NCBI RefSeq assembly: GCF_000012925.1
Contig: NC_007517.1
Coordinates: 3,930,001-3,962,000 of the forward strand
DNA length: 32,000 bases
Origin: Geobacter metallireducens GS-15
GTDB taxonomy: Bacteria; Desulfobacterota; Desulfuromonadia; Geobacterales; Geobacteraceae
Reading direction: 5' to 3'
Shown here: piece after piece, positions 1 through 32,000 of the stretch
Layout: each line of letters opens with the position of its first letter
Numbering within the stretch: position 1 is the first letter of the stretch
Notes under the pieces: model-generated
Told to the model about the DNA's origin: nothing
Databases searched by the model: none
The model's input: the letters and a program-made list of their open reading frames with translations, nothing else
Translations under genes and position numbers: made by a program

Positions 1-77
1 GTCTCGTTTTTGGCACAACCTGCCACCGCAAGGATTCCGATGCTTAACATTGTGACACGACACAACATTTTTCTCAT
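1..77 (-). CDS. lipoprotein, N-terminal fragment (gene runs off the left edge)
   Basis: The reverse complement of 1-77 reads MRKMLCRVTMLSIGILAVAGCAKNE, a signal peptide ending in a lipobox (VAGC). AGGAGA lies 9 nt upstream of the ATG (75-77). The fragment is too short to appear in the ORF track. Confidence 0.4.
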   Translation of the reverse strand, partial: MRKMLCRVTMLSIGILAVAGCAKNE

Positions 78-106
78 GGCGATACTTCTCCTGGTAAAAA
101 TGGAAG

Positions 107-272
107 CTGATTGGCATCAAATTTTCCGCTTCGGCGATTACATCATCCCCTCTCCCTGAGGGAGAGGGCCAGGGTGAGGGGGGAGTGGCGATATCGTGTC
201 GCTCCCCTCATCCGGCCTTCGGCCACCTTCTTCCCTAGAGAGAAGGTTTTAGCAGAGATCAGTGCCAATCAG
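107..272. mobile_element. MITE-like non-autonomous element (about 166 bp)
   Basis: The 10-bp terminal inverted repeats CTGATTGGCA (107-116) and TGCCAATCAG (263-272) are perfect reverse complements. They are flanked by the 9-bp direct repeat AAAATGGAA (97-105 and 273-281), with one extra G at 106. There is no ORF inside, and the interior carries the structured repeat also found at 9459-9560. Confidence 0.5.
148..247. repeat. structured REP-like intergenic repeat, copy 1
   Basis: The 5' module ccctctccctNNgggagagggcNagggtgaggggg matches copy 2 at 32 of 35 positions. In the 3' module, cccctcatccggccttcggccaccttct is identical over 28 nt, followed by a ccttct...agaagg hairpin. Internal hairpins are CCCTCTCCC/GGGAGAGGG and GGCC-TTC-GGCC. 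Confidence 0.8.
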
Positions 273-340
273 AAAATGGAATGAATGGTGATTACGTCCG
301 GAACATGCCTGACGTCAACGAACAGAGAGAACAAAATGTA

Positions 341-676
341 TCAGGCGTACGCTAGGGGAGGTGCTCTGGCGGAAATGAAGCAGAGTACGGAAGAAACAAT
401 CTTGTGGGGTTCGAAATGGACGGCTGAAACCCGTGGCGCTGATACATTGAAGAACTCGGCTCGATGGCAGAGTTCAACCGCCTGACCGTGTTTTTCAATA
501 CCTGCCTGTGTCGTTTTTACCTGAGTTTCAATTACGGCACGGGGCCGTGACGTGGGTTTCTGGGGTCTTGCTATGTTCGGAGTTCTCGTCCCCAGAAACA
601 CGAGGACAAGGGAAACGGTCACTATGACCGGCCACAGAACCCTTTTATCTGCAAGAGAAACCCTCCACTCTTTCAT
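341..676 (-). CDS. hypothetical membrane-anchored protein (weak call)
   Basis: 111-aa ORF with one N-terminal hydrophobic segment (VLWPVIVTVSLVLVFLG). There is no convincing SD, GC is lower than in neighbouring genes, and I recognise no motif. Confidence 0.2.
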   Translation of the reverse strand: MKEWRVSLADKRVLWPVIVTVSLVLVFLGTRTPNIARPQKPTSRPRAVIETQVKTTQAGIEKHGQAVELCHRAEFFNVSAPRVSAVHFEPHKIVSSVLCFISARAPPLAYA

Positions 677-751
677 GAGAACACTATCTATACCGAATAG
701 AGGAGCATTGCAAGGAATTCTCTGAAAACCTGAAGGCTATCAGCAGGCAAG

Positions 752-793
752 CAAAAAGGCCGTCTCCCTCTCATAGGGGACGGCCTTTTTGCT
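752..793. terminator. bidirectional rho-independent terminator
   Basis: AAAAA-GGCCGTCTCC-ctctcata-GGGGACGGCC-TTTTT. The stem is flanked by an A-run and a T-run. It lies downstream of the minus-strand small-protein genes. Confidence 0.75.
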
Positions 794-861
794 TGCGGCT
801 CCATTAATTCTCCCGTGCCGGGCACCCGATCATCTTGAGGCCGCAGTGGTTGCCGTGCGTT

Positions 862-1095
862 CTAGCGGCTCTTCACCTCAGCTTTTTCGCCGAAGCTCTC
901 CTTAACCCCTTTGGCCATGCCGAGCATGGTGAGAACCGCCGGGACCATCTGGGCCACGATGATCAGGGCGCAGAACCCGAGGAAAATCCACACGAACACG
1001 CCGCTGTTGTCTTCCCGTGCTCCCGATGCCGCCAGGGCCGACGTTACGCTCCCCATTACCAGTGCCAGTGTGCCGGCTGCAGTTCTCGCTCTCAT
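862..1095 (-). CDS. small secreted/one-TM membrane peptide, paralog A (77 aa)
   Basis: MRARTAAGTLALVMGSVTSALAASGAREDNSGVFVWIFLGFCALIIVAQMVPAVLTMLGMAKGVKESF... SD AAGGAGA lies 5 nt upstream of the ATG at 1095. It shares its architecture with the ORF at 1158-1376. Confidence 0.6.
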   Translation of the reverse strand: MRARTAAGTLALVMGSVTSALAASGAREDNSGVFVWIFLGFCALIIVAQMVPAVLTMLGMAKGVKESFGEKAEVKSR

Positions 1096-1157
1096 GGCCG
1101 TCTCCTTTCTCATCGTATTCGTATTGTGCCGGTCTCTGACCGGGTTGTTTCCGAAAC

Positions 1158-1376
1158 CTAGCGGGCACCTTCCTCTTCCTTGCCCGAGAAGAGCCCCTTT
1201 ACCATGGAGCCGAGCAGGACGATTGCCGGGATGGTCTGGAAGGCGATGACGGCGGCGCCCAGGGTCAGGAACAACGGGGCGAGGAATCCCCCTTCGTCGG
1301 CGGCTGCGCCGCTGGCGGCAAGGGCTGAAGAAGCGGTGACTATCGTAACGATCAGGGCGTTGGCTATGGCTTTCAT
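1158..1376 (-). CDS. small secreted/one-TM membrane peptide, paralog B (72 aa)
   Basis: MKAIANALIVTIVTASSALAASGAAADEGGFLAPLFLTLGAAVIAFQTIPAIVLLGSMVKGLFSGKEEEGAR. SD AAGGAGGA lies 4 nt upstream of the ATG. Both paralogs have a signal-like N-terminus ending ALAASGA, an acidic patch, one TM segment and a KG..(F)..K/E-rich tail. Confidence 0.65.
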   Translation of the reverse strand: MKAIANALIVTIVTASSALAASGAAADEGGFLAPLFLTLGAAVIAFQTIPAIVLLGSMVKGLFSGKEEEGAR

Positions 1377-1426
1377 GACATCCTCCTTGTTTTCCGGTGC
1401 TAACTGATTGCTTTTGTCTTTTACAT

Positions 1427-1442
1427 AGCATCGGGCATGCCA
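1427..1442 (-). promoter_or_regulatory. candidate sigma-54 (-24/-12) promoter for the small-peptide pair
   Basis: The minus strand reads TGGCATGCCCGATGCT against the consensus TGGCAC-N5-TTGCW, with correct GG/GC spacing and two mismatches. It sits about 50 nt upstream of the ATG at 1376, and an AT-rich tract lies further upstream (1440-1500). Confidence 0.45.
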
Positions 1443-1680
1443 GGAGTATGAAAATTTATTATTATTTTATAACATATTGAAATTACTGAATGATTATTCG
1501 AAGCATCCGGCAACGGAGATACGGCGGGGGAGGAAATCGTATAGGGGGGGCATACATGCTGGGAAGGGAAATCTCTCCTTCCCTGAAACACATCAGTGTA
1601 ACAGCTTGATATTACTCATCACTAAACCTCGTATCGGGTGCATATAAAAATAATGCGTCTTAAGAAAAAATTCTAACTCC

Positions 1681-2742
1681 TCACCCATGGCGCGAGGCGA
1701 CGGCCGAAAGGTCGGCCGCCAGGAGATCCACGTCCGCCTCGGTGGTCTCCCAGGAGCACATGAAACGGGCCCCGCCGGAGCCGATGAAGGAATAGAAGTG
1801 CCACCCCCGCTCCTGGAGGGCGGCGGCCACCTCAGGGGAGAAGTCGGCGAAGACCGAATTGGCCTGGCGGGGGAAACGGATTCCCACGCCGGGAATCTCC
1901 CGCAGGCGGGCCTCCAGCCTGGCGGCGCAGGCGTTGGCGTTGGCCGCGCGGGTGAGCCAGGCGCCGCTTTCCAGCATGCCGACCCAGGGGGCGGCCAGGA
2001 AGCGCATCTTGGAGGCGAGCTGCCCCGCCTGCTTGCAGCGGTAGTCGAATTCGGAAGCCAGGTCCCGGTTGAAGAAGATGATCGCCTCCCCCACCGCCAT
2101 GCCGTTTTTGGTACCGCCGAAGCAGAGGACATCCACCCCCGCTTTCCAGGTGAGTTCGGCGGGGGCCGCGCCGAGAGTGGCAACGGCGTTGGCGAAGCGG
2201 GCCCCGTCCATGTGGAGCTTCAGATCGAGGCGCCGGGCCAGCTCCCCCACGGCCTGAAGCTCCTCCACCGAATAGAGGGTGCCGAGCTCCGTGGCCTGGG
2301 TGATGCTCAGGGCCTTGGGCTTGGGATAGTGGATGTCGGTGCGGCGCTTCACCGTGTGCTCCACGGCCTCCAGGTCCACCTTGCCGTGCCCGCCGGAGAC
2401 GAGGAGGATCTTGGTCCCGTTGGAGAAGAATTCGGAGGCTCCGCACTCGTCGGTCTCCACATGGGAGGTCTCGTGGCAGATGATGCTGTTGTAGGAGTGA
2501 CAGAGGGATGCCAGGGCCAGGGAGTTGGCGGCGGTGCCGTTGAAGACGAAAAAGACCTCGCAGTCGGTCTCGAAGAGGTCCCGCAGGAGCCGGCACGCCT
2601 TCTCCGTCCAGGGGTCGTCGCCGTAGGAGCAGGCGTACCCCCTGTTGGCGGCCTCCATGGCCTGCAAGGCCTCGGGACAGATCCCGGCGTAGTTGTCGCT
2701 GGCGAACTGGTATTTTTTGACCGTATCGACTCCATCTGTCAT
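1681..2742 (-). CDS. ltaE: low-specificity L-threonine aldolase (PLP-dependent)
   Basis: MTDGVDTVKKYQFASDNYAGICPEALQAM..., NGTAANSLAL, and the PLP-lysine context FGGTKNG. The start was chosen at Met35 of the ORF, with GGAGAG 5 nt upstream. Confidence 0.85.
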   Translation of the reverse strand: MTDGVDTVKKYQFASDNYAGICPEALQAMEAANRGYACSYGDDPWTEKACRLLRDLFETDCEVFFVFNGTAANSLALASLCHSYNSIICHETSHVETDECGASEFFSNGTKILLVSGGHGKVDLEAVEHTVKRRTDIHYPKPKALSITQATELGTLYSVEELQAVGELARRLDLKLHMDGARFANAVATLGAAPAELTWKAGVDVLCFGGTKNGMAVGEAIIFFNRDLASEFDYRCKQAGQLASKMRFLAAPWVGMLESGAWLTRAANANACAARLEARLREIPGVGIRFPRQANSVFADFSPEVAAALQERGWHFYSFIGSGGARFMCSWETTEADVDLLAADLSAVASRHG

Positions 2743-2875
2743 CGGCACTCTCCATAGAACCGCGCGGACGCGGGCACTTTTCGGGAGAGAGTATACGGGC
2801 GCGGGAAAATAGTAAACCTGAATCCGTCGCGGATCCACGGTCAAGAGCGGACAAAACGGTCGCTGGCCCGCCGCC

Positions 2876-2903
2876 TTGCACGGGTCGATTTGTGTGCTAC
2901 ACT
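2876..2903 (+). promoter_or_regulatory. candidate sigma-70 promoter upstream of the radical SAM gene
   Basis: TTGCAC (2876-2881), a 16-nt spacer, then TACACT (2898-2903) preceded by a TGc extended -10. It lies 72 nt upstream of the ATG at 2975. Confidence 0.3.
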
Positions 2904-2974
2904 CTCAGCTACTCCGGCAGAAACAGCCGCCCGGTTTTGCGTTCGAGGCGGGAACGCCGGGGAGGTAGCGGCCC

Positions 2975-5008
2975 ATGAACATTTCCCTGGTCTTCCCCCC
3001 CTTTCATCTCCAGTCCCTCTACAATCTCCCCCCCCTGGGACTCATCAGCCTCGCCACGGTGCTGGGTGAGGCGGGGCACCGTGCGGTCATCCGCGACCTG
3101 GTGCTGGCCCTGCGGCAGGGAAGCCTCGGCATGGGAAAGGAGCTGTACGGGGAGGCGGCACGGATGATCCTCCGGGACGATCCGGACTTGGTCGGCTTTT
3201 CCGCCCAATGCACCACCTTCCCGGCAGTCGTCCGGATCGCCCGGCTCCTCAAGGAACAAAAGCCCGACCTGCGCATCGTGGCGGGTGGGCACAACGTCTC
3301 CTTCCTCGACGTCCCCACCCTTGAGCGCTTCCCCTGGATTGACGCCGTGGTCCGGGGCGAGGGAGAGGTGACGTTCCGGGAACTGGCAGCCTCCTTTGCA
3401 GTCGGCAATGATCCTGCGGAGGTAGCGGGAGTTACCTGGCGCCGGGGCACGGAGATCGTCCGCAATCCCGACCGGGAGTTGATTGCCGACCTCGACACCC
3501 TTCCCCTCCCCGACTACACCCTCGTCCCCCCCCTGGCCAGCTACCGCGACGCCTGCGGCATCCCCCGGAGCATCGCCATCCTCGAAGTGGGGCGAGGCTG
3601 CCCCCACCGGTGCGTCTACTGCTCAGAGTCGGTCATGTGGCGGCGACGGACCCGGACCTTCTCCATTCCCCGGCTGATCCGCGAGATGGAGGAACTCCAC
3701 GGCCGCTTCGGCGCCGAGTGCCTCGTCCTCGCCTACGACCAGTTCACGGCGGACCGGCGCTTCGTGGAGGAGTTCTGCAACCGGGTCATCGATGCCCGGC
3801 TGAACCGCGTCCCCTGGTACTGCATCTCCCGGCTCGATTCCCTCGACAGGCCGCTCCTCGACCTCATGCGCGAAGCGGGGTGCGAGTCCATGTGCTACGG
3901 GATCGACTCCGGCTCCCGCAGGACCCTGGCGTTCATCGGCAAGGAGATCGACGAGGGGATCCTCTACCAGCGGGTGCGGGAGACCACCGAGGCGGGGATG
4001 GTTCCCACCCTGAGCTTTGTTATCGGCTTTCCCGAGGAGGAGCGCGAGGATATCGACCAAACCCTCTTCCTCGCCCTGAAGGCGGGAGTCCAGGGGAACA
4101 GCGCTCCCCTCGTCCAGCTCCCGACGGTCCTGGCGGGGACCGAGCTCCACCGGCGCTATACCGGCCGCCTTGTCAGGGAGGTGGACACCTACTTCTCCCT
4201 CGGCCTCGAATTCGACCATGGCCGCCGCCTGGCCGACGACGAGCGTCTCATCGATGCCGACCCCTTCCTTTTCAGTTCCTTCTACAACCTCCCCTGCGCC
4301 GGGGTTCCCCTGGCGGAGCTGGACCGGATCGCCCGGTGGTTTCCCCTCATCCTCAACGGCTACCCCAAGTCGTTCATCCTCCTCTCCCTGGCCCTCGGCC
4401 GGCCTCCCAGCAACCTCTTCCGGGAAATCCTCTCCCGGCTGGAGGAGGACGGGTGGCGCGAGGATGACCCGACGGCCGAAACCGCTTTCCTGGAGCGCTT
4501 TCCCTGCCATGCCGAAGGGCTCATGGCCGGAAGCGCCTCGTGGCCCCACTTCGCCGAAATCCTCACCTACGAGACCCTGGCGCTACGGGCGACCCATCGC
4601 GGTCCGCCCCGCGCGGACGGGGCCGGACCGCTCAAGGGCGACCCCGCTGGGGAGTGCCGGCCGGTGCTCCGGGAAGAAGTCACAGTGTCCGAATTCCGCC
4701 GGAACCTGCCGGCGATCATCGCCGACCTGAAGAGCGGCATCTTCAGGGAGTCCTACCCCCCGGAGCCGACGCTCCTCATCTTCTATCCCTCGGGGGAGAG
4801 GCTTGAGGTGATGGAGATCAACCGGTTCGGCAAGGATTTTCTCCTCCTCTGCAACGGCTTGGCCACCTGCGAGGAGATCGCGGCGACGCTGTACGGAGAG
4901 TACGGCGACGCCATGGATTCCGGCGCGTTCAGCGAAGAGTGCAAGGACGCCCTTACCGTGTTCACGGGGATGGGACTCGTCCGCGACGGTGCGGCACCCG
5001 CCCCTTGA
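2975..5008 (+). CDS. B12-binding-domain radical SAM protein with C-terminal PqqD/RRE-like domain (putative RiPP maturase)
   Basis: The N-terminal 140 aa or so look like a cobalamin-binding Rossmann module (LGLISLATVLGEAGH, DLVGFSAQCTT, IVAGGHNVSF). The radical SAM cluster motif is CPHRCVYC (Cys209/213/216, nt 3599-3622). No later Cys-rich SPASM/twitch block is present. Residues about 597-669 (nt 4763-4981; LLIFYPSGERLEVMEINRFGKDFLLLCNGLATCEEIAATLYGEYG...LTVFTGMGLV) fit the PqqD-family peptide-recognition pattern. Confidence 0.85.
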   Translation: MNISLVFPPFHLQSLYNLPPLGLISLATVLGEAGHRAVIRDLVLALRQGSLGMGKELYGEAARMILRDDPDLVGFSAQCTTFPAVVRIARLLKEQKPDLRIVAGGHNVSFLDVPTLERFPWIDAVVRGEGEVTFRELAASFAVGNDPAEVAGVTWRRGTEIVRNPDRELIADLDTLPLPDYTLVPPLASYRDACGIPRSIAILEVGRGCPHRCVYCSESVMWRRRTRTFSIPRLIREMEELHGRFGAECLVLAYDQFTADRRFVEEFCNRVIDARLNRVPWYCISRLDSLDRPLLDLMREAGCESMCYGIDSGSRRTLAFIGKEIDEGILYQRVRETTEAGMVPTLSFVIGFPEEEREDIDQTLFLALKAGVQGNSAPLVQLPTVLAGTELHRRYTGRLVREVDTYFSLGLEFDHGRRLADDERLIDADPFLFSSFYNLPCAGVPLAELDRIARWFPLILNGYPKSFILLSLALGRPPSNLFREILSRLEEDGWREDDPTAETAFLERFPCHAEGLMAGSASWPHFAEILTYETLALRATHRGPPRADGAGPLKGDPAGECRPVLREEVTVSEFRRNLPAIIADLKSGIFRESYPPEPTLLIFYPSGERLEVMEINRFGKDFLLLCNGLATCEEIAATLYGEYGDAMDSGAFSEECKDALTVFTGMGLVRDGAAPAP

Positions 5009-5045
5009 CACGCTCTTCTCATCCCACGGAAAGGAGGTGATTCCC

Positions 5046-5171
5046 GTGTTGAAGATCAGGACGATCGAATCAAAAGCCATGTCGACGGCTGCCTGTCACG
5101 GTCCGGCGTGCCATTCGCCGGCTTGCCACTCACCCGCATGTCATGCACCTGCGTGCCATGCCCCGGCATAG
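5046..5171 (+). CDS. putative RiPP precursor peptide, 41 aa, five tandem A-C-H-x-P repeats
   Basis: A GTG at 5046 lies 8 nt after AAGGAGG (5031-5037) and 37 nt after the rSAM stop. The product is (M)LKIRTIESKAMSTA-ACHGP-ACHSP-ACHSP-ACHAP-ACHAP-A. Alternative in-frame starts are TTG 5049 and ATG 5079. The 4989 start in the track would overlap the rSAM gene and has no SD. Confidence 0.7.
   Translation: MLKIRTIESKAMSTAACHGPACHSPACHSPACHAPACHAPA
5091..5165 (+). repeat. five 15-nt coding repeats (A-C-H-x-P units)
   Basis: gcc tgt cac ggt ccg / gcg tgc cat tcg ccg / gct tgc cac tca ccc / gca tgt cat gca cct / gcg tgc cat gcc ccg. The period is exact and the peptide motif is conserved, but codon choice differs in nearly every unit. 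Confidence 0.95.
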
Positions 5172-5193
5172 GAAATGATCGCTGAAGTTTTCC

Positions 5194-5229
5194 GAGCGGG
5201 TTGACGCCATGGTCTGCCCGCTCTTTTTC
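5194..5229 (+). terminator. hairpin plus T-run after the precursor ORF (possible partial terminator)
   Basis: GAGCGGG (5194-5200) pairs with CCCGCTC (5217-5223), with an inner GAC/GTC pairing, followed by TTTTT (5224-5228). A second perfect hairpin GTTCCGC-TGCT-GCGGAAC lies at 5230-5247, just before the SD of the next gene. Confidence 0.45.
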
Positions 5230-5262
5230 GTTCCGCTGCTGCGGAACCGATGAGGAGCGATT

Positions 5263-6246
5263 GTGTCGCTGCATCCCGCGGACTTCATTGAAAAACCGCC
5301 GCGCTTCCCGGTCGTCGACGGCCACGTGGACCTCGTCTACGACCTGATGCGCCGTCACCCCGGAATCCCCTTCGAGCAGGTGGCAGACGGGCAGGTAACC
5401 GCCCAATCACTAAAGAAGGGAGGAGTGTGGGTGCTGGTGGCTGCCCTCTACTGCGCCGACAGCCACAACGGTCCCGCGAGCGCCGCGCGGGAGATGCGGC
5501 GGCTCCACGACTACGCCTGCCGATACCTGGAATGGTTCGCGCTACTCCGGAGTCCCGGGGAGATGGCGGCCGCCCTCGGAGGAAGCGGCCCCCCCGGCAT
5601 CGTCTTTCTCGTCGAAAATGCCGACGCCCTGCTGGAGCTGGACCTGGACGAGGTACGGCGTTGGGGAGTGAGGGCCGTGGGGCTGACCCATGCCGGCAGA
5701 AACCGGCTGGCCGACGGCAACGGCGTTACCGACCCGAAGGGGCTGACCGCTGCGGGGAAAAGTCTGGTGAGGAGCATCGCCGGCGCTGGCCTCATCCTCG
5801 ACGTGGCTCACCTGGCCGAGCCTGGTTTCCGGGAGGTGGCTTCCCTCGTCACTGGCCCCCTCATCTCCTCCCACACGGGGCTTCGCTCCTTCTGCGACCG
5901 CCCCCGCAACCTCTCCGATCCCCAGGTGGCCGAGATTGCCCGCCGGGGAGGGGTGGTGGGAATTTCCGCCGCTCCCGAGATGCTTGTTCCCGGAGGAACG
6001 GCGACCCTCGACGACCTCTTCCGCCAGGTCGATCACGTGGTTCAGCGGCATGGACCGGAGGCGGTCGGCATCGGGAGCGATTTCGGCGGGTTCGACGACA
6101 CGGCAAAGGGAGCGGAGGACCACGGCGGACTTCCCCTCCTGGCGGAGCGCCTCCTGGGGGCGGGCTATCCCGCCGGGGCAGTGGGGCTCATCATGGGGGG
6201 AAACTGGTGCCGGATCTACGGGGGAATTCCCGGCGGACCGGCATGA
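5263..6246 (+). CDS. membrane-dipeptidase family (peptidase M19) zinc hydrolase
   Basis: GTG start with GAGGAG 4 nt upstream. Family hallmarks are VDGHVDLVYDL, VENADAL, VRAVGLTHAGRNRLADG, LILDVAHLAE, PLISSHTG...RPRNLSD and IGSDFGG. Confidence 0.8.
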   Translation: MSLHPADFIEKPPRFPVVDGHVDLVYDLMRRHPGIPFEQVADGQVTAQSLKKGGVWVLVAALYCADSHNGPASAAREMRRLHDYACRYLEWFALLRSPGEMAAALGGSGPPGIVFLVENADALLELDLDEVRRWGVRAVGLTHAGRNRLADGNGVTDPKGLTAAGKSLVRSIAGAGLILDVAHLAEPGFREVASLVTGPLISSHTGLRSFCDRPRNLSDPQVAEIARRGGVVGISAAPEMLVPGGTATLDDLFRQVDHVVQRHGPEAVGIGSDFGGFDDTAKGAEDHGGLPLLAERLLGAGYPAGAVGLIMGGNWCRIYGGIPGGPA

Positions 6247-6322
6247 GAGTCGCTGTTTTTATCTTTTCGGATGCCTAACAGACTGCCGGACAAGAGCTTT
6301 TTGCCCTGGAGCCGATTGTTCA

Positions 6323-6352
6323 TTGACACGCCCGACATCCCACAATTATGAT
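6323..6352 (+). promoter_or_regulatory. sigma-70-type promoter of the metal-efflux operon
   Basis: TTGACA (6323-6328), an 18-nt spacer, then TATGAT (6347-6352); alternatively N17 and TTATGA. A perfect 10-bp palindrome TTTCATGAAA at 6363-6372 lies just downstream and could be an operator. Confidence 0.5.
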
Positions 6353-6398
6353 ATTCCTCACTTTCATGAAAGCCTGGCAATTGCGTACGGGACCAGCC

Positions 6399-6752
6399 AT
6401 GTTCAACAAAATCATAGCCGTTTTGCTCATCATGGCCGTCATCACCATTGCCGGCAACGGGCTTTGTTTCGCGCAGGATAACGACCATTGCCCCCAGGCA
6501 TCCTGCGCCAAGGCCGGGACGGTTCTGAAGGCGGATTGCGGAGACGCAAGCCCCTGCTGTCCCGATGATGGCGGGGATACCGAGGGGCACTGCCACTGCT
6601 GTCTCTCCTGCCCGTGCCACGCCCCGCTGAACAGCCAGCCCCCCCTGATTTCCTATTCGCCTCTTGTCATCAGCTTGTCGTTCCTCGAACACCTCAACGC
6701 GCCACCGGACGTGTACCGCTCCATCTTTGTCCCTCCCCAGATACAAGCCTGA
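6399..6752 (+). CDS. Cys/His-rich secreted protein, first gene of the RND efflux operon
   Basis: MFNKIIAVLLIMAVITIAGNGLCFA is a Sec-type signal. The mature part carries 10 Cys and 5 His (DHCPQASC, ADCGDASPCCPDD, GHCHCCLSCPCHAP) and ends in a Pro-rich tail (PPDVYRSIFVPPQ). The SD is weak and the start is uncertain (ATG 6366 is also possible). Confidence 0.55.
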   Translation: MFNKIIAVLLIMAVITIAGNGLCFAQDNDHCPQASCAKAGTVLKADCGDASPCCPDDGGDTEGHCHCCLSCPCHAPLNSQPPLISYSPLVISLSFLEHLNAPPDVYRSIFVPPQIQA

Positions 6753-6874
6753 TCCGCTGAAGCAACGGCCCCGCAGCCGTGGGGAATTCGTGCGCCCTTA
6801 GTCCGAATTTCCACCCTTCAGCGCCACTCTGTCACCCACAATTCAACCCAGCAAATCAGCAAGGAGGTGCTGTC

Positions 6875-8182
6875 TTGTCGCGAGCGTATCGTTTCGTGCC
6901 CGGAGCGGTCCATCTGCTCCTGGCGTCATTGGTTCTTTCCCCCCAGGGAGCCTCGGGTGAAATGCACTCGCTGACCCTGCCGCAGGCTGTGGAGTATGCC
7001 CTCGTCAACAACGGCGAGCTGAAGGCGCTGCGCGCCGAAAAGGAGGTGGCCCGGGCCGGGCTGGAGCGGGCCGCGCTCTTTCCCAACCCCACCCTGGAGT
7101 TGTCCGGAGATACCGGTGCCCTGACCGGCAGTTCCGGCGAGAACGTCGTCTCAATCGGCCTTTCCCAGGAATTCCTCACCGGCGGCAAGCGGGCAAAGCG
7201 CCGGGCCGTCGCCGAGGTGGAGGCGGAGGAGGTCCGCCAGCAGATTGCCGACCGGGAAAGAACCCTTGCCCTGGAGGTGAAGAGCACGTTTGCCGAGTTC
7301 ATGCTGGCCCACAAAAGGCGGGAGCTGGCCCAGCGGGCCGTGGAACTGAACGGGAAGCTGCTGGAGATAACGCGGGAGCGCCTGGCAGCCGGGGATATCC
7401 CGGAGCTTGAGGTGAATCTCGCCCAGGTGGAGCTGGCTCGGAGCGAAGGGCGAAAAATCGAGACCGTGCGCGGGCTCAGCCCCCTTCTGGCCCGACTGCT
7501 GACCCTCCTGGGGCTCCCGACAGGGGATGAGGTCAATTTAGCCGACTCTCCCGAACGGCAGCCCGTAACTATCCCCCCCGATGAGCTCACCCGCCTCGCC
7601 CTGGAAAACCGCCCCGACCTGAAGGCGCTCCAGGCTGCCCACGACAGGGGGGACGCCGCGGTGGAACTGGCCGAGGCGGAGCGCATCCCGAATGTGATTG
7701 TTGGAGTCGGCTACACCCACGAGCAACGGGTGGACGCCACCGGCGTCGGAGAAGAAAAGACCCGCGACAACCTCCTGGGAATGAAACTTTCCATCCCGCT
7801 CCCCGTATTCGACCGGAACCAGGCCGGCATCCTCGAAGCCCGGGCCAGGGCGCAGAGCGCCGGGAACCGGCTGGAGTTCGCCCGCACGGGCGTGGCCCGG
7901 GAGATCGACGGGGACTATGCCCGGCTGGCGACGGCGGACAAGGCCCTCGACCTCTATACCGGCGGCATCCTCCCCCAGTTGGAGGAGAACCTGAAGATCA
8001 TCCAGGAGGCCTACCAGCTGGGCGAGGTGGGGATCCTCTCAGTCATCGAGGAACAGAAGAAATACATTGAGGTCCACGACGGCTACCTCGCCGCCCTTGC
8101 CGACCGGCAGACCGCCCTGGCGCGGCTCGAAGCCTCGGTGGGGGTCGATTTCCAGAACAAGACCAGCGGAGGTGCGCAGTGA
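6875..8182 (+). CDS. TolC-family outer membrane efflux protein (CzcC/CusC-like)
   Basis: LTLPQAVEYALVNNGELKALRAE..., with the two-repeat OEP architecture. TTG start at 6875, 7 nt after AAGGAGG (6861-6867). The upstream part of the ORF has no signal-like sequence. Confidence 0.85.
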   Translation: MSRAYRFVPGAVHLLLASLVLSPQGASGEMHSLTLPQAVEYALVNNGELKALRAEKEVARAGLERAALFPNPTLELSGDTGALTGSSGENVVSIGLSQEFLTGGKRAKRRAVAEVEAEEVRQQIADRERTLALEVKSTFAEFMLAHKRRELAQRAVELNGKLLEITRERLAAGDIPELEVNLAQVELARSEGRKIETVRGLSPLLARLLTLLGLPTGDEVNLADSPERQPVTIPPDELTRLALENRPDLKALQAAHDRGDAAVELAEAERIPNVIVGVGYTHEQRVDATGVGEEKTRDNLLGMKLSIPLPVFDRNQAGILEARARAQSAGNRLEFARTGVAREIDGDYARLATADKALDLYTGGILPQLEENLKIIQEAYQLGEVGILSVIEEQKKYIEVHDGYLAALADRQTALARLEASVGVDFQNKTSGGAQ

Positions 8183-9453
8183 ACAGGAAAAACGGAATCA
8201 TAATCGGCATCATCCTGGCCATGGCCGTCGGCGGTGCCTTTGTCTATCGCTCTACCCATGTGAAAGGGGGCGCCGGCGAGCACGCCGAAACGAAGGAGGC
8301 CGGCCATACGGATGAAAAGGGAGGCCACGAAGAGGGGAAGCACGAGGGAGAGAAGGAAGGTCATGAAGGCCATGATGAGCATGGGGAAGAAGGGACGATC
8401 AAGATGACCGCCGAGGTGCAGAAGCAGAACGGCGTGGCCGTTGCTCCGGCCCAAAAACAGCGGCTCGCCGGCGCGATCAGCGCCACCGGCAAGGTGGAGG
8501 CCAATGCCGACCGGATCGCCCATGTCTCGCCGCGCATCTCCGGCAAGATCGTCAGCGTCCGGGCCTCCCTCGGAGACGGCGTCGCCGCCGGGCAGCCCCT
8601 GGTGACCCTGGACAGCGTCGAACTGGGTGAGGCCCTGAACCGCTACCACCAGTCAAAGACACGGCTCGCCCTGGCCCAGTCCAATATGGACCGGATCAAG
8701 GCGCTGGTGGAGAAGAAGATTGCAGCCCGCAAGGACATCCTCCAGGCGGAGACCGACTACAAGATGGCGCAGACGGAACTCCATACCGATGAAGAACGCC
8801 TCTCCCTCTATGGCGTTTCAACCTCTGACCTCGGAAAGGCAAACCACCGGAAGCCGCTCCTGCCGGTCCGCTCCCCCATCGGCGGCATCATCACCGAAAA
8901 ACACGCCATCGTCGGCGAGCTGGCCGACCCATCCAAGAGCCTCTACACCGTGGCTGACCTTTCGTCGGTCTGGGTGATGGTGGACATCAACGAAAAAGAT
9001 CTGGTCAAGATTCACCGGGGGCAGACTGCCGCCGTCACCGTCAGCGCCTTTCCCGACCTGAAACTGAAGGGGCGGATCACCTACATCGCCGACCTGGTTG
9101 ACGAATCAACCCGCACGGTCAAGGCCCGGGTCGAGGTGGCCAATCCGGGGCGGAAGCTGAAGCCGGAGATGTTCGCCACTATTGAGTTGACGCTGGCGGC
9201 CGACGCGCCGCCGGTCCTGGCCGTCCCCGAGGATGCCCTGCAGGACCTGGACGGGAAAAAGGTGCTCTTCATCGCGGAGAAGGACTCCGAATTCGCTGCC
9301 CGTCCCGTGCAGACCGGCCGGGCGGCCGGCGGTCTGGTGGAGATCGTTTCCGGTCTGAAGGAGGGTGAGAACTACGCCGTCAAGGGCTCGTTCATCCTCA
9401 AGTCGGAGATCAAGAAGGGTGAGATGACCGACGAGCACGGCCACGGCAAATGA
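8179..9453 (+). CDS. RND efflux periplasmic adaptor (CzcB/CusB-like) with His-rich termini
   Basis: GTG start overlapping the upstream stop (GTGA). An N-terminal anchor is followed by HAETKEAGHTDEKGGHEEGKHEGEKEGHEGHDEHGEEG. Lipoyl/beta-barrel adaptor motifs are present (VSPRISGKIVSV, VRSPIGGIITE), and the C-terminus is DEHGHGK. Confidence 0.9.
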   Translation: MNRKNGIIIGIILAMAVGGAFVYRSTHVKGGAGEHAETKEAGHTDEKGGHEEGKHEGEKEGHEGHDEHGEEGTIKMTAEVQKQNGVAVAPAQKQRLAGAISATGKVEANADRIAHVSPRISGKIVSVRASLGDGVAAGQPLVTLDSVELGEALNRYHQSKTRLALAQSNMDRIKALVEKKIAARKDILQAETDYKMAQTELHTDEERLSLYGVSTSDLGKANHRKPLLPVRSPIGGIITEKHAIVGELADPSKSLYTVADLSSVWVMVDINEKDLVKIHRGQTAAVTVSAFPDLKLKGRITYIADLVDESTRTVKARVEVANPGRKLKPEMFATIELTLAADAPPVLAVPEDALQDLDGKKVLFIAEKDSEFAARPVQTGRAAGGLVEIVSGLKEGENYAVKGSFILKSEIKKGEMTDEHGHGK

Positions 9454-9458
9454 TAATA

Positions 9459-9560
9459 CCCTCTCCCTATGGGAGAGGGCTAGGGTGAGGGGGATATGTT
9501 GCTGCCTCCCTGTTTTCCCCTCATCCGGCCTTCGGCCACCTTCTCCCATGGGGAGAAGGT
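9459..9560. repeat. structured REP-like intergenic repeat, copy 2 (adaptor-pump spacer)
   Basis: It has the same two conserved modules as 148-247 but lacks the CTGATTGGCA terminal repeats. It fills most of the 132-nt spacer between the adaptor and RND pump genes. Hairpins are CCCTCTCCC-tat-GGGAGAGGG and CCTTCTCCC-atg-GGGAGAAGG. Confidence 0.8.
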
Positions 9561-9585
9561 GTTACGACTACAGGAGATACAGTTC

Positions 9586-12500
9586 ATGCTGGAAAAACTC
9601 ATTGCCTATACGTTGCGGCAGAAAGGAATGATCATCTTCCTGGCGCTGCTGATTATCGTCGCGGGACTGTATTCGTACGCGAGACTCCCCATCGACGCCT
9701 TTCCCGACGTGACCAACATCCAGGTGGAGGTTGTCAGCCACGCCGACGGCCTGTCGGCCATCGAAATTGAGAGGAACGTCACCTACCCCATCGAGATGGC
9801 CATGCGGGGGCTCCCCGACATTGAACAGATGCGCTCGGTCACCAAATTCGGCCTCTCCATCGTCACCATCGTCTTCAAGGACAACGTGGATATCTACTTC
9901 GCCCGGCAGCTGGTGTTTGAGCGACTGGCAGAGGCCCGGGAGAAGGTGCCGAAGGGAGTCGAGGTCGCCATGGGGCCCATCGGCACCGCCATGGGGGAGA
10001 TCTACCAGTACACCCTGGAAGGAAAGATGCCCCAGGATCCGCAGCAGAAGACGGCCTACCTGACCAACCTGCGGACCGTCCAGGAATGGATCGTGACCCC
10101 GCAGCTGAAGAACGTGGCCGGGGTGAACGAGATCAACTCCTTCGGCGGCTATTTCAAGCAGTACCAGGTGCTCGTGGCGCCGGAAAAGCTCCTGAAGTAC
10201 GGCATCACCGTGGATGACGTCTACACCGCCATCGGCAGCAACAACGAGAACGTGGGGGGCAACCTCCTGGAGCGGGGGACGGACCAGTACATCGTCCGCG
10301 GCGTCGGCCTGATCAAGGATGTGGGGGACATCGAGAACATTGTCCTCAGGTCGGCGGGGGGGACCCCCACCTACATCCGCGACGTGGCCCAGGTGAAGGT
10401 GGGTGAGGCGGTCCGCATGGGGGCCGCCATGAAGGACGGCAAGGATGAGTGCGTCGGCGGCATCGTCATGATGCTGCGGGGCGAGAACAGCCGCGACGTG
10501 GTGCGCCGGGTTGCGGAAAAAGTGAAGGAAATCAACGAGAACAACGTCCTGCCGGAAGGGATCAAGATCGTTCCCTATTACGACCGGAGCGACATCGTCA
10601 AGGCCAGCGTCGGCACGGTCAACAAGGCGCTCATCGAAGGTTCTATCCTGGTCCTGATCGTTCTCTATCTGCTCCTGAACAGCATCCGGGGGAGCATCGT
10701 AGTCCTGATCGCCCTCCCCCTCTCCCTCCTGGCGACGTTCGTCGTGATGAAGCTCTCGGGAATCAGCGCCAACCTCATGTCGCTGGGGGGCCTGGCCATC
10801 TCCATCGGGATGATCATCGACACCACCATCATCCAGGTGGAGAACGTGCAGCGGCACCTAAGCGAAGAAGGGGAACGCCATCCCAAACTGGTGACGGTGC
10901 TGAAGGCGGTCATGGAGGTGCGCAAACCGAGTATCTTCGGCGAAATGATCATCGCTATCACCTTCATCCCGATCCTGGCTCTGGAGGGGATCGAAGGGAA
11001 GATGTTCGGCCCCCTGGCCATCACCGTGGCCATTGCCCTCCTGGCGTCCCTGCTCCTTTCCATTTTCATCATCCCAGTGCTCTGCAGCCTCTTCCTGAAG
11101 CCGGATCCGGAAAAGGAGAGCGTCATCATGCAGCGGGCCCACCGGCTCTACGAGCCGCTCCTCGACTACGCCATGAACAAGCGGCGCGTGGTGCTCGGGG
11201 TGGCCGGAACGCTCCTGGTGGTCTCCCTCGTCATGGTGACCCGGCTCGGGACGGAGTTCATCCCTACCATGGATGAAGGCTCCTTCGACATGGATGTCTC
11301 CCTGCTCCCCGGTGTTTCCCTGGCCAAGGCCATGGAGGTCAACCAGCGGGTTGCAGAGAAACTGAAGCAGTTCCCCGAGCTGGGAACGGTGGTGTCGCGG
11401 ACCGGCCAGACCGGCGTGGCCCTGGACACCAGGGGGTCGGACAAGACCGGCTACGTGGGGATCTTCAAGCCGAAGGACGAATGGCCGCGGGACATCTCCA
11501 AGGAAGAGCTCACCAACGAGATGCGCGAGTCCCTGGAGTCCATCGCCGGCATCACCTTCGGCTTCAGCCAGCCTATCCAGTGCCGCATCGACGAGCTGGT
11601 GGCCGGAACCCGGGCGCAGCTGATCCTCAAGCTCTTCGGCGACGACATCGACGTGCTCAGTGCAAAGTCCCAGGAGATCGCCAAGGTCCTCTCCACCATC
11701 AGGGGCGGCACCGACCTGAACGCCGAAAAGGTCTCCGGACAGCCCTACCTGACCGTCAACATCGACCGGGCAAAAATCGCCCGCTACGGCCTCAACATCA
11801 GCGACGTGCAGAAGGTGATCGAAATCGCCGTTGCCGGCAAGGCGGCATCGCAGCTCTACGAGGAGAACCGCAGCTTCGACATCACGGTGCGTCTGCCGGA
11901 GGAGAAGCGCAACTCCCTGGACGCCATCAACAACCTGATCATCACCACGAAGACCGGGGTCAACGTCCCCCTCCAGCAGCTGGCCGAGGTGAAGATGATC
12001 GAAGGCCCGGTGCAGATCAGCCGCCAGGACGGGGTGCGCCGCATCGGGATCGAGATGAACATCACCGGCCGGGACATCGGCAGCTTCGTTTCCGAGGCGA
12101 AGCAGAAGATCAGGGAAGAAGTGAAGCTCCCCCCCGGTTACTACCTCACCTGGGGCGGGCAGTTCGAGAACCAGCAGCGGGCCATGAAGAAGCTGATGAT
12201 CATCGGACCGGTGGCCATCGGCCTGATCCTGCTCCTCCTCTACGTCACCTTCCGTTCGATCCGCCTGGCGTTCCTGGTCATCGCCAACCTCCCCTTTGCC
12301 CTGATCGGCGGGGTATTCGCGCTCTTCATCTCCGGGCAGTACCTGTCGGTGCCGGCCTCGGTGGGGTTCGTGGTCCTCTTCGGCGTTGCCGTCCTGAACG
12401 GCCTCGTGCTGGTGTCACGGATCTCACAACTGCGGGAGGAGGGGCTGGAACTGGAGGAGGCCATCCGCAAAGGTGCCGCCGACCGACTGCGGCCAGTGCT

Positions 12501-12690
12501 GATGACCGCCTCCATCGCCATCTTCAGCCTGATCCCCATGCTCCTGGCCGGCGGCACCGGCTCGGAGATTCAGAAACCGCTGGCAACGGTTGTCGTGGGC
12601 GGACTGGTGACGTCCACCCTGCTGACGCTTCTGGTCATTCCGTCGGTGTATGGCTGGTTTGAAAAGAGGAAGGTGGAGGAAGAGGTATGA
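9586..12690 (+). CDS. CusA/CzcA-family heavy-metal efflux RND transporter
   Basis: 1034 aa from MLEKLIAYTLRQKGMIIFLALLII, with AGGAGA upstream. It has 12-TM RND topology and the TM4 motif GGLAISIGMIIDTTIIQVEN. The longer ORF start at 9496 lies inside the repeat and was rejected. Confidence 0.9.
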   Translation: MLEKLIAYTLRQKGMIIFLALLIIVAGLYSYARLPIDAFPDVTNIQVEVVSHADGLSAIEIERNVTYPIEMAMRGLPDIEQMRSVTKFGLSIVTIVFKDNVDIYFARQLVFERLAEAREKVPKGVEVAMGPIGTAMGEIYQYTLEGKMPQDPQQKTAYLTNLRTVQEWIVTPQLKNVAGVNEINSFGGYFKQYQVLVAPEKLLKYGITVDDVYTAIGSNNENVGGNLLERGTDQYIVRGVGLIKDVGDIENIVLRSAGGTPTYIRDVAQVKVGEAVRMGAAMKDGKDECVGGIVMMLRGENSRDVVRRVAEKVKEINENNVLPEGIKIVPYYDRSDIVKASVGTVNKALIEGSILVLIVLYLLLNSIRGSIVVLIALPLSLLATFVVMKLSGISANLMSLGGLAISIGMIIDTTIIQVENVQRHLSEEGERHPKLVTVLKAVMEVRKPSIFGEMIIAITFIPILALEGIEGKMFGPLAITVAIALLASLLLSIFIIPVLCSLFLKPDPEKESVIMQRAHRLYEPLLDYAMNKRRVVLGVAGTLLVVSLVMVTRLGTEFIPTMDEGSFDMDVSLLPGVSLAKAMEVNQRVAEKLKQFPELGTVVSRTGQTGVALDTRGSDKTGYVGIFKPKDEWPRDISKEELTNEMRESLESIAGITFGFSQPIQCRIDELVAGTRAQLILKLFGDDIDVLSAKSQEIAKVLSTIRGGTDLNAEKVSGQPYLTVNIDRAKIARYGLNISDVQKVIEIAVAGKAASQLYEENRSFDITVRLPEEKRNSLDAINNLIITTKTGVNVPLQQLAEVKMIEGPVQISRQDGVRRIGIEMNITGRDIGSFVSEAKQKIREEVKLPPGYYLTWGGQFENQQRAMKKLMIIGPVAIGLILLLLYVTFRSIRLAFLVIANLPFALIGGVFALFISGQYLSVPASVGFVVLFGVAVLNGLVLVSRISQLREEGLELEEAIRKGAADRLRPVLMTASIAIFSLIPMLLAGGTGSEIQKPLATVVVGGLVTSTLLTLLVIPSVYGWFEKRKVEEEV

Positions 12691-13280
12691 ACCGGATCAC
12701 CATGACCGTGCTGGCCGTCGTCACCCTTGCCATCCTTGGCGGTTGCGCGGGGACTGCCGAACTGGCACGAACCGCTGCCATCGCCACGCGGCAGGATGTT
12801 TTTGTCGAAAAAGCGCAGGGGCAGTCTCTACCGCCGGGCTATGCCGAGCTTCGGGTTGTGTCGTCCCTGAAGACCCATGGGCCGGAAATCTATTCACGCA
12901 GAGACGTCCACGGCACCCCGGAATACAAACTGCTGTTGAACATCGGGGGGCAGACTGCGGAGCTTTCAGGCGATCCCCGCCCGGAGCGCAGCGAGCCCCT
13001 CGGACTCCGCGACCCGGAGGCCGGCGAGGGGATGAGGTACCGGTTCACGCAGACCCTGTATGTCAAGGCGGGCACCCACCACATGGTGGTTGCCCTCCCC
13101 GCCGACAACGTCGCCACCGAGCGGGAGATCATCCTCCCCGAGGGGAGCAGCACCACCATCGTGTTGGAGCCGGGATACGGTACAGCATCCCCCCGAAGGC
13201 GTCCTTCGTCCTACACCGTAACCGATTTCAGGGAAGGGATCCGCGCCCTGCGCGTAGTGCTCAATGACGAGACCATTTAA
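12687..13280 (+). CDS. lipoprotein of unknown function, translationally coupled to the RND pump
   Basis: The ATG overlaps the pump stop (ATGA). MNRITMTVLAVVTLAILGGCAG contains a lipobox (LGGC). I recognise no domain. Confidence 0.65.
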   Translation: MNRITMTVLAVVTLAILGGCAGTAELARTAAIATRQDVFVEKAQGQSLPPGYAELRVVSSLKTHGPEIYSRRDVHGTPEYKLLLNIGGQTAELSGDPRPERSEPLGLRDPEAGEGMRYRFTQTLYVKAGTHHMVVALPADNVATEREIILPEGSSTTIVLEPGYGTASPRRRPSSYTVTDFREGIRALRVVLNDETI

Positions 13281-13291
13281 GGCGCGGGAAC

Positions 13292-13621
13292 TCAGTGGGT
13301 CCAGTCGATGATCCGGGTCTCGGGACCGACCTTTTTCTCCACGGCGCCCTTGATGGCGGCGAAATGGGGGCAGGGATACCCGATGGGATTGCCATTTTTC
13401 ATGCAGGAGGCGAACACGATCGCCTCCGCTCCGCGCTCGACCATCATCTTGGCCCTGGTCACGGCTTTTTTGCCGGAGCAGCCGCCGCACGAAAGAAACC
13501 CGATGATCTCCACCGGCCCGGTTTCCGCAAAGGCCAGGCTCCCCTCACGGGCGACCTTGAAATCGGTGCTCCCCGGACACATATCCTCGGTCAGCTGACA
13601 CCGGATGATTCCCACTTTCAT
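13292..13621 (-). CDS. CGGC-domain protein
   Basis: MKVGIIRCQLTEDMCPG...FLSCGGCSGKK...FASCMKNG...YPCPHF matches the CGGC domain signature. SD GGGAGGA. Confidence 0.75.
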   Translation of the reverse strand: MKVGIIRCQLTEDMCPGSTDFKVAREGSLAFAETGPVEIIGFLSCGGCSGKKAVTRAKMMVERGAEAIVFASCMKNGNPIGYPCPHFAAIKGAVEKKVGPETRIIDWTH

Positions 13622-13820
13622 CGCTGCGTTCCTCCCTCTCGTTTTTCTGCTCGAATGACTACACCAGCCGGAACCATATAAGGCTTCCCTCCCGTTGCAT
13701 CGTCGCCATGCAGGATTACAATGGTTGTACCCTTTTATAGCATCTCACCGGGTTTTTTAAAAAGACAGACTACGCGACACCACGAGCTTCGCCCCGGTGG
13801 CCCTCACGAAGGAGCACAGC

Positions 13821-16800
13821 ATGCACAGCAGCGAACTGAACGCCAGAATCGTCAGCCGCGGCAAGGAATTTTTCACCAGCATCGCCGGCGAGAAGCCGTC
13901 CCTCTTCGACAAGGGGGCCTGGATGGGAAAGGCCATGGACTGGAGCATGCGGAACGACCAGTTCAAGGTCCAGCTGTTCCGGTTCGTGGACGTGTTCCCC
14001 TCCCTCACCACCAGCAGGCTCCTGACGGAGCACATCCGCGAGTACTTCGGGGATGAGGAGGCAATGCCCCCGTTCATGGCCACTGGGGCCAAGGTGGCGG
14101 GGATGCTCGGCTCCTTCGGCGGCGCCGTGCTGAACCGGGTGCTCACCTCCAATGTCGAGGATATGGCCCGCCAGTTCATCGTGGGTGAAACCACGAAGGA
14201 GGCGGTGAAGAACCTGGAAAAACTCCGGAAAGACGGCTTCGCCGCCGTGGTGGATGTCCTCGGCGAGGCGACTCTTTCGGAGGAGGAGGCCGAGGCCTAC
14301 ACGAACACGTACCTGGAGCTTCTGGAGACGCTGAAGAAGGAGCAGGGAACCTGGAAGGGACTACCGGGCACGGGGGGCGATCCGGATCTCGACTGGGGCC
14401 ACGCCCCCAGGGTGAATATCGCGGTAAAGCCCACGGCCCTCTACTGTCTCGCCAATCCCCAGGATTTCGAGGGGTCGGTGGTCGCCATCCTGAACCGGAT
14501 GCGCCGCATCTTCCGGAAGGTCATGGCGCTAAACGGCTTCCTCTGTATCGACATGGAATCGTACCGCTTCAAGGACATGACTCTGGAGGTCTTTCGCCGC
14601 CTCAGGCTGGAGCATCCGGGCTATCCCCACCTGGGGATCGCGCTCCAGGCCTACCAGAAGGATACGGACCGGGACCTGGACGGCCTCCTGGCCTGGGCGA
14701 AGGAGCAGGGGGTCCCGATCTCCATCCGCCTCGTGAAGGGGGCCTACTGGGACTACGAGACCGTCCGGGCCCGGCAGAACGGCTGGGAGGTGCCGGTATG
14801 GACCATCAAGGCCGAAACCGATGCCGCCTTCGAGCGCCAGTCCCGAAAGATTCTGGAAAACCACGCCGTCTGCCACTTCGCCTGCGGCTCCCACAACATC
14901 CGCACCATTTCGGCGGTCATGGAGCTGGCGCGGGAACTGAACGTCCCCCCTGACCGCTACGAGTTCCAGGTCCTCTACGGCATGGCCGAGCCGGTCCGCA
15001 AGGGGATCCTCAGGGTTGCGGGGCGCATCCGCCTCTACTGTCCCTACGGGAGCATGGTGCCGGGGATGGGGTACCTGGTGCGCCGGCTCCTGGAGAACAC
15101 CGCCAACGAATCGTTTCTGCGCAAGAGCTTTGCCGAGGAGGCCCGGATCGAACAGCTCCTGGAAGACCCGGCCGTGGCGGCGGAGCGGGAGCGGGAAGCC
15201 CGGGCCGCCAGGCCGGAAAAGGAGCGGACGGGCCCCGACGGTCTCCCCCCCTTCGGGAACGAGCCGATGGTGGATTTCACCCGGCCCGACCACCGCGCCG
15301 CCTTTCCGGATGCGTTGGCCCGGGTGCGGACTCAACGTGGAAAAACCTATCCCCTCTTCATCAACGGTAAAGAGGTCCTGACCGCCGAACTCATGCCGAC
15401 CGTGAACCCCAACAACCCCTCCGAGGTCCTGGGGCAGATCTGCCAGGCCGGGACAAAGGAGGCGGGGGATGCCGTCGCCGCAGCCAAGGCCGCCTTTCCG
15501 GCGTGGCGCGACACCGATCCCCGGACCCGCGCCGACTATCTCCTCAAGGCAGCTCTGATAGCCCGCACGCGGATTTTCGACCTCTCCGCCTGGCAGATCC
15601 TCGAAATCGGCAAGCAGTGGGACCAGGCCTATGCCGACGTGACCGAGGCCATTGATTTTCTGGAATACTACGCCCGGGAGATGATGCGGTTGGGAGAGCC
15701 CCAACGGCTCGGCCACGCACCGGGGGAGCTGAACCATTACTGCTACGAGCCCCGGGGAGTGGCCGCGGTCATCGCCCCCTGGAACTTCCCCCTGGCCATC
15801 AGCACGGGGATGGCTGCGGCGGCAATCGTCACCGGCAACTGCGTGGTCTACAAGCCGTCGGGCCTCACCCCCATCGTCGGCTGGCACCTGGCGGAGCTCT
15901 TCCGGGAGGCGAGGCTCCCCGACGGGGTCTTCAACTACGTGCCGGGGCGGAGCTCGGTCATGGGAGACTACTTGGTGGACCACCCGGACGTGAGCCTCAT
16001 CGCCTTCACCGGCTCCCTGGAGACGGGCTTGAGGATCAACGAGCGGGCCGCCAGGGTCCAGCCTGGTCAGGCCAACGTGAAACGGGTCATCTGCGAGATG
16101 GGGGGGAAGAACGCCATCATCATCGACGACGACGCGGACCTGGACGAGGCGGTCCCCCAGGTGCTCTCATCGGCCTTCGGGTTCCAGGGGCAGAAGTGCT
16201 CGGCCTGCTCCCGGGTCATCGTGCTGGACGCCATCCATGACCGGTTCGTGGCGCGGCTCGTGGCCATGGCCCGGGCCATCTCGGTGGGTCCGCCGGAGGA
16301 CCCGGCCCACTCCATGGGGGCCGTGGCCGACGACAACGCCATGAAGAGGATCAGGGAGTACATTGAAATCGGGAAAACGGAGGGGCAGCTCCTCCACGAA
16401 GGGCCGGTGCCGGCCGGCACCGGGTACTACGTCCCCATGACCATCATCGGCGGCATCCGGCCCGAGCACTGCATCGCCCGGGAGGAGATCTTCGGCCCGG
16501 TGCTGGCGGTCATGCGGGCCAAGGACTTCGATGAGGCCATCCAATGGGCAAACGCCCCCCGGTTTGCCCTCACGGGAGGGGTCTTCAGCCGCAGCCCCGA
16601 GCACCTGGCAAAGGCGAGGCGGGAGTTTCGGGTGGGAAACCTCTACCTCAACCGCGGCATCACCGGCGCCCTCGTGGAGCGGCAACCCTTTGGCGGCTCC
16701 CGCATGTCGGGGGGAGGGACCAAGGCGGGGGGACCTGACTACCTCCTCCACTTCATGGACCCGCGAACGGTGACCGAGAACACCATGCGGCGCGGCTTCG

Positions 16801-16832
16801 CGCCGAGCGACGAGGAGAGCGGCCGCCTTTAA
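13821..16832 (+). CDS. putA: bifunctional proline dehydrogenase / L-glutamate gamma-semialdehyde (P5C) dehydrogenase, PutA-like without DNA-binding domain
   Basis: The N-terminal half is a PRODH TIM-barrel (IDMESY, VKGAYWDYE, YGMAEP, LVRRLLENTANESFL). The C-terminal half is an ALDH (WNFPLAI, EMGGKN, GQKCSACSR). ATG 13821 lies 7 nt after AAGGAG. Confidence 0.9.
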   Translation: MHSSELNARIVSRGKEFFTSIAGEKPSLFDKGAWMGKAMDWSMRNDQFKVQLFRFVDVFPSLTTSRLLTEHIREYFGDEEAMPPFMATGAKVAGMLGSFGGAVLNRVLTSNVEDMARQFIVGETTKEAVKNLEKLRKDGFAAVVDVLGEATLSEEEAEAYTNTYLELLETLKKEQGTWKGLPGTGGDPDLDWGHAPRVNIAVKPTALYCLANPQDFEGSVVAILNRMRRIFRKVMALNGFLCIDMESYRFKDMTLEVFRRLRLEHPGYPHLGIALQAYQKDTDRDLDGLLAWAKEQGVPISIRLVKGAYWDYETVRARQNGWEVPVWTIKAETDAAFERQSRKILENHAVCHFACGSHNIRTISAVMELARELNVPPDRYEFQVLYGMAEPVRKGILRVAGRIRLYCPYGSMVPGMGYLVRRLLENTANESFLRKSFAEEARIEQLLEDPAVAAEREREARAARPEKERTGPDGLPPFGNEPMVDFTRPDHRAAFPDALARVRTQRGKTYPLFINGKEVLTAELMPTVNPNNPSEVLGQICQAGTKEAGDAVAAAKAAFPAWRDTDPRTRADYLLKAALIARTRIFDLSAWQILEIGKQWDQAYADVTEAIDFLEYYAREMMRLGEPQRLGHAPGELNHYCYEPRGVAAVIAPWNFPLAISTGMAAAAIVTGNCVVYKPSGLTPIVGWHLAELFREARLPDGVFNYVPGRSSVMGDYLVDHPDVSLIAFTGSLETGLRINERAARVQPGQANVKRVICEMGGKNAIIIDDDADLDEAVPQVLSSAFGFQGQKCSACSRVIVLDAIHDRFVARLVAMARAISVGPPEDPAHSMGAVADDNAMKRIREYIEIGKTEGQLLHEGPVPAGTGYYVPMTIIGGIRPEHCIAREEIFGPVLAVMRAKDFDEAIQWANAPRFALTGGVFSRSPEHLAKARREFRVGNLYLNRGITGALVERQPFGGSRMSGGGTKAGGPDYLLHFMDPRTVTENTMRRGFAPSDEESGRL

Positions 16833-16835
16833 AAC

Positions 16836-17597
16836 TCAGAAGGCAAACCCCACCTTAAGCCCGACATGGTGCGCCACGGAATCGGGCTGGAAGGCACCGG
16901 AGGCTACCAGGACCGCACCTGCGGAACCGGAAGATTTCTCCACCCGCACCGTGTCGGACTGGCCGAATTCCATCTGCTCGTAGAAGACGCCGATCCTCCA
17001 CTGCCCGAATGTGGCGCCGGCTTCGGCGAAAGCCGACGGTTTATTCTTGGGCTCGGTGACAAAATCGTTGTACCCATCCGAACTCCAGTCGGTATGAACG
17101 CGGGTGTACACGGGGAGGGTGACTCCTCCTTCGGCAAACAGATGCTTCGTCGCACCCCGCACACCGATCCTTCCGTAAAAACTGTTCCAGTCCTCGACCG
17201 AAAGGGATCTCAGCCAGAATTTATGGCCCAGCACGGCAAAGGGCGAAACCGAAAAAGCTTCCCCCACCGGCAGCTTCAGCCCCACCCGGACCTCTTCGGT
17301 GGTTCCGAAATAGGTTGTATCACCCTCAAGGGGTGCCCAGGTCCCCACCTGGAATCCCCGGTAGTCGACGTTCCCCCCCCAGACCTCAAGAGACGGCCGG
17401 ATGAACACCCTCTCCCCGACAAAGCCGGTGTAGGCAATGCCGGCACCGCTCACCAGCCCCCTTTCCCTGATAACCCCTTTATCGCTGACGGTTTCCTTCC
17501 AGTCGAAGTAGCCGCTCTTGAGAAAAACTTCGGTCTCCCCCGCCCAGGCAGAGGCGGCCAGGCACACGAGCACACACACCGTGAGAACCAGTCGCAT
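16836..17597 (-). CDS. outer-membrane beta-barrel protein (unknown function)
   Basis: Signal peptide MRLVLTVCVLVCLAASAWA, an alternating beta-strand pattern rich in aromatic residues and Gly, and a C-terminal GLKVGFAF ending in Phe. Confidence 0.65.
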   Translation of the reverse strand: MRLVLTVCVLVCLAASAWAGETEVFLKSGYFDWKETVSDKGVIRERGLVSGAGIAYTGFVGERVFIRPSLEVWGGNVDYRGFQVGTWAPLEGDTTYFGTTEEVRVGLKLPVGEAFSVSPFAVLGHKFWLRSLSVEDWNSFYGRIGVRGATKHLFAEGGVTLPVYTRVHTDWSSDGYNDFVTEPKNKPSAFAEAGATFGQWRIGVFYEQMEFGQSDTVRVEKSSGSAGAVLVASGAFQPDSVAHHVGLKVGFAF

Positions 17598-17847
17598 ACG
17601 TCTTCTTCCTCTCCATTTCTTCCGTTTTCGGGGTCACCAGAATTTTCGGTGACCCTGAGACTCTCTTCGGCAGGGGAGAGAAAAACTTTAGGAATAATTT
17701 TAGAGAGTTGCATGACGGACCGGCGGCAGTCATTCCCTAAGGAAAGCTCGTGCAACAGCCACGGCAAAGGGGACGGATACCTACGGGGAGGACGTTGGAA
17801 TGGAAGGGGAGGGAGAATTGATCAGGAAGAGAATACAGAGGGAGATT

Positions 17848-17872
17848 CCCCCTGCGGGATTACCGCAGGGGG
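17848..17872 (-). terminator. 10-bp GC hairpin downstream of the large lipoprotein gene
   Basis: CCCCCTGCGG-gatta-CCGCAGGGGG, 12 nt beyond the stop at 17884. There is no clean U-run on the minus strand, so terminator function is uncertain. Confidence 0.35.
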
Positions 17873-17883
17873 AGAAATCTTTA

Positions 17884-19440
17884 TTAACTCCACCGCCACC
17901 AATCATAGTCAAGCACGGGAAGTGGCCACTCGTCGACTTCAGGGGTATTGGACATACGTACCAGGGAGTTCGGGGTCTTGAGGTTCATAAAGAATACGTC
18001 ATCGTCATTGTTATCCCATGCATATCCAAGGACGTCGACGCCAATCTGGCCATACACCTCTATCCAGCGGACATCAGCCGGGATGGTGCCGAGGGTTGCC
18101 ACCAGCCTGTTGGTTGCCGCGTCGAAGGACTGGAGCGCACCTCCCCCAAACCCCGTCCCGTCGGTTTTATAGCCGGTGGCCATGACCATGTATTGGGGAG
18201 TTGAGCTGACCGCCGGGGCATAGGTGTTGGAGACTGAGGCACCGACCCAGTAGGCATTGGCAGTCTCGCTCAGGACGGTTCCGTCATCCCTGACGGCTAC
18301 CGCCGTTGGAATTCCTTCCTTAGAGGAGTTGAAATAAACAACTGTCCCCTTGGCTCCCACGAACCCCCACCCGGCTGGGGAGAGGATGACAGGCTCTCCG
18401 CCCACCTTCGGTTTCGCCAGCATCTTTCCTCCCTGGTAATACACCACCTTGGTGTCGGTAAAGCCGAAAGGCATCGCCCATGCGCCATCAGTCGGCACGA
18501 ATGTCTCAGCCGATGTCGGATTGCCGAGGGGCACCTTCAGGATGTTATAGCCACCGTCCGTAACGTAGAGATGATCGCCGTCCTTTACGGTGTTGCCATA
18601 TATACCCGTTGCGGTGGAAGTGAGCCTCCTGAGTTCCCCCGTGGCCACATGGTAGCCATAGAGATCGCCGTCGACCTCCATGAAGATCCCCTCGAGGGTG
18701 GAGTCCACGAACGCGACACTGTTCTTATAGGGGATAACATCCTTGCCGTTCTGGAAGTTCGCATCGTATCGTTTGATCACATTGGCATTGTCTTCAAAGG
18801 CGAGCCAACCGATGATGGCGCCGGTCTGGTCGTTAAGAGCTGAAAGGGGTTCCTTGGCCGGGATCGGTGTATCCGTAGCGCTCATCCCCACCCTGACCAT
18901 CTTATAGCTTGTTCCCGATGCATCTCCTGCTGCCAATGACGCTTGCTTAATAGCTACCGGTTCTACCGGTACCGGTGTGGGTGTAGGTGTGGGTGCTACC
19001 GCGACTGCACGAAAAACGACCTGCGCATTGTTATGGTTGGCAAGGTCGGGTGCAACCGTTTCAATGGACTGAACGTCGGCCGCACTGGAGAGCTGGACCG
19101 GGGCAGGAGTCGCCCCCTTCAGGGCGCTTACCTTGTACAGTTTCCCCCCCTTCACGTAGACCACCGTGCGGGCGTGGAGATCGGTCACCGTCTTGGCGGC
19201 AGCGTCGATGGTGCCGTGTACTATGGTTGCTTCATCAGCATGCGCTTCGCTGTCAACAACCAGGGGGTTTGCGGGATTTGCCGGGTCGACGGCGTGGAGG
19301 CTGCCGGCAAAGAAGCGGTAGGTGTCTGTTTGGGTTGCGGCCGGCGCGGCGCCACCACCACCTCCTCCCCCGCAGCCTGCAAACGCCAGGGCAGTCAGCG
19401 TGAGGAGCACGAAAGGTACTATCCGCCTGAAATATCTCAT
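17884..19440 (-). CDS. large lipoprotein of unknown function (518 aa)
   Basis: MRYFRRIVPFVLLTLTALAFAGCGGGGGGG has a lipobox followed by a Gly run. There is a TPTPTPVPVEP linker, beta-rich repeats with recurring Y/W/G, and a Trp-rich C-terminus DYDWWRWS. SD AAGGAGGA precedes the ATG at 19440. Confidence 0.75.
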   Translation of the reverse strand: MRYFRRIVPFVLLTLTALAFAGCGGGGGGGAAPAATQTDTYRFFAGSLHAVDPANPANPLVVDSEAHADEATIVHGTIDAAAKTVTDLHARTVVYVKGGKLYKVSALKGATPAPVQLSSAADVQSIETVAPDLANHNNAQVVFRAVAVAPTPTPTPVPVEPVAIKQASLAAGDASGTSYKMVRVGMSATDTPIPAKEPLSALNDQTGAIIGWLAFEDNANVIKRYDANFQNGKDVIPYKNSVAFVDSTLEGIFMEVDGDLYGYHVATGELRRLTSTATGIYGNTVKDGDHLYVTDGGYNILKVPLGNPTSAETFVPTDGAWAMPFGFTDTKVVYYQGGKMLAKPKVGGEPVILSPAGWGFVGAKGTVVYFNSSKEGIPTAVAVRDDGTVLSETANAYWVGASVSNTYAPAVSSTPQYMVMATGYKTDGTGFGGGALQSFDAATNRLVATLGTIPADVRWIEVYGQIGVDVLGYAWDNNDDDVFFMNLKTPNSLVRMSNTPEVDEWPLPVLDYDWWRWS

Positions 19441-19724
19441 ACTATCCTCCTTGATAGTTGTAGTAAAACTGCCTTGCCAATACAAAGAGCAAGGTTGTCA
19501 GGCTTGCACCCTGACATGGTGAGAAAAGGGGGTCGTATCCACACTCCCGCCAACTGACACCATGCAAACACGCCCCTCGACTTCTGTCTCAGGCCATTGT
19601 ATTCCTCATGAGACATCACCTCCTGTCGGATTGTTTTACATTCCAATCAGTTGAGCGGAAAAAACCATTGATGGCACATAGGGATTACATAGAAGACTAA
19701 CGGTGGGGCATGGAGCCTTCACAG

Positions 19725-19740
19725 TGGCTCCGCATTTGCA
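19725..19740 (+). promoter_or_regulatory. orphan sigma-54-type -24/-12 element
   Basis: TGGCTCCGCATTTGCA against TGGCAC-N5-TTGCW, with one mismatch and correct spacing. A hairpin TCGGGAAT-N9-ATTCCCGA (19754-19778) begins at about the predicted +1. There is no credible ORF for about 500 nt downstream. Confidence 0.35.
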
Positions 19741-20164
19741 GCATAAGGAATGTTCGGGAATGGTTAGAGGATTCCCGAGAGGTGAAAGCGTCATCCGTGG
19801 CAAAGCCTTTATGCAATTAATCAAGGTTAATGCAATGTGCGTTCCAGATTATAACATGCCAATAAACAGTTCTTTTTTGATTAAAGGATGTGCCCACTGT
19901 AAAGGCGTTCGACGAACTTAGCGGCGTTAATGAAATTTTATGTAATAATTTTCGACACTTGCCCATAGGACCATCGGTAACGTTGCACAAGGACAAAGTA
20001 TTACCCCGATGACCTTTGCTACACCATGGCACTCACCTCCGCCACATGGCCCTTTATATCGCCCACCGGGCATACGTGCTGGAAACCGTCCGTAGGGTCC
20101 GGCCGGGGAACTGGCGGACAATCCCGAAATCCGAAAAGCCTACCCGGGGAGAATGACCGGCCGT

Positions 20165-20192
20165 TTGACAGCAGCCCCTTCACTGTTAGAAT
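20165..20192 (+). promoter_or_regulatory. sigma-70-type promoter for the small conserved gene
   Basis: TTGACA (20165-20170), a 16-nt spacer, then TAGAAT (20187-20192), about 50 nt upstream of the ATG at 20244. Confidence 0.5.
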
Positions 20193-20243
20193 GTGACCAT
20201 AGTCGACCGTTCCGACCAATCTTTTTTCCAGGAGGTGGCACGG

Positions 20244-20456
20244 ATGCTCATACGGGTCAGATATCAGGACAACACCTACGACATGGTGAAGGCGTGGCGC
20301 CTTGAGGAGTACATCGCCACGGGCAAAATTTCCGCCTTCCACCGGGGCAACGAATGGGTGACCGTCAGTCGCGACCAGGTCCGCCACAGCGGCGACACAT
20401 CCTATGGCGGCCCCGAACGGCGCCGGCGTGAAAACAACCTCTCCCGGGTCGCCTGA
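20244..20456 (+). CDS. small conserved protein (70 aa), Geobacter-type MLIRV.Y.D..YDMVK family
   Basis: MLIRVRYQDNTYDMVKAWRLEEYIATGKISAFHRGNEWVTVSRDQVR..., with AGGAGG 7 nt upstream. From memory it resembles a small protein family that is multi-copy in Geobacter (GSU3473-like). This was not verified. Confidence 0.6.
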   Translation: MLIRVRYQDNTYDMVKAWRLEEYIATGKISAFHRGNEWVTVSRDQVRHSGDTSYGGPERRRRENNLSRVA

Positions 20457-20587
20457 CCGGAATTCTCCCATGACCGGTGCCCAGAGGCACCGTTTGCATT
20501 CTTCCAGCCCGGCCGACAGATAACTGTTCCGCCACACCCCGATTCAGACTACACAGTGCCTGTCGGCCCCTGCACGGGAGGCGGCCC

Positions 20588-21280
20588 ATGGACGGTGAGC
20601 AGCCGACCTTCATTTTCGAGCTCCAGAAGGAGCTTGACGCGATTCGGGAAAACTTCAGGGCAACGGCATCTCCTGACGTCGTTACCGCCATGGATCGGTC
20701 TGCGGAGGAACTCATCCGCGCCGGGATCGTGGAACGGGCACTGCAGGTGGGCTCCCCTGCACCGGATTTTGCCCTCCCCAACGCCGTGGGGCGGGAAGTC
20801 CGCCTCTCGTCGGTCACAGCTCGGGGGCCCTCGGTAATCACCTTCTACCGCGGAGCCTGGTGACCTTACTGCAGCCTGCAGTTGCGGGCCTACCAGAAAA
20901 TCCTTCCCCAGCTCAAGTTACTGGGGGGAGAGCTCCTCGCCATCTCCCCCCAGACCCCTGACAAGACCCAGGCGACCCTCCTCAAGAACTTCCTCGAATA
21001 CGAGGTATTGAGCGACGTGGGGAACCGTGTCGCGAAACGTTTCGGCCTCGTTTACCCGGTGGGCGCCGAGGTACGGCGGATCTACCTGGGCTTCGGCGTC
21101 GACCTGGCCGAGTACAACGGCGACGACTCCTGGGAACTCCCTCTCCCCGGCACCTTCGTCATCGACCGGACCATGACCGTCCGGCTTTCCTTTGTGGATG
21201 CAGACTATACCCGGCGCCTGGAGCCCGCCGCAATCCTCGACACCCTCCGGGCAATGCGGGATGTGGGGGGTATTCCGTGA
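20588..21280 (+). CDS. peroxiredoxin-like (AhpC/TSA family) protein with in-frame TGA, probable selenoprotein (W-U-P-Y-C)
   Basis: The track ORFs 20477-20863 and 20882-21280 are in the same frame and separated only by the TGA at 20861-20863. Read through, the sequence gives ...VITFYRGAW-U-PYCSLQLRAYQKILPQL..., the FYRG.WCPYC redox motif with TGA in place of the first Cys. A start at ATG 20588 (MDGEQP) has GGGAGG 8 nt upstream. Confidence 0.65.
20874..20889 (+). promoter_or_regulatory. candidate bacterial SECIS apical hairpin
   Basis: GCCUGC-AGUU-GCGGGC, six pairs including one G-U. It starts 11 nt after the UGA, and the GU of the loop lies about 20 nt from the UGA. A nested alternative, ACUGC-AGCCU-GCAGU (20868-20882), also exists. 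Confidence 0.4.
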
Positions 21281-21912
21281 TTACCACGCTTCTGGAAGGA
21301 AACCGGCGCTTCGTGGCCGAGACGTTCGAGAAGGAGAAGGAGTTGTTTGTCGAACTGACGCGGGGACAGAAACCGACAGTTCTCTGGATCGGTTGCTCCG
21401 ACTCGCGGGTGCCGGTCAACACCATCACCCAGACCAAGGCCGGCGAGGTCTTCGTCCACCGCAACGTGGGGAATATCGTCGCCGCCAACGACTGGAACCT
21501 CTCCGCTGTCCTGGAATTCTCCATCAACCACCTGAAGATCCCCGACATCGTCATCTGCGGCCACTACGGCTGTGGCGGCATCCAGGCCCTCGACGAGGAA
21601 AACAGCGACGACAAATACATTCCCATCTGGCTCATCAACGCCTACAAGGCAAAGGAACGGGTCGACGAAAAGCTCCGGGCGCTCCACATAGATATTCCCC
21701 ATGAGCAGCGGATGAAGCTGATCGTGGAGGAGAATGTCCGCCTCCAGCTGGAACACCTGCGCGAATACCCCTTTGTCCGCAGGGCCGTGGAAGAGGGAAA
21801 ACTAACCCTTAACGGCTGGGTCTACGACATGGGCAACGGCGAGATCAGGATAGTCGCCACCGAGAGTGCGCCCAGGATCGGGAAGGGGACATGCAGCATT
21901 AAAATAAAATAA
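21277..21912 (+). CDS. can: beta-class carbonic anhydrase
   Basis: GTG start overlapping the upstream stop (GTGA). LLEGNRRFV, WIGCSDSRVP and ICGHYGCGGI supply the zinc ligands (Cys, His, Cys). Confidence 0.9.
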   Translation: MITTLLEGNRRFVAETFEKEKELFVELTRGQKPTVLWIGCSDSRVPVNTITQTKAGEVFVHRNVGNIVAANDWNLSAVLEFSINHLKIPDIVICGHYGCGGIQALDEENSDDKYIPIWLINAYKAKERVDEKLRALHIDIPHEQRMKLIVEENVRLQLEHLREYPFVRRAVEEGKLTLNGWVYDMGNGEIRIVATESAPRIGKGTCSIKIK

Positions 21913-21950
21913 CATCGTTATATTTTTCAGAAAATTTACGAACCAGCCTA

Positions 21951-21979
21951 TTGCAATAGCCTTTCACTACTTATACAAT
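21951..21979 (+). promoter_or_regulatory. sigma-70-type promoter of the cytochrome/FeS/NrfD operon
   Basis: TTGCAA (21951-21956), a 17-nt spacer, then TACAAT (21974-21979), in an AT-rich 137-nt gap. Confidence 0.5.
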
Positions 21980-22049
21980 CAACAAAACACAACATCAAAA
22001 TCGGCTTAGCGATCAGCTTTTCCTTCACATCTCTCAAGGAGGCAACCCG

Positions 22050-22532
22050 GTGAAAAGTCATGTCTGGCGCCCCCTGTTCGTGGCTCTCGGTCTCGTCATC
22101 CTCATCCTCGTTGCCAGGGTCTTCGTGGTTCCCGCGGATTTCGGCATCGGAGAGCGGGGCTACATGTACGGCTGGCACCGCAAGGGAAACGAGGAGGAGT
22201 GGAAGAAGGTCACGGTCAAGTACAAGACCAAGGCATACTGCAAGGAATGCCACGGGGAAAAGGTGGAGAGCATCGGCCGCTCCCCCCACGGTGTCCTGCA
22301 GTGTGAAAACTGCCACGGGCCGGCCCTGGACCACCCGAAAGACCCGCCGACTCTCACCATCGACCACAGCCGCAAGCTCTGCATCCGGTGCCACGCCAAG
22401 CTCGACACACCATCCAGCGGCAGGTCGAAGATCCGCGGCATCGATCCCGAGACCCACAATCCCGAGGCCGAATGCAGCCTCTGCCACGACCCCCACCACC
22501 CGAACCTGGAGGAGCTGAAACGCCATGAATAG
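22050..22532 (+). CDS. membrane-anchored tetraheme c-type cytochrome
   Basis: GTG start 7 nt after AAGGAGG, and an N-terminal TM segment (LFVALGLVILILVARVFVV). There are four CXXCH motifs: CKECH, CENCH, CIRCH and CSLCH. Confidence 0.85.
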   Translation: MKSHVWRPLFVALGLVILILVARVFVVPADFGIGERGYMYGWHRKGNEEEWKKVTVKYKTKAYCKECHGEKVESIGRSPHGVLQCENCHGPALDHPKDPPTLTIDHSRKLCIRCHAKLDTPSSGRSKIRGIDPETHNPEAECSLCHDPHHPNLEELKRHE

Positions 22533-23298
22533 ACGCGAGTTTCTCAAGCGGAGCATGGTTGTCGTGGCCGGCATGGCGGTGCCGGCGGCGGCCCTACACC
22601 TCATCGACCCGAAACAGCTTCTGGCAGCAAAGCCGGAACTCCGCTGGGCCTTCCTGGTGGATGCCTACAAGTGCGTCGGCTGCGGATTCTGCGTCAAGGC
22701 GTGCAAACTGGAGAACGAGGTACCCTATGAGGCCAATGTTTCCCGCACCTGGGTGGAGCGCTATGTGGTGAAGAAGGACGGTGAAGTCCTGATAGACTCC
22801 CCCAAGGCGGCCCGGGATGGGTTCACCACGAAGAAAATCGAGGTGGGAGAAGGGAAGTTCCGGGAGGTGAAGGACGAGGAGATCGAGAAGGCCTTCTTTG
22901 TGCCGAAACTCTGCAACCAGTGCGAGAATCCCCCCTGCGTTCAGGTCTGTCCCGTGGGGGCCACCTACGCCACGGCGGACGGGGTGGTGCTCGTGGACCG
23001 GAAGTGGTGCATCGGCTGCGGTTACTGCATCATGGGGTGCCCCTACGGGGTCCGCTTCTTCCACCCGGTCCACAAGACGGCGGAGAAATGCAACTTCTGC
23101 TACCACCGGATCACCAAGGGGATGAAGTCGGCCTGCGTCGACGCCTGCCCCTTCGGGGCCCGGCAGATCGGCAACCTCCGGGACCCCGACGACCCGGTCA
23201 CCAAGGTGATCATGACCGAGCGGGTCGGCATCCTCAAGGAGGAGTACGGAACCAAGCCCCAGGTCTACTACATCGGCCTGTCCAAGGAGGTACGCTAG
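22525..23298 (+). CDS. Tat-exported 4Fe-4S ferredoxin-type subunit (NrfC/PsrB/HybA-like)
   Basis: Twin-arginine leader MNRREFLKRS. Four Cys clusters are present (CVGCGFCVKAC, CNQCENPPC, CIGCGYCIMGC, CNFC...C..C). The gene overlaps the cytochrome gene by 8 nt. Confidence 0.9.
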   Translation: MNRREFLKRSMVVVAGMAVPAAALHLIDPKQLLAAKPELRWAFLVDAYKCVGCGFCVKACKLENEVPYEANVSRTWVERYVVKKDGEVLIDSPKAARDGFTTKKIEVGEGKFREVKDEEIEKAFFVPKLCNQCENPPCVQVCPVGATYATADGVVLVDRKWCIGCGYCIMGCPYGVRFFHPVHKTAEKCNFCYHRITKGMKSACVDACPFGARQIGNLRDPDDPVTKVIMTERVGILKEEYGTKPQVYYIGLSKEVR

Positions 23299-23300
23299 CC

Positions 23301-24554
23301 ATGCTGCATGGGGAAGCCTGGACCGTTAAGGAGCTCTTCGTCTATCCCAACGAGTATATCTACTGGACCATCCAGATCGTCATGTACCCGTTCCTCACGG
23401 GTCTTGTGGCCGGGGCCTTCGTGCTGTCGTCCCTCTACCACGTCTTCGGCGTCACGAAGCTGAAGGAGATCGCCCGTTTCTCCCTGGTCTTTTCCTTCGC
23501 CCTACTCCCCTGCGCCCCCATGCCGCTCCTCCTCCACCTCCAGCAGCCCCAGCGGAACCTCAATGTCCTCATGACCCCCCACTTCACCTCGGCCATCGCC
23601 GCCTTCGGGATTGTCTTCCTCACCTACGGGATGATCGTCGCCTCGGAGCTCTGGTTCGTCTACCGTGGTTACTTCGTCACCACCGCCCGGGAGCTGCGCC
23701 TGAAGCCGAACCGCACCCTCTCCGAAACCTTCCTCATGGGCCTCTACTCGATCCTCGTGATGGGAGCCTGGGACGTGAGCCACCACGCCCTGGAGCAGGA
23801 CGAGAGGGCGGTGAAGATCCTGGCCGCGGTCGGCATTCCCGTGGCCTGCTTTCTCCATGGCTACGCCGGCTTCATCTTCGGCTCGGTGAAGGCCAACGCC
23901 CTCTGGATGACGCCGCTCATGCCGGTCATCTTCATCTGCTCGGCGGTGGTCTCGGGGATTGCCCTCTGCATTCTCACCTACGTCATCACCATGGAGCTGA
24001 GAAAACTCATCATTGCCTGGCGGTGGAAGGAGAACCCCTCCCTCCCCTCCCCCGGTGAACTGGGAGGGGTGGAGACCCAGGTGGTGACGATGACCTCCAG
24101 GTATCTCATCATGTTCCTCATCCTCGCCATCACCCTGGAGCTTCTCGACCTGATCTTCCGGGGGTACACGGCGGTCAAATCGTGGGATATCCTCCGAAGC
24201 GTCATCTACGGCAAGGACTTCACCTCAATCTTCATCCTCCAGTACGGGCTCGGGAACCTGGTTCCCTTCATCCTGTTCCTCATGCCGGGACTCACGGTCC
24301 GCCGGGCGGTGGTCGGGACGGTCCTCGTCCTCTTCGGGGTCTTCATGATGCGGTGGAACGTGGTCATCGGCGGCCAGGCCTTCTCCGCCTCCTTTGCCGG
24401 GTTCATGCACTATCACATGCCGATCTGGCCCCACGACATGGAGACCTTCAAGGAGGGGCTCTTCGGCGCCCTCATGGTGGGCTCTATCCCCTTCGCCCTC
24501 TTCTGGCTCCTTTCCCGCATCTTCCCAATCTTCGACCTGAAGGAACCCCACTGA
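23301..24554 (+). CDS. NrfD/PsrC-family integral membrane quinone-interacting subunit
   Basis: 417 aa starting MLHGEAWTVKELF and polytopic (about 10 hydrophobic segments). The ATG lies 10 nt after AAGGAGG and 2 nt after the FeS gene stop. The 22920 start in the track overlaps the FeS gene and was rejected. Confidence 0.85.
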   Translation: MLHGEAWTVKELFVYPNEYIYWTIQIVMYPFLTGLVAGAFVLSSLYHVFGVTKLKEIARFSLVFSFALLPCAPMPLLLHLQQPQRNLNVLMTPHFTSAIAAFGIVFLTYGMIVASELWFVYRGYFVTTARELRLKPNRTLSETFLMGLYSILVMGAWDVSHHALEQDERAVKILAAVGIPVACFLHGYAGFIFGSVKANALWMTPLMPVIFICSAVVSGIALCILTYVITMELRKLIIAWRWKENPSLPSPGELGGVETQVVTMTSRYLIMFLILAITLELLDLIFRGYTAVKSWDILRSVIYGKDFTSIFILQYGLGNLVPFILFLMPGLTVRRAVVGTVLVLFGVFMMRWNVVIGGQAFSASFAGFMHYHMPIWPHDMETFKEGLFGALMVGSIPFALFWLLSRIFPIFDLKEPH

Positions 24555-24575
24555 CCTCTCCCCGTTCTTCGGCAC

Positions 24576-24602
24576 AAAAAAGGGCGGCCTGCATGGCCGC
24601 CC
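24576..24602 (-). terminator. rho-independent terminator for the minus-strand gene 24664-25101
   Basis: GGGCGGCC-tgcat-GGCCGCCC, preceded on the plus strand by AAAAAA, which is a U-run on the minus strand. Confidence 0.6.
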
Positions 24603-24619
24603 GGAGAAAGGACGTTCGG

Positions 24620-24657
24620 AGAGGGCTCGCGCCGGATGATGCGAGCAACCCTCTTTT
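24620..24657 (+). terminator. terminator-like hairpin plus T-run for the cytochrome/FeS/NrfD operon
   Basis: AGAGGGCTCGC-N10-GCGAG(caa)CCCTCT, followed by TTT. Confidence 0.45.
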
Positions 24658-24663
24658 CCGGCT

Positions 24664-25101
24664 TTACGCCAGGGTCTTCGCTTCCCGTTCCACGATCTCG
24701 ATGATCTCGCGGTAGATGGCAATCATGACGCCGATCTCACGCCACTTCTTCGCCACCATCCTGAGCAGAGACAAAGCGTGGACCAACGTGCCGGAAAAAA
24801 CGAAGATTCCGGCGATTCGGGTATCCTCGTTTCCCATCATGTAGCAGGAGACGACCCCCACGGTGATCATGGAGGCAAACCACGCCAGTTCCGGACCCTT
24901 GAAGGGGTTCTCCATGAGCGTAAGGAAATCAACATAGTAGCGGGAAAGCCCCCGCACCTTCTTGAGGAATTCAGCCAGCTCGTCCCCTGCATATCTCAGG
25001 TATGCATAGGAGATGAACCGGTCCGCCGCCGACTTTTTCCCCGTTTTCATCCGCTCGTTCACGTACTTGTCAATAGCCTCATCAATAACTGTCGTGTCCA
25101 T
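24664..25101 (-). CDS. hypothetical two-TM membrane protein
   Basis: MDTTVIDEAIDKYVNERMKTGKK... has two hydrophobic segments (LAWFASMITVGVVSCYMM and IAGIFVFSGTLVHALSLL). The start is uncertain (ATG 25212 is also open). Confidence 0.5.
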   Translation of the reverse strand: MDTTVIDEAIDKYVNERMKTGKKSAADRFISYAYLRYAGDELAEFLKKVRGLSRYYVDFLTLMENPFKGPELAWFASMITVGVVSCYMMGNEDTRIAGIFVFSGTLVHALSLLRMVAKKWREIGVMIAIYREIIEIVEREAKTLA

Positions 25102-25547
25102 AAACCCACCCTTCTGTCTACTGTCCACTTCAAGACGTATAACAGGTCGGGAAATTTTCCCGCAACCACTGGCCTGGCAAAGAATTGACGACGCATTTTC
25201 GACGTCTTCCATGTTCCTTTGCGCAGAATTAAACTACACAAATCGTGCCAGCAGATGCCCGCTTCGCATCTTATGGTTTTTTCTTCAGTGGTTACAGGCA
25301 GTTCGGGCAATGTTCCTTATGTGTATATCATTTTACTACAGTTTCATATTTTACATCATATCAGGTCACATTATATTTCTGTTAACACGCGGATCGTTGT
25401 ACGGCGGGCATTTACATCTGGAGGAGGGACAGTGACGCGGCATCGGGCATTTCGCAGCGGCGCGAAGCGCCCCAGCACATTTTCGTAGCGATGCGAAAAA
25501 GGAGAGATGTGTCGGAGGGGCAGCCGGGCCGCCCCTCCAGAAATGAG

Positions 25548-26153
25548 CTAATTGAAGAAAAATCTTACACCCACGGTACCGGCAACGCCGCTCGGGTCAA
25601 AATTTCCCGGTCTGCCTTCCGCCGTCATGTCGACCTCGGGAGCAATAACCCCTTTGACCTCGGCGTTCAACACAAGCTGTCTGGTGACGAAATAATCAAC
25701 ACCCCCGTTGACATGGACTCCAACTCCCGTGTCCACATGGGCCTTTGTGCCCGAAGGGCGCGTATAATCGATCAGCAGGATGTCGAGACCACCCCCTGCG
25801 TAAGGGACAAACTTGGATTGGGGCAACAGGAATCGATACTGCCCCCCCAGGGAGACGTTCACAACCTCAAAGTCCCCCTCGTCCAGTCCCGAAACGCGGT
25901 TGGAGCCGAATTCGGTATGCGTCACGTCGATCTCGGCCGCTATGTTATCGGTAATGCCGTAGATCACCCCGCCTCCGCCGATGAACCCGACGTCGGTCTC
26001 CAACTTGCGGTCGTCAAAATCACTCTCGGCAGGGAGGTAAACACCGAGCCGCCCCGTAACGCCCAACTTTCCCTTGATGCTGTCGGCCAGCGCCGTGCCG
26101 CTGAGGCCGGCAACAGCCACAACAATCCATGCCACGGTTACCAATCGCTTCAT
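25548..26153 (-). CDS. small outer-membrane beta-barrel protein (OmpW/OmpA-barrel-like)
   Basis: Signal peptide MKRLVTVAWIVVAVAGLSGTALA, alternating amphipathic strands, and the C-terminus VGVRFFFN. SD AAGGAGGAG. Confidence 0.7.
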   Translation of the reverse strand: MKRLVTVAWIVVAVAGLSGTALADSIKGKLGVTGRLGVYLPAESDFDDRKLETDVGFIGGGGVIYGITDNIAAEIDVTHTEFGSNRVSGLDEGDFEVVNVSLGGQYRFLLPQSKFVPYAGGGLDILLIDYTRPSGTKAHVDTGVGVHVNGGVDYFVTRQLVLNAEVKGVIAPEVDMTAEGRPGNFDPSGVAGTVGVRFFFN

Positions 26154-26193
26154 CCTTTCTCCTCCTTGATTAGAATGTGCTGGCGCACCGTCT

Positions 26194-26847
26194 TCACGCC
26201 ATGTCGATGACCGTCTTCACCGCCTTCTCGATCCCTTCGGCCGCTTCAGAGATCCGGTTGGCAAGCATGTAGGCGGGGGTGGTGACAATCTTGTTCTCCC
26301 GGTCCACCACAAATTCCGTAACTGGACAATCAACATGCTCGCTCCCCGTAGCGGCAATTGCTGCCGCCGTGCCGGCGTCGGTCCCGATGGTCACTTTCGG
26401 CTTGTAGTCACGGCCGAGGGTTGCGGCGATGAGAGCCGGAGCGATGCAGATGGCGCCAATGGGCTTCTTCGCGAGGGCCATCTCCCGGATAAGCCGCGCC
26501 ACCTCGGGATGGATGGCCGCATCTGCCCCCTTCTCCGCGAAATTGCAAAGGTTCTTTGCCGCCCCGAAACCGCCGGGAAAGACGACGGCATCCAGGTCGG
26601 CAGCCGCAATCTCCGCCACGTTCCTGATCTTGCCGCGTGCGATCCGGGCCGACTCCACGAGGGTATTGCGGACGGCGCCGGTCTCCTGGGAGGTGAGATG
26701 GTTCACCTCGCGAAATTCCATGTCGGGCGCCAGGCATACCGCCTCTGCCCCGTTCCGGTCGATGGCAAGCAGGGTAAAAACCGCCTCGTGAATCTCACTA
26801 CCGTCGTAAACACCACAGCCGGAAAGGACAACTCCGATTTTCTTCAT
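26194..26847 (-). CDS. elbB: DJ-1/PfpI-family isoprenoid biosynthesis glyoxalase ElbB
   Basis: MKKIGVVLSGCGVYDGSEIHEAVFTLLAIDRNGAE..., FPGGFGAAKNLC, PIGAICIAP. Confidence 0.85.
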   Translation of the reverse strand: MKKIGVVLSGCGVYDGSEIHEAVFTLLAIDRNGAEAVCLAPDMEFREVNHLTSQETGAVRNTLVESARIARGKIRNVAEIAAADLDAVVFPGGFGAAKNLCNFAEKGADAAIHPEVARLIREMALAKKPIGAICIAPALIAATLGRDYKPKVTIGTDAGTAAAIAATGSEHVDCPVTEFVVDRENKIVTTPAYMLANRISEAAEGIEKAVKTVIDMA

Positions 26848-27023
26848 GCGCTCTCCTCCTTGTTTTCGTTGCGGGATGGCGGACGCCGGTCATATCTGGC
26901 GTGAATGGAGTAATAGAGGGTACCAAAGTGGAGTAAAGTGTAATCCCTCTCCCCCCTCTCCGCAAGGATGATTTTTACACGCTTGTGTCAATTACTGGAG
27001 GAAAAGGCTTACAGGAGGAGAGA

Positions 27024-27539
27024 TCAGATACCGGCCGATGGTGCGCGACGGGCCTTCTTTTTCCGTGTGCGGAGATCGGCGAAAAAACCGCTCAGGATTG
27101 CGGAACATTCCTCTTCCCGCACCCGGGAAGTGAGTTCAACCCGGTGATTGAGCCGGCGGTCATCGGAGAGGTCGTAGAGGGAACCGGCCGCGCCTCCCTT
27201 GGGATCATGGCAGCCGAAGACCACCCGGTCGAACCGGGCGAGGATGATGGCCCCCATGCACATGAGGCACGGCTCAAGGGTCACATAGAGAACGCATCCC
27301 GTAAGGCGCCAGCACCCGAGTCGCCTGGCGGCCTGACGGATGGCTATCATTTCGGCGTGGGCCGAGGGGTCCTGCTTATTTTCCCGCAGGTTGTGCCCAC
27401 GACCGATTACTGCGCCATTTCTGACAACGACAGCACCAATGGGGACCTCGTCCCGGGCAGCGGCCTTTTCCGCTTCTCGCAGGGCCTTCCCCATCCAGTA
27501 GCTGTCGTCCCGCACTCCCTCGGCTTTACGGCGAACCAT
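27024..27539 (-). CDS. tadA: tRNA adenosine(34) deaminase
   Basis: The CDA-fold zinc motifs HAEMIAI and TLEPCLMCMGAI, plus VPIGAVVV near the N-terminus. Confidence 0.9.
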   Translation of the reverse strand: MVRRKAEGVRDDSYWMGKALREAEKAAARDEVPIGAVVVRNGAVIGRGHNLRENKQDPSAHAEMIAIRQAARRLGCWRLTGCVLYVTLEPCLMCMGAIILARFDRVVFGCHDPKGGAAGSLYDLSDDRRLNHRVELTSRVREEECSAILSGFFADLRTRKKKARRAPSAGI

Positions 27540-27562
27540 CCGATCCGGTTCCTCTCCGTCGG

Positions 27563-28645
27563 TTATTGATACTGAACGTACAGGGGCTTCGGATCCAGCA
27601 TGAGCACCTCGCGAGGGGTCATCATCGGGTCTCCCTTCTTGGTGTCATTGTGGTAGAAAAGCTTGAACCCCGTATACTGGACCGGCTCTGCCACGATATA
27701 GTCGGCATAGGAATCGCGCTTCAGCGAAGGTGCGCCCCAGCCGTCCATGTGCATGACGATCTGCACTTCGGGCCGGAGGGTGATTTTGCGTGCATTGGTG
27801 ACGCCGTTGCGGGTAAAGCGATGTACCGTCAGCACCTTGGGAGGGAGGTTATTGGTCTTTACCAGGCGGCTGAGATACTCGGTGACGTAGTTGATATCGG
27901 CAGCATCGTAGGTGCCGATTTTCGTCCCCGGCTTCGCCCCGCTTTTGACAAGGTTAAATTCAGGATCGATGCCCAGATGAACGTCGGGATTTTTCAGGAG
28001 CCACTCGAAGCGCGGCAGAAGCGTCCTGATGTTCTCGTGCCCCGTCTGGATATCGATAAACATGAGGGCATTGGCCTCCCGTGCCCATTCATGCACCTGA
28101 TTCACCACGTCATCCGGCATGACCATCCGGTATTTGCCACTCTTGCCAGGGTCACCCTGGGCTACCACTGCAATAAGATGAAGGGCCGGTTGCACCGGCT
28201 TCGAGGGGTCCGCCTTTTCCCAGCGGGACACCTCTTCCTTCAAGCGCCGCAGCATGTCATCCTTCGGATGTTCGCCCAGCGCCCCCATCTTCTTTGAAAG
28301 CGGATTCCCGTAATAGGCAACGATGCGCCTCCCGGGAAGGATCGCCCCCGGCAACGGGTTGGGGCTCTTCACGGGCCATCCGGCCTGCGCGGCCACCTCG
28401 GGGTTCTCGCCGGTCCGGTACCGGTTCTTCGGCGTGGCAACCCTCGAACTGGAAACAGGTTTAAAGCGTGGCTCTTCTGGTTGGGGAGGAGGAGCAACCG
28501 TCTTCTTTCCAGCAATCGCCGTTGACTCCAACGTCTCAACGGAACGACTGCTCTCCTGTTGTGCCTTGTTGAACTTGCATCCTGGCAGAACGGACAGCAG
28601 GAAGAGAACGCCGCACGCCGCAACGGCTACAACCCGGCGCCGCAT
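27563..28645 (-). CDS. lipoprotein of unknown function
   Basis: MRRRVVAVAACGVLFLLSVLPGCKFN has a lipobox (LPGC). A low-complexity linker is followed by a globular domain of about 270 aa. Neither candidate start (28645, 28678) has a good SD. Confidence 0.6.
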   Translation of the reverse strand: MRRRVVAVAACGVLFLLSVLPGCKFNKAQQESSRSVETLESTAIAGKKTVAPPPQPEEPRFKPVSSSRVATPKNRYRTGENPEVAAQAGWPVKSPNPLPGAILPGRRIVAYYGNPLSKKMGALGEHPKDDMLRRLKEEVSRWEKADPSKPVQPALHLIAVVAQGDPGKSGKYRMVMPDDVVNQVHEWAREANALMFIDIQTGHENIRTLLPRFEWLLKNPDVHLGIDPEFNLVKSGAKPGTKIGTYDAADINYVTEYLSRLVKTNNLPPKVLTVHRFTRNGVTNARKITLRPEVQIVMHMDGWGAPSLKRDSYADYIVAEPVQYTGFKLFYHNDTKKGDPMMTPREVLMLDPKPLYVQYQ

Positions 28646-28793
28646 GTAGGGGATATGTGATTTCACGTATGACTCCATCAAGAGAACAGTAGCTATGAAC
28701 AACTCGTCAAGGCATAAGACTAGCAGGTTTCGTACCATTTCGGCCACATTCATCGCTCAACCGGTCACGCTGTCAGGTGGGCGCCCCACGCCT

Positions 28794-28833
28794 GAAAAGA
28801 AGAGGGGTTACGGCTCTTGCCGTAACCCCTCTT
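28794..28833 (-). terminator. rho-independent terminator after tRNA-Arg
   Basis: A 13-bp perfect stem AGAGGGGTTACGG / CCGTAACCCCTCT with a 6-nt loop. On the minus strand it is followed by TCTTTTC. Confidence 0.8.
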
Positions 28834-28840
28834 GTAAAAA

Positions 28841-28917
28841 TGGCGCGCTCGAAGAGATTCGAACTCCTGACCCCCAGATTCGTAGTCTGGTGCTCTATCC
28901 AGCTGAGCTACGAGCGC
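28841..28917 (-). tRNA. tRNA-Arg (anticodon ACG)
   Basis: The reverse complement GCGCTCGTAGCTCAGCTGGATAGAGCACCAGACTACGAATCTGGGGGTCAGGAGTTCGAATCTCTTCGAGCGCGCCA folds as a 77-nt cloverleaf. The anticodon loop is CUACGAA and CCA is encoded. Confidence 0.95.
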
Positions 28918-28924
28918 GCATGCA

Positions 28925-29416
28925 TTAACTGGCAGGAATGAAATCCACCAGCGTAAAACCGTACTTGGGATGACTGAATGAATGGGTCGTCGGATACAGC
29001 GAAAAAAGCCATCCCTTGAAAACTTCTTTTCCACCTTCAATGATTCGGATCTGGGCTGCCGGGTTTTTCGGCTCATTGGACTGGGACGTCAGGGTCGTTC
29101 CATCCATGGTAAATTGGGGGAGGAACGTGTCCACCGCAATGGTAAGTCCCGAGCCGGGAATTGCAAGCTGAGAGCCGATATTTACCGTGTAAACGGCTTC
29201 CTTGTTGACAGCCTTATCCGTGACGGCGATCTTGACCGCTTTCCACTTCCCCTTGACGCTTTCAGGGACGACAACTACCGATTCTTTCTTTTTTGTCGCC
29301 GCCTCCCCATGGGGAGATGCCATTCCCTCAGGCTTTGCTTCTTCCTTCTTGCTGCAACCGGCAACCGCTGCCATTACCATGGCAACTACCACAAAGAGCC
29401 TGAAAACCGACCCCAC
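28925..29416 (-). CDS. small lipoprotein (DUF2155-like, tentative)
   Basis: GTG start with GAGGAGG upstream. MGSVFRLFVVVAMVMAAVAGCSKKEE contains a lipobox. The family assignment is from memory only. Confidence 0.6.
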   Translation of the reverse strand: MGSVFRLFVVVAMVMAAVAGCSKKEEAKPEGMASPHGEAATKKKESVVVVPESVKGKWKAVKIAVTDKAVNKEAVYTVNIGSQLAIPGSGLTIAVDTFLPQFTMDGTTLTSQSNEPKNPAAQIRIIEGGKEVFKGWLFSLYPTTHSFSHPKYGFTLVDFIPAS

Positions 29417-29465
29417 AAGGCCTCCTCAATCCGAATCGCGCCGGCACCGCCGTCGCGCTGTCAAC

Positions 29466-29558
29466 TGGCGGAGAGAGAGGGATTCGAACCCTCGATACCG
29501 GTTTCCCAGTATACTCGCTTAGCAGGCGAGCGCCTTCGACCTACTCGGCCATCTCTCC
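29466..29558 (-). tRNA. tRNA-Ser (anticodon GCU)
   Basis: The reverse complement is GGAGAGATGGCCGAGTAGGTCGAAGGCGCTCGCCTGCTAAGCGAG...GAGGGTTCGAATCCCTCTCTCTCCGCCA, 93 nt with a long variable arm and CCA encoded. Confidence 0.95.
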
Positions 29559-29578
29559 CTTAAACTCATATCTGATAA

Positions 29579-29664
29579 TGGCGGAGGAGGTAGGATTCGA
29601 ACCCACGGAACTTTCGTTCAACGGTTTTCAAGACCGCCGCCTTAAACCACTCGGCCACTCCTCC
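29579..29664 (-). tRNA. tRNA-Ser (anticodon UGA)
   Basis: The reverse complement is GGAGGAGTGGCCGAGTGGTTTAAGGCGGCGGTCTTGAAAACCGT...GTGGGTTCGAATCCTACCTCCTCCGCCA, 86 nt with a long variable arm and CCA encoded. Confidence 0.9.
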
Positions 29665-29758
29665 GGGAGTCCAACCGATCCAACCTTATTATCCGCCCTA
29701 CGCAGCCACACGGAACGTCCTGTTTAGCATACTTTCCGTGGTCACGCAATTAATTTTT

Positions 29759-31084
29759 GGTTCATCCGGGAATTCCGGGGAAAGCGGCCCTGATCTTGAG
29801 AAAGAAGTATTCGTGATCCCGGAAGCCGTAGGCCATTCTTTTGATCACCTTGATCTTGTTATTGATGCCTTCGAGGATTCCGGTGTGAAGGGGCCAGAGG
29901 CAGTGATTGAGGATTCCTTGGAGATAGCCCTTTAGCCGGCGGGCAAACAGGATGAGTGGCGGTATTCCACTCTCCATCGCCCTTTGGTGCCACTGCTCCC
30001 AGAATAGTCCCGCCTCTTCAATGCAGGTAAACTTCCACAGTTGCTTCAGATCGTCTTTGAGCAGGTAGACCGTAAGGAGGCTGCGGTTTGCCTCCAACAG
30101 TTCCTGGAGGCGAAGCATGTCGTCGCCCTTGACGTTCTCGCTGTTTCGTAGCAGCAACCACCGCGATGTTTTGACTACCTTCCGTGCCTTCTTGTCTTCC
30201 TTCAGGCGGTTTGCCTCATCGACTCGCACCCTGTCGATCACTTCCCTGCCATACTTCGCCACCACATGGAACAGGTCGTAGACTATGTCTGCCTGGGGCG
30301 AGTGCTGCTTGATTTCCTCCTCATATGATGCGTTCATATCCATCACGACCGCTTTGAGCCGTTTACAGCCATGTGGGCCAAGCTGCGTGAAGAAAGGACG
30401 GATACTCTCGCGACTCCTGCCTTTGCCGATCCATAAGACTTCCTTACGGTATGGCTCGATGATAACCGTCGCATAGCGGTGCCCCTTGTGAAGGGCGAAC
30501 TCATCCATCCCGAGAACTTCGATGTTTGAGAGGTCGACGGTGCCGACCCGCTCTGTGAGTGAGCGCTTGTCGATTTCCTTCACCTGGTCCCAAGAAAGCC
30601 CCAGATACTGCGCCACGTGCTTCACAGACACGACACCACACAGTCGCGCTACGCTCTCTGCAAGCCTGCGCGTCACGCGGGCGTATTTCGCCAGCCATGA
30701 CAGACGCTCCAGCGTTGGCCCACACTGAGGGCACAGCAGCCTGCGGCGGTGAACGATCAGATAAGTCTGAGCATCGAGAATCGGCAAATCTCGAATTACG
30801 CGCTTGGTCGTTTCATGGACGCTTGTGCAACGCCCACCGCACGAGCCACACACCATCTCATCCTGGGACAGGGCAATCAGTTCTACCTCGATCCGTTTGG
30901 CATCACTTGTGACGATAGTGCGTGCCCCAGCAACACGATATCCTTCCCACCCTCCCGCAATTGCGATAACATCGGAATACGACAACGGCAGCCTCCTGCG
31001 ATCTTTTTTGGTTGGGGAACCATCAAGATACCGCAGTGCTGCCGTTGTTGTTTATTAATCTTCCCCGGAATTCCCTGAAGAACC
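29759..31084 (-). mobile_element. intact ISL3-family insertion sequence (1326 bp)
   Basis: Terminal inverted repeats GGTTCATCCGGGAATTCCGGGGAA (29759-29782) and the reverse complement of 31061-31084 (GGTTCTTCAGGGAATTCCGGGGAA) match at 22 of 24 positions. A perfect 8-bp target duplication TAATTTTT lies at 29751-29758 and 31085-31092. A single transposase ORF fills the element. Confidence 0.9.
29762..30985 (-). CDS. ISL3-family transposase
   Basis: 407 aa with an N-terminal zinc-finger-like CGSCGG...CPQCG and a core with DEFALHKGHRYATVI, AVVMDMNASY and DLFHVV. TTG start 6 nt after AGGAGG. The stop lies inside the left inverted repeat. Confidence 0.9.
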   Translation of the reverse strand: MSYSDVIAIAGGWEGYRVAGARTIVTSDAKRIEVELIALSQDEMVCGSCGGRCTSVHETTKRVIRDLPILDAQTYLIVHRRRLLCPQCGPTLERLSWLAKYARVTRRLAESVARLCGVVSVKHVAQYLGLSWDQVKEIDKRSLTERVGTVDLSNIEVLGMDEFALHKGHRYATVIIEPYRKEVLWIGKGRSRESIRPFFTQLGPHGCKRLKAVVMDMNASYEEEIKQHSPQADIVYDLFHVVAKYGREVIDRVRVDEANRLKEDKKARKVVKTSRWLLLRNSENVKGDDMLRLQELLEANRSLLTVYLLKDDLKQLWKFTCIEEAGLFWEQWHQRAMESGIPPLILFARRLKGYLQGILNHCLWPLHTGILEGINNKIKVIKRMAYGFRDHEYFFLKIRAAFPGIPG

Positions 31085-31101
31085 TAATTTTTTCACCGCA
31101 T

Positions 31102-32000
<899 letters not shown>

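Follow-up and report, generated by a model that had tools for sequence, protein, structure and literature searches.

A conserved operon of a cobalamin-type radical SAM enzyme and a Cys-His-repeat peptide in Geobacter metallireducens and other anaerobes, with a possible role in thiohistidine formation

Introduction

The biosynthesis of ovothiol and ovoselenol (OvoA, OvoB, OvoC/OvoM; OvsA/OvsM) brings together cysteine, or a selenium donor, and the imidazole of histidine; the synthases OvoA and OvsA are O2-dependent non-haem-iron enzymes, the substrates are free amino acids, and selenium is supplied as a selenosugar. In the reviews searched, O2-independent routes are given for ergothioneine only, and PMC11030361 cites EanA/EanB and the metallopterin-dependent MES as installing sulfur on imidazole without O2 in anaerobes. 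These enzymes act on free hercynine at C2, with a persulfide or a Mo/W cofactor, without a peptide scaffold or a radical SAM enzyme, and yield ergothioneine-type, not ovothiol-type, products.

Two further groups of systems are relevant. PQQ (PqqA/D/E/F) and mycofactocin (MftA/B/C/E) arise from a short precursor that is handled by a PqqD-fold leader-recognition domain (RRE) and a radical SAM enzyme (rSAM), which cross-links two adjacent side chains (Glu-Tyr or Val-Tyr); the small molecule is freed by proteolysis (PqqF/G or a creatininase-type peptidase), and there is no exporter. The cobalamin-dependent (B12) rSAM enzymes of RiPP pathways, such as ApyD (aminopyruvatides), PbsB (biphenomycin-like peptides), PoyB/C, and TbtI, modify leader-bearing ribosomal peptides. 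PbsB forms an oxidative cross-link at aromatic carbons, with no methylation (PMC12257519), and no B12-rSAM that forms a C-S bond was found in the literature.

The locus described here, which lies in a 32,000-nucleotide window of the Geobacter metallireducens GS-15 chromosome (NC_007517.1, positions 3,930,001 to 3,962,000), shares observed or proposed features with each of these systems. As in PQQ and mycofactocin biosynthesis, there is a short precursor, an RRE, and an rSAM, and cross-linking of adjacent side chains followed by proteolytic release is predicted, again with no exporter among the annotated conserved neighbour clusters. However, the enzyme is of class B, with a cobalamin domain but neither SPASM nor an auxiliary-cluster domain, and its C-terminus bears the fused RRE; the core contains several copies of the unit (2-12 cassettes in the family), the reacting pair would be Cys/Sec-His, and the peptidase is an M19 enzyme. 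ApyD (NF050148) is the nearest sequence family, and a leader-bearing ribosomal peptide is the predicted substrate here too, whereas the precursor and gene set differ from those of the B12-rSAM systems named above, and the rSAM is the sole universally conserved modifying enzyme, with no MNIO or P450. The ovothiol and ovoselenol pathways share with this family the proposed reacting pair, the existence of a sulfur and a selenium form, a methyltransferase, clustered in some relatives, with clear homology to OvsM, OvoM, and the C-terminal domain of OvoA, and a PLP enzyme, likewise clustered in some relatives, that looks like a C-S lyase and would be analogous to OvoB but belongs to another PLP family. 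Nonetheless, an rSAM takes the conserved position, and no OvoA/OvsA-type synthase (FGE-sulfatase/DinB fold) is present among the annotated conserved neighbour clusters. The substrates are predicted to be bound within a ribosomal peptide and selenium to come in as selenocysteine (Sec) encoded by UGA; peptidases would be required, and the hosts are strict anaerobes. With EanA/EanB and MES, the common element would be O2-independent transfer of sulfur onto the histidine imidazole.

The operon in G. metallireducens

Three genes on the forward strand, separated by 37 nt and 91 nt, make up the locus, exactly as the original prediction had it from the open reading frames. The first (positions 2975-5008; 677 aa; ABB33709.1) encodes a protein that is 100% identical to a G. 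metallireducens protein and is annotated in GenBank merely as 'radical SAM protein'. Two of the domains that had been proposed for it are recovered by Pfam: a B12-binding Rossmann domain (aa 16-138, nt 3020-3388; PF02310, 59.4 bits against a cut-off of 32.1) and a radical SAM core (aa 204-366, nt 3584-4072; PF04055, 64 bits). The core contains the CxxxCxxC motif (C209/C213/C216, nt 3599-3622), which is invariant in 120 rSAM homologues. The full-length AlphaFold2 (AF2) model (pLDDT 87) is closest to TokK, CysS, TsrM, AprD4, MgmA, and OxsB, with Foldseek E-values of 1e-18 to 1e-23 for TokK, CysS, TsrM, and OxsB. By its domains, invariant cysteines, and predicted fold, the enzyme is a class B rSAM, for which cobalamin binding is predicted.

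No NCBIfam family scores above threshold; the best, ApyD (NF050148), reaches 258.2 bits against a cut-off of 750 and is matched at positions 12-435 of 645 only, so that identity with this Tyr beta-C-methyltransferase was rejected. Neither Pfam nor NCBIfam gives a SPASM or Fer4 match, the C-terminal part being helical plus RRE in the AF2 model; a thioether maturase of the sacti- or ranthipeptide type was rejected because a SPASM or twitch auxiliary-cluster domain is lacking.

The predicted fusion of a PqqD-like domain to the rSAM is upheld at the level of the family and the fold. This domain (aa ~563-671, nt 4661-4987) follows a disordered linker (aa 544-558) and, in the window protein alone, scores below the Pfam threshold for PqqD (17-18 bits against 23.4), whereas 19 of 20 rSAM homologues match PqqD (best E-value, 4e-6). 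It is modelled with a pLDDT of 92 in a beta3-plus-winged-helix layout, and its top Foldseek matches are TglI, TbiB1, lasso B1, PqqD, and ThcOx (TM 0.54-0.69 for the first four).

The second gene (positions 5046-5171) is an unannotated open reading frame of 41 codons, preceded by a Shine-Dalgarno sequence, GGAGG, read directly at positions 5033-5037, 8 nt 5' of the start codon. It starts with GTG at 5046, encodes the leader MLKIRTIESKAMSTAA (nt 5046-5093) and the cassettes CHGPA CHSPA CHSPA CHAPA CHAPA (nt 5094-5168), and ends with a stop codon at 5169-5171. Its last 26 residues are precisely the (ACHxP)x5-A repeat that had been noted at the outset along with a strong ribosome-binding site. The Shine-Dalgarno context AAAGGAGGTGA recurs in homologous loci, and conservation of the leader in homologues confirms the GTG start.

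The precursor is followed by a hairpin and T-run (positions 5194-5227), which resembles a terminator or attenuator in a consensus scan, a pattern match only; such an element would be compatible with a high ratio of precursor to enzyme transcript. The third gene (positions 5263-6246; 327 aa; ABB33710.1) encodes an M19 (renal-dipeptidase family) zinc dipeptidase (PF01244; 3e-64, 217.6 bits against a cut-off of 26), and the metallo-dipeptidase proposed for this position is thus an intact M19 enzyme. Alignment with Sco3058 shows that the metal/catalytic residues (HxD, His, His, and Asp) are conserved, as is the carboxylate-binding Arg; the bridging Glu was assigned by eye (LVENAD), as the aligner places this segment differently. 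Since the active site and the carboxylate-binding Arg are retained, the enzyme should act on a substrate of dipeptide size. A PLP gene upstream was considered as a clustered C-S lyase and rejected, as it encodes a true L-threonine aldolase (9e-152 to 5vye).

Conservation of the precursor and its selenocysteine form

A search of 185,579 species genomes yielded 274 rSAM relatives, and the locus counts out of 80 given here refer to the best 80 of these 274, all from Thermodesulfobacteriota and extending down to 48% identity. A Cys/His-repeat open reading frame lies directly 3' of the rSAM gene in 71 of these 80 loci, a count whose pattern missed L054, where a precursor was seen; the adjacency on which the original prediction depended therefore extends to the homologues. 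Their precursors have an MLKIKKVEKK-like leader followed by 2-12 C-H-[A/G/S]-P-x units, and across 381 cassettes, Cys and His are invariant, position 3 is Ala, Gly, or Ser, Pro is fixed, and position 5 is free.

It might be objected that the short frame arose by chance in a spacer and that the rSAM and the M19 enzyme act on unrelated substrates. Consistent with such an objection, the frame is unannotated (the flanking GenBank accessions, ABB33709/ABB33710, are consecutive), and the peptide is absent from public protein collections, including one of 15 billion proteins. However, the amino acid sequence is conserved while the DNA diverges synonymously in 71/80 loci from several orders, the Shine-Dalgarno site and leader are conserved, and an RRE is fused to the neighbouring enzyme. 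Within the window, the pattern TGY-CAY-NNN-CCN-NNN-TGY-CAY-NNN-CC occurs four times, always inside the precursor gene, with an expectation of 0.00 in 100 shuffles. The DNA repeats are just 74% identical, yet the peptide repeat is kept, and selection therefore acts on the protein. A chance reading frame is extremely improbable and is already refuted by the comparative data.

The precursor is thus co-inherited with an adjacent modifying enzyme, as in rSAM-dependent RiPP systems, and modification of the peptide is predicted. This co-inheritance and the RRE support the earlier view of the locus as a maturation unit for a ribosomal peptide, in which an rSAM with its RRE is combined with a peptidase and a precursor made of repeats. 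It was also claimed that the unit belongs to no recognised RiPP class, and this agrees with the absence of an NCBIfam family at threshold and of SPASM; no description of a Cys-His-x-Pro system was found in the literature. The rSAM/Cys-His-repeat family is uncharacterised.

In about 17 genome loci and 33 metagenome contigs, an in-frame TGA occupies the Cys position (U-H-A-P). The sequence encoded is U-H-[A/G]-P, and the codons, of the form TGA-CAY-GCN-CCN, vary synonymously after the TGA (CAC/CAT, GCA/GCC/GCT, and CCC/CCA/CCG), and a Thr codon that the search pattern had left free reads ACG, ACA, or ACT. A SECIS-like hairpin, TCTCCGGTYCGGAGA, is invariant 15 nt downstream of the Sec-type site; in L047, a different stem carries a GUU loop at the same position. 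All 33 metagenome matches lie in a leader / rSAM / M19 context. Bacterial selenoprotein genes are recognised by an in-frame UGA aligned to Cys, a coding signal that continues beyond the UGA, and, about 20 nt downstream, a hairpin of SECIS type whose loop has G/U, and all three are found in these relatives' precursors, though not in the window. From their sequences, the TGA-bearing genes look like selenocysteine precursors. Replacement of Cys by Sec exactly at the cassette position points to the chalcogen as the functional atom.

Accessory genes and the likely product

An M19 homologue is present in 53/80 loci, nearly always as the next gene, and an M3 oligopeptidase in 11/80, six of which lack M19. 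A methyltransferase gene is inserted in 33/80 loci. In a profile search of the PDB, this enzyme matches OvsM (1.4e-33), the OvoA C-terminal domain (3.3e-32), and OvoM (9e-30), with the next methyltransferase at 2e-11, a gap of some 20 orders of magnitude; hence, its only close solved relatives are N-methyltransferases of 5-seleno- or 5-thiohistidine. OvsM reportedly has no activity in methylating plain histidine (PMC11030361). All 26 methyltransferases scanned match TIGR04345 (ovoA_Cterm; best, 2.6e-36), with the first member at 89.8 bits, below the equivalog cut-off of 170, and the enzyme bears an extra zinc ribbon of Trm112 type; the substrate may therefore differ, being, for example, a peptide-bound residue. 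A SufS-like class-V PLP enzyme occurs in 19/80 loci, retains the PLP Lys, lacks the GHHCA Cys loop of desulfurases, and matches the cystine C-S lyase C-DES (2e-23). Without the catalytic Cys loop, it looks like a lyase. Both the methyltransferase and the lyase are missing from the window, its operon included, and from most Geobacteraceae loci, and the three-gene unit of G. metallireducens is a reduced form of a larger conserved set.

These accessory genes suggest that the product is not a mature peptide but thiohistidine, a small molecule set free from the scaffold. We tentatively favour, at somewhat below even confidence, a route in which the rSAM joins the Cys/Sec chalcogen to the neighbouring His imidazole, and peptidases, lyase, and methyltransferase free 5-thio(seleno)histidine or ovothiol. 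All steps after leader binding are drawn from gene content. The leader would be docked by the RRE, and in each cassette, the rSAM would oxidatively bond the sulfur of Cys, or the selenium of Sec, to a carbon in the adjacent imidazole ring, as an O2-independent counterpart of OvoA/OvsA, whose O2-dependent chemistry is unavailable to anaerobic hosts. For oxidative cross-linking by a B12-rSAM, PbsB is a precedent. The scaffold would be dismantled by oligopeptidases (M3 in some relatives, housekeeping enzymes in others), and M19 would open the residual cross-linked Cys-His dipeptide. A PLP beta-lyase, possibly a general one where the SufS-like enzyme is not clustered, would then cut the Cys C-beta-S bond to give 5-thiohistidine, which, in the 33 relatives that encode it, the OvoM/OvsM-type methyltransferase would convert to ovothiol A; Sec-type precursors, decoded at UGA, would give 5-selenohistidine. 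In G. metallireducens, each peptide would yield five product molecules, of 5-thiohistidine or a close derivative, since only the rSAM, peptide, and M19 genes are clustered. Several findings speak against thiohistidine formation: the lyase-like enzyme shares no homology with OvoB, a Sec-type peptide would give just one product molecule, the methyltransferase scores below its equivalog cut-off, this enzyme and the lyase are missing from the window operon, no report of C-S bond formation by a B12-rSAM was found, and among characterised proteins the rSAM is closest to C-methyltransferases (ApyD by score; TokK and CysS by fold).

The last point makes C-methylation a serious rival, albeit one that we consider rather unlikely. 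The rSAM would be a cobalamin-dependent C-methyltransferase acting on an unactivated carbon in every cassette, at Cys C-beta (giving beta-methyl-Cys or penicillamine residues), a His ring carbon, or Ala/Pro, and the product would be a poly-methylated peptide or, if M3/M19 digest it, a free amino acid bearing methyl groups, such as penicillamine. The top family and fold matches are indeed methylases (ApyD, which forms beta-methyl-Tyr, TokK, CysS, TsrM, and MgmA), and B12-rSAM enzymes of RiPP pathways typically methylate repeated sites iteratively. Clavusporins are cited as such a case in PMC12257519. Moreover, measurements in Geobacter sulfurreducens have revealed penicillamine (Cys dimethylated at C-3) made de novo, for which no enzyme has been assigned (PMC9874932). 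However, this species has no locus among the best 80, and its washed cells make penicillamine quickly from free labelled cysteine; the compound is therefore probably of another source there. Methylation also leaves unexplained the invariance of the His beside Cys, the thio/selenohistidine N-methyltransferase family of the co-clustered enzyme, and the recurrence of a Cys-less SufS-like lyase.

It is also conceivable, though in our view unlikely, that the peptide is itself the mature product and acts in redox reactions or in soft-metal binding, as a metallothionein or chalkophore does; it would be rich in thiol and imidazole groups (or Cys-His cross-linked and N-methylated), and M19 would just trim or recycle it. 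Tandem Cys-His units are classic ligands of Cu(I)/Zn/Ni/Hg, and Sec-for-Cys swaps are known in metal- or redox-active sites too. The G. metallireducens operon adjoins a secreted protein rich in Cys and His as well as a czcCBA-type efflux system, a neighbourhood in which a consensus scan places a promoter-like site of its own. Nonetheless, G. hydrogenophilus, a sister species, is alone in sharing this arrangement, which the other 79 loci lack, and the separate promoter-like site also counts against a link. No exporter, immunity gene, leader protease, or signal peptide was found among the annotated conserved neighbour clusters, and the lack of the first three fits an intracellular metabolite. 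M19 enzymes require a dipeptide with free N- and C-termini, and the lyase requires Cys with its amino group free; these requirements and the presence of an M3 oligopeptidase point to full disassembly.

Conclusions

The rSAM, precursor, and M19 genes form a genuine operon, vertically conserved in strictly anaerobic Thermodesulfobacteriota. The neighbouring genes suggest that it provides these bacteria with an O2-free, peptide-templated route to an antioxidant thiohistidine or ovothiol.

The operon and its precursor gene

The rSAM gene (2975-5008), the short repeat ORF (5046-5171) and the M19 dipeptidase gene (5263-6246) are co-directional on the forward strand, spaced 37 and 91 nt apart, a layout claimed in the original prediction and borne out by the ORF table and the sequence; Pfam agrees with its domain calls (B12-binding at aa 16-138 and Radical_SAM at aa 204-366 of the rSAM enzyme, Peptidase_M19 at 3e-64). 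The 677-aa rSAM product is 100% identical to ABB33709.1/WP_004513660.1. The precursor ORF starts with GTG at 5046, 8 nt past GGAGG, and reads MLKIRTIESKAMSTAA-CHGPA-CHSPA-CHSPA-CHAPA-CHAPA. The reference annotation lacks this ORF, which, since the flanking genes carry consecutive GenBank accessions, appears to be unannotated; its peptide is absent, by 5-residue words and exact look-up, from a collection of 15 billion proteins (5.8 billion clusters). Searched as a codon pattern, a pair of adjacent cassettes is found at four places in the 32 kb, each of them in the precursor ORF, and not once in 100 shuffles; DNA identity between the repeat units is only 74% (Tandem Repeats Finder), so that the repeat is maintained at the protein level, and the view that the precursor is a chance ORF is excluded. 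The precursor and M19 genes are separated by a terminator-like hairpin. Rfam detects neither a riboswitch nor a known RNA near the operon, its sole matches being three tRNA genes (RF00005) on the minus strand at 28.8-29.7 kb (28844-28917, 29469-29558 and 29582-29664).

Relatives were sought by a pattern and tblastn scan, with one genome per GTDB species. The best 80 of the 274 rSAM relatives found span 48-92% identity and all belong to Thermodesulfobacteriota (Geobacteraceae, Desulfuromonadales, Desulfobacterales, Desulfatiglandales, Syntrophobacterales and Desulfovibrionales). The predicted association with a short repeat ORF recurs in 71 of these 80 loci, where an ORF with a conserved Shine-Dalgarno sequence and an MLKIKKVEKK-type leader lies 3' of the rSAM gene; most of the other loci sit on truncated contigs or show no recognisable peptide. 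Each precursor holds 2-12 cassettes (median 6) of the form C-H-x-P-x, in which the third residue is A (300), G (51) or S (30). The RRE-bearing class B rSAM enzyme is co-inherited with a peptide composed of this leader and [C/U]-H-[A/G/S]-P cassettes.

Selenocysteine-type precursors

In Syntrophobacteraceae-type loci, the same leader is found, and the ORF ends with ...TYVVPT-TGA-CAY-GCN-CCN-ACN-GAA-TCTCCGGTYCGGAGA-TAA, in which TGA occupies the Cys position of a C-H-A-P unit. Such in-frame TGA codons are present in the precursors of the homologous genome loci L055, L060, L063-L070, L073, L074 and L077-L080 (e.g., L064:4802-4918), in L047:8067-8170 and in the metagenome contigs L081-L113. The His, Ala and Pro codons that follow TGA vary only synonymously (or with Ala replaced by Gly). 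The SECIS-like hairpin TCTCCGGTYCGGAGA, which lies 3' of TGA, is invariant at all positions, including wobble positions, and its loop (GUU or GUC) is located approx. 22-24 nt from UGA, as in bacterial SECIS elements of the fdhF type; L047 has a different stem, but the position of the loop is the same. A metagenome scan with the pattern TGA-CAY-GSN-CCN-N7-hairpin returned 33 contigs (25 distinct), every one with the leader upstream, and each contig of sufficient length carries the rSAM gene 5' and/or the M19 gene 3' of the match. The free codon of the pattern encodes Thr in 24 of the 25 metagenome contexts, as ACG, ACA or ACT. Since the folding energies of such short hairpins are indistinguishable from those of shuffles and thus uninformative, the argument for selenocysteine rests on position, invariance and the coding signal, from which it appears very probable that the TGA-bearing genes are Sec-encoding precursors. 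C-H-x-P and U-H-A-P units are mixed within one peptide in L047, L060, L092, L093 and L105, and L055 and L070 possess one peptide of each kind. Such an exchange of Cys and Sec at the key position points to the chalcogen as the functional atom.

A Geobacter sp. precursor (L002:8115-8300) retains the 5-residue periodicity (xxAPA), although most of its Cys-His pairs are gone; its core contains three in-frame TGAs, two of which are followed by His-Gly-Pro, and the canonical hairpin is absent. This locus is ambiguous, and either a multi-Sec peptide or gene decay could account for it.

Conserved neighbour genes

Neighbours were defined by all-against-all ORF clustering in the 80 loci, followed by tblastn. 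The M19 dipeptidase is present in 53/80 loci, mostly as the next or next-but-one gene, and an M3 oligoendopeptidase in 11/80, six of them without M19. A methyltransferase with a Trm112-type zinc ribbon lies between the peptide and M19 in 33/80 loci, and a convergent gene for a class-V PLP enzyme follows M19 in 19/80. Peptidases usually accompany the rSAM-peptide pair, and many lineages add a methyltransferase of the thio/selenohistidine type and a PLP enzyme that resembles a lyase.

All 26 scanned methyltransferases match TIGR04345 (ovoA_Cterm). Against the whole PDB, their profile retrieves the 5-selenohistidine N-methyltransferase OvsM (1.4e-33), the OvoA C-terminal domain (3.3e-32) and OvoM (9e-30), with the next methyltransferase at 2e-11; the match takes in both the SPY(T/S)W...W(I/L)GG motif and an N-terminal segment specific to the family (YE..L...Y). 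The class-V PLP enzyme resembles SufS/CsdA (1e-43 to 5b7s). Its HK Lys is retained, and 19/19 enzymes have a deletion of the GHHCA catalytic-Cys loop; the enzyme also matches C-DES (2e-23), a cystine C-S lyase of the same family. In M19, the metal and catalytic residues are kept, as is the Arg that binds the substrate's C-terminal carboxylate. The annotated conserved neighbour clusters of the 80 loci include no transporter, immunity gene or leader protease. It is possible that the mature product is a metal- or redox-binding peptide; however, this fits poorly with a dipeptidase, an oligopeptidase and a lyase requiring a free amino group, and with the absence of an exporter from these clusters.

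Several other genes were considered. A divergent nitroreductase-family flavoprotein gene lies just upstream of the rSAM gene in 12/80 loci, all from Geobacteraceae (L003, L005-L007, L009, L010, L012, L017, L019, L022, L032 and L052), and is absent from the window. IscS-type genes in the class-V cluster (L010 and L032) keep the SSGSAC loop, lie more than 3.5 kb away and were excluded as housekeeping genes. Downstream genes of loci devoid of the methyltransferase and M19 (Smr, OmpA-like, DUF401, another rSAM) represent lineage-specific context and not members of the unit. Within the window, the PLP gene that diverges upstream of the operon (1681-2844, minus strand) was rejected as the pathway lyase, since it encodes a true L-threonine aldolase (9e-152 to PDB 5vye); it is conserved only in the sister species, and its true start is probably further downstream, since the longest ORF exceeds homology by approx. 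40 N-terminal residues. The czcCBA genes and the Cys/His-rich ORF 6348-6752 were likewise rejected as members, being shared with G. hydrogenophilus alone and having their own good promoter-like site (6323-6352). This 134-aa ORF (plus strand), directly 5' of the czcC/B/A-like efflux genes (6779-12690), has a hydrophobic segment near the N-terminus, carries a Cys/His-rich stretch (…GHCHCCLSCPCHAPLN…) and happens to include one C-H-A-P; it probably contributes a small metal-binding protein to the efflux operon. An intergenic repeat of approx. 110 nt, rich in palindromes, occurs in two direct copies (142-251 and 9453-9564, 88-90% identical), and its spurious translation yields a '...LIRPSATF..GEKV...' motif; the copy at 9453-9564 is situated between czcB and czcA, where it overlaps the start of the longest czcA ORF (9496).

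The rSAM enzyme

In the full-length AlphaFold model (pLDDT 87), a Rossmann domain and a partial TIM barrel are followed by a helical domain (approx. aa 420-541), from which a disordered linker (aa 544-558) leads to a compact C-terminal domain (aa 563-671). The predicted fused RRE/PqqD-like domain stands on family and fold evidence: PqqD is matched by 19/20 homologous C-terminal domains (best E-value 4e-6), whereas the window protein alone is sub-threshold (17-18 bits vs. the Pfam threshold of 23.4), and the model of the domain (pLDDT 92) best matches TglI, TbiB1 with leader, lasso B1, PqqD and ThcOx. This fold search was required, as the RRE profile gave only insignificant matches against PDB sequences. 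A SPASM domain was not found in the enzyme. Beyond CxxxCxxC, nine Cys residues are 96-100% conserved among 120 homologues (C79, C194, C249, C268, C283, C303, C307, C441 and C656), which is unusual for class B rSAM enzymes; they might ligate an auxiliary Fe-S cluster or form disulfides.

Among solved structures, the closest matches (TokK, CysS, TsrM, AprD4, MgmA and OxsB) are without exception cobalamin-dependent rSAM enzymes. The enzyme falls short of every curated NCBIfam model; ApyD, a RiPP tyrosine beta-methylase, comes highest (258 bits vs. a cut-off of 750), and BchE scores 164. Since the closest characterised relatives are methylases, the enzyme could instead be a C-methylase, and de novo penicillamine (C-3 dimethylated cysteine) has indeed been observed in Geobacter sulfurreducens, its enzyme unassigned there (PMC9874932); B12-rSAM C-methylases are the obvious candidate class. 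However, G. sulfurreducens is not among the loci found, and the cluster appears to be absent from that species. Moreover, C-methylation leaves the invariant His, the OvoM-type methyltransferase and the lyase unexplained. There is a precedent for other chemistry in PbsB, a B12-rSAM enzyme that cross-links aromatic carbons instead of methylating (PMC12257519).

Proposed chemistry

We tentatively propose, at somewhat below even probability, that strict anaerobes use a ribosomal template to make antioxidants of the ovothiol type. The B12-rSAM enzyme would forge a chalcogen-imidazole bond in each tandem Cys-His cassette, in a net two-electron oxidation, after which the peptide scaffold would be digested, M19 would open the cross-linked dipeptide, and the beta-lyase would free 5-thiohistidine or, from the UGA-encoded Sec of Syntrophobacteraceae and some related lineages, 5-selenohistidine. 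The methyltransferase could then yield ovothiol A; plain histidine is not methylated by OvsM (PMC11030361). Because the G. metallireducens cluster has only the three-gene core, its product would be unmethylated unless a methyltransferase is encoded elsewhere. The proposed route would parallel the ovothiol pathway OvoA -> OvoB -> OvoC (PMC12631010), with the O2-dependent step replaced.

Novelty and significance

The claim that the cluster belongs to no recognised RiPP class agrees with the NCBIfam result and with the literature searched, which nowhere describes the system; subscription-only papers lay outside its scope, and a prior description is possible. The combination of rSAM, RRE, precursor and peptidase is a known type of system; novelty would lie in the predicted chemistry and in the Sec-encoded precursors. 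Within the same literature, ovothiol and ovoselenol are made solely by O2-dependent iron enzymes, and oxygen-independent thiohistidine routes are given only for ergothioneine in a 2024 paper (PMC11030361) and a September 2026 review.

If the proposal is true, this would be the first oxygen-independent route to ovothiol-type metabolites, and the enzyme would be the first B12-rSAM forming C-S/C-Se bonds, a new reaction type for cobalamin-dependent radical SAM enzymes. A multi-copy-core member would join the small group of peptide-derived metabolites such as PQQ and mycofactocin, and selenohistidine would be the first small selenometabolite with selenium delivered via the genetic code. Natural Sec-encoding precursors of a RiPP-like system would be of independent interest, whatever the final product, and offer a built-in isotopic and chemical handle; the precursor family also illustrates genes hidden by standard gene calling. 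Because G. metallireducens is genetically tractable, the prediction is directly testable. The supply of such thiols in anaerobes would be explained by a radical route on a peptide template.

Follow-up and report, generated by a model that had tools for sequence, protein, structure and literature searches.

A conserved, unannotated Cys-His-x-Pro repeat peptide gene beside a B12-binding radical SAM enzyme in Geobacter metallireducens: a candidate ribosomal source of thio- and selenohistidines

In the 32,000-nt stretch of Geobacter metallireducens GS-15 DNA analysed here (hereafter the window), a short reading frame encodes five near-identical pentapeptides, each with a Cys-His pair. This raises the question of whether the frame is a gene at all and, if it is, what the cell makes of its product.

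The repeat peptide gene and its relatives

The reading frame and the elements that define it are the following:

5033..5037, + strand: Shine-Dalgarno sequence GGAGG, read directly, 8 nt 5′ of the GTG at 5046
5046..5171, + strand: precursor peptide ORF, from GTG 5046 to TAG 5169-5171, 41 codons, unannotated
5046..5090, + strand: leader of 15 codons, fM-LKIRTIESKAMSTA, conserved in 58 genome and about 79 metagenome loci
5091..5171, + strand: core of five A-C-H-(G/S/S/A/A)-P units with a last Ala and the TAG, read directly

Translation of the ORF gave V(fM)LKIRTIESKAMSTA followed by ACHGP ACHSP ACHSP ACHAP ACHAP and a final A, confirming the first-pass annotation, which had described five 15-nt units of this kind from the DNA letters. 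The units start at 5091, 5106, 5121, 5136, and 5151, and their codons are scrambled, as had also been claimed: taken in order, Ala at unit position 1 is encoded by GCC/GCG/GCT/GCA/GCG, Cys by TGT/TGC/TGC/TGT/TGC, His by CAC/CAT/CAC/CAT/CAT, and Pro by CCG/CCG/CCC/CCT/CCG, the two Ser codons are TCG and TCA, and the nucleotide identity between any two units is merely 9-13 of 15. Tandem Repeats Finder detected an array of period 15 with 74% matches. A degenerate two-unit pattern occurred four times in the window, overlapping and always at 5091-5164, and zero times in 100 shuffles of the window. With regard to the start site, homologues carry a GGAGG-type sequence, encoding KGGD/KEV, at the equivalent place, and the start at 5046 is supported because their ATG aligns with the GTG of the window. 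The leader is short and has no signal peptide, as the earlier description had it.

The frame might nevertheless be a chance ORF or an untranslated GC-rich repeat, since the gene is unannotated and its exact peptide sequence was absent from a collection of 15 billion proteins. Searches of protein databases gave the same picture, with no match to the peptide by word-index search and none in six exact look-ups. This blank arises because gene callers skip the gene or pick a wrong overlapping frame, a choice that can be demonstrated and that, like the presence of a Shine-Dalgarno sequence, speaks against the chance reading. The decisive evidence comes from comparison with other genomes. The same leader, with the family consensus M-L-K-I-K-K-V-E-K-K-x-S-x-A-A, is followed by 3-13 CH(A/G/S)P units in 58 of 80 related genome loci, and leader and units also occur together in about 79 metagenome loci. 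The natural unit of the family is C-H-(A/G/S)-P with an optional variable spacer (A/S/T/V), so that the proposal that only the fourth position of the unit varies is valid within the window and does not extend to the family. Over the 382 CHxP units from the window and 58 species-level genomes, Cys, His, and Pro showed zero amino-acid changes, and synonymous codons were near-evenly mixed (TGT 163 and TGC 219; CAC 165 and CAT 217; four Pro codons). Invariant residues with free synonymous sites argue for selection on the peptide and against slippage or noise, as had been supposed; the free amino-acid variation of units that was to count against this idea was not observed.

Repeat number changes in whole units only. 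The peptide genes of the window and of G. hydrogenophilus differ by exactly 15 nt (one unit), three synonymous changes, and one change in the leader. Spacers between units are variable in locus L059 and absent in L071; together with the range of repeat numbers and the relatives that have a single unit (see below), these data indicate that the units act independently. In the alignment of orthologues, which the first-pass annotation had proposed as a check, no frameshifts were found, and in-frame stops were confined to TGA triplets that take the place of the Cys codon and have a SECIS-like hairpin after them. Altogether, leader, frame, and the C, H, and P residues are kept in well over 100 loci while synonymous sites turn over, and these comparative data effectively refute the chance-ORF reading. 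On the same comparison, 5046-5171 is shown to be a conserved, unannotated small gene with the make-up of a RiPP-type precursor, that is, a leader and a tandem C-H-x-P core, in line with the real, translated repeat peptide first proposed.

The loci with an in-frame stop are nine in number. In each of them TGA lies exactly at the Cys position and precedes HAP, with 11 further codons of open frame before TAA or TAG; as in bacterial selenoproteins, the in-frame UGA is thus aligned with the Cys of homologues. These precursors have a single unit each. A hairpin with an invariant 7-bp stem and a G-U-N loop (GUC, GUU, or GUA) begins 14 nt after the UGA, and wobble bases are frozen within the stem and free just upstream. 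The stem, being invariant, offers no covariation, and its folding z-score of −1 is small; in L057 and L073, the two of these loci scanned against Rfam, no relevant family was matched. Judged from this pattern, the TGA with its SECIS-like hairpin reads as selenocysteine in the nine relatives. A second lineage carries the same peptides beside SelD, YedF, an ArsS-like radical SAM protein, and a rhodanese.

The adjoining radical SAM enzyme and partner genes

The gene preceding the peptide and the domain at its 3′ end are as follows:

2975..5008, + strand: B12-binding radical SAM enzyme, 677 aa, with Pfam B12-binding and Radical_SAM domains and CxxxCxxC at C209/C213/C216
4646..5005, + strand: C-terminal PqqD-like recognition element (RRE) of this enzyme, residues about 558-677, from weak Pfam and fold matches

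The enzyme matches a Geobacter metallireducens protein at 100% identity, and C79, C194, C268, C283, C303, C307, and C656 are invariant cysteines. In 67 of the 80 genome loci, of which 58 are Cys-type and 9 are Sec-type, and likewise in 54 loci from metagenomes, a CHxP peptide gene lies directly after the radical SAM gene. The locus has the traits of a RiPP precursor system: a short ORF and its presumed modifying enzyme are kept side by side across taxa, the leader is conserved and precedes a core of the form (CHxP+spacer)n, and the enzyme includes a PqqD-like recognition element, as judged from a weak sequence match and a predicted fold. For this region the Pfam PqqD match (E 0.003) was below threshold, with PF05402 recorded on several homologues. 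Its model had a pLDDT of 92 and the best fold match was the TglHI chain 8hi7_A (TMq 0.72), followed by PqqD (5sxy and 3g2b), a lasso B1 protein with bound leader (6jx3_B), ThcOx, and MibB, which are RiPP proteins that bind peptides, all at Foldseek E-values of just 1e-3 to 0.1. Because the gene always follows a B12-binding radical SAM gene with a PqqD-like recognition domain, the precursor is taken to be of the RiPP type. The enzyme is its presumed maturase, and probably modifies the Cys-His-x-Pro units.

Downstream of the peptide, two further features complete the locus:

5194..5228, + strand: terminator-like GC hairpin GAGCGGG...CCCGCTC followed by TTTTT, between the peptide and dipeptidase genes
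5263..6246, + strand: M19-family (renal-type) dipeptidase, 327 aa, Pfam Peptidase_M19, E 3e-64

The hairpin is kept in G. hydrogenophilus with one loop change, and a comparable hairpin with a T-run, differing in sequence, lies 3′ of the peptide in 32 of 59 loci; the hairpin scan count for this region was not above that of shuffles. It may act as an attenuator. The dipeptidase has Sco3058, GliJ, and renal dipeptidase as relatives in the PDB, and its gene adjoins in 47 of the 80 related loci.

Other partners recur in related loci. An M3 oligopeptidase was found in 12 loci and a class-V PLP enzyme beside the cluster in about 21. The latter is without the SufS/IscS catalytic-Cys loop, and a role as cysteine desulfurase was rejected on this ground; true IscS genes in loci L010 and L030 are distant bystanders. 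In 36 of the 80 loci a methyltransferase gene directly follows the peptide. Its profile matched OvsM (5.6e-33), the OvoA methyltransferase domain (7e-32), and OvoM (1.2e-30), the next methyltransferase being at 4e-12, and among proteins of solved structure only the 5-thio/5-selenohistidine N-methyltransferases OvoM, OvsM, and OvoA are close to it. The model TIGR04345 (ovoA_Cterm) was matched by 29 of 29 methyltransferases tested, at about 98 bits, under the NCBIfam cutoff of 170. OvsM is reported not to methylate plain histidine. A survey from the methyltransferase side found M19, radical SAM, CHAP peptide, methyltransferase, and Aminotran_5 genes together in three of three long contigs, and M3 in one of the three. 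Neither a conserved exporter nor an immunity gene was found among the cluster neighbours, and the conserved partners (M19, methyltransferase, class-V PLP, and M3) include no O2-dependent sulfoxide/selenoxide synthase of the OvoA/OvsA type. The remaining recurrent neighbours of related loci reflect local synteny.

The window locus has three members only: radical SAM enzyme, peptide, and M19 dipeptidase. No methyltransferase, PLP lyase, or M3 homologue was found elsewhere within the 32-kb window, and other Geobacter loci likewise lack methyltransferase and PLP lyase within 32 kb. Among the best 120 of 1377 profile matches for the methyltransferase, all generically named, there was no copy from G. 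metallireducens. The PLP "Beta_elim_lyase" gene at 1681-2742 (− strand), divergent and upstream, was considered as the C-S lyase of the pathway and discarded: its product is an L-threonine aldolase of the ordinary kind (5vye, E 6e-152), and the gene is not a conserved neighbour at other loci.

The window cluster sits just upstream of a gene for a Cys/His-rich secreted protein and of czcCBA-type genes. A peptide rich in Cys and His could in such a place serve, unmodified or merely S-methylated, as a metal or selenium carrier, e.g., for the adjacent CzcCBA or for SelD, and the second-lineage peptides do adjoin selD and yedF. A link to CzcCBA heavy-metal efflux was rejected, since Czc adjacency is limited to G. 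metallireducens and G. hydrogenophilus. Furthermore, a signal peptide is absent, and the conserved leader and RRE-bearing enzyme imply enzymatic modification. We therefore regard a carrier function as very improbable.

Candidate chemistry of the Cys-His units

Judged from the gene neighbours in related loci, histidine compounds that bear sulfur or selenium may be made by a route that starts on the ribosome and needs no oxygen. In the route that we propose, the RRE would dock the leader of the precursor and the radical SAM enzyme would act on each Cys-His pair, joining the Cys sulfur to the imidazole of the following His; in the Sec-containing relatives selenium, instead of sulfur, would be joined. 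The M3 oligopeptidase and/or general peptidases would cut the modified peptide into units, the M19 dipeptidase would open the Cys-His dipeptide, and a PLP β-lyase would cut the Cβ-S bond of Cys, this last activity being encoded by a dedicated gene in many genomes and presumably by a housekeeping one in G. metallireducens. Where present, the OvoM/OvsM-type methyltransferase would N-methylate the product. Each precursor would in this way yield several copies of a 5-thio- or 5-seleno-histidine, similar to ovothiol or ovoselenol, without O2. Because the window locus holds enzyme, peptide, and dipeptidase only, its product would be unmethylated, unless the missing genes lie elsewhere in the genome.

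We infer this thio/selenohistidine chemistry, for which gene neighbourhoods provide circumstantial support, and we place at roughly 40% the probability that the gene encodes a multi-copy ribosomal precursor in which the chalcogen of Cys or Sec becomes bonded to the His that follows, to be released in an ovothiol- or ovoselenol-like molecule. By our own reckoning, a link from Cys to the adjacent His would need a strained nine-membered ring, which counts against it. More tentatively still, we advance the wider proposal of a ribosomal route to 5-thio- and 5-selenohistidines in strict anaerobes among the Thermodesulfobacteriota: the B12-binding radical SAM enzyme would move the chalcogen of an encoded Cys, or of a UGA-encoded Sec, to the neighbouring His within a multi-copy precursor, and peptidases, the PLP lyase, and the OvoM-like methyltransferase would then release the small molecule.

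The main rival is C-methylation. The best NCBIfam match of the enzyme was ApyD, which scored 258 bits where the cutoff is 750 and aligned over residues 8-442 only, so that score and length both fall short of the ApyD equivalog (NF050148); the AlphaFold model of the enzyme (pLDDT 90.8) had TokK, CysS, TsrM, and MgmA as best folds in the PDB. Because these closest named relatives are all methyltransferases, methylation is the prior expectation; it is the default chemistry for B12-binding radical SAM enzymes, and ApyD, which makes β-methyl-Tyr on a peptide, also carries an RRE. Formation of C-S bonds has been reported for these enzymes as well as methylation. As a C-methyltransferase the enzyme would make, e.g., β-methyl-His, β-methyl-Cys, or an imidazole C-methyl group; what results would be a Cys/His-rich peptide in modified form, or short fragments of it, with a redox or metal-binding role, and the second methyltransferase would N-methylate peptide-bound His. 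This leaves unexplained the swap of Cys for costly Sec, the conserved PLP lyase-like, dipeptidase, and oligopeptidase partners, and a methyltransferase of specifically the 5-thio/selenohistidine type, and the freely varying unit number and spacers argue against a defined mature peptide. We consider C-methylation unlikely on balance, yet to be taken seriously.

Radical SAM RiPPs include precursors with repeated motifs that receive one crosslink per motif, such as freyrasin with PapB. By analogy, Cys(Sec)-to-His or other thioether crosslinks could be the end point here, the product staying a cross-linked peptide like the ranthipeptides and sactipeptides, with peptidases removing only the leader. 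Only weakly, and below threshold, the family recalls the "Cys-every-fifth" CefA peptides: the CefA HMM (NF038108) gave the only database match at the peptide level, with 15-21 bits in five family members against a cutoff of 30. The enzyme, a B12-binding radical SAM protein of class B, lacks a SPASM/twitch domain and is not CefB-like, the CefB SPASM maturase (NF038107) not being among its 25 best NCBIfam matches. Removal of a leader would be unusual work for a dipeptidase, the neighbourhood has no conserved exporter or immunity gene, the Sec-type precursors carry a single unit, and the PLP lyase and the OvoM-like methyltransferase would be left without a role, all of which makes a cross-linked final product rather improbable.

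The secure part of these results alone describes a widespread RiPP-type family that is invisible to annotation, its peptides being skipped or called in the wrong frame. Homologues of the B12-binding radical SAM enzyme number in the hundreds across Geobacter, Desulfuromonas, Desulfobacterales, and Syntrophobacterales; the precursor exists in Cys and Sec versions, and the family can be tested in the genetically tractable G. metallireducens. The literature searched contained no paper that connects a ribosomal peptide or a radical SAM enzyme with thiohistidine, ovothiol, or peptides of the CHAP type, and the only related anaerobic routes described were those to ergothioneine (EanB, MES), with none to ovothiol. 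If true, the thio/selenohistidine proposal would provide the first O2-independent route to ovothiol, explaining ovothiol-like thiol and selenol antioxidants in anaerobes, and the first thiohistidine of ribosomal origin. It would also be the first case in which selenium reaches a small metabolite by way of the Sec-insertion machinery, linking selenoprotein translation to selenometabolite biosynthesis, and a new reaction type for B12-binding radical SAM enzymes.

Comparison with known systems

Membership in the CefA/CefB, ApyD, and SbtM families was rejected, as all fail the respective thresholds. CefA/CefB, like the present locus, pairs a radical SAM enzyme with a short precursor in which Cys recurs every five residues; the maturase here is of the B12 type, as opposed to the SPASM enzyme CefB, and the five-residue spacing is dispensable (L059 and L071). 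The aminopyruvatide system (ApyA/ApyD) has the same architecture, in which a B12-binding domain, a radical SAM core, and a peptide-recognition domain make up the enzyme and a short gene of the cluster encodes the precursor. ApyD, however, β-methylates one Tyr, whereas Cys-His motifs in tandem are the substrate here, and the present cluster has other partner genes, with neither MNIO nor P450. Bufferins and other MNIO thiooxazole metallophores are likewise Cys-rich ribosomal peptides at metal stress loci, and the window cluster abuts czcCBA; on the other hand, our locus has neither a MNIO (DUF692) enzyme nor a precursor signal peptide, and its metal-efflux adjacency is not conserved.

The SbtM thio(seleno)oxazole system (TIGR04082), known for selenocysteine-containing RiPP precursors of Geobacter relatives, resembles ours in that Cys or Sec of a ribosomal peptide is modified by a radical SAM enzyme in Thermodesulfobacteriota, but SbtM is SPASM-type and not among the matches of this enzyme, and peptide motifs and partner genes differ. 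In 3-thiaglutamate (TglA/TglHI), PQQ, and mycofactocin biosynthesis a residue is modified on an RRE-held peptide scaffold and then excised by peptidases, as proposed here, and a TglHI chain is the best fold match of our RRE domain; these systems make one molecule per peptide with another enzyme class, in contrast to the 3-13 tandem units of this family.

Finally, the ovothiol and ovoselenol pathways (OvoA/OvoB/OvoM; OvsA/OvsM) depend on an O2-dependent sulfoxide/selenoxide synthase that is missing from the conserved partners in these strictly anaerobic hosts, and they use free amino acids or a selenosugar, whereas Cys or Sec and His would here come from a ribosomal peptide; the window itself is without the methyltransferase and the lyase. 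The apparent resemblance lies in a cluster methyltransferase specifically homologous, at scores below the curated cutoff, to OvoM, OvsM, and the C-terminal domain of OvoA, in a PLP lyase-like enzyme, which recalls OvoB, and in the existence of both sulfur and selenium versions.

Conservation of the CHxP-repeat peptide

The first-pass annotation had proposed five ACHxP units conserved at the peptide level but scrambled at the codon level, and the count of four Ala, two Cys, two His, three Pro and two Ser codons was exact when the window units were read.

5046-5171, +: peptide ORF (CHAP peptide) with GTG-TTG-AAG start, V(fM)LKIRTIESKAMSTA, ACHGP, ACHSP, ACHSP, ACHAP, ACHAP, A, TAG
5033-5037, +: GGAGG, 8 nt 5′ of the GTG start

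Nucleotide identity between the units was only 9-13/15, Tandem Repeats Finder returned a period-15 array with 74% matches, and a degenerate two-unit pattern located this ORF alone in the window and nothing in 100 shuffles. These results confirm the five-repeat observation.

Scanning of genomes with the adjoining 677-aa B12-binding radical SAM enzyme (rSAM, window 2975-5008) yielded 80 species-level loci from Geobacter, Desulfuromonas, Pelobacter, Desulfobacterales, Syntrophobacterales, Desulfarculales and Desulfovibrionales. The next small ORF encoded a common leader (consensus M-L-K-I-K-K-V-E-K-K-x-S-x-A-A) and 3-9 CH(A/G/S)P units in 58 of these loci, as in the window. Over the resulting 382 units there were no changes of Cys, His or Pro, with mixed codons for Cys (TGT 163, TGC 219), His (CAC 165, CAT 217) and Pro (CCG 181, CCC 73, CCT 77, CCA 51), and the x residue was A in 301, G in 51 and S in 30. 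The peptide genes of the window and of G. hydrogenophilus, whose rSAM proteins are 92% identical, differ in length by exactly one 15-nt unit and otherwise at three synonymous sites and one leader residue. Stops, frameshifts and free amino acid drift were looked for in the relatives and none was found, apart from TGA codons at the Cys position (see below). The invariant Cys, His and Pro, the mixed synonymous codons and the whole-unit indel support the earlier proposal that selection acts on a translated repeat peptide, and a chance ORF is vanishingly improbable. The spacer between units is A, S, T, V or other residues, long and variable in one related locus (L059) and absent in another (L071), so it is C-H-x-P, not a period of five residues, that forms the functional unit. 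A reverse search of metagenomes with a three-unit DNA pattern gave 120 loci: 54 had an rSAM homologue beside the peptide, about 25 had the family leader with no rSAM homologue on the contig, and 41 were unrelated matches.

The rSAM protein is 100% identical to a Geobacter metallireducens 'Radical SAM domain protein'. Public contigs carrying it showed no gene call between the rSAM and dipeptidase genes, the window peptide was not found in a collection of 15 billion proteins, and three related contigs (L204:4738-4977, L205:4773-4979, L206:4833-4973) have instead an annotated wrong-frame ORF overlapping the CHAP frame, with products such as MQPVVMHRPATRHHVMPRR. The peptide gene is therefore unannotated, and such wrong-frame calls help explain the absence of the family from protein databases.

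Between 45 and 75 nt 3′ of the peptide stop, a GC-rich hairpin with a T-run was observed in the window (5194-5228) and in 32/59 related loci, its sequence differing between lineages; a possible role is attenuation between the precursor gene and those 3′ of it.

The rSAM enzyme and its conserved partner genes

The rSAM carries Pfam B12-binding and Radical_SAM domains. Its top NCBIfam match, and closest named relative, was ApyD at 258 bits, which fails the cutoff of 750, and BchE, HpnJ and RiPP C-methyltransferases ranked next; ApyD is also an RRE-containing B12-rSAM, and its own chemistry is the beta-methylation of a Tyr. The AlphaFold model (pLDDT 90.8) matched the folds of TokK, CysS, TsrM, MgmA, AprD4 and OxsB, with TokK as the nearest solved structure by sequence. 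The final ~120 residues gave a weak PqqD match and, modelled alone (pLDDT 92), best resembled RRE-type peptide-binding proteins, namely TglHI chain 8hi7_A (TMq 0.72), PqqD, lasso-peptide B1 with bound leader, ThcOx and MibB; a PF05402 match is precomputed for several homologues. The enzyme is thus predicted to have its own leader-recognition domain, with the small ORF as its substrate in the RiPP sense. Besides CxxxCxxC, cysteines C79, C194, C268, C283, C303, C307 and C656 are invariant.

Some clusters of the Desulfobacterales type have a second, shorter (~474 aa) B12-binding radical SAM gene on the far side of the PLP gene:

L204:7270-8694
L205:7479-8394
L029:12370-13986
L038:10597-12021

All-against-all clustering of the ORFs neighbouring the rSAM loci revealed four recurrent partners: an M19 dipeptidase with Sco3058, GliJ and renal dipeptidase as relatives (47 loci and the window), a methyltransferase of ~312 aa whose methyltransferase domain carries a fused Trm112-like zinc ribbon (directly 3′ of the peptide in 36 loci), a class-V PLP enzyme convergent after the dipeptidase (about 21 loci) and an M3 (PepF-type) oligopeptidase (12 loci). 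No conserved exporter, immunity gene or leader protease was found among the clustered neighbours. Starting from the methyltransferase, all three long contigs combined M19, B12-rSAM, CHAP peptide, methyltransferase and Aminotran_5, and one (L206) also had the M3 peptidase; the window locus holds 3/6 cluster components.

The best NCBIfam match of the methyltransferase was TIGR04345 ('putative 4-mercaptohistidine N1-methyltransferase', the OvoA C-terminal domain), matched by 29/29 proteins tested, with a best E of 2.6e-36, though the matches fall short of the curated cutoff. A profile of these 29 sequences was run against all PDB sequences, with the alignment reaching the family-specific SPY/DPF-SW...W-L/I-GG region:

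OvsM, 5-selenohistidine N-methyltransferase: E 5.6e-33
OvoA methyltransferase domain: E 7e-32
OvoM, 5-thiohistidine N-methyltransferase: E 1.2e-30
next methyltransferase: E 4e-12

Plain histidine is not methylated by OvsM. The class-V PLP enzyme is similar to SufS, C-DES and selenocysteine lyase but is without the desulfurase catalytic-cysteine loop (...VLVAQRG-DAIRISPHFYN...), which gives it the look of a lyase and not of a desulfurase that forms persulfide.

Sec-type relatives and a second genomic context

Nine Syntrophobacter/Desulfarculales-type loci (L054, L057, L061, L064, L065, L073, L074, L076, L079; e.g. L057:8048-8164) keep the leader and encode a lone motif that contains TGA in frame, ...VVPQ-TGA-CAY-GCN-CCN-ACN-GAA-TCT-CCG-GTN-CGG-AGA-TAA, the TGA aligning with the family Cys position; L054 and L064 also have ordinary CHVP units alongside UHAP. 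The tail HAPTESPVRR is kept at the nucleotide level and holds a hairpin. Its invariant 7-bp stem AUCUCCG/CGGAGAU, with loop GUC/GUU/GUA, lies in the 21 nt that follow and starts 14 nt past the UGA; wobble positions vary in the four codons ahead of the stem and are fixed inside it. Bacterial SECIS elements have the loop 16-37 nt from the UGA and G/U at its start, and the geometry of this putative element fits these rules. An invariant stem leaves no room for covariation, and none was seen; the folding z-score was modest, and an Rfam scan of two of the loci (L057, L073) gave no matching family. We read TGA versus Cys as a Cys/Sec pair, which implies that the chalcogen of this residue would be the functional atom.

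The peptide of one Geobacter MAG (L002:8112-8279, rSAM 71% identical) has degenerate units CNGP, YEAP and GYAP, two TGA-HGP motifs and a third TGA, with a similar CAYGGNCCGGCGAGCCGTG hairpin beginning right at the UGA after each TGA-HGP; either a precursor with several Sec residues or a gene in decay would fit. At L052:4490-4560, ...ESPVRR* follows the rSAM C-terminus without a break, the arrangement that deletion of the leader plus the UHAPT portion of a Sec-type peptide would leave, and in L034 and L051 the M19 gene directly follows rSAM with no peptide between. These cases suggest that the precursor is occasionally lost or relocated.

The roughly 25 loci lacking a B12-rSAM, mostly from peat and on contigs up to 14 kb, encode the family leader and 5-7 CHAP units (among them L090, L091, L095, L098, L117, L122, L144, L146, L174, L181, L186, L196, L199, L203; e.g. 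L199:4926-5126). Conserved neighbours of the peptide there, in an operon-like run with it, are a 156-aa HAD-like protein, the 'selenium metabolism protein' YedF (216 bits, cutoff 110), SelD (370 bits, cutoff 125) and an ADP-ribosylglycohydrolase; an ArsS-like radical SAM (seleno)protein and a MauE/DoxX-like membrane protein lie nearby, and at one locus (L196) a rhodanese and a BcrAD/HGD-D pair are present too. This context is a separate line of evidence linking CHAP peptides with the handling of sulfur and selenium.

Beside CHAP loci of both contexts, a large BadF/BcrA-type ATPase recurs together with a 2-hydroxyacyl-CoA-dehydratase-like (HGD-D) protein, as a fusion or as a pair (upstream of rSAM in L003, L005, L012, L014-L016, L021 and L030; L196:3944-5937), and a nitroreductase-family gene is also recurrent. 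Other features of the window are:

6348-6752, +: 134-aa (or 117-aa) protein, signal-peptide-like N-terminus, Cys/His-rich stretch HCHCCLSCPCHAP including one CHAP; no Pfam or NCBIfam match
6779-12690: czcC-, czcB- and czcA-like genes, directly 3′ of the preceding gene
29762-30985, -: ISL3-family transposase, unrelated to the peptide
13797-16832, +: PutA-type proline dehydrogenase/aldehyde dehydrogenase, unrelated
1681-2742, -: ordinary L-threonine aldolase, unrelated

A metal or selenium carrier role for the peptide is quite improbable, CzcCBA adjacency being confined to two Geobacter species.

Proposed route and known systems

The loci combine a conserved leader/core precursor of independent C-H-x-P units, an adjoining RRE-bearing B12-rSAM, Cys/Sec exchange and, as partners, peptidases, a lyase-like PLP enzyme and an OvoM/OvsM-type methyltransferase; the evidence from gene neighbourhood is correlative. 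We assign a probability of about 0.4 to a chalcogen-to-His route ending in an ovothiol/ovoselenol-like product. The rSAM would bond the chalcogen of Cys/Sec to the imidazole ring of the neighbouring His, M3 and general peptidases would cut the peptide, the M19 dipeptidase would trim it to a His-Cys adduct, the PLP lyase would free 5-thio(seleno)histidine, and the methyltransferase would convert this into the final product. Tandem units would multiply yield, and since every UGA requires a SECIS of its own, Sec-type precursors would have a single unit. A broad specificity has been described for the lyase OvoB, so Geobacter loci with no dedicated lyase do not contradict this route. C-methylation by the rSAM, the prior expectation for its enzyme class, is a somewhat less probable reading that leaves the Sec exchange, lyase, dipeptidase and methyltransferase type unexplained, and a crosslinked peptide that stays intact is unlikely.

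Known thio/selenohistidine routes use the O2-dependent OvoA/OvsA, and the anaerobic routes in the searched literature concern ergothioneine only, via EanB and MES. Full-text searches, with subscription-journal papers outside their reach, found no link of CHAP-type peptides, thiohistidine or ovothiol to a ribosomal precursor or radical SAM enzyme. No NCBIfam or Pfam family covers the peptide, the sole match, sub-threshold, being 'Cys-every-fifth RiPP peptide CefA', whose maturase is a SPASM protein, unlike the enzyme beside the CHAP peptide; SbtM (thio/selenooxazole) belongs to another enzyme class than the B12-rSAM. We count the CHAP system among the RiPP-type B12-rSAM systems, a known kind; its possible function, if true, would open a new category in the biosynthesis of thiohistidines and selenometabolites.
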